This document shows, one piece after another, positions 1-64,000 of a stretch of 64,000 bases of DNA. This stretch comes from an uncultured Desulfobacter sp. (GTDB lineage: Bacteria > Desulfobacterota > Desulfobacteria > Desulfobacterales > Desulfobacteraceae), in NCBI GenBank assembly GCA_963665095.1, contig OY762069.1, positions 6,496,001 to 6,560,000 on the forward strand. Reading direction: 5' to 3'. The notes beneath the pieces were generated by a model, which was given only the letters and a program-made list of their open reading frames with translations, had not been told where the DNA came from and ran no database searches. Numbering within the stretch: the stretch's first letter is position 1; every line of letters starts with the position of its first letter. The translations under genes and the position numbers were made by a program.

Positions 1-3000
1 AACGGTCAGATTTATTCTCCAGGCGGAGATTTCCAACATTTATAAAAAGGACGACCGGGTTCGTAAAAATCATAATCTGATCTATCTGCCGGATCTGGAT
101 ACGGCCAGGCAATTTAATGCCCGGCTGGATGCCATCGGCAATATCAAGTCGGATGGCCGGCCGATTCTTGGGCTGGACGCCCGGGATCTTCTGGAGATCA
201 TGCTGGACACCTCTGATGCCGGTTTTTTTGTGCCGGCCCATATCTGGACACCGTGGTTTTCCATGTTTGGCTCCAAATCAGGATTTGACACCATTGAGGA
301 ATGTTTTGAAGATTTAAGTGCCCATATATTTGCCTGTGAAACAGGGCTGTCATCAGACCCGCCCATGAACTGGCGGGTGAAAAACCTGGACCGGGTCCGG
401 CTGATATCCAATTCAGATGCCCACTCCCCCGGATTCCTGGGCCGCAACGCCTCGGTGTTTAATACGGATCTCTCCTTTGATGCGGTGAGAAACGCGTTGG
501 AAACCAATGACCCTGACGCCTATCAGGGCACTTTGGATATGCATCCCCACCAGGGAAAGTACCATTATGACGGCCACCGCAAATGCGGGGTCTGCCTTAA
601 CCCAGACGATACGGCTGCCTTGGGCGGCATCTGCCCGGAATGTGGAAAACCTTTGACCCTTGGTGTGCTTTACCGGGTACGGGAACTTGCCAACCGGCCA
701 GAAGGATACGATCCCGGTGACCGCCATCCCTATCGGTATATCGTGCCCCTGGCGGATATTCTGTCCGAGATTTTTGAGGTGGGGCCCAAGACCAAAAAGG
801 TGACAGGTTACTACGACAAGGCCATCGAAGCCCTGGGATCGGAGCTTTCCATTCTTACTCAGATGCCTGTTGACACCATTGAGACGGCAGGCGTACCGTT
901 GCTGGCACAGGCCATTGAAAAGATGCGTGCCGGCGATCTCAATATTGACCCCGGTTATGACGGGGAATATGGCAAAGTAAATATTTTTACCAGGGAAGAA
1001 AAAGCCCGGATTCAAGGGGAAAACAATCTGTTCCCAATGTCGTCGGGTCGCAAAAAAGCTAAGCAGTCCGGTCGGACGGCAATAAAGAAAAAAAAAGGCA
1101 GCCAGGTCCTGGAGAAAAAGGCTCCGGAAAAAAAGAACCTGCCGGAACCCCGTGTACCTGAACATATTCTGGACGGGCTGAATCCGGAACAGGAAGCCGC
1201 CGTGACTTCCAATTCAAAGGCCATTGTCATCCAGGCCGGACCCGGTACCGGAAAAACCAGAACGCTTACAGCCCGTATTGCCTGGCTGCTCAGCGAAAGA
1301 ACAGTGCCCCCAGATCAGATTCTGGCCCTGACTTTCACCAATAAAGCTGCCAGGGAGCTTTCAGACCGAATTGAATCCTTTATCCCTGAGGGCGGCGAAC
1401 AGGTGACGGCAGCGACTTTTCACGGGTTCTGTCTGAATATGCTCAAGGAGTATGCCGGGTTTGACCGGGGGCTGATGGAAGATGACCTCCGCCTGGAGAT
1501 GGTGGGCCTGGCAACTGAAGAGGTGCTGGGCTGCAAAAAACTGCCCGGCAAGGTGTTGAAAAAAATTGATGCCTGGATCAGCCGCTGCAAACAGCAGCTT
1601 TGGGGACCGGAAGATGAGGCCTTGAAAGAAACGCAAAATCCAGAGGGCCTGGAAGACCTGGCCGGTGATCTTAAAGACATTTACCGGGCCTATGATCGGA
1701 TACTGGAAAGAGACGGCCTGGCTGATTTTGAAGATTTGATTTTTATCTGCTATGGCATGTTTTCAGGGGATACCGCACTGCTTGCACATATACGGGGCCG
1801 GTTTAAGTATATGTTTGTGGATGAGTACCAGGACCTGAATCTGGGCCAGTATCAGCTGGTGCGTCTGCTGGCTGCAGAGAGTTATATTTTTGTTATTGGT
1901 GACCCTGATCAGTCCATCTACGCGTTTCGGGGATCAGACAGCCGTTTTTTCAGCCGGTTTGAACAGGATTTCCCTGGAAGCGAAAAGTTCAGGCTTCGCC
2001 GTAATTACCGTTCCACCCAGACCATTCTGGATGCCTCTTTCCAGGTGATCGCCACCGGCAATGAAAAAAGAAGAGAAGACAGTAAAATTTATTCCAGCCT
2101 GGATGGCACCAAAACCATTTTAATCAGTGAAACCGCCAGTGAGAGTGCCGAAGCGGTGGCTGTGGGGAAGGTGATTGAAAAGGGGGTGGGCGGCCTCTCC
2201 TTTTTCTCCATGGACAAGGGAACAGGATCGGGTATGGACGGGACGCGGGAATATTCGTTTTCGGATTTTGCAGTGCTTTACCGGACCCGCCGGCAGGCAA
2301 ACGCTTTTGCCGGCGCCTTTGAAAAAGCAGGCATCCCCTATCAGACAGCAGACCGGGATCACTGGGCGGATATGGCAGGGATCAAAGAGATACTGGGACT
2401 GATGCGTCTTTGCCTTGCCCGTGGCAGTGCGGCTGACCGTAAATCGTTTGCCGAATTTGATTCCCTTATGGCCGGTCTGAATGGGCTTGGAAACAGCGTG
2501 GACCTGCTCCATACCCTGGCTGGATGGCTGGATATGGATGCCCGGTGTAAAAAGGACGACACATTGTCCAGCGCCTGGAACCGGCTGAAGGCCCTGGCAG
2601 GGATTTATCCTGTGCCCGGGCAGTTGCTGGATGTCCTGCGGCTGGACCAGGATCCTGATTTTCTGGATAAAGCGGTGGAGAAGGTGTCTCTTTTGACCAT
2701 GCATGCAGCCAAAGGCCTTGAATTCCCGGTGGTTTTTGTCACTGGTTGCGAAAACGGGATGATTCCCTTTGCCCGGGACGGCAAAACCGTGGATGATCCT
2801 GAGGAGGAGCGCCGGCTTTTCTATGTGGCCATGACCCGCGCAAAAGATGTGCTATATTTGACATATGCGAAGAAAAGACGCATATTTGGCCAGGAACAGC
2901 AACGAGAAAAATCGTGTTTTATTGATGATATTGAAAAAGAGCTGGCCCGGTATGAAAAGAGTAAAAAAACGGCTGGAAAAAAGAAACCCAGGGATATTCA

Positions 3001-3016
3001 GCTTGAATTGTTTTAA
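1..3016 (+). CDS. Endonuclease Q-family PHP/Zn-finger domain fused to UvrD/PcrA-like SF1A helicase (5' end outside window)
   Basis: The frame is open from position 2 (TVRFILQAEISNIYKK...GRPILGLDA), upstream of the track's start at 200. EndoQ-type motifs: AHIWTPWFS, ETGLSSDP, NSDAHS, GKYHYDGHRKC, CPECG, PGYDGEYG. Helicase motifs: AGPGTGKT, LTFTNKAA, VDEYQD, GDPDQSIYAFRG, NYRS, TMHAAKGLEF, EERRLFYVAMTRA. Confidence 0.9.
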   Translation, partial: TVRFILQAEISNIYKKDDRVRKNHNLIYLPDLDTARQFNARLDAIGNIKSDGRPILGLDARDLLEIMLDTSDAGFFVPAHIWTPWFSMFGSKSGFDTIEECFEDLSAHIFACETGLSSDPPMNWRVKNLDRVRLISNSDAHSPGFLGRNASVFNTDLSFDAVRNALETNDPDAYQGTLDMHPHQGKYHYDGHRKCGVCLNPDDTAALGGICPECGKPLTLGVLYRVRELANRPEGYDPGDRHPYRYIVPLADILSEIFEVGPKTKKVTGYYDKAIEALGSELSILTQMPVDTIETAGVPLLAQAIEKMRAGDLNIDPGYDGEYGKVNIFTREEKARIQGENNLFPMSSGRKKAKQSGRTAIKKKKGSQVLEKKAPEKKNLPEPRVPEHILDGLNPEQEAAVTSNSKAIVIQAGPGTGKTRTLTARIAWLLSERTVPPDQILALTFTNKAARELSDRIESFIPEGGEQVTAATFHGFCLNMLKEYAGFDRGLMEDDLRLEMVGLATEEVLGCKKLPGKVLKKIDAWISRCKQQLWGPEDEALKETQNPEGLEDLAGDLKDIYRAYDRILERDGLADFEDLIFICYGMFSGDTALLAHIRGRFKYMFVDEYQDLNLGQYQLVRLLAAESYIFVIGDPDQSIYAFRGSDSRFFSRFEQDFPGSEKFRLRRNYRSTQTILDASFQVIATGNEKRREDSKIYSSLDGTKTILISETASESAEAVAVGKVIEKGVGGLSFFSMDKGTGSGMDGTREYSFSDFAVLYRTRRQANAFAGAFEKAGIPYQTADRDHWADMAGIKEILGLMRLCLARGSAADRKSFAEFDSLMAGLNGLGNSVDLLHTLAGWLDMDARCKKDDTLSSAWNRLKALAGIYPVPGQLLDVLRLDQDPDFLDKAVEKVSLLTMHAAKGLEFPVVFVTGCENGMIPFARDGKTVDDPEEERRLFYVAMTRAKDVLYLTYAKKRRIFGQEQQREKSCFIDDIEKELARYEKSKKTAGKKKPRDIQLELF

Positions 3017-3089
3017 AGCTGTTATTATAAGATGTGTCCCGGTGCAACATATTTAACCAACGATAATTAAATTCGAACTATTAAGATAT

Positions 3090-3494
3090 ATGGAAGAACG
3101 TACCCCTTACAGAAAACTGGATCTGGATCATGGCCACTGCCTTGAAATCTATGACGATTCCCGCAAAATCGGCGCAGATGCCTGGGTGGTGATCATGACC
3201 GCGGCAATGGAAATCCCGGTGGAGCCCTCCCTGTTTCAAACGGAAACTGTGGACGAAAATACATTTAACGATATGCTGAATACCCTTGGTTCTCCCATTG
3301 AGTATCGTTACCGGTTGGAGCGCAATATGATCTTTGATCATGAAAAAGATGCGGTTCTGGAGAATCTTGTGAATACGTTCCTGGAAAACACCGGCCGCTA
3401 TGTGGCCAACCCCAAATTTCCGGAAAAATTGGTATTAAAAGAGTACAGACAGCGCCTTGAAAAACGGAATAAGACATATCAGACCGGTAGCTGA
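3090..3494 (+). CDS. Hypothetical protein (134 aa)
   Basis: ATG-started ORF filling the gap between two genes with normal composition; no family motif recognised. Confidence 0.7.
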   Translation: MEERTPYRKLDLDHGHCLEIYDDSRKIGADAWVVIMTAAMEIPVEPSLFQTETVDENTFNDMLNTLGSPIEYRYRLERNMIFDHEKDAVLENLVNTFLENTGRYVANPKFPEKLVLKEYRQRLEKRNKTYQTGS

Positions 3495-4128
3495 ACGGGC
3501 TGACAAAAAGGCTTTTGAATGCAGGTCAACCGAATGGCTCCAGGCCGCCGGCCTTGCCCTGGGGATTGCCTGCCTCCTGTTTTTTTCAGCCATATGGCCG
3601 GGAACTTCCCGGGCGGATATTTACAGGTACATTGATGCCGACGGCGTTGTCCATTTTACCAATACCCCAACGGCAAAGGGCTATACCCTGTTTCTTAAGG
3701 TGAAAGAGGGTGCCAGCAGGAAAAGATTCAACCCCGGCCCCAATGCCTACGATAATATCATCAGCAAAGCCGCCGGCCGTTTCGGCGTGGATAAGGCCCT
3801 GATCAAGGCCGTGATCCATGCGGAATCCAGTTTTGATCCCAATGCCGTATCCCGAAAAGGGGCCCGGGGATTAATGCAGATTATGCCGGAAAATGATTCC
3901 TTTCTGAATATCTCCAACCCCTTTGATCCCTCCCAGAACATCATGGGCGGCACCCGGTATCTCAAGCAGATGCTGGACCGCTATAACAAAAAGCTGGCCC
4001 TGGCCCTGGCTGCCTACAATGCAGGGCCCACGGCCGTGGACAGATATAGAAGAATCCCACCGTTTGAAGAAACCCGGAATTATGTTCAGAAAGTGATGGA
4101 TCTCTATTCAAGGTATAAACGTATTTAG
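3457..4128 (+). CDS. Lytic transglycosylase (SLT domain) with N-terminal membrane/signal segment and DUF4124-like domain
   Basis: DIYRYIDADGVVHFTN (DUF4124-like); SLT motifs AVIHAES, GARGLMQIMP, ALAAYNAG, ETRNYV. Start codon uncertain. Confidence 0.9.
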   Translation: MKNGIRHIRPVAERADKKAFECRSTEWLQAAGLALGIACLLFFSAIWPGTSRADIYRYIDADGVVHFTNTPTAKGYTLFLKVKEGASRKRFNPGPNAYDNIISKAAGRFGVDKALIKAVIHAESSFDPNAVSRKGARGLMQIMPENDSFLNISNPFDPSQNIMGGTRYLKQMLDRYNKKLALALAAYNAGPTAVDRYRRIPPFEETRNYVQKVMDLYSRYKRI

Positions 4129-4130
4129 TC

Positions 4131-5000
4131 TTATTCCTGAATTGTTTTAATGAAGTTCAGCAGTTTATCCCGCATTTCAGGACGTTCCAGTGAAAAGGCC
4201 AGATTGGCCATCTGAAATCCCACTTTGTCGCCGCAGTCAAACCGGGTGCCATTGAATTTGTATCCGAAGACAGGCTGCTCTGTCAGCAGTCCCTTCATGG
4301 CGTCGGTGAGCTGAATCTCTCCCCCGGCCCCTGTTTTTTTCTTCCCCAGATATTCCCAGATTCTGGGCGTCAGGATGTACCGGCCCACAATGGCCAGATT
4401 AGACGGCGCCTTCTCCGGTTTGGGTTTTTCCACCATATCACTGATTTTAACAATATCTTCTTCAATGGTGTCTGCTTTCAGGATACCGTACTTATCGGTC
4501 TGGTCTTTGTCAACTTCCATGACCGCAGCAATGGAGGCCCGGAACCGTTCGAATTTCTCCACCATCTCACTTAATACCGGTCTTCCCGGGGTCTGGATCA
4601 TATCATCTGCCAGAAGGACGGCAAAGGGCTCGTCTCCCACAATATCCCTGGCACACCAGATGGCATGGCCAAGCCCTAACGGCTCGTGCTGACGTGTATA
4701 TACGATGGTGCCGGTCCTTGGAACCAGTTCCTGTATCTGTTTGAGCAGATCGTCTTTTCCCTTGGCCTTCAGGGTGGTCTCCAGTTCATAACTGCGGTCA
4801 AAATGGTCTTCAAGGGCTTTTTTTCCCCGCCCTGTAACAAAAATGATCTGTTCAATGCCGGCAGCAAAGGCTTCTTCAACAGCATATTGGATAATGGGTT
4901 TGTCAACCACCGGCAGCATCTCCTTGGCCATGGCCTTGGTCGCCGGTATAAAACGGGTGCCGAGACCGGCCACCGGAAAAACCGCTTTTTTAACTTTCAT
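4131..5000 (-). CDS. galU: UTP-glucose-1-phosphate uridylyltransferase
   Basis: KAVFPVAGLGTRFIPATKAMAKEMLP, LGLGHA, VEKP, GEIQLTDA. Start moved to ATG at 5000, which has AAGGAG upstream. Confidence 0.95.
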   Translation of the reverse strand: MKVKKAVFPVAGLGTRFIPATKAMAKEMLPVVDKPIIQYAVEEAFAAGIEQIIFVTGRGKKALEDHFDRSYELETTLKAKGKDDLLKQIQELVPRTGTIVYTRQHEPLGLGHAIWCARDIVGDEPFAVLLADDMIQTPGRPVLSEMVEKFERFRASIAAVMEVDKDQTDKYGILKADTIEEDIVKISDMVEKPKPEKAPSNLAIVGRYILTPRIWEYLGKKKTGAGGEIQLTDAMKGLLTEQPVFGYKFNGTRFDCGDKVGFQMANLAFSLERPEMRDKLLNFIKTIQE

Positions 5001-5221
5001 AATAACTCCTTCATGTGAACAAAGCGAAAAAAATGTCCTGATATATTGGGAACCTGATATCAGTCCGCAGATTTTGTTTGTCTTCGAACAATTGCCTTCA
5101 CCGCAATTAAAATTTTTGAACTGCCTTGTTTCTAAATTAGAAATGACAGGTCTGTCAAACCTAAATTTAACCTGCAGACAGGGCATTAAGGGGTGTATCG
5201 GCTATACGCCGGGCTATCCGA

Positions 5222-5250
5222 TTGACATTATTGTGCTTTTTCAGTATAGT
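5222..5250 (+). promoter_or_regulatory. Sigma-70 promoter of the YkgJ-family gene
   Basis: TTGACA-17 bp-TATAGT, 45 bp upstream of the ATG at 5296. Confidence 0.75.
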
Positions 5251-5295
5251 TCGTCTCCTTTAAACGGCTTGTTACAAAATGATGAGGAATATTGA

Positions 5296-6129
5296 ATGAG
5301 TGCTGAAAATCATACCGATAAAACCGAACTTCGGGCGGAAATACCGCCGGAGCAACTGAGCCTGAACAGCAGGTTCAAATTTAAATGCCACAAGGGTGTC
5401 TCCTGTTTTACAGACTGCTGCCGGGGCATTGACATCATGCTGACCCCCTATGACATTCTGACCATGCGCAAAAAACTGGATATGGATTCTGAAAAATTTT
5501 TAGCCATATTTACCACCCCACGGCTGCTTGAAAAAGCAGACATGCCTGTGGTCACGCTCAAACTTCTGGATGATGAGCGTCAATCCTGTCCCTTTGTGGA
5601 AGACAAAGACGGATGTGTGATCTATGAAGACCGTCCCACCACCTGCCGGTACTATCCGTTAGGCGTGGGGTCTTTGAGTTATTCCGGAGAGCAGGGTGAA
5701 AAGGATGAATTCTTTTTTATGATTAAAGAGGCCCACTGTAAGGGATTTCAGGAACCTGACGAATGGACCGTGGGCGAGTGGCGGGAAGATCAGGGCGTGG
5801 ATTTGCGCGATGAGGTCAATGAAGGCTGGCTGGATCTCATGGTCCGCAAAAAATCACTGCCCCCCAGCATGCAGCTGTCCGAACAGGCCAAGCAGATGTT
5901 TTTCATGGTCTGCTATAATATTGATAAGTTTAAACGGTTTGTTTTTGAGTCCAGTTTTCTTGAAAGATATCAGATTCCTGAAAACAGGGTACAGGAGATC
6001 CGGGAGGACGATGTGAAACTACTTCAATTCGGATTTGAGTGGCTCAAGGCCTCCTTTTTTCATTCTGGGGAAGAGATGTTTAAGGCCAAAGAAAATAAAG
6101 ATAATGGCGATATGCAGGATAAGAAATAA
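5296..6129 (+). CDS. YkgJ-family (CxxCxxCC-like) cysteine-cluster Fe-S/Zn protein
   Basis: FKC..CFTDCC, CPF, CVIYEDRPTTCRYYP, CKG. Confidence 0.85.
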   Translation: MSAENHTDKTELRAEIPPEQLSLNSRFKFKCHKGVSCFTDCCRGIDIMLTPYDILTMRKKLDMDSEKFLAIFTTPRLLEKADMPVVTLKLLDDERQSCPFVEDKDGCVIYEDRPTTCRYYPLGVGSLSYSGEQGEKDEFFFMIKEAHCKGFQEPDEWTVGEWREDQGVDLRDEVNEGWLDLMVRKKSLPPSMQLSEQAKQMFFMVCYNIDKFKRFVFESSFLERYQIPENRVQEIREDDVKLLQFGFEWLKASFFHSGEEMFKAKENKDNGDMQDKK

Positions 6130-6157
6130 ACCAATCGGTAATCGCCCTTTTAAAAAA

Positions 6158-6206
6158 TTAAACCGCGCCGCCGGGGATACTTCCGGCAGGGCGCGGTTTT
6201 TATTTT
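6158..6206. terminator. Intrinsic terminator, probably bidirectional, between the YkgJ gene and dapA
   Basis: AAACCGCGCC...GGCGCGGTTT stem with T tract downstream and A tract upstream, between convergent genes. Confidence 0.75.
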
Positions 6207-6305
6207 GGTAATCCGCCCCCATTTTTACCTGTCGGGCAGTGTTGGACTTAACTTTTTGGGAAAACTGCCCTGGCGTTTGTCCAGGGCCTGAATCTGAAAC
6301 TGTGT

Positions 6306-7343
6306 TTACTCATAGGAATACCACAACGCATCGTGAGCTGTCTCATCATTGAGGCGGGCATCAAGATCCAGATTGAAAAATGAGGCGGCCGGTGCCAGAA
6401 TTTCCGGGTTGTCTGTCTGTACTTTTTTCAGGGCGGCCAGGGCCATGTCAAAGCCTTGGCGGGTCATTTTTCCCAAGGGCGGGCGGCAGGGGCCGCCTGG
6501 CATGCCAAGGATCTGCATCATGGTTTTCAGGGGCAACGGATTTCTGGCCCGGCAGGTCACCGGCCCGTACTTGCTCTCTTCCTGCGTGGTTATGACCACA
6601 AGGTCCAGCAGTGGAGACAGGGCAGCCTCGATACCTGATGCTTCCTGGGTTTTTCCCTGATTCAGCAGCTCAACCATCCGGGTCATGGCGGCCGGTGCAA
6701 TGTTGGACATCACTGAAATGGCACCGCAGGCGCGGATCTGTGCATCTGTCATGATTTTGCAGGTCAGAGAATCGTCCCCGCAGAAAATATTGAAGTCGTC
6801 TCCGCAGAGTTTGCGGGTGAGCTTCATATTGTCGAGGTTGCCGGTGGCCTCCTTGACACAGGTAACATTGGGGCAGTTGTCTGCAAGGATGGCCAGATCC
6901 TGAGGCAGCATCTGTGCCCCGGTCCGTCCGGGAATAATGTAGGGAATGATGTCAATATCCGGATTGGCCTTTGCCACAACTTCATAATATTCCCGCCGGA
7001 TTTCAAGGGAGGAGGGGCCGTTGTAATAGGGATCCACCAGCAGCACACCGTCAACACCCTGTTTGCCTGCATGGGCCGTACCGGTCAACGCTTCATCGGT
7101 ATTGTTTGAGCCTGTTCCTGCGATGCATTTGCACTTGCCCTGGATCTGTTTGGCGGCCAGATCTATTACCAGATTGTGTTCTTCCCATTTAAATGTCGGG
7201 CTTTCACCTGTGGTACCTGTGACCAGAATTCCGGTGATTCCGCTTTCGATCTGAAAATCGATAATCCCGGCCAGCCCGTCCCGGTCCAGTTCTCCTGCGG
7301 GAGTGAACGGGGTGATCAGTGCGGTGTAGCATCCTTGTTTCAT
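6306..7343 (-). CDS. dapA: 4-hydroxy-tetrahydrodipicolinate synthase
   Basis: TALITPF, GTTGES, GTGSN, PYYN, Y..PGRTG, KEATG. Confidence 0.9.
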   Translation of the reverse strand: MKQGCYTALITPFTPAGELDRDGLAGIIDFQIESGITGILVTGTTGESPTFKWEEHNLVIDLAAKQIQGKCKCIAGTGSNNTDEALTGTAHAGKQGVDGVLLVDPYYNGPSSLEIRREYYEVVAKANPDIDIIPYIIPGRTGAQMLPQDLAILADNCPNVTCVKEATGNLDNMKLTRKLCGDDFNIFCGDDSLTCKIMTDAQIRACGAISVMSNIAPAAMTRMVELLNQGKTQEASGIEAALSPLLDLVVITTQEESKYGPVTCRARNPLPLKTMMQILGMPGGPCRPPLGKMTRQGFDMALAALKKVQTDNPEILAPAASFFNLDLDARLNDETAHDALWYSYE

Positions 7344-7488
7344 AGTTTACAAACTCCTGAATGTTGATTATATCTCAATAATTTGACATTTTTGGTGTAC
7401 GGATAAAAGGCCTTTCTTGTAACCCTGCATATCCGGTCCTTTTCAATGGGACATTTTAATGGCACAGCGGCATGCGCCACGAAAGGTC

Positions 7489-7516
7489 TTGACACCCGAA
7501 TGAAAAAATTTATTAT
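7489..7516 (+). promoter_or_regulatory. Sigma-70 promoter of the TPR gene
   Basis: TTGACA-16 bp-TATTAT. Confidence 0.55.
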
Positions 7517-7573
7517 ATAAAAATTTTATTTAAAGACAACGATAAAGTCATAAAAGTACCAAAAGGAGTGAAT

Positions 7574-8251
7574 ATGTCCCAGCCCCAAACCAGGAAAACC
7601 CTGCCACAAAATGTCGACGAGCAGATTGCCAGGCTCAGAGAAGCACTGATTCATAATGCGGAGTGCGGTACCACCCACTATAATCTGGCAGTTGCACTGA
7701 TCGGCAAGCAGGAGTTTGCTGAAGCGGAAAAAGAGCTTCATGATGCCATTGACTGCAGTCCAACCCTGGCTGAAGCCTATGTGCAGCTTGGGGGGTTGTG
7801 CCTTCAGCGTGGGGATCTTGAGGGGTGCTACCGGTTTAATCAGCGGGCCACTAAAGCCCGGGCCGGGTTTGCCGAAGGGTACGCCAATATGGCTTTTGTC
7901 CTGCTTCAGCTGGTGGACGGCAAAAGCGCCAAAGAAGATGAGGAAAAGGTGGACAAGGCCATTAAAAATCTGAAAAAAGCCATTATCCATAATAAAAATT
8001 TCATTCAGGCCTATACCACCCTGGGCACCGCCTATTTCATGAAAGGCCTGGTGGAGGAGGGGATCAAGGCCAACCTGCAGGCCTTGTCCGTGGAACCAAA
8101 ATTTCCCATTGCCCATAACAACCTGGCTGTGGCCTATCTTGAACTCAAAGATCATAAACGCGCCATTGAACACTGTGATATCGCAGTGGATCTCGGTTTT
8201 GAAGTAAATCCTGGGTTATTGGATGAACTGGCTGCTTTTCGGCAGGATTAA
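7574..8251 (+). CDS. Tetratricopeptide-repeat protein
   Basis: Repeated HYNLAVAL / AYVQLG / AYTTLG / AHNNLAVAY TPR patterns; AAGGAG upstream of ATG 7574. Confidence 0.85.
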   Translation: MSQPQTRKTLPQNVDEQIARLREALIHNAECGTTHYNLAVALIGKQEFAEAEKELHDAIDCSPTLAEAYVQLGGLCLQRGDLEGCYRFNQRATKARAGFAEGYANMAFVLLQLVDGKSAKEDEEKVDKAIKNLKKAIIHNKNFIQAYTTLGTAYFMKGLVEEGIKANLQALSVEPKFPIAHNNLAVAYLELKDHKRAIEHCDIAVDLGFEVNPGLLDELAAFRQD

Positions 8252-8377
8252 GGGATTTTTTCAAACACAGGTTTCCGTTTAGTTACTAATACTCACAAAA
8301 AATCAACCTGAAACAATAAAGGAAATCGGGGCTAAAAAACGTCTCAGGGTAAATCCGGATGGATTTCAGGATTTTTA

Positions 8378-8406
8378 TTGACACGGGAACGTATAAATTT
8401 TATATC
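8378..8406 (+). promoter_or_regulatory. Candidate sigma-70 promoter of dsrABDN
   Basis: TTGACA-17 bp-TATATC (imperfect -10), about 150 bp upstream of dsrA. Confidence 0.45.
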
Positions 8407-8552
8407 AGCTAATGTTATTTTGCTTAATGTGTCCTAAGAAAGCGTTAATTTTTCACTAACGTTTTGAAATGATAGAGAAAGAATATTGATGGAAAGTTTG
8501 GAAAAATCTTTTCATTGTTGTATGTAAATCAACTTTTAACGGAGGTAAGTAA

Positions 8553-9878
8553 ATGGCTAAGCATGAAACTCCTTTACTGGACGAGCTGGAATCCGGCCCG
8601 TGGCCTAGCTTTGTTTCTGACCTGAAACAGCAGGCAGAAGTCAGAGCCAAAAACGAAAAAGGCGTTGAATTCCAGATTCCCCAGGATTGTGTAGACGATC
8701 TTCTTGGTGTGTTGGAACTCTCTTACAAACATGGACGTACCCACTGGAAACACGGCGGCATTGTTGGTGTATTCGGCTACGGCGGCGGCGTTATCGGTCG
8801 TTACTGCGACCAGCCCAAACTGTTCCCCGGTGTTGAACATTTTCACACCATGCGTGTAAACCAGCCCTGCGGTAAATACTACAGTACTGAATACCTCAGA
8901 CAGTTGACTGATCTGTGGGACTTCAGGGGCTCCGGAGTTACCAATATGCACGGCGCCACCGGCGATATCATCCTTCTGGGTACCACTACTCCCCAGCTGG
9001 AAGAAGTGTTCTGGACACTGACCCATGACTTCAACCAGGATCTCGGCGGCTCCGGCTCCAACCTGAGAACCCCTGCTGACTGCCTTGGCCAGTCCAGATG
9101 TGAATACTCCTGCTACGACACCAGCGCTCTGTGCCATTTCCTGACCAACGAATATCAGGATGAGCTGCATCGTCCGGCATTCCCCTACAAGTTTAAATTC
9201 AAATTTGACGGCTGCCCCAACTGCTGTGTTGCTTCCATCGCACGTTCCGATATGTCCTTCATCGGCACCTGGAAAGACGACATCCGCATTGATCAGGACG
9301 CTGTTAACAAATATGTTGAAAATGATCCCGCATATCCGGCCAACGCCGGTGCCCACAAGGGTAAAGACTGGGGCCCCTTTGACATTGAAAAAGAAGTTCT
9401 GGGACTGTGCCCCACAAAATGCATGAAGTTTGAAAACAAAACGTTGACCATTGATAATGCCAACTGCACCCGCTGCATGCACTGTATCAACGTAATGCCC
9501 CGCGCATTGAAGATTGGTAAAGAAACCGGTCTGTCCATTCTCTGCGGTGCCAAGGCGCCTATCCTTGACGGTGCCCAGATGGGTTCTCTGCTGGTTCCCT
9601 TCATCGAAGTTAATGCCGACAACGATTACGAAGAAATTACCGAAATCATTGAAAACGTTTGGGACTGGTGGATGGAAGAAGGCAAAAACCGCGAACGTCT
9701 TGGTGAGCTGATTATGCGCCAGGGATTCCAGAAACTTCTGGAAGTAACCGGCATTGAAGCAATGCCCCAGCATGTTGCCTACCCGAGAACCAATCCCTAC
9801 ATCTTCTGGAAAGAAGACGAAGTACCGGGTGGCTGGGAACGTGACGTTGAAGATTACAGAAAACATCACTTAAGATAA
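8553..9878 (+). CDS. dsrA: Dissimilatory sulfite reductase alpha subunit
   Basis: GPWPSFV, THWKHGGIVGVFGYGGGVIGRY, siroheme/Fe-S cysteines CLGQSRC and GCPNCC, ferredoxin motif CTRCMHC. Confidence 0.99.
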   Translation: MAKHETPLLDELESGPWPSFVSDLKQQAEVRAKNEKGVEFQIPQDCVDDLLGVLELSYKHGRTHWKHGGIVGVFGYGGGVIGRYCDQPKLFPGVEHFHTMRVNQPCGKYYSTEYLRQLTDLWDFRGSGVTNMHGATGDIILLGTTTPQLEEVFWTLTHDFNQDLGGSGSNLRTPADCLGQSRCEYSCYDTSALCHFLTNEYQDELHRPAFPYKFKFKFDGCPNCCVASIARSDMSFIGTWKDDIRIDQDAVNKYVENDPAYPANAGAHKGKDWGPFDIEKEVLGLCPTKCMKFENKTLTIDNANCTRCMHCINVMPRALKIGKETGLSILCGAKAPILDGAQMGSLLVPFIEVNADNDYEEITEIIENVWDWWMEEGKNRERLGELIMRQGFQKLLEVTGIEAMPQHVAYPRTNPYIFWKEDEVPGGWERDVEDYRKHHLR

Positions 9879-9893
9879 AAAGGGAGATATATA

Positions 9894-11042
9894 ATGGCAT
9901 TTATTTCTACCGGGTATAATCCCGCAAAACCGATGGAAAACAGAATCACCGACATCGGTCCTAAAGACTATAACGACTTTTATCCTCCTGTTATCGCAAA
10001 CAATAAAGGCAAATGGTCTCATCATGAGATCCTGGAACCCGGCGTGCTGGTTCATGTTGCCGAGTCCGGAGATGAAGTATATACCGTAAGAGTTGGCGGT
10101 TGCCGTCTGATGTCCACCACGCACATCAATGAAATTTGCGACATCGCAGATAAACATTGTGACGGGTATGTTCGTTTTACTACCCGTAACAACATTGAGT
10201 TCATGGTTGACTCCAAAGACAAAGTAGAACCGTTGAAAAACGATCTGGCTTCCAGAAAGTTCCCCGGCGGCTCCCAGAAATTCCCCATCGGCGGTACTGG
10301 TGCCGGTATCACCAACATCGTTCACACCCAGGGCTGGATTCACTGCCATACCCCGGCTACTGATGCTTCCGGTACCGTAAAGGTTACCATGGATGCCCTG
10401 TTTGACGAGTTCCAGAATATGAGACTGCCTGCTCAGCTTCGTGTTTCCATGGCATGCTGCCTGAACATGTGCGGTGCGGTTCACTGCTCTGATATCGCCA
10501 TCCTTGGTTACCACAGAAAACCGCCAATGCTTGACCATGAATACCTGGACAAGGTTTGCGAAATCCCGCTGGCCGTTGCTGCCTGCCCCACCGCAGCTAT
10601 TAAGCCTGCTAAAACCACCCTGCCTAACGGTACTGAAGTAAAATCAGTAGACGTTAAAAACGAACGCTGCATGTACTGTGGTAACTGCTACACCATGTGC
10701 CCATCCATGCCGCTGGCCGACACCGAAGGTGACGGTATCGTTCTTATGGCCGGTGGCAAGGTGTCCAACCGTATCTCCGATCCGAAATTCTCCAAGGTTG
10801 TTGTGGCCTTCCTGCCCAACGAAATGCCCCGCTGGCCGTCCATGACCGACGCCATCAAAAAGATTGTTAACGCCTACTCAAACGGCGCCAATAAATACGA
10901 GCGTCTGGGCGACTGGGCAGAGAGAATCGGATGGGAAAAATTCTTTACAGCTTGTGAACTTGACTTCACCCACCACCTGATTGACGACTTCCGTCAGCAG
11001 GCCTACATGAGCTGGCGTCAGTCCACTCAGTTTAAATTCTAG
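9894..11042 (+). CDS. dsrB: Dissimilatory sulfite reductase beta subunit
   Basis: [37 protein letters not shown]. Confidence 0.99.
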
Positions 11043-11082
11043 TTCTAAAAGTCAGAACTTGAGTTTAATAGCAATTTAATAT

Positions 11083-11126
11083 GGGTTGAACCGGGGCAAC
11101 ATTTTGTTCTCCGGTTCATCCCTTTC
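11083..11126 (+). terminator. Stem-loop between dsrB and dsrD (partial terminator or mRNA stabiliser)
   Basis: GGGTTGAACCGGGGCAAC-ATTTT-GTTCTCCGGTTCATCCC followed by a short TTTC. Confidence 0.55.
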
Positions 11127-11144
11127 AACTGAAAGGAGTCTAAC

Positions 11145-11405
11145 ATGGCAAGCGATCTTCTTAATGATAAAGAGGCTGCCCAGAAAGCAGTTGTTGACTG
11201 GTTGACAAAAAAAGCAGGCAGCAAAACCAAATTTTACATTAAAGATTTTTATAAAATTTTCCCCGATGATAAACCCCGGGAAATTAAAAAAGTCGTTAAT
11301 AAAATGGTAGAAGAGGAAATCCTTGAATTCTGGTCATCCGGATCTACCACAATGTATGGCCTTAAGGGTGCAGGCATCCAGCATGCCTCTGAGGGTGAAG
11401 CATAG
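11145..11405 (+). CDS. dsrD: DsrD
   Basis: KTKFYIKDF, LEFWSSGSTTMYGLKG; directly after dsrB. Confidence 0.97.
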   Translation: MASDLLNDKEAAQKAVVDWLTKKAGSKTKFYIKDFYKIFPDDKPREIKKVVNKMVEEEILEFWSSGSTTMYGLKGAGIQHASEGEA

Positions 11406-11423
11406 AAAGTATTTTGCTGATTC

Positions 11424-12902
11424 ATGATCGTCAGTAGGGAAAACGTCCCTGGAGTTGTCATTGCAGGACTTAAAGGGGGGTCAGGCAAGACAATAATATC
11501 CCTTGGGATAACTGCCGCGTGGACTGCTCAAAATATAACAGTGGCCCCATTTAAAAAGGGCCCTGACTATATTGATGCCGGCTGGCTTTCAAGGGCAGCC
11601 GGCCGCCCCTGTTATAATCTGGATACCTATCTTTGCACCCAGTCTGTGGTGCGCAATTCCTATTTTACTCATACCCGGTCCCGTGACATCGCCATGGTTG
11701 AAGGCAATCGCGGTTTATATGACGGCATTGATATGGATGGGACCACCTCCACCGGTGAGCTTGCCAAACTGCTTGATCTGCCGGTTGTTCTGGTTCTGGA
11801 CTGCACAAAATCCACCCGGACCATAGCTGCTGTTCTCATGGGTTGTGTTCAGTTTGATCCGGATATCCATATCGGTGGTGTTATACTGAACCGCCTGGCC
11901 GGCAAACGGCATGAAGGAAAAGTCAGGGCTAATATTGAGCGATACTGCAACATCCCGGTACTTGGTGCCTTGCCAAAGCTTAAGCAGGAAGATTTCCCCG
12001 AACGCCATATGGGGCTCGTGCCATCACAAGAACACGGGGAAGGTGACAGATCTCTTGAACGGGCCGGCCAGGTGGCGCATGATAACATTGATCTAGATGC
12101 AATTTATCGCATGGCCTTTGCCTATAAGGGGTGTGATCGGATGTCTGATGCCGGCCAGGGAGATGAAAATTCGTCGGCTTCCGAATCCTGTTTGAGTATT
12201 GATACCAAACCTATAGCCGCAGTGTTGGATCCCGGAACAAATGATCCTGTCACTATTGGTATCGTCAGGGATTCTGCATTTCAATTTTATTACCCGGACA
12301 ATATAGAGGCATTGGAATTGCTGGGGGCAAAGATCACATACATCAGCCCGCTTTCCCAGACAACCATTCCAGATGTGGATGCCATTTATATGGGAGGCGG
12401 ATTCCCCGAGACTCACGCAGCCCAGCTTTCGTCAAACACGTCTTTTCTGAGTGCATTAAAAACATTGTCCCGGAAAGGCCTTCCCATTTATGCCGAATGC
12501 GGCGGGCTGATTTTTCTGGGTGAAAGTATCTGTCTCGACCACTGTGTTTATCCAATGACAGGTATCCTTCCAATACGGTTCGGTCTATCTTCCCGCCCCC
12601 AGGGGCACGGATACACCGAAGTTGAAGTGGTCAACGACAACCCCTTTTATGAAAAGGGAGAGATATTACGGGGGCATGAATTCAGATACTCCAAGGTGCT
12701 TTCCATTGATTTTGAGAATAGCGCCATGGCTTTTAACATGGTTCGGGGCAAAGGAATCCTTGAGAAAAAAGATGGATTTTTCAGGGACATGACTTTTGGT
12801 ACCTACACTCATATTCACGCCCTTGGGTCCCTTTCCTGGGCCCCGTCTCTCATGGCCAGGGCCAGGGCCTTTAAATCTGCCCGTGCACAGGCAGATCTTT
12901 AG
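11424..12902 (+). CDS. dsrN: Siroheme amidase (cobyrinate a,c-diamide synthase family)
   Basis: GGSGKT, FKKGPDYID, EGNRGLYDG, ERHMGL, GGGFPE, YAECGG, GHEFRYS; located after dsrD. Confidence 0.9.
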   Translation: MIVSRENVPGVVIAGLKGGSGKTIISLGITAAWTAQNITVAPFKKGPDYIDAGWLSRAAGRPCYNLDTYLCTQSVVRNSYFTHTRSRDIAMVEGNRGLYDGIDMDGTTSTGELAKLLDLPVVLVLDCTKSTRTIAAVLMGCVQFDPDIHIGGVILNRLAGKRHEGKVRANIERYCNIPVLGALPKLKQEDFPERHMGLVPSQEHGEGDRSLERAGQVAHDNIDLDAIYRMAFAYKGCDRMSDAGQGDENSSASESCLSIDTKPIAAVLDPGTNDPVTIGIVRDSAFQFYYPDNIEALELLGAKITYISPLSQTTIPDVDAIYMGGGFPETHAAQLSSNTSFLSALKTLSRKGLPIYAECGGLIFLGESICLDHCVYPMTGILPIRFGLSSRPQGHGYTEVEVVNDNPFYEKGEILRGHEFRYSKVLSIDFENSAMAFNMVRGKGILEKKDGFFRDMTFGTYTHIHALGSLSWAPSLMARARAFKSARAQADL

Positions 12903-13359
12903 CAATCTCCTCATAAAGAAGATCTACCCAGTGTTGTGCTTTTGATTCCGTCATCTCCATTCCATCAAGAATCGACTGCCAGTTACACTCTTTTGAAATG
13001 GGGCAGGAGGAATCTATGCCCAGTATGTGGTGGTTTATAAAGTCATAGGGAAAAAGCCTGCAAATCAACGGCCGGGTCTCTAAAGGGAGCAGGCACCCCA
13101 TGGCAGAGGCCAGGCAGCATTGTTTGTCATCCGTTCTTTTCAGTACTCTGACTCGGTTTCCCTCAGACATGATCAGGGGCAGCCAGCAGGTGTCATAATC
13201 CGGTTCAATATCTGATAAAATCGGGGGCTCGTAGGTGTAAAAATCTGAATGTTTCAGAAAGCCGGAAATACGCACGATATCTCCGGAGGTAAGGTAAATC
13301 TGGTATCCCTTACAGCAAGAGTGGCCCAGACTTGCGCAGGTCGCACAAGGCGTAACCAT
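12871..13359 (-). CDS. YkgJ-family cysteine-cluster (Fe-S) protein
   Basis: CATC....SCC, CCL....GC.L..RPLICRLFP, CP. ATG 13359 has GGAG upstream. Confidence 0.8.
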   Translation of the reverse strand: MVTPCATCASLGHSCCKGYQIYLTSGDIVRISGFLKHSDFYTYEPPILSDIEPDYDTCWLPLIMSEGNRVRVLKRTDDKQCCLASAMGCLLPLETRPLICRLFPYDFINHHILGIDSSCPISKECNWQSILDGMEMTESKAQHWVDLLYEEIAKDLPVHGQI

Positions 13360-13470
13360 ATAAAACTCCAAAAACAGTTAAAAGCTGCGAACCAGTCAAC
13401 GAACCGGTTCGGTTTCTTGTCGTACAAACTGCAAAATTCAACAAAAAAAAGGTTGAAATCAACATCCCTC

Positions 13471-13518
13471 GGATCCCTGATCGGACCTCTGATCAGACCA
13501 CTAACCGGATCACTAAGA
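13471..13518. repeat. Four degenerate 12-bp tandem repeats
   Basis: GGATCCCTGATC / GGACCTCTGATC / AGACCACTAACC / GGATCACTAAGA. Confidence 0.55.
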
Positions 13519-13534
13519 TCCGTTGGAAAAGGGC

Positions 13535-14806
13535 TTATCCATCTTGGGGAATTAGGAAAATGCCTTGGCTGTTCGTCTTGACGGCCACCCGGGGCAGCGG
13601 CTTGATGAACTGCTGACGAAGGCTGTAAGTGTAAGCCCCTTGGGCAGGTATCATGAGAATGTCCCCTTCTTTTATATCTGAACCCAAATAGGCGAATCCC
13701 CAGACATCGTGGGGGGTGCATAGGGCGCCCAGGATATGGCATGGTTTTTCGGTCAGGCCCGGTCGCGTGAGGTTGAGTACCGGACAATAGTCGACTTCAT
13801 ACCGTTCCCAGCCGATGGTGTTGGTACCGGCATCTGTTATCACAAGATCGTGGGCTTTCTGGTCCACCACCTGGATAAGAATGTGCATGGCATCATTACA
13901 GATCCAGCGCCCGGGTTCAAAGCAGATACGGCAACGGGCAACTGGAAAGATGGCGTCCTTGATGGCCTGGGACAGTTTTTCGGCAAAAATATCAATGGAG
14001 ACGGCCGGATCTATGGTGTACTTTCCGGACAGGTCGGACAACAGCCATTCTCCCTGGTCGGGCCAGTAACCCCCGCCAATATCAATAAATTTCAGGTCGT
14101 TTAAAAAATCAGCCGGCATGGAGGCAAGAATATTGCCTAACTGCTTGATAAAAGAGACCTGTCTATCCGGGTTCAGATTCCATGAGGAATGAAACTGAAG
14201 GCCCTGGAACTCCAGGCCATCCGTGGCCTGTATCTTTTTGTAGGCGACAAGCAGATCCTGGGCGGCGATGCCGAATTTGCGCCACAACCCGTTTGGGTTG
14301 TTGTTCAGCCGAATTCCCACCCGCATGGTACTGTTCGTTCCATCAAGTATGGATGCCAGGCGATTGAGCTCGCCCAGGCTGTCCAGAAGAATCACCACCC
14401 GTTTTGGATGGTGCAGGGCAAGTTCCAGCTCCTGATCTGTTTTTCCCGGGCCACTGAATATAATGGACCGGGCACCCAGATCCAGGGCACACTTAAGTTC
14501 CATGCCGCTGGAAACGTCCAGGCCGAATCCTTGTCTTAACAGCGTTTTTGATAAATATGGCAGATTGTTGCTTTTCATGGCGTAGAAAAAGGCCGTATCC
14601 GGCAGATACTTTCGGAAGGCAGTCATGAACCGGTCTGCCTTTTGGGCAAGGACATCTGCTTCCAGAACATACAAAGGAGAACCGTATTGTTCCGCCATGT
14701 TAAGGTAAACCTCTTTATTCTGAAAATAGGGAGTAACAAAGGCTCGGACCGATTTTTCGCTGAGTTCGGAACGGCCTTCGGGAATCTGCAGGTTTTTGGT
14801 CAGCAT
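13535..14806 (-). CDS. PLP-dependent fold-type III (Orn/Lys/Arg/DAP) decarboxylase, substrate unknown
   Basis: YGSPLYV, FYAMKSN (PLP lysine), DVSSGME, FSGPGK, KFG, DIGGG, FEPGR, GALCTPHD, GAY. Confidence 0.9.
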   Translation of the reverse strand: MLTKNLQIPEGRSELSEKSVRAFVTPYFQNKEVYLNMAEQYGSPLYVLEADVLAQKADRFMTAFRKYLPDTAFFYAMKSNNLPYLSKTLLRQGFGLDVSSGMELKCALDLGARSIIFSGPGKTDQELELALHHPKRVVILLDSLGELNRLASILDGTNSTMRVGIRLNNNPNGLWRKFGIAAQDLLVAYKKIQATDGLEFQGLQFHSSWNLNPDRQVSFIKQLGNILASMPADFLNDLKFIDIGGGYWPDQGEWLLSDLSGKYTIDPAVSIDIFAEKLSQAIKDAIFPVARCRICFEPGRWICNDAMHILIQVVDQKAHDLVITDAGTNTIGWERYEVDYCPVLNLTRPGLTEKPCHILGALCTPHDVWGFAYLGSDIKEGDILMIPAQGAYTYSLRQQFIKPLPRVAVKTNSQGIFLIPQDG

Positions 14807-16110
14807 GCCTTGTCCAGTTCCAGTTCCATTTCAATTTCAATGCGTTTTGACAATAACAGACATTCAGTTTCAAGGTAGGTGGTCCGGTCCGGTTCGATGA
14901 TCATATGGCCCAGCAGCCAGGAATCATAATCCTTGGGCGGCAGGGTGACCATATGGCCGGGCGCGTGGATCAGATGGACCTTTTTCACCCGTTTATCACC
15001 GGTCAGAGCATCTGTGTTGATCTGTTTTAAAATCCCCTCTTTACGTGCATGAATCCGGTATGCCACCCATGGCTTGTATGGCACCATTTTTTCATGTTTC
15101 CAGGGAATGCCGGCTGCCGCATCTATGGCCATACCCAGCATATCAAAGTTGCCGGCCTCCTTGAGCAGAAACGGCAGGCAGTCACCTCCGGGCCGCGGGG
15201 TCATCTCAATGAGTACAGGGGTGTTGCCCCTTATGATGAAATCCACCATACAGATTCCTGTGCGGATACCAAGAGCCCCTGCCGCCTTTGAAAGAATTTC
15301 TGCCAGGCCGTCATGGTGGTTCGGGGCCAAATCGTTATGGTTGCCCTGGTTTGCATCTGTACAAAGGGCATACCCTGAAATGGTGCCAAAAGGGCGGTTG
15401 TCCATTTTGATCTTCCGGGTTTTACGAAGTATGACCGCTTTACCATTTTCCAGAAGGAAATCGCAGCTGTACTCAGGACCCGGTATCCACTCTTCCGCCA
15501 GCATCCGGTAGGTGCCGGCATCTGTGGCTCTGAACAGCGGGTTGGCAGATCTCTCCTCAAGGCCGGTTGCGATGGTATCAAAAGCCGTGCTGCATTCCCT
15601 TCGGGTCCGGCATTTAAATACCAACTCACTGCCCGACCCGCAAAACGGTTTAAGGACCAGACCCTGGGGGGCGGTTTCCAAAAATGCTGTCACCCCGGTA
15701 ATATCCTTTACCGGTAGCGTTCGCGGGCAGGGGATCTGGTGTTCGTGCCATAACTGTTTACAAAGATATTTGTCCCGGCAGTTTTTGACCGCGGTCAGAC
15801 TTGGGTATGGCAACCCGAAGCGGGCTGCCAGTACGGAAGCTGTTTCCATGGACTCACAGTCAAAGCAGGCAATGCCGGCAAGTTCAATGCCACAGATTTT
15901 AAGATGCGTTGTCAAAGCCGTTTGCACAGCGTCAATATCTGTGATCTGGCATAATATCTCTTCCCGGTTCCCGGGGCAGGGCTCTTTGGACTTCTTGCGT
16001 ATATCGGGATCTGTCAGAAAAAGTGCCGCTCCTGGACGAGTCTGTCGAATCCAGTCAATGTAGTCGCAGGTGGTCCCTACCACAAGCACTTTTTTGTTCG
16101 GATCGGTCAT
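14800..16110 (-). CDS. ATP-grasp ligase (L-amino-acid ligase-like)
   Basis: NCRDKYLCK, VLKPFCGSGS, EEWIPGPEYS, IEMTPRPGG. Start set at ATG 16110, just after the GNAT stop. Confidence 0.88.
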   Translation of the reverse strand: MTDPNKKVLVVGTTCDYIDWIRQTRPGAALFLTDPDIRKKSKEPCPGNREEILCQITDIDAVQTALTTHLKICGIELAGIACFDCESMETASVLAARFGLPYPSLTAVKNCRDKYLCKQLWHEHQIPCPRTLPVKDITGVTAFLETAPQGLVLKPFCGSGSELVFKCRTRRECSTAFDTIATGLEERSANPLFRATDAGTYRMLAEEWIPGPEYSCDFLLENGKAVILRKTRKIKMDNRPFGTISGYALCTDANQGNHNDLAPNHHDGLAEILSKAAGALGIRTGICMVDFIIRGNTPVLIEMTPRPGGDCLPFLLKEAGNFDMLGMAIDAAAGIPWKHEKMVPYKPWVAYRIHARKEGILKQINTDALTGDKRVKKVHLIHAPGHMVTLPPKDYDSWLLGHMIIEPDRTTYLETECLLLSKRIEIEMELELDKAC

Positions 16111-16117
16111 ATCCCTA

Positions 16118-17083
16118 TCAAACAGCCTTACGGTCATAGTGTTCCTCTTGATGTGCAGCCGGAAAGGCTTTTGTGTGGATCTCATATGAGGGTCGGGGGC
16201 TCAGGCGGAACCGCTGCTTCCAGTTGAAACTGCCGCACAGAAAGTCCACAGACTCCAGCCGGTTATGACAGGCCCACTCCAGGTGGTGGAGATTAATTAC
16301 TTTGGCAATACCGGGAAAATCCGCATGTGTACCGCCGGCTACAACCATATAGGTGTTGTTGAACACCACGCCCATGTCAACTGCCGCCACTGTCCCATCC
16401 ACGATGGCGGTGGTGATCCGCAGCATGCCCATGCCCTTGAAAAATGCGGCCAGTTGTTCAAATGATCTGTAAAACCGGGCATCGCTGAAATAGGAGTCTG
16501 ATGTAAAGGCTGTCATGTTCAGGCGGAACATCTCGGTGAGATCAGGATGGTGGTTATACCGCCAGGTCAGATTCTGGGTTTCGATCTTTTTTACGTCGGC
16601 TTTCAGTTTTTTCCTGGTTTTTCCAGGGAAGGTCAGCCAGAAGTTGTCCATGGAAAAATCATAGAGACGCGGGTAGAAAAGGTATCCGGTTTCATCCAGG
16701 GCAGCCTGTTTCACTGTTTCCAGGATCCGGGATTCCCGCATATAACGCAGATGTAAAGGCCCGGGAACTGACTCACACAGGGCGTTGAATACATCGGGGT
16801 CATCTGCAATGATCCGGTTTTGTTCCAGCCAGGTTTTGCCTTTCCATGTCTCCCCGGGAAAAAATACATATTCACCGGTCTCTTCGTTAAGGCTAAGGGG
16901 CAGAAACCCCACAACTTTGCCAGCCCGTTCTGCGATGTGGAAACTTAAGGGCCGTTTAAAGGTGTTATGAAAACACTCTCTTACCGCCCAAAGATCAAAT
17001 ATGCAGTCCACAGGCCAGTATTGTTCAAATGCCTTGCGGCACAGTTCCGGATCTTCGATGGTGGTAATCTTCATTGCCGCCAC
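16118..17083 (-). CDS. Long GNAT-fold acyl/aminoacyl transferase (Acetyltransf_6/FemAB-like)
   Basis: VVGFLPL, KTRKKLKA, G..AAVD, PGIAKV, VDFLCG..WKQRF pattern typical of double-GNAT proteins. Confidence 0.75.
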   Translation of the reverse strand: MAAMKITTIEDPELCRKAFEQYWPVDCIFDLWAVRECFHNTFKRPLSFHIAERAGKVVGFLPLSLNEETGEYVFFPGETWKGKTWLEQNRIIADDPDVFNALCESVPGPLHLRYMRESRILETVKQAALDETGYLFYPRLYDFSMDNFWLTFPGKTRKKLKADVKKIETQNLTWRYNHHPDLTEMFRLNMTAFTSDSYFSDARFYRSFEQLAAFFKGMGMLRITTAIVDGTVAAVDMGVVFNNTYMVVAGGTHADFPGIAKVINLHHLEWACHNRLESVDFLCGSFNWKQRFRLSPRPSYEIHTKAFPAAHQEEHYDRKAV

Positions 17084-17473
17084 CTAATGCCGAAGGGTTA
17101 CGTTGATGTGGCAGCTTTTTCCGCCAAAATAGTTTTGTGCAAATTCACGCACCACTTCAGGATCATATACCTTGCAGGAGAACACATCCAGGTAGGTGGT
17201 ATTGCTCTGGTTGGCAAAATGAGCGGAGATCAGGGATGTCTCAATGAGCTGAACCATTGAAAATCCGGCTACTTTCTCATCTTCGCCAAAGTGGACCACC
17301 TGGGTCTCACCAAACCGTTTCATTTCGATCAGGTCACACAGTTCCACAACAAATTTTTTGATTAATTCCGCATCCCTGATTTTTTCAGGATCACAGTCAT
17401 AAATGTCAATGGCAGAGGCAATGCCCCAAACTTCAGGTGCGGTGTCAAGTTGGATTACGTTTGCAGCGGTCAT
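17084..17473 (-). CDS. S-adenosylmethionine decarboxylase-like pyruvoyl proenzyme (divergent)
   Basis: IDIYDCD, HFG, GFS...LIETSLISAHF, YLDVFSCK; 129 aa; AAAGGAG RBS. Confidence 0.85.
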   Translation of the reverse strand: MTAANVIQLDTAPEVWGIASAIDIYDCDPEKIRDAELIKKFVVELCDLIEMKRFGETQVVHFGEDEKVAGFSMVQLIETSLISAHFANQSNTTYLDVFSCKVYDPEVVREFAQNYFGGKSCHINVTLRH

Positions 17474-17501
17474 GTAGATTCTCCTTTAAAAGCGGTGCGC
17501 C

Positions 17502-17663
17502 CTACCATTTATCTCTGGTGTCGGTGGGTCGCTTGGGTTTTTTGTTCATTTTTTTTCGGCGTTTCTGGTCTTCCTGCTGGTCCTCCCAGTCGTACTCTTC
17601 GTCATAGCTCTCTTTGAACCGTGGGCTTTTACTCTTGTTACGGCCGATTTTTTCCCTATTCAT
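17502..17663 (-). CDS. Unannotated 53-aa highly charged peptide, first gene of the sigma-54 operon
   Basis: My translation: MNREKIGRNKSKSPRFKESYDEEYDWEDQQEDQKRRKKMNKKPKRPTDTRDKW. AGGAAAGGA directly upstream of the ATG; it fills the space between the promoter and the AdoMetDC-like gene. Confidence 0.7.
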   Translation of the reverse strand: MNREKIGRNKSKSPRFKESYDEEYDWEDQQEDQKRRKKMNKKPKRPTDTRDKW

Positions 17664-17734
17664 GGGTCCTTTCCTTTTTGGTTGTTTACCAGCGGTATTG
17701 CCGGAAGGTGTGGATTCAACTCATGACCCCTCTT

Positions 17735-17751
17735 AGCAACCAGCGTGCCAA
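17735..17751 (-). promoter_or_regulatory. Sigma-54 (-24/-12) promoter
   Basis: Minus strand TTGGCACG-CTGG-TTGCT matches TGGCACG-N4-TTGCW exactly, and a sigma-54 activator gene is adjacent. Confidence 0.88.
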
Positions 17752-17934
17752 GACATAAAAAAAAATTTTCCCCGCAAATACAGGTTGTTCCAAAAATAAA
17801 AGATATATTTGTAGACGGAATACTGAATTTAATAGCAATATTTTACTTAAAACTAAATTATCGGAAAAATTATACTTGAATGGGTCGTTCAATTCCTGTA
17901 TTAAGATCAATCAGTCTCCATATTTAATAGGAAG

Positions 17935-17947
17935 AATCAAAATATTG
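17935..17947 (+). promoter_or_regulatory. Candidate IHF site
   Basis: AATCAA-AATA-TTG matches WATCAANNNNTTR, in the AT-rich region between the sigma-54 promoter and the activator gene. Confidence 0.35.
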
Positions 17948-18024
17948 AAGTCTGATATCTATATATTATGTGTATTTCAACAAACAAATAATCAGAAATA
18001 TTTTACTGAAAATGGAGTATCCCC

Positions 18025-19446
18025 ATGCTGATTCGACTGGCATGCGCCATTAAAGAGAAAAATATCCTTACTCAGCTTTCAAACAGAATGGAAGAGCAGG
18101 ACGTCCAGCTCCAGTTTTTTAAGCCAACAACGCTTTCGTGGCAGGCTCTTGCCAGAAGTTGTGCGGATGTCTTTATTGTCAGCAGTTCTGCAGTACCAAA
18201 ACCTGTGGAGTCCAGCATCTCTTTGCTCAATGAACTGCCGGAGTCGCCCATGACCATTGTTTTGCATAACCGGGAGTCATCTGAAGAGCATGCCAACCTG
18301 CTGGCGGCCGGTGTTGATGTGGTGCTTTATTCCGGTATCTCAACGGACAGCCTTTTAGAGGCCATTGACACAACGCTGGAGTCCCGGCGGCAGTTCTACT
18401 ATTCCGAACGCTTTGACCGGCGGGGACGGTTTCTGCCCCGGCTTAACGATTTTACCTCCAACAGCCGTCAGATGCAGGTGTTTCTTGATGAGACCCGGCA
18501 GGTGGTATCCAGTGATGCCACAATCCTGCTGTTAGGCGAAACAGGTGTGGGCAAGGAGCATCTGTCCAAAGCCATACATACGGACAGCCACCGGTCCACA
18601 GGTCCCTTTATCGCCATCAACATGGCCGCCATTCCGGAACAGCTCATGGAAAGCGAACTGTTCGGCCATGAGCAGGGTGCGTTTACCGGAGCGGTGCGTT
18701 CCCGGCGCGGAGCCTTTGAAATGGCCCACGGCGGCACCATTTTTCTGGATGAAATAGGGGAGATGCCCTTGCAGATGCAGACCAAACTGCTCAGGGTACT
18801 CCAGGAACTTGAATTTACGCCTGTGGGCGGTGAGAAACCGGTGTGGGTGGATGTCAGGGTCATTGCAGCCACCAATAAAGATCTTGAAAAGGAGATTGAA
18901 AAAGGCACCTTCCGAAAAGATCTTTACTACCGGTTAGGGGTGATCACGCTTACACTTCCGCCCCTGAGAAAAAGAAAGGAGGATATTCCCTCCCTGGCCA
19001 ACCATTTTCTGACCATGAACCAGCAGAAATTCGGCCGGAATCTCAAACGCTTTTCTCCCCAGGCCATGGAGGCCCTGTGCCGGTACGAGTGGCCGGGAAA
19101 CATCCGGGAACTCATGAATGTGATTGAGCGGGCCGTGCTGCTCTGCAAATCAGATACCGTGGGGCTGACCGAACTGCCGACGGTTTTTCATCACCCCCTG
19201 CCCGCAACAGGCAACGGGCATGTGTCCGGCTTTCCTTTCCCCCAAAAGTGGGAGTCCATGACTCTGCCTGAGGTCAAGGAGGCGGTGTATGACCGGGTGG
19301 AGGCCCAGTACCTTGCCATGGTCCTGAAAAAAACAAAAGGCCGGATCAATGAAACCGCCCAGATTGCCGGAATCCATCCCAGGGGGCTTTATGCCAAAAT
19401 GAAAAAACTGGGACTGGACAAGGCTGATTTTAAACTTCAAGGATAA
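18025..19446 (+). CDS. Sigma-54-dependent enhancer-binding protein with degenerate receiver domain
   Basis: GETGVGKE, ESELFGHEQGAFTGA, FLDEIGE, DLYYRL, WPGNIREL, C-terminal Fis-type HTH. Confidence 0.95.
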   Translation: MLIRLACAIKEKNILTQLSNRMEEQDVQLQFFKPTTLSWQALARSCADVFIVSSSAVPKPVESSISLLNELPESPMTIVLHNRESSEEHANLLAAGVDVVLYSGISTDSLLEAIDTTLESRRQFYYSERFDRRGRFLPRLNDFTSNSRQMQVFLDETRQVVSSDATILLLGETGVGKEHLSKAIHTDSHRSTGPFIAINMAAIPEQLMESELFGHEQGAFTGAVRSRRGAFEMAHGGTIFLDEIGEMPLQMQTKLLRVLQELEFTPVGGEKPVWVDVRVIAATNKDLEKEIEKGTFRKDLYYRLGVITLTLPPLRKRKEDIPSLANHFLTMNQQKFGRNLKRFSPQAMEALCRYEWPGNIRELMNVIERAVLLCKSDTVGLTELPTVFHHPLPATGNGHVSGFPFPQKWESMTLPEVKEAVYDRVEAQYLAMVLKKTKGRINETAQIAGIHPRGLYAKMKKLGLDKADFKLQG

Positions 19447-19457
19447 CCACTGTTAAT

Positions 19458-20048
19458 ATGTATTCTCCATTTCATTATCAGATTTCAGAGTATGACTGCG
19501 TTCCTGCGGCGCTTACCAATGCAGTTTCTTTCCTTTTTCACAGAAAGGAGATTCCTCCCATGGTGATTCAGCACATTTATCTTTATTGCCTGGACACCGT
19601 GGGCCGGAATTGCCGGTTCGGCATCGGCGGCACCAGTAAGTATGCGGTTCGCCTGGTGGGCAACTGGCTGGACTCTTACAAAATGAAATCCTTTGCAGTG
19701 AAAACCCAATTTCTGGAGAAGGCGGCTGTGAATATGGCGCCGGGCGGGCAGATTGAAACCTGCCTTGAAGAGGGCGGTGTGGTGCTTTGCAATATTCTTT
19801 TAACCCCCCGGGACGAACACTACCTTATGATAACGGCCATGGATGATGAGTGGGTATATTGTTTTGATTCATACCGCCGGCAGTCCATCCGCGGTATGAA
19901 AGGTATGGCCCGGGTCATTGAACCTGAAGACGGGCGGGCCGCCAACCTGAAAATCAGGCGGGACTGGATTGGCCAGGATCAGGTGACGCGCTTTTGTCTT
20001 GGCCCCATGGATATGCGGGAAAGCCTTCTTGTCTGGCGGATATCCTGA
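19458..20048 (+). CDS. Putative papain-fold cysteine peptidase (C39-like)
   Basis: YQISEYDCVPAA (Q-x5-C), EHYLMI, VYCFDS: Cys-His-Asp order and spacing resemble C39 peptidases. Confidence 0.6.
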   Translation: MYSPFHYQISEYDCVPAALTNAVSFLFHRKEIPPMVIQHIYLYCLDTVGRNCRFGIGGTSKYAVRLVGNWLDSYKMKSFAVKTQFLEKAAVNMAPGGQIETCLEEGGVVLCNILLTPRDEHYLMITAMDDEWVYCFDSYRRQSIRGMKGMARVIEPEDGRAANLKIRRDWIGQDQVTRFCLGPMDMRESLLVWRIS

Positions 20049-20076
20049 ACCGGACAATGTCTAAGGATGAATGAAT

Positions 20077-20105
20077 TTGACACAAGGGTAAAGAAGGGTT
20101 AGTTT
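20077..20105 (+). promoter_or_regulatory. Candidate sigma-70 promoter
   Basis: TTGACA-17 bp-TAGTTT. Confidence 0.5.
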
Positions 20106-20130
20106 TAAAAATCCTCGCAGAATGAACCAG

Positions 20131-20156
20131 GGCTCCCTATTGAAGGGAGCTTTTTT
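20131..20156 (+). terminator. Terminator-like hairpin overlapping the putative RBS of the next gene
   Basis: GCTCCCT-ATTGA-AGGGAGC followed by TTTTTT. Confidence 0.65.
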
Positions 20157-20972
20157 GTGGCAGATCAGATCACGATTGGAACAAGGGTAATGCAAATGAC
20201 AAATTCCATATTTCAAAATAAGGCCCTGCTGATTGCCATTGCCGTGGTACTGGTTTTGGTGGAACTTCAGATTTTTTTTATTTTTTCTGCTAAATCGGGT
20301 GAAAAGCACACCCTGCAGATTTTAAATGATCAGGGCACCGTGATTTATGAAACGGATGGCCAGCATTTGACCCAGTTTAAAAAATATTATTTTGAAGCCA
20401 CCTTTGGGCCCTTTGAGAATTATGAGAAAAAGCTGGTGAGCCGGACGGTACCTTTTCCCTTCCGGGGCTGGTTTGCAACGGCTGTGGGCTTTCCCATGGG
20501 GTTTGTTCTGCTGTTTTCATTTATTGTTTCTGCCATCTCTACTCTTTTCGGCAAGAAAAACAAGCAGGATCAGGAAGCCAAAAAGGAGGATCCCCAGCCC
20601 AAGGGACGGGTGGACCAGTTTCTGGCCCAGATCAACCGCATGAATATATTTATGGTGGGTGGTGCGGTTTTTTTAATTGTGCTGGCCTTCTGGGTTCTGC
20701 CCAACCTGGTGACGATTATCGGCCAGACCGGCCTTGAGATTATTGACCGGTATCGGTGGTTTTTTGCCGTGGCCGGCATTGCCGTTCTTCTGATTTTTGC
20801 CTGGTTTCTTTATCTGCGGTTTCTTCTGGCCAAAAAGGCCCTGGAGGCGGAAACCCATCTCCGCGAGCATCAGATGAACCTCAACAGTCTGCCCGGGCCT
20901 GATTCTTCACCCCTCAGAATCGAAGATAAATCCGATCCATCAATAATGGATGTTGATATCTCTGAAGAATAG
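20157..20972 (+). CDS. Hypothetical membrane protein (about 4 TM segments)
   Basis: Four hydrophobic stretches; start may be GTG 20157 or ATG 20190. Confidence 0.75.
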   Translation: MADQITIGTRVMQMTNSIFQNKALLIAIAVVLVLVELQIFFIFSAKSGEKHTLQILNDQGTVIYETDGQHLTQFKKYYFEATFGPFENYEKKLVSRTVPFPFRGWFATAVGFPMGFVLLFSFIVSAISTLFGKKNKQDQEAKKEDPQPKGRVDQFLAQINRMNIFMVGGAVFLIVLAFWVLPNLVTIIGQTGLEIIDRYRWFFAVAGIAVLLIFAWFLYLRFLLAKKALEAETHLREHQMNLNSLPGPDSSPLRIEDKSDPSIMDVDISEE

Positions 20973-21066
20973 ATTGTACTGTTTACTTTATTTGCCTTTT
21001 AAAGGCCCGTCAAATTGCACTTGAGGATCGTATACTTTTGAGGGCCTGCCCTGGGTGATCTGTTTT

Positions 21067-23616
21067 TCAGTTTTTGTATTTTGAATTCAGATAATCCAGG
21101 ACCTGTTGGGGGGAGGTCAGATTGATCACTGCCTGGGCCATCTCTCTGGCTTCCGACATGGACACATTGCCCACCGTTTTTTTTACATCAGGGATGGCAG
21201 GGGCGTTCATGCTCAATTCGTCCAGGCCCATGCCAACCAGGATCGGGGTGACCAGGGGATTGCCGGCAAGCTCCCCGCACATACCCACCCAGATTCCTGC
21301 CTGACGGGCAGCGGCAGCTGTCTGGGACACCATGCGCAGCACCGCAGGGTGCAGGGCATTGGTGAGGTGGCTTACCTTGCGGTTGCCGCGGTCCGCACCC
21401 ATAACATACTGGGTGAGATCATTGGAGCCGATGCTGAAAAAGTCAGCCTCTTCAGCCAGCTGGTCTGCAACGGCCACAGCTGACGGCACCTCAATCATGA
21501 GTCCCACTTCAATAGTGTCATCAAAGGGGATTTCAGCGTCCGTCAGCTCCTGTTTCACTTCATTGAGCATGGCTTTGGCCTTGCAGAATTCCGGCTGGCT
21601 GCTGATCATGGGGAACATGATTTTGATATTGTGCCCGTGGCTGGCTTTTAGTATGGCCCGCAGCTGGGGTTTGAAAACCTCGGGATGTTCAAGGCAGAAC
21701 CGGATACCCCGCAGGCCCAGAAAGGGGTTCTCCTCCGGTGCCATGTCCAGATAAGGGATAAATTTGTCTCCGCCCACATCCAGGGTACGGATAACCAGGG
21801 GCTGTTTCCCCATGGCTGCGGCGACTTCGGCATAGGCTGCCAGCTGTTCCTCTTCTGTGGGTGCCTGGGACCGGCCCAGAAACAGGAATTCGGTTCTGAA
21901 AAGCCCCACGCCGTCAGCGCCATAATCCAGAGCCACCCCGGTATCAAAGGGGCCGCCGATATTGGCTGCAACCTCAATGGTCTTCGCGTCTTTCCCCTTT
22001 GTCACTGCCGGTTGCAGGGCCTGGGCTTTGAGCGCATTCTGCCGGGATATCCACCGGTCACGCCGGGACTGTAATTCAGTCAGTTGTACCTGGGTGGGCC
22101 GGGGCCAGACCTGGCCGTTGGTGCCGTCCAGCGCAACCACAGTGCCTTCAGGTACGTCGCCTAATCCCTGGGGCAGGCCTACCACGGCGGGAATACCTAA
22201 GGCTTTGGCCACAATGGCGCTGTGGGAGGTGGCGCCGCCTTGTTCGGTGCAGAACGCCAGAACTTTTTCAGGATTCAGGCGGGCCGTATCTGATGGGGTC
22301 AGCTCGAATGCAAATACAATTGAGGGGTGCAAGAAATCCAGGCCGGGAAGCGCCTCCCCCAGCAAATGCCGCAACACCCGTCTGCCCACATCAATGACGT
22401 CTGCCGCACGTTCCCGAAGATATGGGTCTTCCAGTCTGCGGTATTCATCTGCCATGGCCTCAATGGCGTTGCTCCAGGCAGATTCTGCGTTTATTTTCCT
22501 GTTAATCACCTGATCTTTTACCCCATCCAGCAGGGCCGGATCATCCAGAAACATTTGCTGGGCATCAAAAATGGCGGCCTGGTCAGCACCGATCTGCCGG
22601 GCAGCCTGATTTTTCAAAAGATCAAGGTCCTGTTTGGCCTGGTCAAGGCTGCCCTGGAATTTTTCCCATTCCACATCACCATTTTCTATTAAAGTTGCAG
22701 TAACTTCCGGCATCCGGGAAGTGTAATGGGCCACAGGGCCGATGGCAATGCCGGGTGAGGCTGGAATGCCGGTTAAAATACCATCGGCATTCTTTTGGGG
22801 GGCAGACGCTGGTGGGGCCTCGGATGATTGGGGGATGTCTGAATTGTCCTCCTTATCACCAAATTTATCTTCAGCCAGAACCTGGATGGCATCCAGTGCG
22901 GCCCGGGCATCGGGTCCCGTTGCCTTGACAACAATGCTGTCATTGTGGCCTGCGCCCAGGGTGGCTACCTGGTTGATGCTTTTTGCATTGGCGGTTTTTT
23001 CGCCTTTAGCCACTGTGATATTGGATTGAAACCGGCCGGCGGTTTTAACGAAATTGGCTGCAGGCCTGGCATGCAGGCCCATACGGTTGAGAATGGTAAT
23101 GGTGATCTGAACTGTGTCGCCAGGCGGCTCAGCCGGGCAGGGTGAGTCTGCATCAGGGTTGGAACCCGGCAGGCGTGTCATATCTGATCCGGGTGGCACC
23201 CCCATGGCCGGTGACAGCTGATCCATTTTGGCGGAAAGTGCTCCCATGGCTTCATGCATCACCTGCTCAAGGGTGCTGCCGATGGACGCTTGAACTGCTG
23301 CGGCCACAGCACCTTCCACAATGGGGGCGGCACATAGTTTTACCTTTTCCTGCTGTGCCGGCTCAAGAAATTCCAGTGCCATCTCTGCACTGAGAAGTGC
23401 CGAACCCAGGTCCATGAGCACCAGTACCCCGTCTTCACTGAAAACAGATTCAATTGCGGCCTGAACTTTAAAGGCATCCGTGCCAATGGGATTTTCCGGA
23501 TCATCTATGCCGCCGGCAACGGCAATCTGACCCTGTCCCCGGGTCATTTGTTCTGCCAGCTCTTTTACGCCCTGGGCCAGGGCGGCACTATGGGAAACTA
23601 TGACAAGACCAACCAT
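21067..23616 (-). CDS. dhaM: Multidomain PTS phosphotransfer protein: EIIA(Dha)-HPr-complete Enzyme I
   Basis: MVGLVIVSHS and DLGSA (DhaM EIIA), GLHARPA (HPr), TSHSAI (EI His), GLFRTEFLF, RTLDVGGDK, NDLTQY, GMCGE (EI C-terminal domain). Confidence 0.92.
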   Translation of the reverse strand: MVGLVIVSHSAALAQGVKELAEQMTRGQGQIAVAGGIDDPENPIGTDAFKVQAAIESVFSEDGVLVLMDLGSALLSAEMALEFLEPAQQEKVKLCAAPIVEGAVAAAVQASIGSTLEQVMHEAMGALSAKMDQLSPAMGVPPGSDMTRLPGSNPDADSPCPAEPPGDTVQITITILNRMGLHARPAANFVKTAGRFQSNITVAKGEKTANAKSINQVATLGAGHNDSIVVKATGPDARAALDAIQVLAEDKFGDKEDNSDIPQSSEAPPASAPQKNADGILTGIPASPGIAIGPVAHYTSRMPEVTATLIENGDVEWEKFQGSLDQAKQDLDLLKNQAARQIGADQAAIFDAQQMFLDDPALLDGVKDQVINRKINAESAWSNAIEAMADEYRRLEDPYLRERAADVIDVGRRVLRHLLGEALPGLDFLHPSIVFAFELTPSDTARLNPEKVLAFCTEQGGATSHSAIVAKALGIPAVVGLPQGLGDVPEGTVVALDGTNGQVWPRPTQVQLTELQSRRDRWISRQNALKAQALQPAVTKGKDAKTIEVAANIGGPFDTGVALDYGADGVGLFRTEFLFLGRSQAPTEEEQLAAYAEVAAAMGKQPLVIRTLDVGGDKFIPYLDMAPEENPFLGLRGIRFCLEHPEVFKPQLRAILKASHGHNIKIMFPMISSQPEFCKAKAMLNEVKQELTDAEIPFDDTIEVGLMIEVPSAVAVADQLAEEADFFSIGSNDLTQYVMGADRGNRKVSHLTNALHPAVLRMVSQTAAAARQAGIWVGMCGELAGNPLVTPILVGMGLDELSMNAPAIPDVKKTVGNVSMSEAREMAQAVINLTSPQQVLDYLNSKYKN

Positions 23617-23741
23617 AATTCTTTTTTCCTTTGTCAGCCCTGATTGCCGTCAACCTACCATTGGCTGCTGTGAACCAAACAGTATAAAAAGCCTTTACCC
23701 GGTTCCGGCGTTTGTCGTAAGGGCCCGGGTCGGTCTGTCAA

Positions 23742-24374
23742 TCAGGCCTCAAGCGTTTCTAAAAACGTTTTAAGCAATAGGCAGGAGGAGGTGGCACCCG
23801 GGTCCTGATGCCCGATGCTGCGTTCTCCCAGGTAGCTCGCCCGGCCTTTTTTGGCCTGAAGGGGAATGGTGGCTGAAAGCCCCGTTTCGGCAGCTGCTAC
23901 CCCGGCCTTCATCAGCGCCAGAGTATCGCTGCCTTTGGATAACTCTGTCTGAATGGTTTCCAGAACCGGAGCCCAGACATCATACATGGTTTTGTCTCCC
24001 ACCTGTGGACGGCCACGCTGGATAATCCCGTCAACACCGCCCTTGAACATGGCGTACAGATCATTGTCATCCAGCTCTTCCTTCCCGGGAGCAGCTGCTG
24101 CTGCACGCATGAAAAAGGTGCCGTAAAGCGGACCGCTGGCACCGCCAACACTTGAAATCAATGTCATGCCGGTCTGTTTTAAGATATTGCCGATGTCTGA
24201 ATCGGCCAGGCTGGGCAGCTTTTCCTGAACTTTTTTAAACCCCCGGGCCATGTTGAACCCGTGGTCTGCATCACCGATTTCAGCATCCAGCTGGGTGAGG
24301 TAGTCTTTGTTTTCCTGGATGACATCTGCTGATTTCTGCAGCCATGTGATGATTTGCTCTTTGCTGACACTCAT
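23742..24374 (-). CDS. dhaL: Dihydroxyacetone kinase subunit L
   Basis: GDADHG, GGASGPLYG, GDKTM, KGRASYLGERSIGHQDPGATS. Start set at ATG 24374. Confidence 0.95.
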   Translation of the reverse strand: MSVSKEQIITWLQKSADVIQENKDYLTQLDAEIGDADHGFNMARGFKKVQEKLPSLADSDIGNILKQTGMTLISSVGGASGPLYGTFFMRAAAAAPGKEELDDNDLYAMFKGGVDGIIQRGRPQVGDKTMYDVWAPVLETIQTELSKGSDTLALMKAGVAAAETGLSATIPLQAKKGRASYLGERSIGHQDPGATSSCLLLKTFLETLEA

Positions 24375-24490
24375 AGTTGCGCTCCGTAGAATATTAATTA
24401 GGGATGGTGGTACGGGTGCTATTATATCACCATGCACCAGCATCCCCAATCCTTATAAGGCATTAATTGTATCTAAACGCCGTATCGGTT

Positions 24491-25558
24491 TTATACGCCC
24501 CACCGAAGCCCCGGGGTGTTGACTGGTGCATCCCAGAATTTAAGGATCTCCTCGTCAGTCTTGAGCAGGGTAATGGAACAGCCCTGCATTTCCAGGGATG
24601 TAATATAAGGGCCGATCAGGTTGCGCACAATCTTGATGCCTTTGGCATCACATACCTCCACAAGCTTGCTGTAAACCGCGTAGAGCTCGGACAGAGGCGT
24701 TCCGCCCATGCTGTTGACAAAGGCAATCACTTCATCTCCTTTGGCAAAGGGCTTATCCGTAAGTGTTTTTTCTTCCCAGTCACCTTTCTGGGCATCCCAT
24801 TCACGCACAGTGCGGGTGTATGCTTCATCATCAATGATGGACAGGGCCATCTGTTCGGTGATCTCATCCACGGTTTTCATCTTGGTTCGTTCTGTACCCG
24901 GTTCTCCATGGATACCAATGCCCATTTCGATTTCATCCTCGGGCAGGTCAAAGGTGGGCTTCCCTGCTGCCGGTACTGTGCAGGAGGTCAGTGCCACACC
25001 CATGGAGCGGCCGTACTGGGAAACTTTCCGGGCAAGGTCAGCGCACTGTTCCAGGTCGTAGCCGGCTTCAGCAGCCGCGCCTACAATTTTTTCCACCAGT
25101 ACGGTGGTGCCCACGCCGCGGCGTCCGGCCGTGTAGAGACTGTCTTTTACCGCCACATCATCATCCACCAGGATGTTCTGCACTTTGATGCCGTCGGCAT
25201 GCACCATTTCTGCGGCAGTTTCAAAGTTCATGACGTCACCGGTATAGTTTTTCACCAGGAAGAGAACCCCTGCGTCAGAGGCAACTGCTTTGGCGCATTC
25301 GTACATCTGATCCGGTGTGGGGGAGGTAAAGACTTCGCCAGGGCAGGCACCATCCAGCATGCCCATGCCAACGAAGCCACCGTGCATGGGTTCATGCCCG
25401 GACCCGCCGCCGGAAATCAGTGCCACCTTTTTATTCGGAGCATCCGCACGGTATACAAAATGCGGATCAATTTTAACCGTGATTTCGGGATGGGCCTTGG
25501 CCACGCCTGCCAGTTGTTCTTTTACAACGTCGTCCACTGCATTAATGAGTTTTTTCAT
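24491..25558 (-). CDS. dhaK: Dihydroxyacetone kinase subunit K
   Basis: [32 protein letters not shown]. Confidence 0.96.
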
Positions 25559-25665
25559 TATTGTGTTCCTTATGGGGTTTTAAATCTCCATTAATACACA
25601 GAAACGGCTGTGCGTATTTAGACATCATTGCGTTCTAAAAAACCGCTTCGCTCTTCCGGTTTAAA

Positions 25666-26469
25666 CTATTTGCCTTCGGGCAGAAACGGGGTGATAAACC
25701 AGTCATAGGTCAGCACGCCCAAAATACCGCCGATGACGGGGGCAATAATGGGAGCAACCAGCCAGTAGATACCGTCAAACAGCCCCTGTGTGCCTGAAAG
25801 AAGACCAAAAATCCGAGGGCCGAAGTCGCGGGCAGGGTTGATGGCGTAACCGGAAACACCGCCCAGTGAAGTACCGATAACCAGAACGGTGGCACCAACA
25901 AGCACGGGGCCTAAGTTTGCCCCGATGGCGGTATTGCGTGTATCACCGGAAGCAATAACGCCCCACAGCAGAACGGCCGTACCCAGGATCTCGTTGATAA
26001 CACAGGTGGACAGCGGGTAGGGGCCGATGGCATGGCGGGCAGCACCGGCAGCACCGCTTCCCCAGGCCATTGCATCAAAAACAGTGCCGGGTCCGGTCGT
26101 GTAAATGTTGGGAAGACCTGCAGCCACAAGTCCTTCACGGTAAGCCATGTAAACAGCGGCAGCGCCCAGGAACGCACCAATAACCTGGGCAATAATATAT
26201 GGCAGAACCATGCTCCAGGGCAACGCTTTCCTAACGGCCAGTGCAACAGTAACGGCCGGATTTAAATGGGCGCCTGAAACACCTGCAGTCACGTAGACGG
26301 CGATGGCAACAGCAAAACACCACCCGATGTTGATGAGCAGCCAGCTGTAGGACTCTGCTCCGGTACGAGGTCCAAGGCCCACCTGGGCACACACGCCTAA
26401 TCCCAGCAGCAGAAGGATAAATGTTCCAAATAGCTCAGCGATAAACGGACCTAAAACTTTGTTGTTCAT
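25666..26469 (-). CDS. glpF: Aquaglyceroporin / glycerol uptake facilitator
   Basis: SGAHLNPAVT and GYAINPARD motifs. Confidence 0.93.
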   Translation of the reverse strand: MNNKVLGPFIAELFGTFILLLLGLGVCAQVGLGPRTGAESYSWLLINIGWCFAVAIAVYVTAGVSGAHLNPAVTVALAVRKALPWSMVLPYIIAQVIGAFLGAAAVYMAYREGLVAAGLPNIYTTGPGTVFDAMAWGSGAAGAARHAIGPYPLSTCVINEILGTAVLLWGVIASGDTRNTAIGANLGPVLVGATVLVIGTSLGGVSGYAINPARDFGPRIFGLLSGTQGLFDGIYWLVAPIIAPVIGGILGVLTYDWFITPFLPEGK

Positions 26470-26703
26470 GACTATTTCCCTTTGTAAAAGTTAAATATTG
26501 TTAAAAATGTAAATTGTTCTATCTTTTTTGTCCTGACTTTTCATCTAATTATTAAAATAGTGTAGCCTTTTAAATTTTTTTAGCCGGCCAGCCTCCTTTC
26601 CCTGCCATGCTGTAACCCTTCAACATGGGAAGATATAAGTAAACCCTGCTTCATAATATGCTGACGCATGCAAAACAGCATATTATTAGCAATTTGCTAA
26701 TTT

Positions 26704-26732
26704 AACTTAGATAGAATGAGAAATTTTGTCAA
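26704..26732 (-). promoter_or_regulatory. Sigma-70 promoter of glpF-dhaKLM
   Basis: Minus strand TTGACA-17 bp-TAAGTT, downstream of the glpK terminator. Confidence 0.55.
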
Positions 26733-26867
26733 GTGAATACAAGGTCAAAATTTTGATTTTTTTTATCCAAAATGTATATATATTATGCTATATTCGGTCC
26801 TCACCCCATACAGAGATACCCTACACCCTATAATGCCTACTCTACACCCTATATATCTAGTCTTTTT

Positions 26868-26908
26868 CAAAAAAAGAGCTGCATGAGACATCCCCATGCA
26901 GCTCTTTT
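26868..26908 (-). terminator. Intrinsic terminator of glpK
   Basis: AAAAGAGCTGCATG...CATGCAGCTCTTTT perfect stem with U tract on the minus strand. Confidence 0.85.
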
Positions 26909-26937
26909 AAGTAATATATATTTAGATAATAAAGGGT

Positions 26938-28449
<1,512 letters not shown>

Positions 28450-28988
28450 TTAAGTGGTTGCTTGTTTCTACCCGTCTAATCCATTGTAAAATCGGTATTA
28501 GACACTGCTCCAAAAAAAGGTATCGCTGTTTTTGGGCGGCCTGACTTCAAACATGGCATCTGCCAGGTTGTTCTTATTATCGGCTCCGCTTGAAATATTC
28601 ATTTGTGAACACTAACTTTTAATTAAATTGTAAACACAAATAATATTCAAACAATTATGTCATTTTTAGTTCAGTAACTGACATAAATCAAGATAAAATT
28701 TTCAAAATTGAAAAAATGGTTTTTCATTGATGTCTCTATATTTGTTAAATTTATTTACAAATTTATGCGAATATGTATTATTGGAATAAACTAATTTTCA
28801 TTTTGGAATATTATTGCGGTAAAACAGAGCGATGTGAAAAATTTTACTGTACAAAGGTGAAGAATATTCAGGTGCGCAGTTTTCCTGAAAGTTGTGATTT
28901 ATTGTTGTTAGACATCTGGCTTAGTGGTAGGGTCGCCATGGCAGTTAGTTGATCCTGAGTGAAAAAACGGTATGAAAGACGGGTAAAA

Positions 28989-29792
28989 ATGAACACAAAT
29001 CCATTCAAGTCTGCTCAAAAGAAGGTACAGGGACTGTCCGAACGTCAAAATGAGATGGTTGACATTGTCAGGAAAGAGGGGTTTGCACCTATTGAAGAGT
29101 TGTCAAAGCATTTTGGTGTAACGCCCCAGACCATACGGCGTGATATAAACCAGTTATGTGATCTTGGGGTGTTGACCCGGTATCATGGGGGGGCTGCCTT
29201 CTCTTCCAGTGTGCGCAACGTGGATTATTCTGCCAGAAAAACCATGCTGCACAATGAAAAGCGAAGAATCGGAGCTCAACTGGCCAAATTCATTCCGGAT
29301 GGTGCCAGCGTATTTATTAATATCGGTACAACCACCGAAGAGGCTGCCATTGCCCTTGGGGGGAAGAAAGATCTCAAGGTCATCACCAATAACCTGAACG
29401 TGGCGATGCTCTTAAGTGCCAATGAAACCTTTGAGGTTATTGTGGCCGGCGGCCTTATCCGGAACAGGGACAAAGGCATTACCGGGGAGGCCACAGTTGA
29501 TTTCATAAATCAGTTCCGGGTGGACTATGGGGTTATCGGTGTTTCAGGAATTGATGAGGACGGCACCCTTTTGGACTACGATTACCACGAAGTCCGGGTG
29601 GCACGAGAAATTATTGCCAATTCGAGAAACGTTTTTCTTTTGGCAGACCATACAAAATTCAACAGAAACGCCATGGTAAGAATCGGTACCCTTGAGGATG
29701 TCCATTATCTTATTACGGATAAAAAACCCAATGATAAATTTGTCAAAATCATGGATGTCTACGGCGTAGAACTGTTGGTTGCCGAAAAATAA
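28989..29792 (+). CDS. glpR: DeoR-family glycerol-3-phosphate regulon repressor
   Basis: VTPQTIRRD, HGGA, GTTTE, ITNNL, LADHTKF; divergent from glpK. Confidence 0.92.
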   Translation: MNTNPFKSAQKKVQGLSERQNEMVDIVRKEGFAPIEELSKHFGVTPQTIRRDINQLCDLGVLTRYHGGAAFSSSVRNVDYSARKTMLHNEKRRIGAQLAKFIPDGASVFINIGTTTEEAAIALGGKKDLKVITNNLNVAMLLSANETFEVIVAGGLIRNRDKGITGEATVDFINQFRVDYGVIGVSGIDEDGTLLDYDYHEVRVAREIIANSRNVFLLADHTKFNRNAMVRIGTLEDVHYLITDKKPNDKFVKIMDVYGVELLVAEK

Positions 29793-29796
29793 AATA

Positions 29797-31011
29797 TCAG
29801 GATTCTGCCGGTATCACCTCCGGATCAGGGGTGTTCAACACGGACTGCGCAAGTATCTGGGTGGGATCCATGGTGGGAAGTGCCGTGAAGTGCCCCATCT
29901 GCATACGGCAGGCCCCGCAGTCCGAGATGACAATATCTGGTTTTTTTTCCAGAATGGCATCTGCTGCAATGGTTCCCAGCCGGATCGCATTGTTCTCAAA
30001 TTTTGATTTAAACCCGTAGCTCCCTGCAAGGCCGCAGCAATAGGTATCGTGAATCTGAAGTGTCAGACCCGGAATCATGCGAAGCAGCTTAACGGCAGGA
30101 TACCCGATCCCCAGGGCTCTTAAGTGACAGGGGATGTGGTAGGCAATGGTTTTATTCACCGGTGAAAAGGCTGGCGTGATCTCTTCTGTCTCCATGAGCA
30201 TGAGAATGTACTCGTGAATGTCATAGGTGTTCTTGGCAATCTTATTGCCCTGAGGGGTGTTTAATATACCGGGATAATCCTGCGTCAAAGTATTTCCACA
30301 GGAGGTACAGGAGTAAATGACATCGTAGCCTTTGTCAATGTAGCCGGAAAGGATGGCCGTATTTTTAGCGGCAAACTGTTTTGCCTTTTTCAGATCTCCG
30401 TTGGCCAAAGCCGGTAAGCCGCAACACACCTGCCGGGGGACCACGACTTTAATTCCAAGACTGGCTAAAAGGGTTGTCATGGTACGTCCCACTTCCGGGG
30501 CGTTATTTTCCAGGTAACATCCATGAAAGAAAACAATTTTTCTGTTTCCCTTTCCTTTCCACCGCCAGCTTCTGGAAAGGGTTTTAAAGTGAAACTCAGG
30601 GAATGGCATATAGGTTGACAGTCCCAGAAGTTTGAAGATTTTTTTCATGCTTTGGTTTTTGGTCACCAGATTGGCTATGGGGGCAAACAAAGAGCCTAAA
30701 AGCCCAAGGTAATAGTTATTGGCAAAAAGCATCGGAGCAAGCCCCTTACCATGGGCCCGGCTGTACTGCACCTGGGCCTCCTGAATGATGTGGGCCGGAT
30801 TTACGCCATGGGGGCAGGCCACATCACATCGCTTGCACTGGGCACATTTTTTTACCCATTCATCCACAGGGGCTACGTCCCCACCAACTCTGAAACGAAC
30901 AGCATCTGGCCCGGCCTGTTTGGGGCCGGGGAAGTCTTTATCCACCCGGAAAACCGGACAGTTTTCTTCGCACAGGGTGCATTTTATACAATGCTCAAAA
31001 TCATTATTCAT
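29797..31011 (-). CDS. glpC: Anaerobic glycerol-3-phosphate dehydrogenase subunit C
   Basis: CIKCTLCEENCP, GPKQAGPD, CAQCKRCDVACP, two CCG motifs. Confidence 0.95.
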   Translation of the reverse strand: MNNDFEHCIKCTLCEENCPVFRVDKDFPGPKQAGPDAVRFRVGGDVAPVDEWVKKCAQCKRCDVACPHGVNPAHIIQEAQVQYSRAHGKGLAPMLFANNYYLGLLGSLFAPIANLVTKNQSMKKIFKLLGLSTYMPFPEFHFKTLSRSWRWKGKGNRKIVFFHGCYLENNAPEVGRTMTTLLASLGIKVVVPRQVCCGLPALANGDLKKAKQFAAKNTAILSGYIDKGYDVIYSCTSCGNTLTQDYPGILNTPQGNKIAKNTYDIHEYILMLMETEEITPAFSPVNKTIAYHIPCHLRALGIGYPAVKLLRMIPGLTLQIHDTYCCGLAGSYGFKSKFENNAIRLGTIAADAILEKKPDIVISDCGACRMQMGHFTALPTMDPTQILAQSVLNTPDPEVIPAES

Positions 31012-32207
31012 TTCAGCTGCTCCTCACAATTAAGCGCCGCGGCAACCCCTGTTGCAATGGCCATTCCGTGGCCGCAGCCGTATTTCATGATTTCAGAAAA
31101 TGCCAGAATGGAGCCGCATACAAAAAGGTTGCGTAATTCACCATTCTCAGGCTGAAAGGACTTGTTGACAACGATACCTGATTTTTCAATTTCATGGCCG
31201 GTTTCAAAAAAATTGAGACCAAACCAGCTCTCCCGGCTGGCAGGTGCAAAGGCGGGAAGGTGAAACACGCCTTCCTCAACCACGCCCTCCTGCCGGGCAT
31301 AGAGACCGCCGCTGATAAAAGAGCCGGTGGCAAGGACAAAGGTCTTTCCTTCAATGCGTGTGGGCCGTCCGGCACCCTCCAGGGTGACGGCTTCGATGCT
31401 GTTTCCACCCGTTTCCACCGTTTTTACCGCATGTCCCCAGTAAAAATCTCCCCCGGTATTGTGCAGGGTGTTTTTAAGAGCATTGAATAACCTTAAACCC
31501 GGAATAGAGGGCGGCAGGGTGGGGATTTCAAAAATATCCCGTCCCAGTTTTCGGGCAACTTCCCCAAATACCCCTGGCTTTGTCCCCACGACAGCAGGCA
31601 GGGCAATTTTACCCGGGGGCAGGTTTAACCCGTTAACCCAGGCGATAAATTTATCCTGGAAACCCGGTTCATTAAATTTGGTGGCAATGCCCAGTGTGGA
31701 TACCTCATCGGCGTCAAATTCATTCACACTGGCATGTTGGTATCTGATGGTCACATAGCCTGAATAAAAGTCCTTTAATGCTTTAAATGTAATCAGATGC
31801 AAGGGCTCGGTGTCATTGATAAGACCGTTTGCATAAGCCATGCTTTCCGGGACAAGCGCGGTCTGTCTTAAATTGCCGGCAGGTGACAGGATATACCGGT
31901 TTTCCCGGGGATCTCCCACATAACTTAACCCGGCTTCTTTCATAACCAGAGTAAACAGTTCCATGGACTTTGTGATCCCGTCAGTGCCCACTAAATGATA
32001 GGGATGGTGTTCCGGAAGCCTGTCTATATCTGCTAAAGGCGCCTGTGTCCCCTGCAGAATATCTATGCAGCCCGTGGAGACCCTGCATACGGGATCTCCT
32101 TTTGAAACCACAGCCACACGCCGCTGGTTCCGGGTCAGGGCAATGGCTGCCATCAGGCCTGAGATGCCGCCGCCAATGATTACTGCATCATATTGTCCTG
32201 TTTTCAT
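31008..32207 (-). CDS. glpB: Anaerobic glycerol-3-phosphate dehydrogenase subunit B
   Basis: GGGISG, EIPTLPPSIPGLRL, LATGSFISGGL, GCGHGMA. Confidence 0.93.
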   Translation of the reverse strand: MKTGQYDAVIIGGGISGLMAAIALTRNQRRVAVVSKGDPVCRVSTGCIDILQGTQAPLADIDRLPEHHPYHLVGTDGITKSMELFTLVMKEAGLSYVGDPRENRYILSPAGNLRQTALVPESMAYANGLINDTEPLHLITFKALKDFYSGYVTIRYQHASVNEFDADEVSTLGIATKFNEPGFQDKFIAWVNGLNLPPGKIALPAVVGTKPGVFGEVARKLGRDIFEIPTLPPSIPGLRLFNALKNTLHNTGGDFYWGHAVKTVETGGNSIEAVTLEGAGRPTRIEGKTFVLATGSFISGGLYARQEGVVEEGVFHLPAFAPASRESWFGLNFFETGHEIEKSGIVVNKSFQPENGELRNLFVCGSILAFSEIMKYGCGHGMAIATGVAAALNCEEQLK

Positions 32208-33715
32208 TTTTGCTCCATATTCATAATACTCAGATAGATGCCTTCAACCAGTTGTTCCTCCCTGAGCTGATCTCCCCAGAGTGCCGGCCGGATGCCGCGA
32301 AACCGCCTTTGCAGGAATTCCCTTAACGCATCCATGGATGCTTCTGTGGTCATATGTCCGTTTTCCTGGATGAGCCCCAGGGCACGGTAAGTGCAGAAAC
32401 CTCCCTGACAGGGCCCCATGCCCAGCCGGGTCCGGTGCTGAATATCGCCGATGGATTTTGTGCCGGTGCGTTCAACAACGCTTTTAACCGCCTCTTTGGT
32501 AACAAGTTCACATCCGCAGATGATGTTTTTCATGTTCTTGAGACGTTTTGACAGCGGATAGCCGCTTAAGTGCTCCTGCCCCTCCAGGGGGAGTTCCATG
32601 GTCCGGCAGGGGATACGTTTCTGGAAAATATCTTTCAGGACCCTGTCCACCAGTTTTTCAGCCATCAGCCGGTAGGTGGTCAGTTTTCCGCCCAGAATGG
32701 AGTACATGCCGTCCTTGTGGTCAATGATTCTAAATCCCCTGGAGATGGAACGGTCATCCCCGCCACCGCCTGAAAGCAACGGTCTGACCCCTGTGTAGGC
32801 GCGTATCAGGCGTGTGTTCTCGAATTCCGGTAAAAGTTGTGTTGCTTCACTGGTGACAATATCCACTTCATCCGCTCCCACCACCAGATTTTCCGGGCTC
32901 TCCACTGAGATGGAGGTGGTGCCGGCAAGGCAGACCGCTTCGTTGGGAACAATGATATCTCCATTGGCAGGGGGCCGCAACCGGTTGATCACCAGGTTGG
33001 TCAGGCGGTGATTCGTGATCACAAGGCTTCCTTTGGACAGGCTCATGGGTACATCGTTTCCTGCAAGATTGGCGATCTTCTTTCCCCATGCCCCGCCGGC
33101 GTTGATGATCACCTTTCCGTAAATTTCTTTGACCTCCTGAGTGAAGCGATCTTTAGCTCTGACGCCTTTCAGGCGGCCTTTTTCCCGAATAAATTCAAAC
33201 ACCTCGTGGTGTCTGTGAAATATGCCGCCCCGGTTTTGTGAAGAGATGGCGTTGAGCATGCACAGTCTGAAGGGGTCAATGGAACAGTCCGGTACATGGA
33301 TAGCTTCTTCCAGTGCGGGATTCAGTTTTGGCACAAGCGCCAGTGCCTTTTCCGCCGACAATGCCTGCGTCTCAATGCCTGCCTTGTCACAGCTCTGGAT
33401 GAATGTGTCTCTGTATCTTTTTGAATCCCCCGGCAGTCGTACAAAAAGGCCCCCGGTCTGCTCCACGCATTTGGCCCCGATTTTTCTTAAGATCATATTT
33501 TCCTGGATGCACTCTTCTGCGGCCTCCGCATCTGAAACAGCATACCTGCCGCCGCTGTGAAGCAGGCCATGACAGGCCCCGGTGGCGCCGGCAGCGAAAT
33601 CACCCTTTTCGATCAGGTGATGGGCAATCCCGCGCAGGGCAAGGTCTCTGGCAATGCCGCATCCAGTGGCTCCTCCCCCAATAATGATGACATCGGTTTT
33701 AATCATATCAGACAT
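32204..33715 (-). CDS. glpA: Anaerobic glycerol-3-phosphate dehydrogenase subunit A
   Basis: GGGATG, HGLLHSGGRYAV, GVRPL, GGKLTTYRLMAE, RTRLGMGPCQGGFC. Confidence 0.96.
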   Translation of the reverse strand: MSDMIKTDVIIIGGGATGCGIARDLALRGIAHHLIEKGDFAAGATGACHGLLHSGGRYAVSDAEAAEECIQENMILRKIGAKCVEQTGGLFVRLPGDSKRYRDTFIQSCDKAGIETQALSAEKALALVPKLNPALEEAIHVPDCSIDPFRLCMLNAISSQNRGGIFHRHHEVFEFIREKGRLKGVRAKDRFTQEVKEIYGKVIINAGGAWGKKIANLAGNDVPMSLSKGSLVITNHRLTNLVINRLRPPANGDIIVPNEAVCLAGTTSISVESPENLVVGADEVDIVTSEATQLLPEFENTRLIRAYTGVRPLLSGGGGDDRSISRGFRIIDHKDGMYSILGGKLTTYRLMAEKLVDRVLKDIFQKRIPCRTMELPLEGQEHLSGYPLSKRLKNMKNIICGCELVTKEAVKSVVERTGTKSIGDIQHRTRLGMGPCQGGFCTYRALGLIQENGHMTTEASMDALREFLQRRFRGIRPALWGDQLREEQLVEGIYLSIMNMEQK

Positions 33716-33907
33716 CCTCAGGTATTGTTGTTAAGGCTGTAATTTTTATAGAACATGAACGGGATTTCATTGCTGCAACCTTTCCTTTCTAAACATAGTT
33801 TGGTGGTTGACTCAAAACCGGTTCCAAGCAGGGGGTGATACATGTGACTTTGAATAATTCCAGCTGTGCGCTGCTTTAACCGAATCCTTTAAAATAACGC
33901 TATCATA

Positions 33908-33927
33908 ATTGTTCGTTAATGAAAATT
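33908..33927. promoter_or_regulatory. GlpR-type operator upstream of glpA
   Basis: ATTGTTCGTTAATGAAAATT matches 17/20 positions of the E. coli GlpR consensus WATGTTCGWTAWCGAACATW. Confidence 0.6.
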
Positions 33928-34273
33928 AAAATGTTAAAACCGGATGAAAATTTTTCATTTAAATGAGTCTGTTTTCAGAAACATCAATGGGGGTTTTAAA
34001 GGTGGATAGTCTGTATAGCCAGTGTAGATGATGATAACAAGTATAATGCGCAATTTTAAAAAGAGATTGAAAACCAGGTGTTCTGTTTTTCTTATGTGGT
34101 ATCAGGCAGATTGTTAAAAATATAAAAATGATCATTTTTGAACATCTTTCCAAAACACTGTCTGGCATGAAAGCGCAGGTACTCCCGACAACAGTAATAT
34201 CAATATTTTGATCATGTCGATGGGTGAAAATATGGTGGCGCCCCTGCCCCTTTTACCTTTTGGGGAGTTAAAC

Positions 34274-34611
34274 ATGGTACAAAAGAAAGACCCTGAAAAC
34301 AAACAGGTCCCGGTTTCGGTAACATCCGACTTTATCCTCTGCACATCCGGTTCAGGGGATGTGAGGGTAGAGGTTGTTTTCACGATGAATCGGTCTGGAT
34401 GACCCAGAAAAAAATGGGAGAAATCTTTGAAAAAGAGATAAGCGTTATTACCAAACATTTAAGAAATATTTTTAATACCGGTGAACTGGAAGAGGAATCA
34501 GTATGTGCAAATTTTGCACACACTGCGGCAGCCGGGAAAACATACCAGACCAAATACTACAACCTGGACGCCATCATCTCCGTAGGCTACCGTGTATACT
34601 CCTATAATTAG
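34274..34611 (+). pseudogene. RhuM-family protein remnant (frameshifted and truncated)
   Basis: Restoring one T near 34380 gives VRVEVVFHDESVWMTQKKMGEIF...TKHLRNIFNTGEL...YYNLDAIISVGYRV. A stop follows immediately after. Confidence 0.8.
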
Positions 34612-34622
34612 TGTCTGCTCGA

Positions 34623-36455
34623 TCAATCAGATTTGGCCATACATCTTCGACATTCATGGCAGGGCTTCATGGGGCAGGATGGGCTGGTCCGGATCTCTTT
34701 TCCCCGCAGGTACTCTTTGAAAAGAAAGGCATCAGACACCGGATGGGCAAGGATATTCCATGGCAGAGAGCTGGAGCGCTCCCCGACAATATCCATGGAT
34801 TTTTCAGTATGAATTACCTGCTGGCAGTATGTTTTGTTCAGTCTGAATGTTTTTGTCCAGCCGTGGTCCAGGGCCTGCTCAATCAGGTCGGCGGTTCTGC
34901 GGTCCCCTAAGGAGAGCAGGGCATCAATCCTTGACTGGCGCAGGGATTCAAAGTTCAGTGCGATATTGGCGGTTTTTTTAAGACCCTGGCGGATGATCTC
35001 CATGCGTTTTTCAAGCAGGTTCTGCTGTGTCATGCCTGACCATTGAAAAGGGGTGGAAGGTTTGGGGATAAAGGGATTGATGCTCAGGGTAATGGTACCC
35101 ATGCGTTTGTTTTTTCTGGATGCATCAAGAAACACCGTTTTAATGTCAAGGGCAAGGTCTACGATGGCCTGGACATCCCTTCCGGTTTCAAACGGCAGCC
35201 CGATCATGAAATAGAGCCGCAGGTTGATGATGCCCTGGGCCACCAGATTTTGGGCCGCCTGAAGGATCTGGTCCCTGGAGAGCTTTTTATTGATGATATC
35301 GCGCATACGCTGAGATCCTGCTTCCGGGGCAATGGTGGCGGTTTTTACATTGGATTCAGCAATGGATGCAATGATATCCCGGTCAAGTTTGTCTGCCCGA
35401 AGGGAGGAAAAGGAGATCCGCATCCCTTTATCCCGGCCATATTGGCAGATTTGGTCAATATCCGGATGATCCAGAATGGCGGAACTGACCAGGCCTATGC
35501 GGTCTGTTTTTTCTCTTGCCTGATCAATGGCCGTCAGGATGGTGGCGGTCGGATATACCCTGGGGGGGCGGTAAATAAAACCGGCGGTGCAGAACCTGCA
35601 GCCATGGGGGCATCCCTTGAGAATTTCCACCAGAAAGGTGTCCTTAAAGGCGGTGTCTTCCGTCATTACTGCTGTAGTGGTAACTGTATCATCTAAATGG
35701 TCAAGGTACTGTACCTGAATCTGTTGGTCAGGAAGGGCAGGACTGGGAGGATTCGGTGGGATTTGATAATTCGGGGGTACTGGTGAGGCAGAGGAGGGAC
35801 CGGCTTTGGAAGCATCCGGCAACACGTTGGCAGGTGGCAGACCCGGCGCTACATTTTCATCAAGGGGGTATAAAATAGGTGTGTGGGCACCGGGAACATA
35901 GGCACCGGGTACGCTGGTTTCAATTCCGGAAATAAGGGCTTTTTTGCTGCCTGCCTGATGAAAGGCGTCAAAGAATGGCGTAAGCAGACACTCCGCTTCC
36001 CCTAAAAGGAAGAGATCCATAAAAGGGGCAATGGGTTCCGGATTCAGGGTGCAGGCGACCCCCCCCGCAGCCACCAGGGGGTGGATGTGGTGTCGGTTGG
36101 ATGACCGCAGGGGAAGGCCTGCTGCCCGCAACATACGGGCGAGATTCAAAAAGTCGTTCTCAAAGGAGATTGAGAACAGGATCATGTCAAACTGATCCAG
36201 ATGCAAGCCTGTCTCAAGGCTGAAAATGCCGTTGGTTTTCCGCCGGGTGTCGGGCAGAAACACCCGTTCACAGGCAACCGCCTCATTCTGGTTGGCAAGG
36301 CGGTAAACCGTCTGAAATCCCAGACAGGACATGCCTGCCCGATAGGTGTTGGGGTAGACCAGTGCGACTCTGGTCAGGCCCCGTCCACGTTTTACAATGG
36401 CCCCCTGCTCTTCATGAAAGCCGGAGGTCCGGGCCGGCTGGCGCCGCTTCTTCAT
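34623..36455 (-). CDS. Radical SAM protein with N-terminal B12-binding-like domain
   Basis: LVYPNTYRAGMSCLG, FSISFEND, KGCPHGCRFC (CxxxCxxC), SSLRAD, APEAGS, YFMIGLP, FIPKPSTPFQW. Confidence 0.9.
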   Translation of the reverse strand: MKKRRQPARTSGFHEEQGAIVKRGRGLTRVALVYPNTYRAGMSCLGFQTVYRLANQNEAVACERVFLPDTRRKTNGIFSLETGLHLDQFDMILFSISFENDFLNLARMLRAAGLPLRSSNRHHIHPLVAAGGVACTLNPEPIAPFMDLFLLGEAECLLTPFFDAFHQAGSKKALISGIETSVPGAYVPGAHTPILYPLDENVAPGLPPANVLPDASKAGPSSASPVPPNYQIPPNPPSPALPDQQIQVQYLDHLDDTVTTTAVMTEDTAFKDTFLVEILKGCPHGCRFCTAGFIYRPPRVYPTATILTAIDQAREKTDRIGLVSSAILDHPDIDQICQYGRDKGMRISFSSLRADKLDRDIIASIAESNVKTATIAPEAGSQRMRDIINKKLSRDQILQAAQNLVAQGIINLRLYFMIGLPFETGRDVQAIVDLALDIKTVFLDASRKNKRMGTITLSINPFIPKPSTPFQWSGMTQQNLLEKRMEIIRQGLKKTANIALNFESLRQSRIDALLSLGDRRTADLIEQALDHGWTKTFRLNKTYCQQVIHTEKSMDIVGERSSSLPWNILAHPVSDAFLFKEYLRGKEIRTSPSCPMKPCHECRRCMAKSD

Positions 36456-36458
36456 TGC

Positions 36459-37784
36459 CTAATCGGCTTTGCGTCTCAGAAAAGTCGGGATTTCAAGATC
36501 ATCGTTGTCAAAATTGGCAGTATAATCCTGGATGAGATGGTCATCACCCACTGCCCGTTTATGACGGACAACGCGCACCGCATCCTCACCCCAGTCAGCC
36601 AGTTCCGCCTGCGTTGCATCCCTGATTACACCTCTGGCAATGGGTTCCTGCCGGCTGCTGCCGGACATGGATGCATTCATTTGCGTCGGGCCGGCACTGT
36701 AGGGCTGAGCACTGTATGCCCCGTAGGAACCATTGGCTGCCTGCTGGACCTGCTGCGGCTGTGCATAGGCTTGCGCCTGCCTGGGGTCAAATTTGTGCAT
36801 GTTTTCTGCCAGGGCCGGCTCTTCCATGCCAATGCCGGTGGCGATGACAGTAATGCGGATTTCATCCCCAAGTTCTTCATCAAAGGTCTGGCCCCAGATG
36901 ATTTCCGCATCATCTCCCACTTCCTGGTAGATGCGGTCGCAGGCTTCGGTCATTTCGTCCAGGGTAAGGTCAGAGCTTGAGGTGATGTTCATCAAAACGC
37001 CCTTGGCCCCTGAAATGGAAATATCTTCAAGCAACGGATGGGAAATGGCCCGTTCAGCCGCTTCGGTGGCGCGGTTTTCACCCGAGGCAATGCCAATACC
37101 CATTAATGCCTTGCCAGCTTTCTGCATGGTGGTTTTAACATCGGCAAAGTCCAGGTTAACATGGCCGGGCATCATGATCAGATCGGTGATGCCTTTGACA
37201 GAGTGGTGCAGGATTTCATCGGCTTTGATGAACATGTCCACCATGCGGGCACCTTTTGCGGCAATGCCCCGCAGCCGGTCATTGGGGATTGTGATGACCG
37301 TGTCAGTAATGCCCTGCAGTTTATCCAGTCCGGCCAGAGCTGCTTTTTCTCGTTTTTTGCCTTCAAAGGAAAAGGGCTTGGATGCCACGGCTACGGTTAG
37401 AATACCAAGATCTTTGCAGATCTCAGCAATCACAGGTGCGGCTCCTGTGCCGGTGCCCCCGCCAAAGCCTGCTGTAATAAATACCATGTGGCTGTCTGCA
37501 AGGGCATCCCGCAGTTCATCCATGCTTTCAAGGGCTGCTTCCCGGCCAATATTGGGATCGGCCCCGGCGCCCAGTCCTTCAGTAAGCTGGGAGCCCATCT
37601 GGATTTTTATCTCTGCCCTGGAGTGCTCCAGGGCCTGGGCATCGGTGTTGGCCACTATGAACTTGACGCCCTGCAGTTTTGCGTCAATCATGTTGTTCAC
37701 AGCATTTCCGCCGGCGCCACCCACACCAATGACCTTGATTTTCGCCGTGCTGTTGTTTTCCACATAAGAAAAAGTCATATCCAC
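36459..37784 (-). CDS. ftsZ: Cell division protein FtsZ
   Basis: GVGGAGGNA, GGGTGTG, NLDFAD, C-terminal LEIPTFLR. Confidence 0.99.
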   Translation of the reverse strand: MDMTFSYVENNSTAKIKVIGVGGAGGNAVNNMIDAKLQGVKFIVANTDAQALEHSRAEIKIQMGSQLTEGLGAGADPNIGREAALESMDELRDALADSHMVFITAGFGGGTGTGAAPVIAEICKDLGILTVAVASKPFSFEGKKREKAALAGLDKLQGITDTVITIPNDRLRGIAAKGARMVDMFIKADEILHHSVKGITDLIMMPGHVNLDFADVKTTMQKAGKALMGIGIASGENRATEAAERAISHPLLEDISISGAKGVLMNITSSSDLTLDEMTEACDRIYQEVGDDAEIIWGQTFDEELGDEIRITVIATGIGMEEPALAENMHKFDPRQAQAYAQPQQVQQAANGSYGAYSAQPYSAGPTQMNASMSGSSRQEPIARGVIRDATQAELADWGEDAVRVVRHKRAVGDDHLIQDYTANFDNDDLEIPTFLRRKAD

Positions 37785-37795
37785 CTCCTTTGGAA

Positions 37796-39022
37796 TTAAA
37801 TAATATTCTTAAACCATTGTTTCATTTTATTTAATATGTTTGATATCCCCTGGGATTCAGACCGGGTCACCCGGATATTGCAGGTGGCCTTGGATCCGAA
37901 AATTACCAGCCCTACGCCAGTGGCATAGGCGGGATTCTTAACAATATCTTTCAGTCCGCCAATGCGGTCTGGTTCGCCAATGCGTACCGGCACATTGAAT
38001 ACGGATTCGGCAATGTCGGTGATGCCGTTCATGACCACACTGCCGCCGGTAAGGATAAAGCCGGCGGGAAAGGCGTTTTCAAGGCCATTGGCAAACAGCT
38101 CTTTTTTTAACAGTGTAAAGATCTCTTCCACCCTGGGTTCCAGGATTTCAGCCAGTATGCCCTTGGCCAGCCGTTTGGGCGCTCTGCCGCCCACGGCCGG
38201 CACCTCAATGACATCACCTGATCTGACGTTTTCGGGCATGCAGGTGCCATGGGCGATTTTAATTTTTTCCGCTTCAGGCAAAGGGGTGCGAAGCCCTACG
38301 GAAATATCATTGGTCAGGTTATGGCCGCCCACGGTGAGTTCATAAATAAATTTCAGGTTGTTGTCCTTGAAGAGCGCAAGGTCTGTGGTACCGCCGCCCA
38401 TATCTGCTAATATGCAGCCCAGTTCCTTTTCCTCATCCGTAAGCACGGCCTGGCCTGAAGCCAGGGACTCCAGTGCAATGTCGCATACTTCAAGACCGGC
38501 CTTGTGACAGCACTTGACGATATTGCGCGCGGATGACACAGCGCCTGTAATGATATGGATTTTTGCCTCCAGGCGCACGGCTGTCATGCCCACGGGGTTC
38601 TGGATGGATTCCATGTCATCCACGATGAACTCCTGGGAGATAACATGCAGGATTTCCCGGTCCGGCGGAATGGCCACGGCCTTGGCGGCATCAATCACCC
38701 GTTCCACATCATTTTCCGTGATCTCCCGGCCCTTGATGGCAATAATGCCATGGCTGTTAAACCCTTTGATATGGTTGCCGGCAATGCCCACATAGACAGA
38801 AGAGATATCGCAGCCGGCCATCAGTTCGGCCTCCTCCACGGCTTTTTTAATGGAATCCACCGTGGATTCAATATTGACCACTGAGCCTTTGCGCAGACCC
38901 GTTGACGGATGGGAGCCCACACCAATGATGTTGATCTCATCCTCAATCATCTCGCCGACCACAGCACAGATTTTAGTGGTGCCGATATCAAGACCCACCA
39001 GTATTTTTTCGTGTCCCTGCAA
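37796..39022 (-). CDS. ftsA: Cell division protein FtsA
   Basis: GLDIGTTK, DMGGGTTD, AEKIK, YATGVGL. Start set at TTG 39022. Confidence 0.97.
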   Translation of the reverse strand: MQGHEKILVGLDIGTTKICAVVGEMIEDEINIIGVGSHPSTGLRKGSVVNIESTVDSIKKAVEEAELMAGCDISSVYVGIAGNHIKGFNSHGIIAIKGREITENDVERVIDAAKAVAIPPDREILHVISQEFIVDDMESIQNPVGMTAVRLEAKIHIITGAVSSARNIVKCCHKAGLEVCDIALESLASGQAVLTDEEKELGCILADMGGGTTDLALFKDNNLKFIYELTVGGHNLTNDISVGLRTPLPEAEKIKIAHGTCMPENVRSGDVIEVPAVGGRAPKRLAKGILAEILEPRVEEIFTLLKKELFANGLENAFPAGFILTGGSVVMNGITDIAESVFNVPVRIGEPDRIGGLKDIVKNPAYATGVGLVIFGSKATCNIRVTRSESQGISNILNKMKQWFKNII

Positions 39023-39023
39023 G

Positions 39024-39923
39024 TTAAACCCCCTTTTTTGTAATGTTGTGGGCAGCATTTTTTGTTTTTACAAATACTTTTTCCAGGTCAAAAAGGTCCA
39101 TGGCGCAAATGGTTTTGTCCGGATGGTTTTCTGTCATGTACCGCTGGATCTGACCGGCCCTTGCAAGTTTTTCTTTAAATCTGTCAAATCCCAGCTTAAC
39201 TGGAATATATGTGTCTGTCATGTGTGTCTCTTTATCCGGGTTGCTAATCAAACCTGCATCAGGCGCAGTGTTTAAAATATTAATGAGAAGTCCTGTATTT
39301 TCGTCTCCAAAAATGCCGTGTATCTGCCCGATACTTTTAATCTTTAAAAGATCGAGGACCGCATTGAACAGATCCCCCTCAAACAGGTACGTGTTGTTGG
39401 AAAGGCTTAAATCCACTCCCGAGATGACAGGAAGTGTGTCTAACTGATCCTTGGCTGGTTCATATTCCTTGAAAGGCGCGCCCTGGGTATTGATGACAAT
39501 ATCGGTCAGGTTTTCAATGGAGACAATGGCCAACGGTTTTTGCTCCTGTATGGAGATGGCGACAGTGGACAAAAGGCGCCGTTTTACCATGGCCGTCTGT
39601 ACCCAGGGGTGGGCATTGAGCTGTTTTTCCAGTATGTCCGGGCGCAGCTCAAAAATATTGGCAGGCTGGTCAAGACCGGTGAGGGCCAGTACTTCGTTTC
39701 TGTTAACCCGGTCAAGGCCGTCAATCATAATGGTTTTAACATCAAACAGAGGACATTGAAGCACGGCATCATGCATATATATGCAGGAGACACTCATGAC
39801 ACTGACAAAGAGGATTAAAAAAAATTTTCCGAACAGCGCCTTTCTTTTTATGCGCATGAGGGCTTTATCCTGCTTTGTCTCCTCCACTTTATACCTGTTG
39901 GGCGTGATTTTTTTAGTTGCCAA
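39024..39923 (-). CDS. ftsQ: Cell division protein FtsQ/DivIB
   Basis: Single TM plus POTRA-like region (HPWVQTA.V.R); position before ftsA. Confidence 0.85.
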   Translation of the reverse strand: MATKKITPNRYKVEETKQDKALMRIKRKALFGKFFLILFVSVMSVSCIYMHDAVLQCPLFDVKTIMIDGLDRVNRNEVLALTGLDQPANIFELRPDILEKQLNAHPWVQTAMVKRRLLSTVAISIQEQKPLAIVSIENLTDIVINTQGAPFKEYEPAKDQLDTLPVISGVDLSLSNNTYLFEGDLFNAVLDLLKIKSIGQIHGIFGDENTGLLINILNTAPDAGLISNPDKETHMTDTYIPVKLGFDRFKEKLARAGQIQRYMTENHPDKTICAMDLFDLEKVFVKTKNAAHNITKKGV

Positions 39924-40851
39924 TGGTTTTCACCTCATCTTGAAGGTTAATGCCAAATTTTTTATGAACGCCCTGCCTGACCTGCTCTGCCAGGCTGACG
40001 ATATCGCTTGCACAGGCCCTGTCCTGGTTGACAATGAAGTTGGCGTGCAGATCAGATACCATGGCCCCGTTGCACCGAATTCCCTTGAGCCCGGCCTGCT
40101 CAATGAGCCAGCCAGCGGATTTGAATCCCGGCGGGTTTTTGAAAAAACAGCCGGCTGAAGCCTGGGACACCGGCTGGGTGGTCTGTTTTGTTTTAAGATT
40201 GCTGAAATATGCTGTTTTCACCATGTCTGGATCTGCCTGCACAAGCTCAAGGATCGCCTTGAGAATGATGCACTTGTCAAGTTTCAACGCCCTGTATGAA
40301 AACGCCAGATCTTCCCTTTTAAGGCGCGCTGTTTTAAGGCTGGTCAGATCCAGGATCTCAATCTCTTTGACAATGCTGCCCATATCGCTGCCATGGGCCC
40401 CTGCGTTCATAATTACGGCGCCTCCTAAGGTGCCGGGGATACCGGCGGCCCACTCCAGTCCGGAAAGGCCCTGGTCTGCGGCATTGCGGCAAAGGGTGGA
40501 AAGACGGGCTCCGGCCAAGGCTGTCAGCCTGATCCGGGTTTTACCCTCTTCAGGAGTATCCGTGGGCAGGATATTCTGCTCAGTTTCCTGCTTCAGCCGG
40601 GTCAGAATGATCACCAGTCCCCGGATGCCTTTGTCCGTCACCAGAACATTGGTGCCTCCCCCAAGGATGGTAACCGGAAGACGGGCTGTGTGAGCAGTTT
40701 TTACCAGCATGATCACCTCTTCCACGGTCTGGGGCAATGCCAGGTAATCTGCAGGGCCCCCCACCCTGAAACTGGTATACCGGTCCATGGCCTTTTGCGC
40801 CTCCAGAGCAAAGGGTAAAAACATCTGCAGAATGTCTGGTTTCCGGGCCAT
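39913..40851 (-). CDS. murB: UDP-N-acetylenolpyruvoylglucosamine reductase
   Basis: TSFRVGGPA, GGGTN, GIPGTLGGAVIMNAGA, SAGCFFKNP, HANF. Confidence 0.96.
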   Translation of the reverse strand: MARKPDILQMFLPFALEAQKAMDRYTSFRVGGPADYLALPQTVEEVIMLVKTAHTARLPVTILGGGTNVLVTDKGIRGLVIILTRLKQETEQNILPTDTPEEGKTRIRLTALAGARLSTLCRNAADQGLSGLEWAAGIPGTLGGAVIMNAGAHGSDMGSIVKEIEILDLTSLKTARLKREDLAFSYRALKLDKCIILKAILELVQADPDMVKTAYFSNLKTKQTTQPVSQASAGCFFKNPPGFKSAGWLIEQAGLKGIRCNGAMVSDLHANFIVNQDRACASDIVSLAEQVRQGVHKKFGINLQDEVKTIGN

Positions 40852-40854
40852 GAC

Positions 40855-42222
40855 CTATAGGATCTCCACCAGTTTTTCTCCAAGGGTATATACATCGCCG
40901 GCACCTAAGGTCAGCACCATGTCTCCGGGTCTGGCCTTGTGGGTAACCATGGACAGGGCTTGCGTGAAATCAGGAGCAAAGCTTGCCTCTTTGTGCCCGT
41001 GGGCCTTAATCCCTTCAAGCAGCTGTTCCGAGTCCACACCCGGGATGGGGGCTTCGGATGCCGGATAAATGGGCAGGACCACCAGAATGTCGGACTGGTA
41101 AAATGCCCGGGTAAATTCCTGGAACAACCCCTGGGTGCGCGTGTATCTATGGGGCTGAAACACCACAAGCAGCCGTTTGTCCGGATAGCTCTCCTTGACT
41201 GCCGTCAGGGTTGCCATGATCTCTGTGGGGTGGTGACCGTAATCATCCATCACTGTGATGCCTTTGGCTTCCCCTTTGATTTCCAGACGCCGTTTCACCC
41301 CTTTGATCTCCTCCAGGGCTTTTTTAATGATGTTAAAGGGAATATTCAACTCCAGCCCCGTGGCAATGCCGGCCATGGCATTGAGGATGTTATGCTGGCC
41401 TCCGATGTTCAACAGGATGGAGCCAAGATTCTGCTCCCCTTTGAAAACAGAAAAAAGGGACTTTCCGTTTTCAAACCGGATATCCCGGGCCTGGAGTCCG
41501 GACTGGGCCGTCAGCCCGTAGGTCATGGTCCGCACCGTGATCCTGGGCAGGATATCCTGGATATGGGGATTATCCAGGCAGAGGATGGCCAGCCCGTAAA
41601 AGGGCACGGAATTGATAAAGGCAACGAATTTATCTTTTATGTCATCAATGTCTTTGTAGAAATCCAGATGTTCCAGGTCAATATTGGTGACTGCGGCAAT
41701 GGCCGGGGCATATTTGAGGAATGATCCGTCACTTTCGTCGGCCTCAGCAACGATGAACTCCCCGGAGCCGTGCAGGGCATTGGTATCCAGTCCCTGGAGC
41801 AGTCCGCCAATGATCACAGTGGGGTCCAGGCCGGCGGTGTTGAGAATCTGGGAGATCATGGCTGTGGTGGAGGTTTTGCCATGGGCACCTGCCACAGCAA
41901 TGGCGTATTTGATGCGCATCAGCTCTGCCAGCATCTCGGCTCTGGGGATAATGGGGCAGCCAAGTTCCCTTGCCTTTACCACTTCAGGGTTCTGGGGAGC
42001 AATGGCAGAGGAGGTGACCACCACATTGACATCCTTGATGTTTTCCTTGGCATGGCCTTTGTAAATCACCGCCCCCTTGGTTTTCAGCCGGTCCGTGATA
42101 TGGGACAGCTTCAGGTCTGATCCGGACACGGTATAGCCAAGGGTTAAAAGCAGTTCGGCAATACCGCTCATGCCGATGCCGCCGATGCCTACAAAGTGGA
42201 TGTGATAATCATGCTGGTACAT
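40855..42222 (-). CDS. murC: UDP-N-acetylmuramate-L-alanine ligase
   Basis: GIGGIGMSG, GAHGKTSTT, EADESD, DDYGHHPTE, FQPHRYTRT. Start set at ATG 42222. Confidence 0.97.
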   Translation of the reverse strand: MYQHDYHIHFVGIGGIGMSGIAELLLTLGYTVSGSDLKLSHITDRLKTKGAVIYKGHAKENIKDVNVVVTSSAIAPQNPEVVKARELGCPIIPRAEMLAELMRIKYAIAVAGAHGKTSTTAMISQILNTAGLDPTVIIGGLLQGLDTNALHGSGEFIVAEADESDGSFLKYAPAIAAVTNIDLEHLDFYKDIDDIKDKFVAFINSVPFYGLAILCLDNPHIQDILPRITVRTMTYGLTAQSGLQARDIRFENGKSLFSVFKGEQNLGSILLNIGGQHNILNAMAGIATGLELNIPFNIIKKALEEIKGVKRRLEIKGEAKGITVMDDYGHHPTEIMATLTAVKESYPDKRLLVVFQPHRYTRTQGLFQEFTRAFYQSDILVVLPIYPASEAPIPGVDSEQLLEGIKAHGHKEASFAPDFTQALSMVTHKARPGDMVLTLGAGDVYTLGEKLVEIL

Positions 42223-43348
42223 GGTCTTCCTTTTCGAATGGTTTTTCCCCAAGAATGCAGCCGGCAATGAGATCTGCGCCGCGGGGCAGGGCAAGACGCC
42301 TCAAAACCTCTGCCATGGCTGAACATTTATCAGGATTGTTTCTTAGATCCTGGATGGTTTTGTACAAACCGGATCCGGTCAGCTCCCTGTCATGGATCAA
42401 AACAGCCCCCCCCTGTTCGGAAAGATGTCTGGCATTGGCGGTCTGGTGGTCATCAGCCGCATGGGGAAAGGGAATCAGGATGCAGGGTTTGGCCTTGATG
42501 CACAGTTCCGAAACCGTTCCCGCACCTGCCCGGCTGATCACCAGATCTGCCCGGTCCTGGATATCAGGCATGTCATAGAAAAAGGCGGCGGCTTTATGGC
42601 GGATGCCTGACCTGGCGTAAAATTGTGCTGTTTCTGCTTCATCGGCTTTACCAGTCTGATGGACGACAAATAAACGGTCTGTATCTGTTAATAGATCCAT
42701 GGCTTCAGTGAATGCTTTATTAATGGATGCCGCCCCCTGGCTGCCGCCAGTGACCAGAATCAGGAAATCATCGTCCTTGACCTGGTCCAGAACTGATTCC
42801 GTATTGTTCTGTGCCTGATTCACATTTTTGCCCAAAGGCCTGCGTGCAGGATTTCCAACAAGATAGGTAGCGGCGCCTTCCGGCATGCCTTTTGTCTTGG
42901 CAAAGGTAATAAACCGGGTATGGGCAATTTTTGACAGCATGCGGTTGGTCATGCCGGGAACCGCATTTTGTTCATGGATGGCGGTTTCCCTGAAAAGAAT
43001 CCGGCCTGCCAGCACCAGGGCAAAGGAGGAAAATCCGCCGACACCCAGAATAAAGTTGGCCCTGAAAACAATGATGATCCCCAATGCCTGGAGCAGGCTG
43101 ATGCCGACAAGGGCTGCGGACCAGGCCTTTGCAAGAATATTTTTTCCCTTGATCGGCTTTGAGACAATAGTCTTGTGGTTGAATCCGTATCTACAAAGGG
43201 TTTCCGTCTCAAAGGGGGCATCAGTGCCCACAAACAGGATTTGGGTGGAGGGATCTTTTTCCATCAAAGCCTGGGCCACGGCAATGCCGGGGAACAGATG
43301 TCCCCCTGTTTTTCCGCCGGCAATAATGACGCGCTTATTTTTCCGCAT
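42209..43348 (-). CDS. murG: Undecaprenyl-PP-MurNAc-pentapeptide GlcNAc transferase
   Basis: GGKTGGH, HEQN, GGSQGA, RAGA, DHQTANA. Confidence 0.96.
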   Translation of the reverse strand: MRKNKRVIIAGGKTGGHLFPGIAVAQALMEKDPSTQILFVGTDAPFETETLCRYGFNHKTIVSKPIKGKNILAKAWSAALVGISLLQALGIIIVFRANFILGVGGFSSFALVLAGRILFRETAIHEQNAVPGMTNRMLSKIAHTRFITFAKTKGMPEGAATYLVGNPARRPLGKNVNQAQNNTESVLDQVKDDDFLILVTGGSQGAASINKAFTEAMDLLTDTDRLFVVHQTGKADEAETAQFYARSGIRHKAAAFFYDMPDIQDRADLVISRAGAGTVSELCIKAKPCILIPFPHAADDHQTANARHLSEQGGAVLIHDRELTGSGLYKTIQDLRNNPDKCSAMAEVLRRLALPRGADLIAGCILGEKPFEKEDHVPA

Positions 43349-44483
43349 GGTGTGCCGACGCTCCTATATTCATTAAAATGCCCATGGCTGCCATATTGAT
43401 GATCAAAGAGGTGCCGCCGTATGAGATAAAGGGCAGGGTGAGCCCTTTGGTGGGAAGCACCCCTAAGGTAACCCCTGTGTTGATGATTACCTGAAATCCT
43501 AAGTACAGGGTCAGCCCGGACGCTGCCACGGCCCCGAAAAAGGTGTCTGCCTGCCGGGCAATGCGGGTGCCGGTGTAAAGGATGACGCCGTACAGCGCAA
43601 GGATGACAAAAACGCCGATCAGGCCAAGCTCCTCTCCGATGATGGAGAAGATGAAATCTGTGTGGGGTTCGGGCAAAAAGTGCATTTTCTGCATGGAGAG
43701 CCCGATACCCCTGCCGAACAGTCCGCCGGACCCAAAGGCCTTCAGTGAGTTGGTCAGCTGGAACCCTTTGCCCAGAGGATCATCCCAGGGGTGCAGAAAT
43801 CCGATGATGCGCTCAAGGCGGTAATTCACCTTGAACACCAGAAAGTAGGCCACAACGGGAATAATAACCGGTAACGGACTGATCAGATACAGCAGGGGAA
43901 CGCCTGCGGTAAACATCATGCCCCAGCACAGCATGCCTAAGACCACAAGCGTGCCAAAGTCCGGCTGCATAAGAATGAGCACGCCCATGAGTCCATATAC
44001 CATCACATGGGGAATAAACCCGATGGAGAAATCCCGGATATGTCCCAGCTCCTCTTTTTTGGAAAGGGAATAGGCCATGAACAGAATCATGGCCAGCTTG
44101 GCAAATTCCGCCGGCTGGAAGGCAAACAGGCCGAAGTCAAGCCAGCGCCGGGCATTGTTGGCCTTCACCCCCAGGGCCGGGAAGAGAACGGCAATCAAAA
44201 GGCCAAAGGCGGCAAACAGGATGATATAGGCCACGCTCTTGTAAAGCTTGTAAGGGAAAGAGGCGGTGACATACATAATGCAAAGGCTGAGGCAGAAAAA
44301 TATAGCCTGACGTTTAAAGTAGTAGAACAGGCTGTTGTGTTCGTCCAGACTGATGGCACAGGAGGAGGAGTAAACCATGACAAGGCCGATGCCGGCAAGG
44401 ATCAGCACTGGAAACAGGATTGATTTTTCCCTGAAAAAGGGGTGAAGGGCGCCTGGCCTGTATTCCCGGACAGAATCAGCCAT
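43335..44483 (-). CDS. ftsW: SEDS peptidoglycan polymerase FtsW
   Basis: RRW, FQPAEFAK, QPDFG, PEPHTDFIF, PTKGLTLPFISYGG. Start set at ATG 44483. Confidence 0.96.
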   Translation of the reverse strand: MADSVREYRPGALHPFFREKSILFPVLILAGIGLVMVYSSSCAISLDEHNSLFYYFKRQAIFFCLSLCIMYVTASFPYKLYKSVAYIILFAAFGLLIAVLFPALGVKANNARRWLDFGLFAFQPAEFAKLAMILFMAYSLSKKEELGHIRDFSIGFIPHVMVYGLMGVLILMQPDFGTLVVLGMLCWGMMFTAGVPLLYLISPLPVIIPVVAYFLVFKVNYRLERIIGFLHPWDDPLGKGFQLTNSLKAFGSGGLFGRGIGLSMQKMHFLPEPHTDFIFSIIGEELGLIGVFVILALYGVILYTGTRIARQADTFFGAVAASGLTLYLGFQVIINTGVTLGVLPTKGLTLPFISYGGTSLIINMAAMGILMNIGASAHHAEK

Positions 44484-45870
44484 GGCAGACCTCCTGTCCG
44501 GGTATGACCGGTTCCCTTTGTCCGGATTCCAGGGCATTGACAATGCGGGCAAAATCTTTTCCCCGTTCCCCGTAACTGGCATAGAGATCAAAGCTGGCAC
44601 AGGCCGGAGAGAGCAGCACCACATCTTTATCCCTGGCCAGCGCCCGGGCCGTGGCAACGGCACAGGCCATGTCCGGGCAGGAATGGCAGGGGCAGAGGCG
44701 GTCAAAGGTTGCCATGATATGATCGCAGGCCTCTCCCATGGCAATGACGGCTTTGACCCGGGTTTTGACAAGGGGGATCAGAGGCGCGAAATCAAGGCCC
44801 TTTTCCCGGCCGCCCAGAATAAGGATAATACCGGATTTAAAGGATTCCAGGGCGCGAAGTACTGCATCCACATTGGTGGCCTTTGAATCATTGTAAAACC
44901 GGATGCCGTCAAGTTCCCTGACAAAGGCCATACGGTGGTCGGACAGGGAAAACCGGGCCAGTGCATCTTGAATGCCTGCCATATTGGCACCGGCACCTAG
45001 TGCAGCCAGGGCCGCGGCGGCCATGTTTTCACGGTTATGGGCGCCGGGCAGACGGGTCAGTCCTGTCGTTTCAATGGTCCCGCTGGTTTCTTCGGTGTGA
45101 ATGGTGATACGGGCTTCCTCCACCCCGGCGCCCAGGGGTACCGGCCCGGCCGATGAAAAAAACAGAACCGTGGCTGCCAGGTCTTTAGTCCGGGCTTGGA
45201 AATCAGGTATCCGGGTGTTGACTATGGCGGTATCCTGCCGGGTTATCCGGCTGAACAAAGACCATTTTGAATCGGTATAGGCGTTGAAATCCGGGTACCG
45301 GTCCAGGTGATCTTCGGCCACGTTGAGCAGCACCCCGACATCGGGCCGGAAGGTGCGCGCAAGATCCAGCTGAAAGGATGAAATTTCCGCCACCACCACA
45401 TCCTTTTGGGCTTCCTGCATCAGATACTCCACCAGCGGCGTGCCGATGTTGCCACCCACAAAACAGGAAAGCCCGCAGGATTCAAGCATGGCTGCAGTCA
45501 GTTCCGTGGTCGTGGTTTTCCCGTTTGTCCCGGTGATGGCCACCACGGGTGTGGTATTGTACTGGGAGAAGATATCCAGCTCTCCCACAACGGGCACCCC
45601 TTTTTCCATGGCATTTCTGATATACGGCATGGTCAGAGGAATGCCCGGGCTTGGGATAATGGCTGCGGCACGATCAAACATCTGCTGGTCATGGCGGCCG
45701 ATGACAACAGGGATGCCAAGGGCCTCAAGGGCTCTTGCTTCATCCGTTCTGGCAGGATCAATATCGGTGGCTGCCACGGCGCGGCCGCAGGACTTAAGGA
45801 ACCGGGCCATGGAGACCCCGCAGGCCCCTAAGCCGACAACCAGTTCATATGTTGAAGAAATTTCTGCCAT
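44476..45870 (-). CDS. murD: UDP-MurNAc-L-Ala-D-glutamate ligase
   Basis: SPGI, ITGTNGKTT, EISSFQL, DHLDRY, NDSKATN, SPACASFD. Confidence 0.97.
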   Translation of the reverse strand: MAEISSTYELVVGLGACGVSMARFLKSCGRAVAATDIDPARTDEARALEALGIPVVIGRHDQQMFDRAAAIIPSPGIPLTMPYIRNAMEKGVPVVGELDIFSQYNTTPVVAITGTNGKTTTTELTAAMLESCGLSCFVGGNIGTPLVEYLMQEAQKDVVVAEISSFQLDLARTFRPDVGVLLNVAEDHLDRYPDFNAYTDSKWSLFSRITRQDTAIVNTRIPDFQARTKDLAATVLFFSSAGPVPLGAGVEEARITIHTEETSGTIETTGLTRLPGAHNRENMAAAALAALGAGANMAGIQDALARFSLSDHRMAFVRELDGIRFYNDSKATNVDAVLRALESFKSGIILILGGREKGLDFAPLIPLVKTRVKAVIAMGEACDHIMATFDRLCPCHSCPDMACAVATARALARDKDVVLLSPACASFDLYASYGERGKDFARIVNALESGQREPVIPGQEVCHG

Positions 45871-45871
45871 A

Positions 45872-46951
45872 TTACCTTATCTTGAGCGTACTTAAAGCCA
45901 GTGCCGCAAGGGTCACTGAGATAATCCAGAACCGGACAATAACCTTGGATTCCGGCCAGCCTTTTAATTCAAAATGGTGGTGTAAAGGAGCCATGCGGAA
46001 AATTCGTTTCCCATGGGTGAGTTTAAAATATGAGACCTGCAGGATGACGGATACCGCTTCCATGACAAAAAGTCCGCCCACCAGCACCAGCATCACCTCC
46101 TGTTTGGTTGCCACGGCAATGGTGCCTAAAATGGCGCCCAGGGGAATTGATCCGGTATCTCCCATGAAAATCTGGGCCGGGTGTGCATTGAACCATAAAA
46201 AGCCCATGCCGGCACCTGCCAGTATCCCGCAGATGACGCAGACCTCACCGGCAGCCTGAATGTGGCGGACATGCAGGTACTGGGCAAACTGGGTGTGGCC
46301 GGCCACATAGGCAAACAGCATATAGGTGACCGACGCCACGATATAGGGGCCAATGGCCAGACCATCCAGTCCGTCAGTGAGATTGACCGCATTGGAGGTG
46401 CCCACAATAACCAGGCAGGCAAAGGGGATGTATAGCCATCCCAGGTTCAGGGTAAAATTTTTAAAAAACGGAAAGGTGAGTACCGCATTGAAATCCGGGC
46501 TCCGGTATATCAGGTAGGAGACAATCAGACCGGCAAGTATCTGGCACAGGAACTTGGCCCGGGCTGTGAATCCCATGTTCCTTTTTTTCAGCAGAGACAT
46601 ATAGTCGTCAACAAAACCAATGGCGCCGAAGAGCAGGGTGACCAGCAGCAGAATGCCCACATAGTGGTTGGACAGATTGCCCCACAAAAGCGCGGAAAGA
46701 AAAAAGGCAAACAGAATGAGCACACCACCCATGGTGGGGGTTCCCTGTTTGCTTAAATGGCTCTTCGGGCCGTCGGTCTGGATGATCTGGCCAAAATGCA
46801 TGAGCTGCAGTTTCCGGATAACAAACGGACCTAAAATAAAGCAGACGGCAAAGGCGGTGAGTCCTCCGTAAATGGTGCGGAAGGTGATATACCGGAAAAT
46901 ATTGAACAGGGTAAAATGTTCATGTAACGGGTATAAAAAGTGATAAAACAT
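45872..46951 (-). CDS. mraY: Phospho-MurNAc-pentapeptide transferase
   Basis: GTPTMGG, NAVNLTDGLDGL, FMGDTGS, MAPLHHHFE. Confidence 0.98.
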   Translation of the reverse strand: MFYHFLYPLHEHFTLFNIFRYITFRTIYGGLTAFAVCFILGPFVIRKLQLMHFGQIIQTDGPKSHLSKQGTPTMGGVLILFAFFLSALLWGNLSNHYVGILLLVTLLFGAIGFVDDYMSLLKKRNMGFTARAKFLCQILAGLIVSYLIYRSPDFNAVLTFPFFKNFTLNLGWLYIPFACLVIVGTSNAVNLTDGLDGLAIGPYIVASVTYMLFAYVAGHTQFAQYLHVRHIQAAGEVCVICGILAGAGMGFLWFNAHPAQIFMGDTGSIPLGAILGTIAVATKQEVMLVLVGGLFVMEAVSVILQVSYFKLTHGKRIFRMAPLHHHFELKGWPESKVIVRFWIISVTLAALALSTLKIR

Positions 46952-46956
46952 GTGCG

Positions 46957-49900
46957 CTAATCCGCTTTCTTTACAGGTATTTGTTCAATTGTCGGGATCA
47001 GGGTTTCCATGGACATGCCGCGGGACCCTTTGAGTAAAATCCAGTCCTCTTTTTCTGCCATGCCGGCAATGGCAAGGCTTAGCTCTTCTTTGGTGCCCAT
47101 GGTGATCAACGCGTCCGGATACCCCTTTTCCACCGCACCCTGTCTGAGATGGGCCACCCGGGTACCGAACAGCAGCAACCGGGCCGGTGACAGCTCAGCC
47201 ACCAGATGCCCTGTTTCCCGGTGGAATCGCGCCTCTTCCTGTCCAAGTTCCAGCATGTCCCCAAGTATTGCGATACCGCAGCCAGGGCCGGCCAGATGGT
47301 GCAGGACGGTCAGTGCCTGGGCCATGGAGGCGGGGTTGGCATTATAGGTGTCATCAATGAGATGGATGCCATTGGCAAGGTGTTTTAAGTTCATCCTGCC
47401 TTTGACCGGCGTAAAATCAAGAAGGCCCTGTGCAATGCTGCTTCCATTAATGCCGGCGGCCCTGGCCAGGCTTGCCGCGGCTGCCGCATTATATGCCATG
47501 AAGGCGGCCGGGCTGGGCAGGCCGTATGTTGCGGTCTTCCCGTCCATGGTCAGACAGAATTCAAGGCCCTGGTCTGTGGGCACAATATCTGAAAGCGCAA
47601 CATCTGAGTTTTTATCTGTCCCGAAGAATGCGATTTTAGCGGTGTCGGCACTCTTCCTGGCCGCCTCTTCCAGGATGGCACACCGTGGATCATCCCTGAA
47701 AATAATGGCGGTACCGCCCGGTTTAAGGCCCTGGAATATTTCTGCCTTGGCCCGGGCCACGTTTGAAAGAGAACCTAAGCCCTCTATGTGGGACCCCAGT
47801 GTATTGGTGACAATGGCAATATCCGGGCAGGCAATGGCAGTGAGTCGTGCAATCTCTTTCGGCCGGTTCATTCCCATTTCAACCACTGCCCATTCATGGA
47901 CCGGCGCCAGCCTCAGCAGGGTTAAGGGCAGGCCGATTTCGTTGTTGAGATTTCCCCGGGTGGCCAGGGTATCAAACCGGCGGGAGAATATATTTTCCGC
48001 CATCTGCCGGGTGGTGGTCTTTCCGTTAGACCCGGTGATGGCTGCCACATGGACCCTGGTGCGCATGCGATGATAGCGGGCCAGGGCACCTAAGGCGAAC
48101 AGGGTATCCGGCGTTTCAAAAAAGCAGATTCCCTCTTTGTTAATCCCTGTTTTTCTGTCTGCATCAAGGCCAGCCAGAAAGCCCTTTTTGACCACAAAGG
48201 CTTTAATCCCTTTTTCAGCCAGATCGGATATGAAATTATGGCCGTCAAACCGTTCCCCCTCCAGGGCCACAAATACCTGGTTCGAAGAGATGGTTCTTGA
48301 ATCCGTGCTGATCCCTGCAAACAGGGTTGTCTTGCCTGAAGCTTCAGATAGAGATTCCAAAGAGATTTTCCGGCCCGATGCATTCACCGGGTTTGTTTCC
48401 AGGGCCTTTGACAGATCACTCGTCTGCCAGGGCAAAGGCGTTGCCAACTTATCGCAGGCCAGGGCCAGATGCTCTTTATCATCGAAATGAATGGTGCCCT
48501 GGTTGGTGATCTGGTAAGTTTCATGGCCTTTACCGGCTGCAACGATAATATCCCGGGGTTTTGAAATATTTACGGCCAGGCTAAGGGCTTTGGCGCGGTC
48601 CGTCATCCGGATATAGCCCTTATCTCCAGGTTTTATGGCGGCGGGGTCAAGGGGCTTGAACGCCTGGGCCCTGATCCCGGCAATAATGTCGTCCACAATG
48701 GCGTCCGGATTTTCGGAGCGGGGATTATCCGAGGTGACTATGGCGATATCCGAATATTTGCAAGCGATTATCCCCATGGGACCCCGCTTGGTTTTATCCC
48801 TGTCACCGCCGCAGCCGAACACCGTGATCACCCGGGCCGGGGCCCGGCTGGAAAGGGTTTCAAGGATGGATTCAAGGGCATCCGGGGTGTGGGCATAATC
48901 CACAAAAATATGGCGGTTCAGCGGGGTGGCAAGTTTTTCCAGCCTGCCTGGCACCCGCTCAAGTGCGGCAATGCCTTTGACAATATCGGAAGGCGAGATG
49001 CCTGTACTCAGAGCGGCTCCTGCGGCACACAGAATATTTTCCAGGTTAAACCGCCCGGTGAGAACGGAGGTCATGGCAACCTGCTCTTTGCCAAAGTCCA
49101 GAACGGCACGCAGCCCATGAATGTCATCTTTAATATCCAGGGCGGCAATCTCGGCGGGCTGGCCTGCACTGACCCGAATGGCAGGTATATCAAGGCTGTC
49201 ACACAGTCGTTTGCCGAATTCATTATCAATATTGACCACGGCTTTTTTCGCAGGCTGGTCGTCGGAAGAGGCCAGATGCCGGGTAAACAGGGTCATCTTG
49301 CAGGCAAAGTACGCCTCAAGGTCCTGGTGGTAATCCAGGTGGTCCTGGGTGAGATTGGTAAACACAGCGGTGTTAAATTCGCATTCATCCACCCGGTGCT
49401 GGTCCAGACTGTGGGAGGAGACTTCCATAATCACGTGGGTGACGCCGGCCTGTTTCATGTCGTGCATGGTTTTCTGCAGGCATACGGCGTCCGGGGTGGT
49501 AATGGGATTGTCCAGGGTGGTGCCGGGGTACCGGATATTCACGGTGCCGATCACCCCGCAGGTGATCCCGCAGGATGTAAATATCTGTTCCAGGAGCCAG
49601 GTGATGCTGGTTTTGCCGTTGGTACCGGTTACACCAATGAGCATCAGATCCCGGGACGGATGTCCGAAGAAATTGGCGGCTGTAACAGCCGTGTCTTTCC
49701 GGGTGTCCCCGGAAAGAATCACTTTCTGTTTCTGGGCCGGTGTGATGCCCTGTGGCAGTTTCCGGGCCAGGACGGCTGCCGCCCCTTTGTCAAAAGCCTG
49801 GGCAATGAAATTATGGCCGTCGGCGGCATGGCCGTCCACAGCAATGAACAGGGCATCTTTGGTCACCTGCCTTGAGTCGCAGGTGACATCTGAAATTTCA

Positions 49901-49977
49901 GTGTGACCAAATCCTTTTGCCGCCTGATCCGGTGTGAGTATGGCGCGGGTGCCCGCCAGAACGTCAGTCAGCCACAT
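46957..49977 (-). CDS. murEF: Fused MurE-MurF ligase
   Basis: N-terminal half: TGTNGKT, MEVSSH, DYAHTPD, DNPR (meso-DAP specificity), GKGHE. C-terminal half: TDSR, TGSNGKTT, NNEIGLP, DTYNANP, LKGSRGM. No stop between them. Confidence 0.95.
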   Translation of the reverse strand: MWLTDVLAGTRAILTPDQAAKGFGHTEISDVTCDSRQVTKDALFIAVDGHAADGHNFIAQAFDKGAAAVLARKLPQGITPAQKQKVILSGDTRKDTAVTAANFFGHPSRDLMLIGVTGTNGKTSITWLLEQIFTSCGITCGVIGTVNIRYPGTTLDNPITTPDAVCLQKTMHDMKQAGVTHVIMEVSSHSLDQHRVDECEFNTAVFTNLTQDHLDYHQDLEAYFACKMTLFTRHLASSDDQPAKKAVVNIDNEFGKRLCDSLDIPAIRVSAGQPAEIAALDIKDDIHGLRAVLDFGKEQVAMTSVLTGRFNLENILCAAGAALSTGISPSDIVKGIAALERVPGRLEKLATPLNRHIFVDYAHTPDALESILETLSSRAPARVITVFGCGGDRDKTKRGPMGIIACKYSDIAIVTSDNPRSENPDAIVDDIIAGIRAQAFKPLDPAAIKPGDKGYIRMTDRAKALSLAVNISKPRDIIVAAGKGHETYQITNQGTIHFDDKEHLALACDKLATPLPWQTSDLSKALETNPVNASGRKISLESLSEASGKTTLFAGISTDSRTISSNQVFVALEGERFDGHNFISDLAEKGIKAFVVKKGFLAGLDADRKTGINKEGICFFETPDTLFALGALARYHRMRTRVHVAAITGSNGKTTTRQMAENIFSRRFDTLATRGNLNNEIGLPLTLLRLAPVHEWAVVEMGMNRPKEIARLTAIACPDIAIVTNTLGSHIEGLGSLSNVARAKAEIFQGLKPGGTAIIFRDDPRCAILEEAARKSADTAKIAFFGTDKNSDVALSDIVPTDQGLEFCLTMDGKTATYGLPSPAAFMAYNAAAAASLARAAGINGSSIAQGLLDFTPVKGRMNLKHLANGIHLIDDTYNANPASMAQALTVLHHLAGPGCGIAILGDMLELGQEEARFHRETGHLVAELSPARLLLFGTRVAHLRQGAVEKGYPDALITMGTKEELSLAIAGMAEKEDWILLKGSRGMSMETLIPTIEQIPVKKAD

Positions 49978-51721
49978 GGTGTACCTCCTGGGGTGCTGCC
50001 GCCACCATATCTGTTTCCGGTGGAATATTGAGATAGTTAAAGGCCCGGGTCATGATGTTTTTAAATGCCGGGGCTGCCACAATCCCCCCGTAGTGGTTTG
50101 GTTTGGGTTCATCCACCACCACCAGGATGGCAAGGGCGGGGTTGTCAAAGGGTGCAAATCCAGCAAAGGCAGAGGTGAACCGGCTGCGGGAGTATCCTTT
50201 TTTGTCCCTGGCCGCTTTCTGGGCGGTGCTGGTTTTTCCGCACACCTGGTATCCCGGCATGGCAGCCAGAACGCCTGTGCCTTCTTTCTGGACAACCCGG
50301 GCCATCATCTTTTTAACAATCCGGGCCGTGTCAGGGGATATTACCTGGCGGACGGGGCAGGGGGTATTTTCTTTAATGATGTCTCCGCTGCAGGACTGAA
50401 TTTTTTTAATGAGCAAAGGTTTCATCAGCTTGCCGTCATTGGCAATGGCGGATATGGCACTGATCAGCTGTACGGCGGTGACTGAAATGCCCTGGCCAAA
50501 TGACATGGCCACGGCATCAATTTTGCTCCATCGGTCCAGGGGTAAAAGCTGCCCCGGGCTCTCTCCGGGGCAGCCAAGATCGGTTCTGGTCCCAAATCCG
50601 AACGCCTCAAGGTAAAAGTGCAGGGCCCTGGGGCCAAGATCCAGGGCAATTTTTGCCGCCCCGATATTGGAGGAAAATTTCACCACCTGGCTTGGGGTGA
50701 GGTAATCATGGGGGTGGGTGTCGTGGATGGCATATCTGCCGACCTTGAACGTGCCGTTTTCACAATTGACAATGGTGGTGGGGGACATGCCCCCTTCAAT
50801 GGCCGCCGCCACTGTGATCACCTTCATGATGGAGCCGGGCTCAAAGGGGTCGGTGACGGCCCGGTTGATGTAGTTGGTTCGGCTGTATTCACTGAAGCTG
50901 TTGGGGTTGAACTCCGGGTAGTGTGCCATGGCCAAAAGTTCGCCTGTGGATGGTTTCATGACCAGGGCCATGCCGGATTTTCCCTTGTGGTCTTTCACCG
51001 CCTGAGCCAGTGCCTGTTCACTGAAAAACTGGATTTTTTTGTCCAGGGTCAGGACAATGGTGTTGCCCTTCAGGTCCCCGCGCAGATTTTTGCCTGTGGA
51101 TAAGATGTTCCGGTTGCCGTCTCTTCGTTCCTGTGTTTTAAGGGTACGGCCTTCAAGCGTGGTGTTGTATTCATATTCCAGTCCTTCAAGCCCGTGGTCG
51201 TCTTTCCCTGTAAAGCCGATGACCTGGGCCGCCAGGCAGCGGTTGGGATAAAACCGTTTGGAGTCATCCAGAATATAGATGCCGGCGATATTCAGGGCCT
51301 TTATCTCATTGGCCCTGGCAGGGGGGACCCGGCGGGCCAAAAGAGCAAACCGGCCCTTTCGGCATAGCTGGGCCTTTAGTTCGGATTTGCCGGTATCCAG
51401 AATTTTGGCAAGGGCGGCAGCTGTCTTTTCAGGATCTGTTATCTGCATGGGGTCGGCAGTGATGTTGCACGCTTCGATGCTGGCCCCTAACCTGTTTAAA
51501 TGGCGGTCCAGGATCAGGCCCCGGTCTCCCTGGATGGTAATGGTTTTTACGTAGGTGTCTTCGGCAATCTGCCGAAGATTTTCCCCCTGGAGAATCTGAA
51601 TATCAAAGGAACGGGCTCCCATCAGGATCAGGCATAACAGCAGTGAAAAACGGATAAACAGAATCCGTGCGCCGATTCGGTTTTTGCGGCCTGCTGCTAT
51701 TTTACGGGAATCTTTTGCCAT
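49964..51721 (-). CDS. ftsI: Class B PBP, FtsI/PBP3
   Basis: RGLILDR, GLEGLE, EPGSIMK (SxxK), SSN (SxN), GKTST (KTG variant). Start set at ATG 51721. Confidence 0.95.
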   Translation of the reverse strand: MAKDSRKIAAGRKNRIGARILFIRFSLLLCLILMGARSFDIQILQGENLRQIAEDTYVKTITIQGDRGLILDRHLNRLGASIEACNITADPMQITDPEKTAAALAKILDTGKSELKAQLCRKGRFALLARRVPPARANEIKALNIAGIYILDDSKRFYPNRCLAAQVIGFTGKDDHGLEGLEYEYNTTLEGRTLKTQERRDGNRNILSTGKNLRGDLKGNTIVLTLDKKIQFFSEQALAQAVKDHKGKSGMALVMKPSTGELLAMAHYPEFNPNSFSEYSRTNYINRAVTDPFEPGSIMKVITVAAAIEGGMSPTTIVNCENGTFKVGRYAIHDTHPHDYLTPSQVVKFSSNIGAAKIALDLGPRALHFYLEAFGFGTRTDLGCPGESPGQLLPLDRWSKIDAVAMSFGQGISVTAVQLISAISAIANDGKLMKPLLIKKIQSCSGDIIKENTPCPVRQVISPDTARIVKKMMARVVQKEGTGVLAAMPGYQVCGKTSTAQKAARDKKGYSRSRFTSAFAGFAPFDNPALAILVVVDEPKPNHYGGIVAAPAFKNIMTRAFNYLNIPPETDMVAAAPQEVHHVAD

Positions 51722-51722
51722 G

Positions 51723-52034
51723 CTAATTGCTGTCTCCTGGCAGATAAATGGGCTGGTTAAGCGTATCCGGCACCATCCCCAGCCGGGAATGGGCAATGTA
51801 CATAATCCTGCCTTCGGATTTGAGCCGTTCAATTTCAACGCCCAGGGCCTGGCGGTACTCTGCCAGGTCACGAAGCTGGGTTCGGGTTTTGGATATCTGC
51901 TGCATGGCCTGGCTGGATTCGCTGCGGATCCAGGCATTAAGGATCAGCTGAGCCACCAGCAGCATGATAAGGAAAAACCAGCGCAACCCCTTGCGATCCT
52001 GGGCCGGGGCTGTTTGTTTTTTCGCCATGATCAA
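51723..52034 (-). CDS. ftsL: Cell division protein FtsL
   Basis: Single TM plus coiled coil with RI..IA..RLGM; located between rsmH and ftsI. Confidence 0.8.
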   Translation of the reverse strand: MIMAKKQTAPAQDRKGLRWFFLIMLLVAQLILNAWIRSESSQAMQQISKTRTQLRDLAEYRQALGVEIERLKSEGRIMYIAHSRLGMVPDTLNQPIYLPGDSN

Positions 52035-52052
52035 TGTTTGGAATCCTTATCT

Positions 52053-52991
52053 TTATATTTTCTGTGCCACCCGCAGTTTGGCACTCCTTGCCATGGGGTT
52101 TTGCTGCGTTTCAGACAAGTCTGCCGTCACAGGCTTTCTTGTGATGGATTTCATTTGCTGCACAAATCCACAGACACACCGGGGCAGCTGGCTCGGACAG
52201 GTACAGCCGTTTTCAAAGGCACGCAGGCGCTGCTTGACGATGCGGTCCTCCAGGGAGTGAAAGGAGATAACACAGATACGCCCGCCCTTGGCCAGCATGT
52301 CAGGCACAGCCTGCATGAAAGCATTCAGGCGTTCAAGCTCCTGGTTTACTTCAATGCGCAATGCCTGAAATACCCGGGTGGCCGGGTGGATCTTCTGCCT
52401 GGCGGCAGCGCCGGCCGGAACAGCCTGTGCCACGGTTTCGGCCAGGGTTCGGCTGCTGTCAATGGGGCCTGTCAACCGTTTTTCAACAATTGATCTGGCA
52501 ATTCTTCTTGAGAATTTCTCTTCCCCGTATGTAAAAAAAATATCTGCCAACTGTTTTTCCGTATAGGTATTTACCACGTGCTCTGCAGTTAACGGATTGC
52601 GGACATCCATTCGCATATCCAGGGGTTCATCCTTTTTAAAGCTGAATCCCCGTTTACTTTGTGTCAGTTGGTTAAGTGAAAAGCCTAAGTCAAGAAGAAT
52701 GCTGTTAACTCCACTGATGCCGGCATCTTTGAGAATACCGGGCAGATCGCTGAAGTTATTATGGTACAGCCGGACATTGTCCTTGAAAGGATGAAGCACG
52801 GTTTTCGCGTTGGCAATGGCATCCATATCCTGATCGATGCCGATGAGTAACCCGTCGGGTCCAATGGACTTGAGGCTGGAAAGTGCATGACCGCATCCGC
52901 CTAAGGTGCAGTCCACACAGATGTCACCCGGTTGAAGATTTTGGTACGCATGCACCTGGGACGGCATAACAGAGGTATGTTCAAACCCCAT
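52053..52991 (-). CDS. rsmH: 16S rRNA m4C1402 methyltransferase
   Basis: DCTLGGCGH, RGFSF, LDMRM, HPATRVFQALRIEVN, SFHSLEDRIVK, RSAKLR. Confidence 0.97.
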   Translation of the reverse strand: MGFEHTSVMPSQVHAYQNLQPGDICVDCTLGGCGHALSSLKSIGPDGLLIGIDQDMDAIANAKTVLHPFKDNVRLYHNNFSDLPGILKDAGISGVNSILLDLGFSLNQLTQSKRGFSFKKDEPLDMRMDVRNPLTAEHVVNTYTEKQLADIFFTYGEEKFSRRIARSIVEKRLTGPIDSSRTLAETVAQAVPAGAAARQKIHPATRVFQALRIEVNQELERLNAFMQAVPDMLAKGGRICVISFHSLEDRIVKQRLRAFENGCTCPSQLPRCVCGFVQQMKSITRKPVTADLSETQQNPMARSAKLRVAQKI

Positions 52992-52992
52992 G

Positions 52993-53439
52993 TTATAGTC
53001 CTATGGCAGCAACTTCTTCCCTGACATCCTCTTGCTCAAGCTCCTGCTCCATTGTCTGCTGCTCCTGTTCCCATTTTTCCCTGGCCCAGATCTCAAAACG
53101 ATCCAGAACCCCCACAAGGACGATTTCTTTGTCTATACCGGCATAGGTTCTAAGGTTCTGGGGAATCAGCACCCTGTCCTGCTTGTCGCATTTCAGCTGA
53201 CAGGCATTGCCCAGAAACCACCGTTTGAACCTCTGCATCGCAGCGCTGGTGGCCGTCTTGAAACGGTCTACAATATTTTTCCATTCGCTGACGGTAAAGG
53301 CATAAATACATCCGTCCTTGATGGATACCACAATCCCGTACTCATCCTCGGCCTGAAGCACCTTCCGGAACCGCGCCGGGATGATGAACCTGCCTTTTGG
53401 ATCTATGGTATGAAAGGAACTGGATTGAAACACTTGCAA
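52993..53439 (-). CDS. mraZ: Transcriptional regulator MraZ
   Basis: IDPKGRFIIPARFR, DKQDRVLIP, GVLDRFEIW. Confidence 0.95.
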   Translation of the reverse strand: MQVFQSSSFHTIDPKGRFIIPARFRKVLQAEDEYGIVVSIKDGCIYAFTVSEWKNIVDRFKTATSAAMQRFKRWFLGNACQLKCDKQDRVLIPQNLRTYAGIDKEIVLVGVLDRFEIWAREKWEQEQQTMEQELEQEDVREEVAAIGL

Positions 53440-53460
53440 ACGCCTTTTTTAAAACTACAT

Positions 53461-53486
53461 CCACTTTACACCCACCTTGCTGCCAC
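53461..53486 (-). promoter_or_regulatory. Putative MraZ operator (three GTGG boxes)
   Basis: CCAC at 53461, 53472 and 53483 (11-bp period), next to a candidate promoter TTGACT-16-TAAAAG. Confidence 0.6.
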
Positions 53487-53748
53487 TTTTACGAAAAATA
53501 TAAGAGAAGTCAAGCGAAATTTTGGAAACTTTGAAAAAAAAGTTCTTGAATTACCTGTTAATAAAACAAATTTTACGATAAGGCAAGGGGGGGGAGGCGG
53601 GTGGAGGATTATGGAAGAGGAGGGGTGTTATCAGGGGTATTGTTTAAAAATATGATTTTAAATCAGATAATTAGCTGGTTCCACCACTGTCTCTATGGCA
53701 TGGTGGTAGGATTGTGGAGGAGAGGTGGATAGAATATGGCAACTTCTG

Positions 53749-55302
53749 TCATGAGGCCAGCAGTTGTCTGACGGCACCGGTAAGTTCCTCAAACCCATAG
53801 GGCCTGGTTATAACACCTGTCAGACCGAGATCCTTGTACCCAGACAGGGCCAGTGCGCCGGCATCCCCTGTGGTGGCAGCAATCCGGGCTGACGGATCAA
53901 TATCCAGAATGGTTTTTACCGTCTTAAGTTTCTCCGTGTCCCCGGGTGTTTTTAAGTCCATAATCATCAGGTCAAAGGAGACCTTCTCTTTCATGGCCTC
54001 CCGGTACAAGGCCACTGCTTCCTGCCCGTCCCGGGCCAAACTGACTTTGTACCCCGAGTTTTCCAGAATTTTTTGGGTAATGGCACGAACCGGGGTTTCA
54101 TCATCCACCACCAGGATACTGGCCCGGCCATCAGCCTGTCGGCTGTTGTCTGCTGCTGTTCTCCGGTTCGGTCGCGTCTTTATCCGGGCCGGCAGATACA
54201 CAGTGGCAACCGTACCCTCCCCGAGCTGGGAGGCAACGGTTAGATGGCCTTTATGCCGGTTGACGATGGAGTAGCAGATGGACAGCCCCATGCCGCAGGC
54301 ATCCTGCCGGGTGGTGAAGTAGGGGTCAAATATCCTGTTCAGGTATTTTTCCGAGATGCCTTCCCCCTGGTCCCGGAAGACCAGTTTAATATATGCCCCT
54401 TTGGCAATGGTCAGAAGATTGTCCTTTAACAGGTGTGAATTTGAAATTTCAATACAAAGTGTGCCTTGTTCGTTCATGGCCTGGCGGGCATTCACCACTA
54501 TATTGCCCACCACCTGCTCCAGTTGTTTTTTGTCTGCGTGGATCAGCCACAAATCTTCGGGGGCGGTCAGTTCTATACGGACATCGGAACCGGCAAGGTT
54601 CAAACCCGCGATGTCCCGGATCATGGGTACAGGGTTGAAATACTCTTTAAGAGGAGAGCCACCTTTGGCAAAGGTTAACAGCTGACGGGTCAGCCGGACC
54701 GCCTCTTCCATGGAGGATTCCGCCTTTTGAAGGTGGGCCAGAACCTTGGGCTTTTCTCTGGCCTCCAGTTTGGCCAGGGTAATGTTTCCATAGAGCCCGG
54801 TCATAATATTATTGAAATTATGGGCAATTCCGCCGGCAAGCGCGCCGATGGATTTCAGTCGTTCGGCATTCAGGCGGGTCTGCGAGGACTTGTCTTCTCC
54901 ATTCGGCTCTGGTCTTTTTTTTACCAGAACCTGGTATGTGCAGGCATCCTGGCCGGTATCGGGGGCCTGGCAGATAAACAGATCAACAGACTGAGGCTCA
55001 CCGGTTTTCAGATGTATCCGGGTGCTTACACTGATCAGGGGGCGGTCAGACAGTTTGACATGCAGCGGCAGGACAAGACCATTCTGGATAAGTTCGGGAA
55101 ACAGTGCATCAAGAGGGCTGTTACCAAGCTCTTCAGGCTCATACAAACACAGCCGGGTAACGCTGTTATTGGCTTTAAGAATGGTGCCGCGGTCAGATAA
55201 AAGCAGCAGCGCATCCTCTGAATTTTCAAAGTATGACTGAAAAGCAGCGTTAATCTCACTCTGAGCCGCCTCTTCAAACATGGTCTGCTGGATAGGGCTC
55301 AT
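53749..55302 (-). CDS. PAS-domain hybrid histidine kinase/response regulator
   Basis: PAS-like N-terminus, GIAHNFNN H-box, NARQAM, DQGEGI, PYFTT, GMGLS; receiver with VVDDE and IMDL. Confidence 0.92.
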   Translation of the reverse strand: MSPIQQTMFEEAAQSEINAAFQSYFENSEDALLLLSDRGTILKANNSVTRLCLYEPEELGNSPLDALFPELIQNGLVLPLHVKLSDRPLISVSTRIHLKTGEPQSVDLFICQAPDTGQDACTYQVLVKKRPEPNGEDKSSQTRLNAERLKSIGALAGGIAHNFNNIMTGLYGNITLAKLEAREKPKVLAHLQKAESSMEEAVRLTRQLLTFAKGGSPLKEYFNPVPMIRDIAGLNLAGSDVRIELTAPEDLWLIHADKKQLEQVVGNIVVNARQAMNEQGTLCIEISNSHLLKDNLLTIAKGAYIKLVFRDQGEGISEKYLNRIFDPYFTTRQDACGMGLSICYSIVNRHKGHLTVASQLGEGTVATVYLPARIKTRPNRRTAADNSRQADGRASILVVDDETPVRAITQKILENSGYKVSLARDGQEAVALYREAMKEKVSFDLMIMDLKTPGDTEKLKTVKTILDIDPSARIAATTGDAGALALSGYKDLGLTGVITRPYGFEELTGAVRQLLAS

Positions 55303-55412
55303 TTTTCCCTGCTGTCTTTGTTAAGGTAAATGCTTTAGCCGTTCAAACAAAGGTTCCCGTTCAGACATGATATATCAGGCTGACATCCTGATCCTCAATA
55401 TTTAAAGTGTGC

Positions 55413-56135
55413 TTAAAGTTCCCTTGCAACGGTCTGGCGAACCTGGTCGACTTTTTCATTCAGTTCTGCCTTGCTGCAGTTCGGGATGTACACAGGCGGG
55501 TGAATGACAAGATCCACAGTGCCCGGCACAAGGTCCAGCGTGTCAGAGGGTAGAATTTTTACTGAATTTTTAATGGTCACCGGCAACACAGGCAGGCCGG
55601 TGGTCATGGCAAAAATAAATGCCCCTTTTTTAAAAGGCAGAAGTTTAACGCCTCTGGATCTTGTTCCTTCTGCAAAAAAAAGAACACTGGCTTTGTCTGA
55701 CAAAGTTTTCTTTGCTGCTTCTATGGATCTTATGGCTGCATCCGGATGCGAGCGGTCAACATAAATGCAGCCTAAATATGAGCAGGCTTTACTGAAAACA
55801 GGAATGTTTTTAAGTTCCTGTTTCATCACCCATTTGATGTTAAGTCCTGTAAAACCGTGCAGCACAGGAATATCCACCATGCTTTGGTGGTTGGAGACCA
55901 CCACGTAGGGAGATCCGGGATTATAGTTCTCTCTTCCCAGGATTCTGACCCGTAACGGCACCGTGGCACAAAATATCCTGGCCCAGGTCACGGCCAGCAT
56001 ATCAGCTCTGTCGGGGCCAAAAATTGCCCCGACAAAGATACAGATGATACCCATGACCAGGGTGTTTAACACCATGGCTGGGATGACGATCAGCCATTTG
56101 TATGGCTGGTAGGCTATTTTAAATAGGGCCTTCAC
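55413..56135 (-). CDS. plsC: 1-acyl-sn-glycerol-3-phosphate acyltransferase family
   Basis: NHQSMVD, FAEGTRS, PFKKGAF, LPVLPV. Confidence 0.9.
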   Translation of the reverse strand: MKALFKIAYQPYKWLIVIPAMVLNTLVMGIICIFVGAIFGPDRADMLAVTWARIFCATVPLRVRILGRENYNPGSPYVVVSNHQSMVDIPVLHGFTGLNIKWVMKQELKNIPVFSKACSYLGCIYVDRSHPDAAIRSIEAAKKTLSDKASVLFFAEGTRSRGVKLLPFKKGAFIFAMTTGLPVLPVTIKNSVKILPSDTLDLVPGTVDLVIHPPVYIPNCSKAELNEKVDQVRQTVAREL

Positions 56136-57157
56136 TTAGTGCTGGATTCAGCGCTGTCCTGTTTTTCAATGCCAAGCAGTTTGTCAGTATACGAATTGAT
56201 GTCTTCAGCTTTAAACCCTTTCAGGGTAAACGCATAGGGAATAGATGAGCAGATCGCCTCCACGTCTTTTTCAGCATCTTTCTGATCAAATAAATTTAGA
56301 ACAAAATTCCGGTCATTTTCAAGTAAAATTTTGCAGGCCGGCATTTCCTTCGTAAGTACAGTTGCCCTCTCCTCGTCCACAAAAGAGTCACATGCCAGTT
56401 TGGACAGGGATGACAGAAGGTCGGACACACTGTCTTTATCCACAGGTGTGCCATCCTGGTTCTGCCAGACAAATTTTACTTTGCCGGCTGCGGCTTTGGT
56501 ATCAGCAGGTTCTTCTGTATTCTGATCCGTGCTGTCGGTTTGTTTGGGGTCTGTCTTCTCTTCGGGCAGTGCCACTTTGACCAGGGTCACGGTGTTGCCC
56601 TGTTTATCCACTGTGATTTTTTTAATGCTGTCCGCTTCAAATTCCAGAACCTTTTTGTCCCTGAAATCCTGCACGGTTTTGTCAAACTGGTCTTTGAAAT
56701 TTCCATTGGCCTGATATACCATCTTGTTTTGTTCATCCAGGCAGATAAAGGTGTGGTTATGGGAGGGGGCAGTTTTTCCCACGAAAAAGGAGTGAAGCAC
56801 ATCCTTGTCTGCAAAGGCGGTGACCCTTACAGCATTGGCATCATCAAGTTCATACCGGGACAGATCCTTTGCCTCGGACACGAGAGCCGACAGACGCAGC
56901 GCCTTTAAGGTGGCAAGCATCTGGGTGACCTGGGCCTGGTCTGCCGGGTATTTTTTGTCGGTCAGGGTCCAGCCTTTTTCATCCTTGTTCAGGACCACTT
57001 TGCGGTCTGCCTTTACAATTTCCATATGGTTGACACGATCTGTGTCCACCTGGGGCAGGGTCGGCAGTTCGTAATGGACCTGGTTGTCCTTTTTCAGATA
57101 AAGATAGGCGCTCAAACCGATAATCAAGACAATAAGGATAATATATTCTTTTTTCAT
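56132..57157 (-). CDS. DUF4340-like membrane-anchored periplasmic protein
   Basis: N-terminal TM, KYPAD, VGK.AP, FRDK; usual position after a GldG-like gene. Confidence 0.7.
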   Translation of the reverse strand: MKKEYIILIVLIIGLSAYLYLKKDNQVHYELPTLPQVDTDRVNHMEIVKADRKVVLNKDEKGWTLTDKKYPADQAQVTQMLATLKALRLSALVSEAKDLSRYELDDANAVRVTAFADKDVLHSFFVGKTAPSHNHTFICLDEQNKMVYQANGNFKDQFDKTVQDFRDKKVLEFEADSIKKITVDKQGNTVTLVKVALPEEKTDPKQTDSTDQNTEEPADTKAAAGKVKFVWQNQDGTPVDKDSVSDLLSSLSKLACDSFVDEERATVLTKEMPACKILLENDRNFVLNLFDQKDAEKDVEAICSSIPYAFTLKGFKAEDINSYTDKLLGIEKQDSAESSTK

Positions 57158-57179
57158 GGTTTTTCCTTGGCTAGGTTAT

Positions 57180-59381
57180 TTAACTGAACATCCGTGCAAT
57201 TTTTTTCTTCTTCATGCTCCTGAAAAACCAGACGCCTATGCCGAACAGGAACACCAGCACACAAAGCCCTGCGGTGTTGAATGCCTTGATGATATTTTTG
57301 GTTAAAGGTCCGGTTTCGGCAATGGGATTCAGGGTCTGCTGCTTACTTCTGAGCTCAGCTGTGCTGTCATCTGCGTTGAGATGGTCAACGGCATTGAGCA
57401 GGAAGGTGGCGTTGGTGGTACGGCCCTGTTCATCCAGCATGTTGTCATACAGAACCTGACTGCACCCTAACACAAAGACCTTTGCCGGTGCGCTGCTTTC
57501 AATGATACGGTTGCTGGCCTCAAGCCCTTCAAGGGTTTTGGCTGGCTCATCTGCTGCTGGTTTGTCAACAGCTGTGTCGTTGTTTTCTGTATCTGCATCG
57601 GGCGTGTCAGTGTCGCCTACCTCTTTTTCAGGCACCTGCTTGCCTTTAAAGTATGAGGTAAACTCTCCCTCCAGAATATAGGCCAGGTCATGGGAGGAGA
57701 GATCTTTGTCTGTTGATGGCGGGCTTAGGAACATGGGATTCAGGTTAATATTATCCTCCATGAGCCACGCCTGGTCAGAGGAGGCCAGAAGCCTGATTGC
57801 TGTTACCTTTGCCTCATCCTGACCGCCCTTGACAGGGGTGACAGGGGAGCTTTGCATGACCACAAGGCCCTTGATGCTCTTCATGAAGGCGGGATCATTG
57901 TTGATGCCTTCCTCCTTGAGCACCGGTGCAAAGTAAATGGCCTGCTCGCCACCGCCCCGGGACTGGGGCAGCTGTTGTTTATAGCAGTTTTTATCCAGGA
58001 CATATGCCTTTTCAATGTCCACCCCGTAGTGCTTCAGCAGCTTCTCCAGGCCTGTGTCAATGGGGCCAAAGGAGGGCATACCCATCATGCCGCCCTGGCC
58101 CTGTTCTTCAAAGGCGTCTGCGAAAATGGCCAGATTGGTGCCTTTCATCAGGGCCTGGTCGATCTGGAACAGTTCATAATCTGAAAAATGTTTGGTGGGT
58201 TTGGCAATGATCAGGCAGTTGAGGCCTTCGGGGATGTCGTCCTTTTCCAGGGCAATCTGTCTGACATTGTATCTGGCACTTAAAAGGTTGTTGAATATGG
58301 AAAGCCCATTTCCTGCCCGGCCCTGCATCATGGCCATGCGATCCGGGCCCAGGATCGGGGTCCCGTGGTCGGACAGATACCCGATATCCTTGTTGATACC
58401 GATCATTTTTTCCATAATGGCAATAATCTCGTCGCCAAGCCCCTGGGGATCGGCCATCTGGTAGGTGGTGCCGATGATGGGAATCTCTACTGCCGTAATC
58501 AGTGGAAGGGTCTGGGTTTTGTCTTTGTATTCCACCACAAGACCGGCTGTGCCCGCACCCGCCCGGATGCTTTTTTCCGGGACATCCGGCCAGCGCATGG
58601 CCATCAGATCATACTTTCTGGCAACTTTATCAAGTTCATCAGGGTCACTGACATCTTTTCGTTCAAATTCAAAAATGCCAAGATTCTTATGGTTGAGCTT
58701 ATCCACGGCATCTGCCACAGCATCGCCAAGCCGGGGCAGGTCCGGAAGCCCGATCAGGGGTGCAATGGGGTAGAGCCCGGGGCTTAAGTACATTGTGATT
58801 TTTATTTTATCTGTCTGGCGCAGCAATGCAGAGACTTTGTTGTTCAGTTTGCGGATGGCGCAGGTGAGCTGGTATTCAAGCCCGTCCGTGGTGGTGATGG
58901 CAGGAATTTTTTCAATCAGATCGCCGTGGAGGATGACAAGCCCCATATAGGCATTTTTAAACTTGAGTTCATCATTTTCCATGACCCGGATCTGAACCGG
59001 AGATATACCGTAATCCCGGGCCATCTCCCGGTTTTTATCGGCCTTGTCCGCGATATCGGTCTCCTGGGATACATTATAGAAGGTAAAATTAAAGTACTTT
59101 CCGGCCCGGGCCGCGTATTCGGTGAGCAGGTCCCTGAGGTACCGTTCTGTGTTGTTGTGCGGTGCCGGCAGGTTTTTAGAGAAAAACACCTTGATATTGA
59201 GGGGCTCGGACAGGGTGGATACCGCCTCTTTACTGGCATCGGACAGAGAATAAATTTTGTTGTCTGTGAGATCTGCCCTGAAAAAAAGTGTCAGGCCTGC
59301 CACATTGACAAGGACAATCACCACCATATAGAGGATGAATTTCAGATAGTGTTCTTTAAGGAAACGCTTTGGCATGATCAC
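57180..59381 (-). CDS. GldG-like ABC transporter auxiliary component
   Basis: RADLTDNKIYSLS, LEYQLT, IDQALMKG; TM segments at both ends. Confidence 0.85.
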   Translation of the reverse strand: MIMPKRFLKEHYLKFILYMVVIVLVNVAGLTLFFRADLTDNKIYSLSDASKEAVSTLSEPLNIKVFFSKNLPAPHNNTERYLRDLLTEYAARAGKYFNFTFYNVSQETDIADKADKNREMARDYGISPVQIRVMENDELKFKNAYMGLVILHGDLIEKIPAITTTDGLEYQLTCAIRKLNNKVSALLRQTDKIKITMYLSPGLYPIAPLIGLPDLPRLGDAVADAVDKLNHKNLGIFEFERKDVSDPDELDKVARKYDLMAMRWPDVPEKSIRAGAGTAGLVVEYKDKTQTLPLITAVEIPIIGTTYQMADPQGLGDEIIAIMEKMIGINKDIGYLSDHGTPILGPDRMAMMQGRAGNGLSIFNNLLSARYNVRQIALEKDDIPEGLNCLIIAKPTKHFSDYELFQIDQALMKGTNLAIFADAFEEQGQGGMMGMPSFGPIDTGLEKLLKHYGVDIEKAYVLDKNCYKQQLPQSRGGGEQAIYFAPVLKEEGINNDPAFMKSIKGLVVMQSSPVTPVKGGQDEAKVTAIRLLASSDQAWLMEDNINLNPMFLSPPSTDKDLSSHDLAYILEGEFTSYFKGKQVPEKEVGDTDTPDADTENNDTAVDKPAADEPAKTLEGLEASNRIIESSAPAKVFVLGCSQVLYDNMLDEQGRTTNATFLLNAVDHLNADDSTAELRSKQQTLNPIAETGPLTKNIIKAFNTAGLCVLVFLFGIGVWFFRSMKKKKIARMFS

Positions 59382-59384
59382 TCC

Positions 59385-60089
59385 TTAATTTTTTTCTTTC
59401 ATGGCAATATCGGTTGAGAAGATGAAGATAAAGATAACGGATGCAAAGTAAACAAGATCCCGTGAATCAATCACACCCTTGGAGATGTTGGAAAAATGGG
59501 CATTGGCACCGAGGTACTGGGCAATGGGGACCACTTTTTCAGGAATGAAAAAAAGCATCCGGTCAAGAATGGTTAAGGCAAAGCACATGGCACATCCAAT
59601 GATAAAGGCAATGATCTGATTCCGGGTCAGGGCAGAGGCAAAAAGCCCGATACTGCAGTAGGCTCCCCCGAGAAGTATTGCGCCGAGATACCCCCCTAAA
59701 ACAGGACCTGGGTCCACATCCCCTATGGAGGAGATAAATATCGGATAGGAGAGGGTCGGCAGCAGCATGGCCGCTGTAAAAGCGCTGGCCGCAAGGAATT
59801 TGCCAATGGCAATATGGGAAAAGGAGACCGGCATGGTCAAAAGGCTTTCATAGGAGCCCACGTTTTTCTCTTCGGCAAACAGGCGCATGGTAACCGCCGG
59901 GATGAAGAAAGAAAAGGTCATGGGCAGCAGCGCGAAAAAATCCCTGAGATCTGCCCGGCCGTAAATAAAAAAGGTGGAAAAGAAAAACCAGCCGGAGACA
60001 ATGAGGAAAAGGGAAATTACAATATAGGCTATGGGTGAAATAAAATAGTCCTTAAATTCCTTCAGGGCTATTGTTTTGATTGGTGTCAT
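59385..60089 (-). CDS. GldF-like ABC-2 permease
   Basis: KEFKDYFISPIAY, PAVTMRLFAEEK, GKFLA, NQIIAF. Confidence 0.88.
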   Translation of the reverse strand: MTPIKTIALKEFKDYFISPIAYIVISLFLIVSGWFFFSTFFIYGRADLRDFFALLPMTFSFFIPAVTMRLFAEEKNVGSYESLLTMPVSFSHIAIGKFLAASAFTAAMLLPTLSYPIFISSIGDVDPGPVLGGYLGAILLGGAYCSIGLFASALTRNQIIAFIIGCAMCFALTILDRMLFFIPEKVVPIAQYLGANAHFSNISKGVIDSRDLVYFASVIFIFIFSTDIAMKEKN

Positions 60090-61036
60090 GCGGATGCGCC
60101 CTCCCGTGTCAGTTCCTGGAAAATCTGTTCAAGGGCCTGGGACTGTCTTGACAGTTCTGTGATGATCCAGTCGGTTTGTTTGATGGACAGATAAAGATCC
60201 CGGCGAATGTCTCTGTCTTCGCTGCAGCAGATGTCAAAGCTGATACCTTCGTTTTCCGGGGTGTCCGCCACTGTGATGCTCAGATCATTGTCCAAAGCAC
60301 CAAGGCGGGCCAGGGCTGCCGGCGTGTCTGCGTTCATCAGGGTCAGCCGGACCACGGATTTGTGGCGGGCATGGGCTTTGAGATGGTCTGTGCTGTCGTC
60401 CGCCACTTTTTTGCCCTTGTTGATAATGGCGATGCGGTCACAGGTGGCTTCAGCCTCGGAAAGAATATGGGTGGAAAAGATAATGGTCTTTTCTTTACCA
60501 ATACTTTTGATAATATCCCGGATTTCTGCAATCTGGTTGGGATCCAGGCCCGAGGTGGGTTCGTCCAGGATCAGGATGTCCGGATCGGAGATCATGGCAT
60601 GGGCAAGGCCCACCCGCTGGCGAAGCCCCTTGGAGAGGTTGCCGATGGGCTTGGCCATGATGCCGGTCAGACCGCACAGCCTGGCAAGTTCCCTGAACCG
60701 GGTCTGTCTGGCATCCGGGTCATTGATCCCCTTGAGCCTGGCCACATAGTCCAGATAATCAAAGACCAGCATATTGTGGTACAAGGGGGCTGACTCCGGC
60801 AGATATCCCATCATGGATTTTATTTTCAGGGTGTCCCTGGGCATTTCAAGGTCATTGACCTTAATGGTGCCGGATGTGGGGGCAAAAAAGCCTGTGAGCA
60901 TTCGCAGGGTAGTTGTTTTTCCTGCGCCGTTGGGGCCGAGAAGGCCAAGTATCTGGCCGGGTTCAATGGTGAGGCTGATGCCGTCAACCGCACAAAAGTC
61001 ACCGTAATACTTGGTCAGGTTCTGAACATCAATCAA
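60086..61036 (-). CDS. GldA-like ABC ATP-binding protein
   Basis: GPNGAGKTT, LSKGLRQRVGLA, LDEPTSGLDP, STH. Confidence 0.93.
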   Translation of the reverse strand: MIDVQNLTKYYGDFCAVDGISLTIEPGQILGLLGPNGAGKTTTLRMLTGFFAPTSGTIKVNDLEMPRDTLKIKSMMGYLPESAPLYHNMLVFDYLDYVARLKGINDPDARQTRFRELARLCGLTGIMAKPIGNLSKGLRQRVGLAHAMISDPDILILDEPTSGLDPNQIAEIRDIIKSIGKEKTIIFSTHILSEAEATCDRIAIINKGKKVADDSTDHLKAHARHKSVVRLTLMNADTPAALARLGALDNDLSITVADTPENEGISFDICCSEDRDIRRDLYLSIKQTDWIITELSRQSQALEQIFQELTREGASA

Positions 61037-61045
61037 TGTCTTCTC

Positions 61046-61621
61046 CTAAAAGTCTTCAAGTACTTTGCTTTTATCAAGGAACGCATCCACGTCCCCTGCA
61101 GTTTTTTTCATTGTTTCCAACAGTTTTTCAAGATGCCGGCAAAAAGGATCGTCCGCTCCCAGTGTTTGAACCGATGTGCGGTACAGCGACAGAATGCTGC
61201 CGAACCGCTTCTTCATTTCAATGGCCAGCTTTTTGCGTTCTTCATGCCTGATTTTTTCGGACTGGATAACGGATTCCAGTTTTTTGATAGAGTACTCAAC
61301 CAGCGCATCCCGGGGCATGTTATAGGTTTCCGAGATGGCCGTCAATGCCTCAATGGTCCTGCGGCTCAGAACAAAGGTTTTCTGTTTTCTGGGCAGCTGC
61401 TTGAACTGGCGTATCCGGATGGACTGGGCCAGCTGGTCCAGGGCGGAATGGTCCTCAATAATGTGGTCAAACAAAGATTTCTGTTTGATCCCCATGTGGA
61501 CCGCCACAAGGCCGATGGCATCAATGGCCTTCTGGGAGAGTTTAAATGTTGCTCTGACCGATTGCTTCCCCCTTAGATCGAACATGGAAAGCCCGTCAAG
61601 GGGATCATTGGGTTCCGACAT
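61046..61621 (-). CDS. Hypothetical protein, possibly a tandem ribbon-helix-helix regulator
   Basis: Internal repeat VRATFKLSQKAIDAI / KQKTFVLSRRTIEAL; first gene of the ABC operon. Confidence 0.65.
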   Translation of the reverse strand: MSEPNDPLDGLSMFDLRGKQSVRATFKLSQKAIDAIGLVAVHMGIKQKSLFDHIIEDHSALDQLAQSIRIRQFKQLPRKQKTFVLSRRTIEALTAISETYNMPRDALVEYSIKKLESVIQSEKIRHEERKKLAIEMKKRFGSILSLYRTSVQTLGADDPFCRHLEKLLETMKKTAGDVDAFLDKSKVLEDF

Positions 61622-61782
61622 GCTTTCTGCCTTTCAGATCGCGGTATTATTGCTGTGCTGCGATCCGGAAAAGTAATGTATATTTATTGTGACCGGGTAT
61701 GTTAGCCCAAATATTTGGGGGGATCAATATTAAATAAAAGGATGATCAAAATGTAATTTAGTGTCTGATGATGCATATGATT

Positions 61783-62073
61783 TCAGGGGATTGACAGCTC
61801 CTAACGTTGCCCTGTTACAATCGTTCCCCACTGAGCGTCCTGAAGTTCTTCCACTAATTCGAAACCGGATTTTTTATAAAGGTGTCTTGCCGCCTCCAAC
61901 CCCTTAAATGTCCACAGGTACACTCTTTCAAAGGCCATTTCATTACAAAAATCAATAGCACAGCTCATCAGGTTGTTACCGGCTCCGCCGCCTATGGCTT
62001 TGTCAGAAACAATAAACCAGCGAAGATGGGCTGTGTTTAATTCTTCTGAAGAACCGTCAATGGCGATTGACCC
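61783..62073 (-). pseudogene. C-terminal remnant of a GNAT acetyltransferase
   Basis: My translation: GSIAIDG...AHLRWFIV...GGGAGNNLM...VYLWTFKGLEAARHLYKKSGF...WG. In-frame TAA immediately upstream, no start for the N-terminal half, and a TAG near the 3' end. Confidence 0.75.
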
Positions 62074-62247
62074 TTATTGCCAATTTGTTTGATCTGTCAT
62101 ACCCCTAATCCGGCATGATATTAGGGTGTCTGATCAGCTTTGTTCGGACAAAAACTGAGACACTTCACAGGTGGCAACAAAGGACCGATAATCGTAATTA
62201 TTTATAAAACCGTTTCAAACGGATGTGGGGTCGTGACCCGCAATAAC

Positions 62248-63546
62248 CTAATAGCGTGTTGGTTCGGACGGGAGTCGGAGAGTTATAAAATCTCGAAACT
62301 CTCCAGAGATCCGGTCATCTTCTGATAAGTTGGTCCAAAAGACTCGCCCCATGTCAGAAACCTCTTCAGAAAAATTTTCCACCGATTGAGTCACTTCAAA
62401 CGGTAGAACCTCACCATTTTTCGGAGCGAACTGCATAGAACACATATCATAGACAGGCAACAGGGAAAAATTTTCGTTTCCCATGGAAAAACTTAAATTT
62501 CCTAGGTGCATGTCGCTGTTATGAATAACTTCTCCGAATTGCTGTAACATCTTAACATTGTTTAATGCCTGTTCATCAGCAAGGCCCAAACGGAATAATT
62601 CAGCGACGACGCTTGTCCAATTGTTGCCATATCCGACAAACTCGCGGTCTAAAACTTCCAATGAGAACATAGAACTGCGGCCGAATTCTCCAACTCTGTC
62701 AAAACGTTCGAATTCAAGAAACAAACGTCCTTCCAAATCATAAATATTCGGCACAACCGCAGGGTACCCATGCTCAACTAAAACCCGTGATGCATGATAC
62801 TCTGTATACAGGATATCACGCCATCGAACTGCAACTTCATTCTCTCCCTTAGGCGAGAATTTAACGATAACATGGGCATTAAGGTCTTTGTTGAAGGCCG
62901 TAAATTTAGCTTGTTCTCCACCGGCAGATGATCCCGGGGGATTTCCTTTTAACACAGACAACGCAAGATCCGGGTAATCGGATTTTGAGACGGGAAAGGC
63001 CTTTTGATGAATTCGCATCAAACTGGGCTCCCCGAAAACTAAGTTCCCGGGTAAATCATCTCCTTTGGAAATTAAATATCTACCTATATGATCGGTATTC
63101 CACGCTTTTGGATTGGCAGGAAAGTCTTTAAGCTGTTCTGCTATCTTTTTGGCTATTTGCCTCCCGATAAACCCTTGAGGCCTCATATCGTATAGGAAAT
63201 ATGGAAGATCTTCAAATAACCCGGTGCCATCATATCCAAACAAAACAGGGGGAAAGTCATCTGTTTCAGGCTCTATGAAAAAACCCTCACAATTTAATGG
63301 GCGAACATCTGCAATTTTAGAACATGCTCCGGCAGAATCTGTAATTCCCAAAGGGATTCGATCTCCCATACCAAAGGCATTGCAGGTCGCAGCGTATCGA
63401 ACTGTCCGGCCATCTCGAACCTGTACTATTGTATCCCCGGCTTCTTTAATCTGCCTGGATACAGTGCTTTGACTTTGCCCCGTTGCGGCCTGAATTTCTT
63501 TTGATGTTGAAGGACCACGTCTCAAATAATCAACAATCGATAACAT
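62248..63546 (-). CDS. HipA-family kinase of the YjjJ type (N-terminal HTH)
   Basis: SQSTVSR HTH, DMRPQGFIGR, GSSAGGEQAKF, IVKFS, RFDR, NSDMHLGNLS, PVYDM; visibly lower GC than the core genes. Confidence 0.88.
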   Translation of the reverse strand: MLSIVDYLRRGPSTSKEIQAATGQSQSTVSRQIKEAGDTIVQVRDGRTVRYAATCNAFGMGDRIPLGITDSAGACSKIADVRPLNCEGFFIEPETDDFPPVLFGYDGTGLFEDLPYFLYDMRPQGFIGRQIAKKIAEQLKDFPANPKAWNTDHIGRYLISKGDDLPGNLVFGEPSLMRIHQKAFPVSKSDYPDLALSVLKGNPPGSSAGGEQAKFTAFNKDLNAHVIVKFSPKGENEVAVRWRDILYTEYHASRVLVEHGYPAVVPNIYDLEGRLFLEFERFDRVGEFGRSSMFSLEVLDREFVGYGNNWTSVVAELFRLGLADEQALNNVKMLQQFGEVIHNSDMHLGNLSFSMGNENFSLLPVYDMCSMQFAPKNGEVLPFEVTQSVENFSEEVSDMGRVFWTNLSEDDRISGEFRDFITLRLPSEPTRY

Positions 63547-63660
63547 AACGCACCTTATTGGTGTAAATAACGACTTATTTAATGAATAATATTATATTAT
63601 TAAATTCCGATTAATTTTAAATATATTATGTCACTAAATAACATGTATGAAAATAAAATT

Positions 63661-63800
63661 ATGAATTACTACGGTCACTACTATAAGTCAGCTTTATATC
63701 CGACCCTGAGATGCCTGGACCGTCGCCTTGTAATGTGCGGCAACGCACGCAAAAAGTACTGGCACATGAGCAAAATGAAGTGGGTGGCCATTGCCATGCC
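63661..63800 (+). mobile_element. Group II intron maturase (domain X) fragments
   Basis: MNYYGHYYKSALYPTLRCLDRRLVM resembles the (GW)xNYY...LDRRL domain X motif, joined to NARKKYWHMS. No RT domain or intron RNA domain V is visible. Confidence 0.55.
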
Positions 63801-63856
63801 TATAGAATGTAATACCAATATAGTATTATTTTGAATCCGTGCAACGATTTTTTTGA

Positions 63857-63985
63857 AGTGAACGGGGAGTTGAGGGGCCAGGCTTTTTAAACCCGAGAAG
63901 CTCCAATAAAAGTTTAAATTTTCCTGAACCAGGGACTCCCGAAAAGCCGCTATCCCCCGGGTCGGCCTGCAGCGGATTGTTTTTG
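63857..63985 (-). mobile_element. Degenerate integron attC-like site
   Basis: Minus strand AAC-AATCC-GCTGCAGG-CCGACC...GGCC-CCTCAAC-TCCCC-GTT, 129 bp, with an internal GGCTTTT/AAAAGCC inverted repeat. Confidence 0.4.
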
Positions 63986-64000
63986 TCATTCATAATGTGT

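Follow-up and report, generated by a model that had tools for sequence, protein, structure and literature searches.

A four-gene operon in the genome of an uncultured Desulfobacter sp. probably directs, judging from sequence comparisons, the synthesis of a small molecule in which putrescine is conjugated to amino acids through amide bonds. The operon lies in a stretch of 64,000 nucleotides (the window) of contig OY762069.1 and encodes a pyruvoyl decarboxylase, a tandem GNAT protein, an ATP-grasp ligase and a fold-III PLP decarboxylase, a unit smaller than the cluster outlined in an earlier note on this DNA. The proposal made there of a conserved, self-regulated amine-conjugation pathway without a described equivalent was supported by the co-location of these genes in fixed order; in literature searches, no described pathway with this gene combination was found, nor were two decarboxylases found in print together with both a tRNA-dependent and an ATP-dependent way of forming amides. 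The polyamine chemistry of sulfate reducers and other uncultured anaerobes has been little explored, and the cassette represents a small orphan pathway that is directly testable and may yield a new metabolite class as well as useful amide-forming enzymes.

Organization and Predicted Regulation of the Operon

All the open reading frames named in the earlier note are present in the window sequence, and their spacing and the sigma-54 site were confirmed by an ORF check and an exact motif match. On the minus strand, the SpeD-family gene (17084-17473) is followed by those encoding the tandem GNAT (16118 to 17083 or 17074), the ATP-grasp ligase (14800 to 16137 or 16110) and the alanine-racemase-fold (fold-III) PLP decarboxylase (13535-14806). 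The gaps between the enzyme genes are 0, 7, and -7 bp if translation starts at GTG 17083 (GNAT) and ATG 16110 (ATP-grasp), or 9, -20, and -7 bp if it starts at ATG 17074 and ATG 16137, respectively. Pfam matches among the window proteins include AdoMet_dc, Acetyltransf_6, ATP-grasp_4, Orn_Arg_deC_N, and Sigma54_activat.

The sequence TGGCACGCTGGTTGCT at 17735-17750 (minus strand) is an exact match to the sigma-54 -24/-12 element TGGCAC-N5-TTGCT and the only one within the window, for which chance predicts 0.0002 occurrences per 400 bases on a single strand; when one mismatch was allowed, three sites were found in the window vs 3.43 expected, which is the chance level. Among homologous loci, 35 of the 41 that have a divergent sigma-54 enhancer-binding protein (EBP) carry the motif (0.2 expected), as against 1 of the 19 that lack this protein. 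A paired enhancer palindrome, TCGGTA-N6-TACCGA, occurs in 26/36 promoters (1.4 expected). In the window, a degenerate copy with 8/12 consensus matches is the predicted site 1 (17861-17878, unstranded; 128 bp ahead of the -24 element and scoring 14.6 bits on a matrix derived from other genomes) and a second predicted site is located at 17832-17849 (unstranded; 99 bp upstream; 9.2 bits); with this pair, the window promoter ranks second among 478 sigma-54-like sites in the genome. The EBP (18025-19446, plus strand), which is divergent in 39/55 loci, bears GAFTGA at residue 218 and an atypical N-terminal domain that showed no Pfam receiver match and in which Ser53 is present in 40/41 copies. The -24/-12 element, the GAFTGA activator and the upstream enhancer, all read from sequence, predict that the operon is switched on by its own divergent sigma-54 activator, and the enhancer motif provides a handle on the inducing signal.

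Distribution of the Cassette

Anaerobic bacteria from nine or more phyla carry the four enzyme genes in fixed order, sometimes as fusions. Among PLP-anchored loci with enough flank, the ATP-grasp gene precedes the PLP gene in 65/68 and the GNAT gene is found in the same order in 62/65, which upheld the co-location proposed earlier; the same holds for SpeDC in 46/62 PLP-anchored loci. The arrangement was also conserved in GNAT-anchored metagenome loci (55/63, 36/42, and 49/64). The cassette was found in 21 of the 401 Desulfobacterota genomes sampled, in 28 of 61 close relatives and in members of at least eight further phyla. Going by record titles, cultured Desulfobacter and Desulfospira strains are among its carriers. 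Fusions join ATP-grasp with PLP decarboxylase (L053, L074) or GNAT with ATP-grasp (L099). The ATP-grasp and PLP genes also occur without GNAT (L116/G061), GNAT is found without these two genes (L156, L161, L163, L164, L165), and in both cases of a lone PLP gene (2/2) GNAT and ATP-grasp were found elsewhere in the same genome.

SpeDC and Probable Putrescine Supply

The class 1b positions and the SpeDC L-ornithine decarboxylase signature were defined by Li et al. (2023; PMC10407285), to whose text and Fig. S5 alignment the diagnostic residues were matched. The window protein carries both the processing Ser, His, and Cys of the class 1b AdoMetDC fold (S80, H85, and C100) and the SpeDC-diagnostic Gln, Thr, Phe, and Tyr (Q75, T79, F86, and Y94). 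Its motif GFSMVQLIETSLISAHFANQSNTTYLDVFSC may be compared with GFSMTQLIETSLISGHFANADNTVYLDVFSC in the proven ODC domain of a Desulfotignum phosphitoxidans fusion (PMC10407285), and is unlike the AESH..HAWPE..AAVD type of the fusion N-domains. The score on the AdoMetDC (SpeD) model TIGR03330 was 36.5 bits, below the cut-off of 75.65. Based on the signature, this score and the differing central motif, AdoMetDC identity was not supported, and the earlier reading of the gene as AdoMetDC-like gives way to a predicted decarboxylation of L-ornithine. The published context of speDC, next to speD/speE, casdh/casdc or hss, differs from the present one, and the terms "ATP-grasp," "GNAT," and "acetyltransferase" have no occurrence in the main text of that paper (PMC10407285); the operon gives SpeDC a context beyond spermidine/homospermidine synthesis.

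No other recognisable ODC or ADC was found in this genome. It contains speD-speE with a dead SpeDC domain elsewhere, and a spermidine synthase, listed as absent in the earlier note, is encoded at C1:2055975-2056844 (identified by eye from the sequence). The speDC deletions among Desulfobacter-type genomes fall into three clades and show two or more breakpoints. An alternative ODC is present in 6/6 of the genomes with the deletion vs 1/10 of those that kept speDC and, outside this group, in 7/15 speDC-less genomes vs 1/30 with the gene, counts in which kin are not independent and Fisher values overstate the association. For 3 of these 15 (G716, G733, and G232, whose completeness is not established) no alternative putrescine source was found. 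That speDC-less operons reside mostly in genomes with another ornithine decarboxylase points to putrescine as the input of the pathway, or the swap could reflect the spermidine need of the cell.

The Tandem GNAT and the ATP-Grasp Ligase

The GNAT structure model (pLDDT 91.7) retrieved Sbb17, FemX, and Sba18 as top Foldseek matches, while no sequence-level match to any solved structure was obtained. Structure comparison gave Z scores of 17.7-16.4 for FemX/Sbb17/FemA (FemX: Z 17.7, rmsd 4.7, 282 aligned; Sbb17: Z 17.3, rmsd 3.9, 260 aligned) vs 14.0 or less for the best acyl-CoA-type tandem GNATs. FemX-type aminoacyl-tRNA transferases (FemX, Orf11/Sba18/Sbb17, DhpH/K, and PacB; reviewed in PMC12945691) share the double-GNAT fold with the window protein, whose basic helix (residues 151-165) may correspond to their tRNA-binding helix and whose invariant aromatic-Lys pair, W285-K286, may correspond, as matched by motif, to K305 of FemX and F328-K329 of DhpH-C. 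The protein is predicted to be an aminoacyl-tRNA-dependent amide synthase that, unlike its relatives, would have a diamine as acceptor. It keeps a G-x-A-K stretch, and one sister protein has RNQGIAK, a sequence like that of the acyl-CoA-binding loop, so that the donor could instead be an acyl-CoA. Among the sister GNATs, a RimI-like domain is fused to one and a YkgJ-like domain to another.

In profile and fold, the ATP-grasp protein is nearest to BL00235, RizA, BacD, and PDB 4dim. It has the three-domain Lal fold with its ATP and oxyanion residues (invariant K123, K163, E215, E311, R315, and G317), LAL_C2 was seen weakly in its homologs, and the E-x-x-x-R-x-G-G motif is common to it and the L-amino-acid ligases, from which it differs in its low identity (13-18%) and in its pairing, in places as a fusion, with a decarboxylase. 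The group activated by L-amino-acid ligases is normally an alpha-carboxyl.

The PLP Decarboxylase

FslC/FigC, an N-citrylornithine decarboxylase, is the best solved relative of the PLP enzyme, in which K78, H206, GGG, EPGR, C363, and Y392 are invariant. C363 is followed by T-P-H, with Thr in place of the acidic residue of ODC, ADC, and DAPDC and with His at Cys+3, as H357 of FigC; in the specificity-helix region, the conserved E334, E337, and D339 would suit a distant amine. Scores on the nspC, speA, and lysA models were poor (lysA 150 vs a cut-off of 298 bits; nspC 23 vs 409), and together with the non-acidic C363-T-P-H this led to rejection of a LysA, ODC, ADC, or CASDC identity. The predicted substrate is an acylated or conjugated amino acid. 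The FigC (FslC) model NF041039 scored 102 vs a cut-off of 500 bits and the partner is an ATP-grasp enzyme and not an NIS synthetase, which leaves the claim that the enzyme works like FigC unaffected.

In butirosin synthesis BtrJ is an ATP-grasp enzyme. BtrK, which converts tethered glutamate to 4-aminobutyrate, has GPLCTPED vs GALCTPHD in the window enzyme; unlike the BtrJ/BtrK system, the operon loci have no recurring acyl-carrier protein and aminoglycoside genes are absent. In the rhizoferrin pathway (FigA/FigC, FslA/FslC) and with SbnH (PMC7857480), a ligase and an alanine-racemase-fold decarboxylase act on an N-acylated amino acid, as is predicted for the operon, and FigC/SbnH share with the window enzyme the non-acidic Cys+1 and the His at Cys+3. 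The operon differs from that pathway in lacking an NIS synthetase, siderophore receptor or exporter, in its ATP-grasp ligase, in the addition of an ODC and a FemX-like GNAT, and in its control by sigma-54 or TetR.

Proposed Pathway and Alternatives

With every solved relative being distant (10-18% identity in fold searches), substrates cannot be read off. The following order of steps is put forward tentatively. SpeDC very likely would decarboxylate L-ornithine to putrescine; the FemX-like GNAT, considering its fold and the loci with SpeDC and GNAT only, would take an amino acid from aminoacyl-tRNA and attach it to one of the amines of putrescine; the ATP-grasp enzyme would form a second amide leaving a unit with free alpha-amino and alpha-carboxyl groups, preferably Asp or Glu joined through the side-chain carboxyl; and the PLP enzyme would remove the alpha-carboxyl so that an arm of beta-alanyl or 4-aminobutyryl type remains, comparable to the work of BtrJ/BtrK on a carrier protein. 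Such a pathway would yield an amide-linked counterpart of spermidine-/homospermidine-type polyamines without the use of S-adenosylmethionine. Long polycations could conceivably be built in this way, the tRNA-dependent transferase and the ATP-grasp lengthening putrescine by amino acids and the decarboxylase uncovering a new terminal amine. If so, the operon would represent a widespread, SAM-independent route of anaerobes to amide-linked "pseudo-polyamines," a class so far undescribed, controlled by a sigma-54 activator that senses a ligand and has an enhancer of its own; in Desulfobacteraceae a deconjugating peptidase would be added.

It is equally conceivable that two modules work in parallel: ATP-grasp and PLP enzyme, like FigA/FigC, would place an amino acid on the ornithine delta-amine and decarboxylate the product to aminoacyl-putrescine, and SpeDC and GNAT would yield a further aminoacyl-putrescine or cap the remaining amine. 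The same product class would result by another order, so that this possibility is counted within the probable putrescine conjugate. It agrees with the kinship to FigC and the common His, as well as with the fusions and the separate occurrence of each module described above, and needs just ordinary alpha-carboxyl ligase chemistry; as L-amino-acid ligases activate alpha-carboxyls, an order of the FigA/FigC type fits better than the third step written above. However, the citrate-binding residues of FigC are not evidently kept, and two modules alone do not account for the link between speDC loss and an alternative ODC, unless housekeeping need does.

Decoration of a macromolecule, with putrescine and amino acids added to a peptidoglycan precursor, polysaccharide, or lipid, is suggested by the action of FemX/FemA and MprF folds on envelope precursors, by weak NCBIfam matches (far below cut-off) to PEP-CTERM-associated FemAB and decarboxylase models, and by the lack of an exporter in the operon. 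This appears unlikely, considering that the neighbour clusters of 98 loci (read from N-termini) include no recurrent mur gene and no recurrent gene for a glycosyltransferase, flippase or carrier protein, that the operon travels as a self-contained unit while its regulators change between loci, and that the small-molecule enzymes Sbb17/Sba18 rank as high as FemX.

The Small Peptide and Neighbouring Genes

The 53-aa ORF (17502-17663, minus strand) has a purine-rich ribosome-binding site, a basic-acidic-basic charge layout and a dN/dS of 0.08 over 16 Desulfobacter-type copies. A peptide-like ORF was detected in 28/58 operons with GNAT, ATP-grasp, and PLP genes (about 33/58 by eye), and none was detected outside Desulfobacterota; eight distinct promoters have no such ORF and are separated from the first enzyme gene by just 104-173 bp. 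By these features the ORF is a real but optional gene, which makes a RiPP unlikely; in line with this, precursor peptide and leader peptidase are not conserved with the enzymes. Of the two products envisaged in the earlier note, the small metabolite fares better and the RiPP-precursor peptide is not supported.

The C39-like cysteine peptidase (19458-20048, plus strand) has invariant Q8, C14, H121, and D137; the window protein gave no Pfam match, and 11/26 family members match Peptidase_C39_2 (best E 0.0016), a weak label. It was detected in 21/61 relatives, all 21 with the operon, is missing from 7/28 operon carriers, and is present in 6/55 loci, so that it looks accessory and not a core part as proposed. 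In glutathionylspermidine synthetase/amidase, an ATP-grasp activity ligates its substrate to a polyamine by an amide bond, alongside a papain-like amidase. The window peptidase, possibly an amidase for the conjugate, is in contrast separate and optional, and the window ATP-grasp would belong to a different subfamily.

A tagging system, in which putrescine or aminoacyl groups are attached to the 53-aa peptide or a translation/stress protein, with removal or maturation by the peptidase, would be consistent with the purifying selection on the peptide, first in the predicted transcript, with the restriction of the peptidase to operon carriers, and with several side observations: DksA genes recur near the operon loci, a SET-domain gene takes the place of GNAT in L116, and sister GNATs carry the fused domains mentioned above. 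Even so it seems improbable, as about 25/58 operons have no peptide, the peptides are much less conserved in sequence than the enzymes and have no core common across families, and the peptidase was not found in four draft genomes with the same peptide type in the operon. If the operon instead made an ordinary polyamine or putrescine/cadaverine by another route, with the ligases as accessories, this would account for the two decarboxylases and for SpeDC as the only recognisable putrescine source of the genome, but it is very improbable given that the PLP enzyme lacks the acidic residue for free diamino acids, amide-forming ligases cannot make secondary amines and speD-speE exist elsewhere.

The YkgJ-like/CxxCxxCC protein (12871-13371, minus strand; Pfam match below cut-off), formerly included in the cluster, is probably encoded by a mere neighbour, 163 bp past the operon: YkgJ was present in 0/62 loci, an ortholog with 71% identity adjoins dsrN without the operon in another genome (G006), and one linked case was observed (L156).

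Conservation and distribution of the operon

Re-reading of the window sequence showed the ORFs, overlaps and sigma-54 element described in the earlier note to be present as it had given them. The pathway that it had proposed is real and widely conserved, and the unit is smaller than proposed, consisting of speDC (SpeD family), tandem GNAT, ATP-grasp and fold-III PLP decarboxylase genes (window 13535-17473, - strand). Among 70 loci collected around the PLP gene (counts limited to those with enough flank), the expected co-location was borne out, as this gene was preceded by the ATP-grasp gene in 65/68 and by the GNAT gene in 62/65 loci. A SpeD-family gene preceded it in 46/62 loci and a divergent activator was found in 39/55, with a C39-like peptidase nearby in 6/55 and YkgJ in 0/62. 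A second, independent set of GNAT-anchored metagenome loci (best 80 of 414) contained ATP-grasp (55/63), PLP (36/42) and SpeD-family (49/64) genes, the activator (39/42), the peptidase (4/38) and YkgJ (1/27).

The closest titled relatives belong to Desulfobacter species, and among 61 related genomes the ATP-grasp protein was detected in 28 and the GNAT profile in 31. The PLP gene is present in 21/401 genomes of an even sample of Desulfobacterota; of the 18 inspected, 14 carry the complete set of four in order and one is without speD, and contig ends truncate the locus in the other three. Titles of PLP-anchored records include Ignavibacteriales, Hydrogenedentota, Pirellulales, Verrucomicrobiota, Spirochaetes/Treponemataceae, Krumholzibacteriota, Deferribacterales and Omnitrophota, so that, with the phylum placement that we assume for the orders named, the operon extends by record titles to at least nine phyla, Desulfobacterota included. 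Literature searches, which took in few subscription papers, found no description of the operon or pathway. Each enzyme family is already known and the ligase-plus-decarboxylase logic has precedents; the operon is an orphan pathway.

Several loci depart from the common arrangement. Fusions of ATP-grasp to PLP (L053 and L074, which come from a single genome record set) and of GNAT to ATP-grasp (L099, P0123) were detected, and in two genomes the PLP gene is solitary, with GNAT and ATP-grasp encoded elsewhere. Partial forms (L156, L161, L163-L165) comprise activator and GNAT, with or without SpeDC, and lack ATP-grasp or PLP genes downstream. In a spirochaete variant (L116:6944-10302) a SET-domain gene replaces SpeDC and GNAT, giving the order SET-ATP-grasp-PLP with no GNAT detectable, which suggests methylation of the product's amines. 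A decayed operon (L317, genome G032) has a broken speDC and an internal deletion running from GNAT into the PLP gene; this genome carries an intact SpeD-SpeDC fusion.

SpeDC and the supply of putrescine

In Li et al. 2023 (PMC10407285), the only source on speDC found in searches that took in few subscription papers, Gln, Thr, Phe and Tyr are given as diagnostic for SpeDC, and a Desulfotignum SpeD1-SpeD2 fusion has proven ornithine decarboxylase (ODC) activity in its C-terminal domain. All four diagnostic residues occur in the window protein, as do the processing residues Ser, His and Cys, and the aligned full-length cluster copies share the whole set. The window protein shows 58-66% identity to fusion domains that are intact and 36-44% to those that are degraded. 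By these residues, the first enzyme of the operon is assigned to the ornithine decarboxylase type.

The loss of speDC bears on the same question. The gene was deleted from the operon in six Desulfobacter-type genomes, in three clades and with at least two breakpoints (concatenated tree). A separate enzyme that carries the GPTCDS motif and among solved structures is closest to lysine/ornithine decarboxylases occurs in 6/6 of these genomes vs 1/10 speDC-intact genomes of the same core clade (30 of 76 matches inspected; a class of 100-107-bit matches is common to both groups). Two of the intact genomes, only 82-90% complete, and likewise two intact genomes with a long arginine decarboxylase (ADC), form part of this comparison. 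Beyond the Desulfobacter-type group, an ortholog of this alternative ODC (>= 54%) was found in 7/15 speDC-less vs 1/30 intact genomes, kin not being independent in these counts; of the remaining speDC-less genomes three have weaker ODC-like matches, a 646-aa ADC-sized gene is present in two, and in three the ODC/ADC searches found nothing. This pattern supports putrescine as the probable product of speDC. It also shows that the other three enzymes persist without speDC, and their use of putrescine would be compatible with the loss pattern, though not proven by it. Since the alternative ODC genes lack the enhancer described below and lie in varied contexts, they were rejected as members of the regulon.

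The window genome also encodes a SpeD-SpeDC fusion in which the cleavage Ser is replaced by Ala and which adjoins a spermidine synthase gene. Just two alanine-racemase-fold decarboxylases were detected in this genome, and OKR_DC_1 was not found. Given the dead fusion domain and the few other decarboxylases, the operon SpeDC may also feed spermidine synthesis. The run that holds the fusion (C1:2054573-2057755, - strand) consists of SpeD1-dead SpeDC fusion, spermidine synthase, small GNAT and DUF2156-like tandem GNAT genes (labels by eye), recurs in another genome (G718, L412) and is possibly a second polyamine-acylation unit.

The PLP decarboxylase, GNAT and ATP-grasp enzymes

The catalytic residues of the PLP enzyme are invariant, and its solved relatives are, best first, FslC/FigC, followed by DAPDC, BtrK and SbnH. 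According to PMC7857480, ODC, ADC and DAPDC hold the substrate side-chain amine with an acidic residue that follows the catalytic Cys, and in FigC this residue is replaced and a His at Cys+3 serves a larger acylated substrate. Unlike ODC, ADC and DAPDC, the operon family reads C-T-P-H; one of its Trp residues aligns with SbnH W309, and E334, R335, E337 and D339 are conserved. From these positions we infer a substrate that would be long and neutral near the alpha-carbon, perhaps with a distant amine.

The GNAT gave no sequence match among solved structures. Its model (pLDDT 91.7) matched Sbb17, FemX and Sba18 first in Foldseek; by VIA-align the Z scores were 16.4-17.7 for FemX, Sbb17 and FemA and lower for MprF/DUF2156 (about 14.5) and acyl-CoA tandem GNATs (14.0 or less). 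According to a review (PMC12945691), aminoacyl-tRNA-type transferases have in common a basic helix and one Lys preceded by an aromatic residue; the operon GNAT family has a basic helix and an invariant W285-K286. Acyl-CoA is a possible donor. The ATP-grasp enzyme is closest, by model (pLDDT 90.3) and profile, to L-amino-acid ligases and to PDB 4dim. On balance, we favour an amide-linked putrescine conjugate as the product of the operon.

A large sister family of the GNAT (P0158-P0268, P0190, P0194) includes members from CPR bacteria and fusions to a RimI-like and to a YkgJ-like domain. Viral contigs contained no relatives by GNAT or PLP profile, and a plasmid search returned none for a sister GNAT and PLP matches of just 25-28%.

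The peptide and the C39-like peptidase

The 53-aa ORF (17502-17663, - strand) is a real gene (dN/dS 0.08; 44/71 variable columns at third positions). The earlier note had read it as a possible RiPP-like substrate, a reading that failed, as a peptide-like ORF accompanies 28/58 operons by an automatic filter (about 33 by eye), and several promoters lie too near the first enzyme gene to leave room for it. None was found outside Desulfobacterota among these 58 operons, and an ESM Atlas search gave just unnamed matches under 0.9. By its distribution the peptide is optional, and a RiPP pathway is unlikely.

Among the 61 relatives the C39-like gene (window 19458-20048, + strand) is confined to operon-bearing genomes (21/28), and it was found in 2/15 further operon genomes. 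One-to-one pairing of peptide and peptidase held in the 28 relatives, broke in 4 further genomes and was discarded. Glutathionylspermidine amidase offers a comparison, by analogy with which the C39-like protein may be an amidase. In several Desulfobacteraceae (L034, L035, L062, L067) the activator and C39-like genes have an amidohydrolase gene nearby, a second candidate for product turnover.

Regulation

In 400 bases, 0.0002 exact sigma-54 matches like the one at 17735-17750 (- strand) would be expected; with one mismatch allowed the window count is at chance, and the promoter call therefore rests on conservation. The motif occurs in 35/41 loci with a divergent activator (0.2 expected) vs 1/19 without, and regulator types differ among loci (activator divergent or same-strand, TetR, ArsR-like). 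Upstream of the promoters lies a palindrome, TCGGTA-N6-TACCGA, usually in two copies about 30-50 bp apart at -90 to -150; at least 9/12 positions are matched in 26/36 distinct promoters vs 1.4 expected, the palindrome having been spotted by eye in the same sequences later counted. A matrix built from other genomes ranks the window promoter second of 478 sigma-54-like sites (23.7 vs 12.0 for the third). The top site (C1:6654367; L383:8255-9124) precedes a DUF5698/DUF2179 membrane gene; it scores 27.4 vs 7.4 or less in all 18 other homologous loci, and with the site not conserved the regulon link of this gene is unproven.

The N-terminal domain of the activator (18025-19446, + strand) gave no Pfam receiver match, Ser53 occupies in 40/41 copies what we take to be the place of the receiver phospho-acceptor Asp, and no kinase gene recurs among operon neighbors. 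Together these features make it likely that the activator senses a ligand directly.

YkgJ and the genomic surroundings

The cluster directly follows a block read from sequence (8553-12902, + strand) that we take to be dsrA-dsrB-dsrD, ending in a dsrN-like gene whose product is CobB-like by profile match. The YkgJ gene (12871-13371, - strand) shares 32 bp with the 3' end of dsrN; the same arrangement occurs without the operon in G006, where the closest YkgJ homolog adjoins dsrN. YkgJ homologs occur in 13/61 genomes, unlinked to the operon; YkgJ at the partial locus L156 and the GNAT-YkgJ-like fusion P0194 (pairwise E 0.001) leave open a possible loose link. Each of the unlinked homologs L229-L231, L233 and L234 is closely preceded by a sigma-54-like element, and none was found upstream of the window YkgJ. 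No terminator was called in the interval between the PLP and YkgJ genes (fold z -1.0). Directly after the PLP stop codon, 13441-13535 holds five GATC in 95 bp vs 0.47 expected at the genome rate.

On the other side, what is presumably a dihydroxyacetone-kinase-like operon with a DhaM-HPr-enzyme I fusion (21067-25558, - strand; read from sequence) lies near the cluster in 2/97 loci. DksA/TraR genes recur beside the operon (L308, L309, L314, L315, and also 16 loci of cluster 5); four of them immediately precede speDC in the same orientation. DEAD-box helicase, small OB-fold-like, zinc-ribbon and RimK-like genes (labels by eye) likewise recur in the vicinity of the operon.
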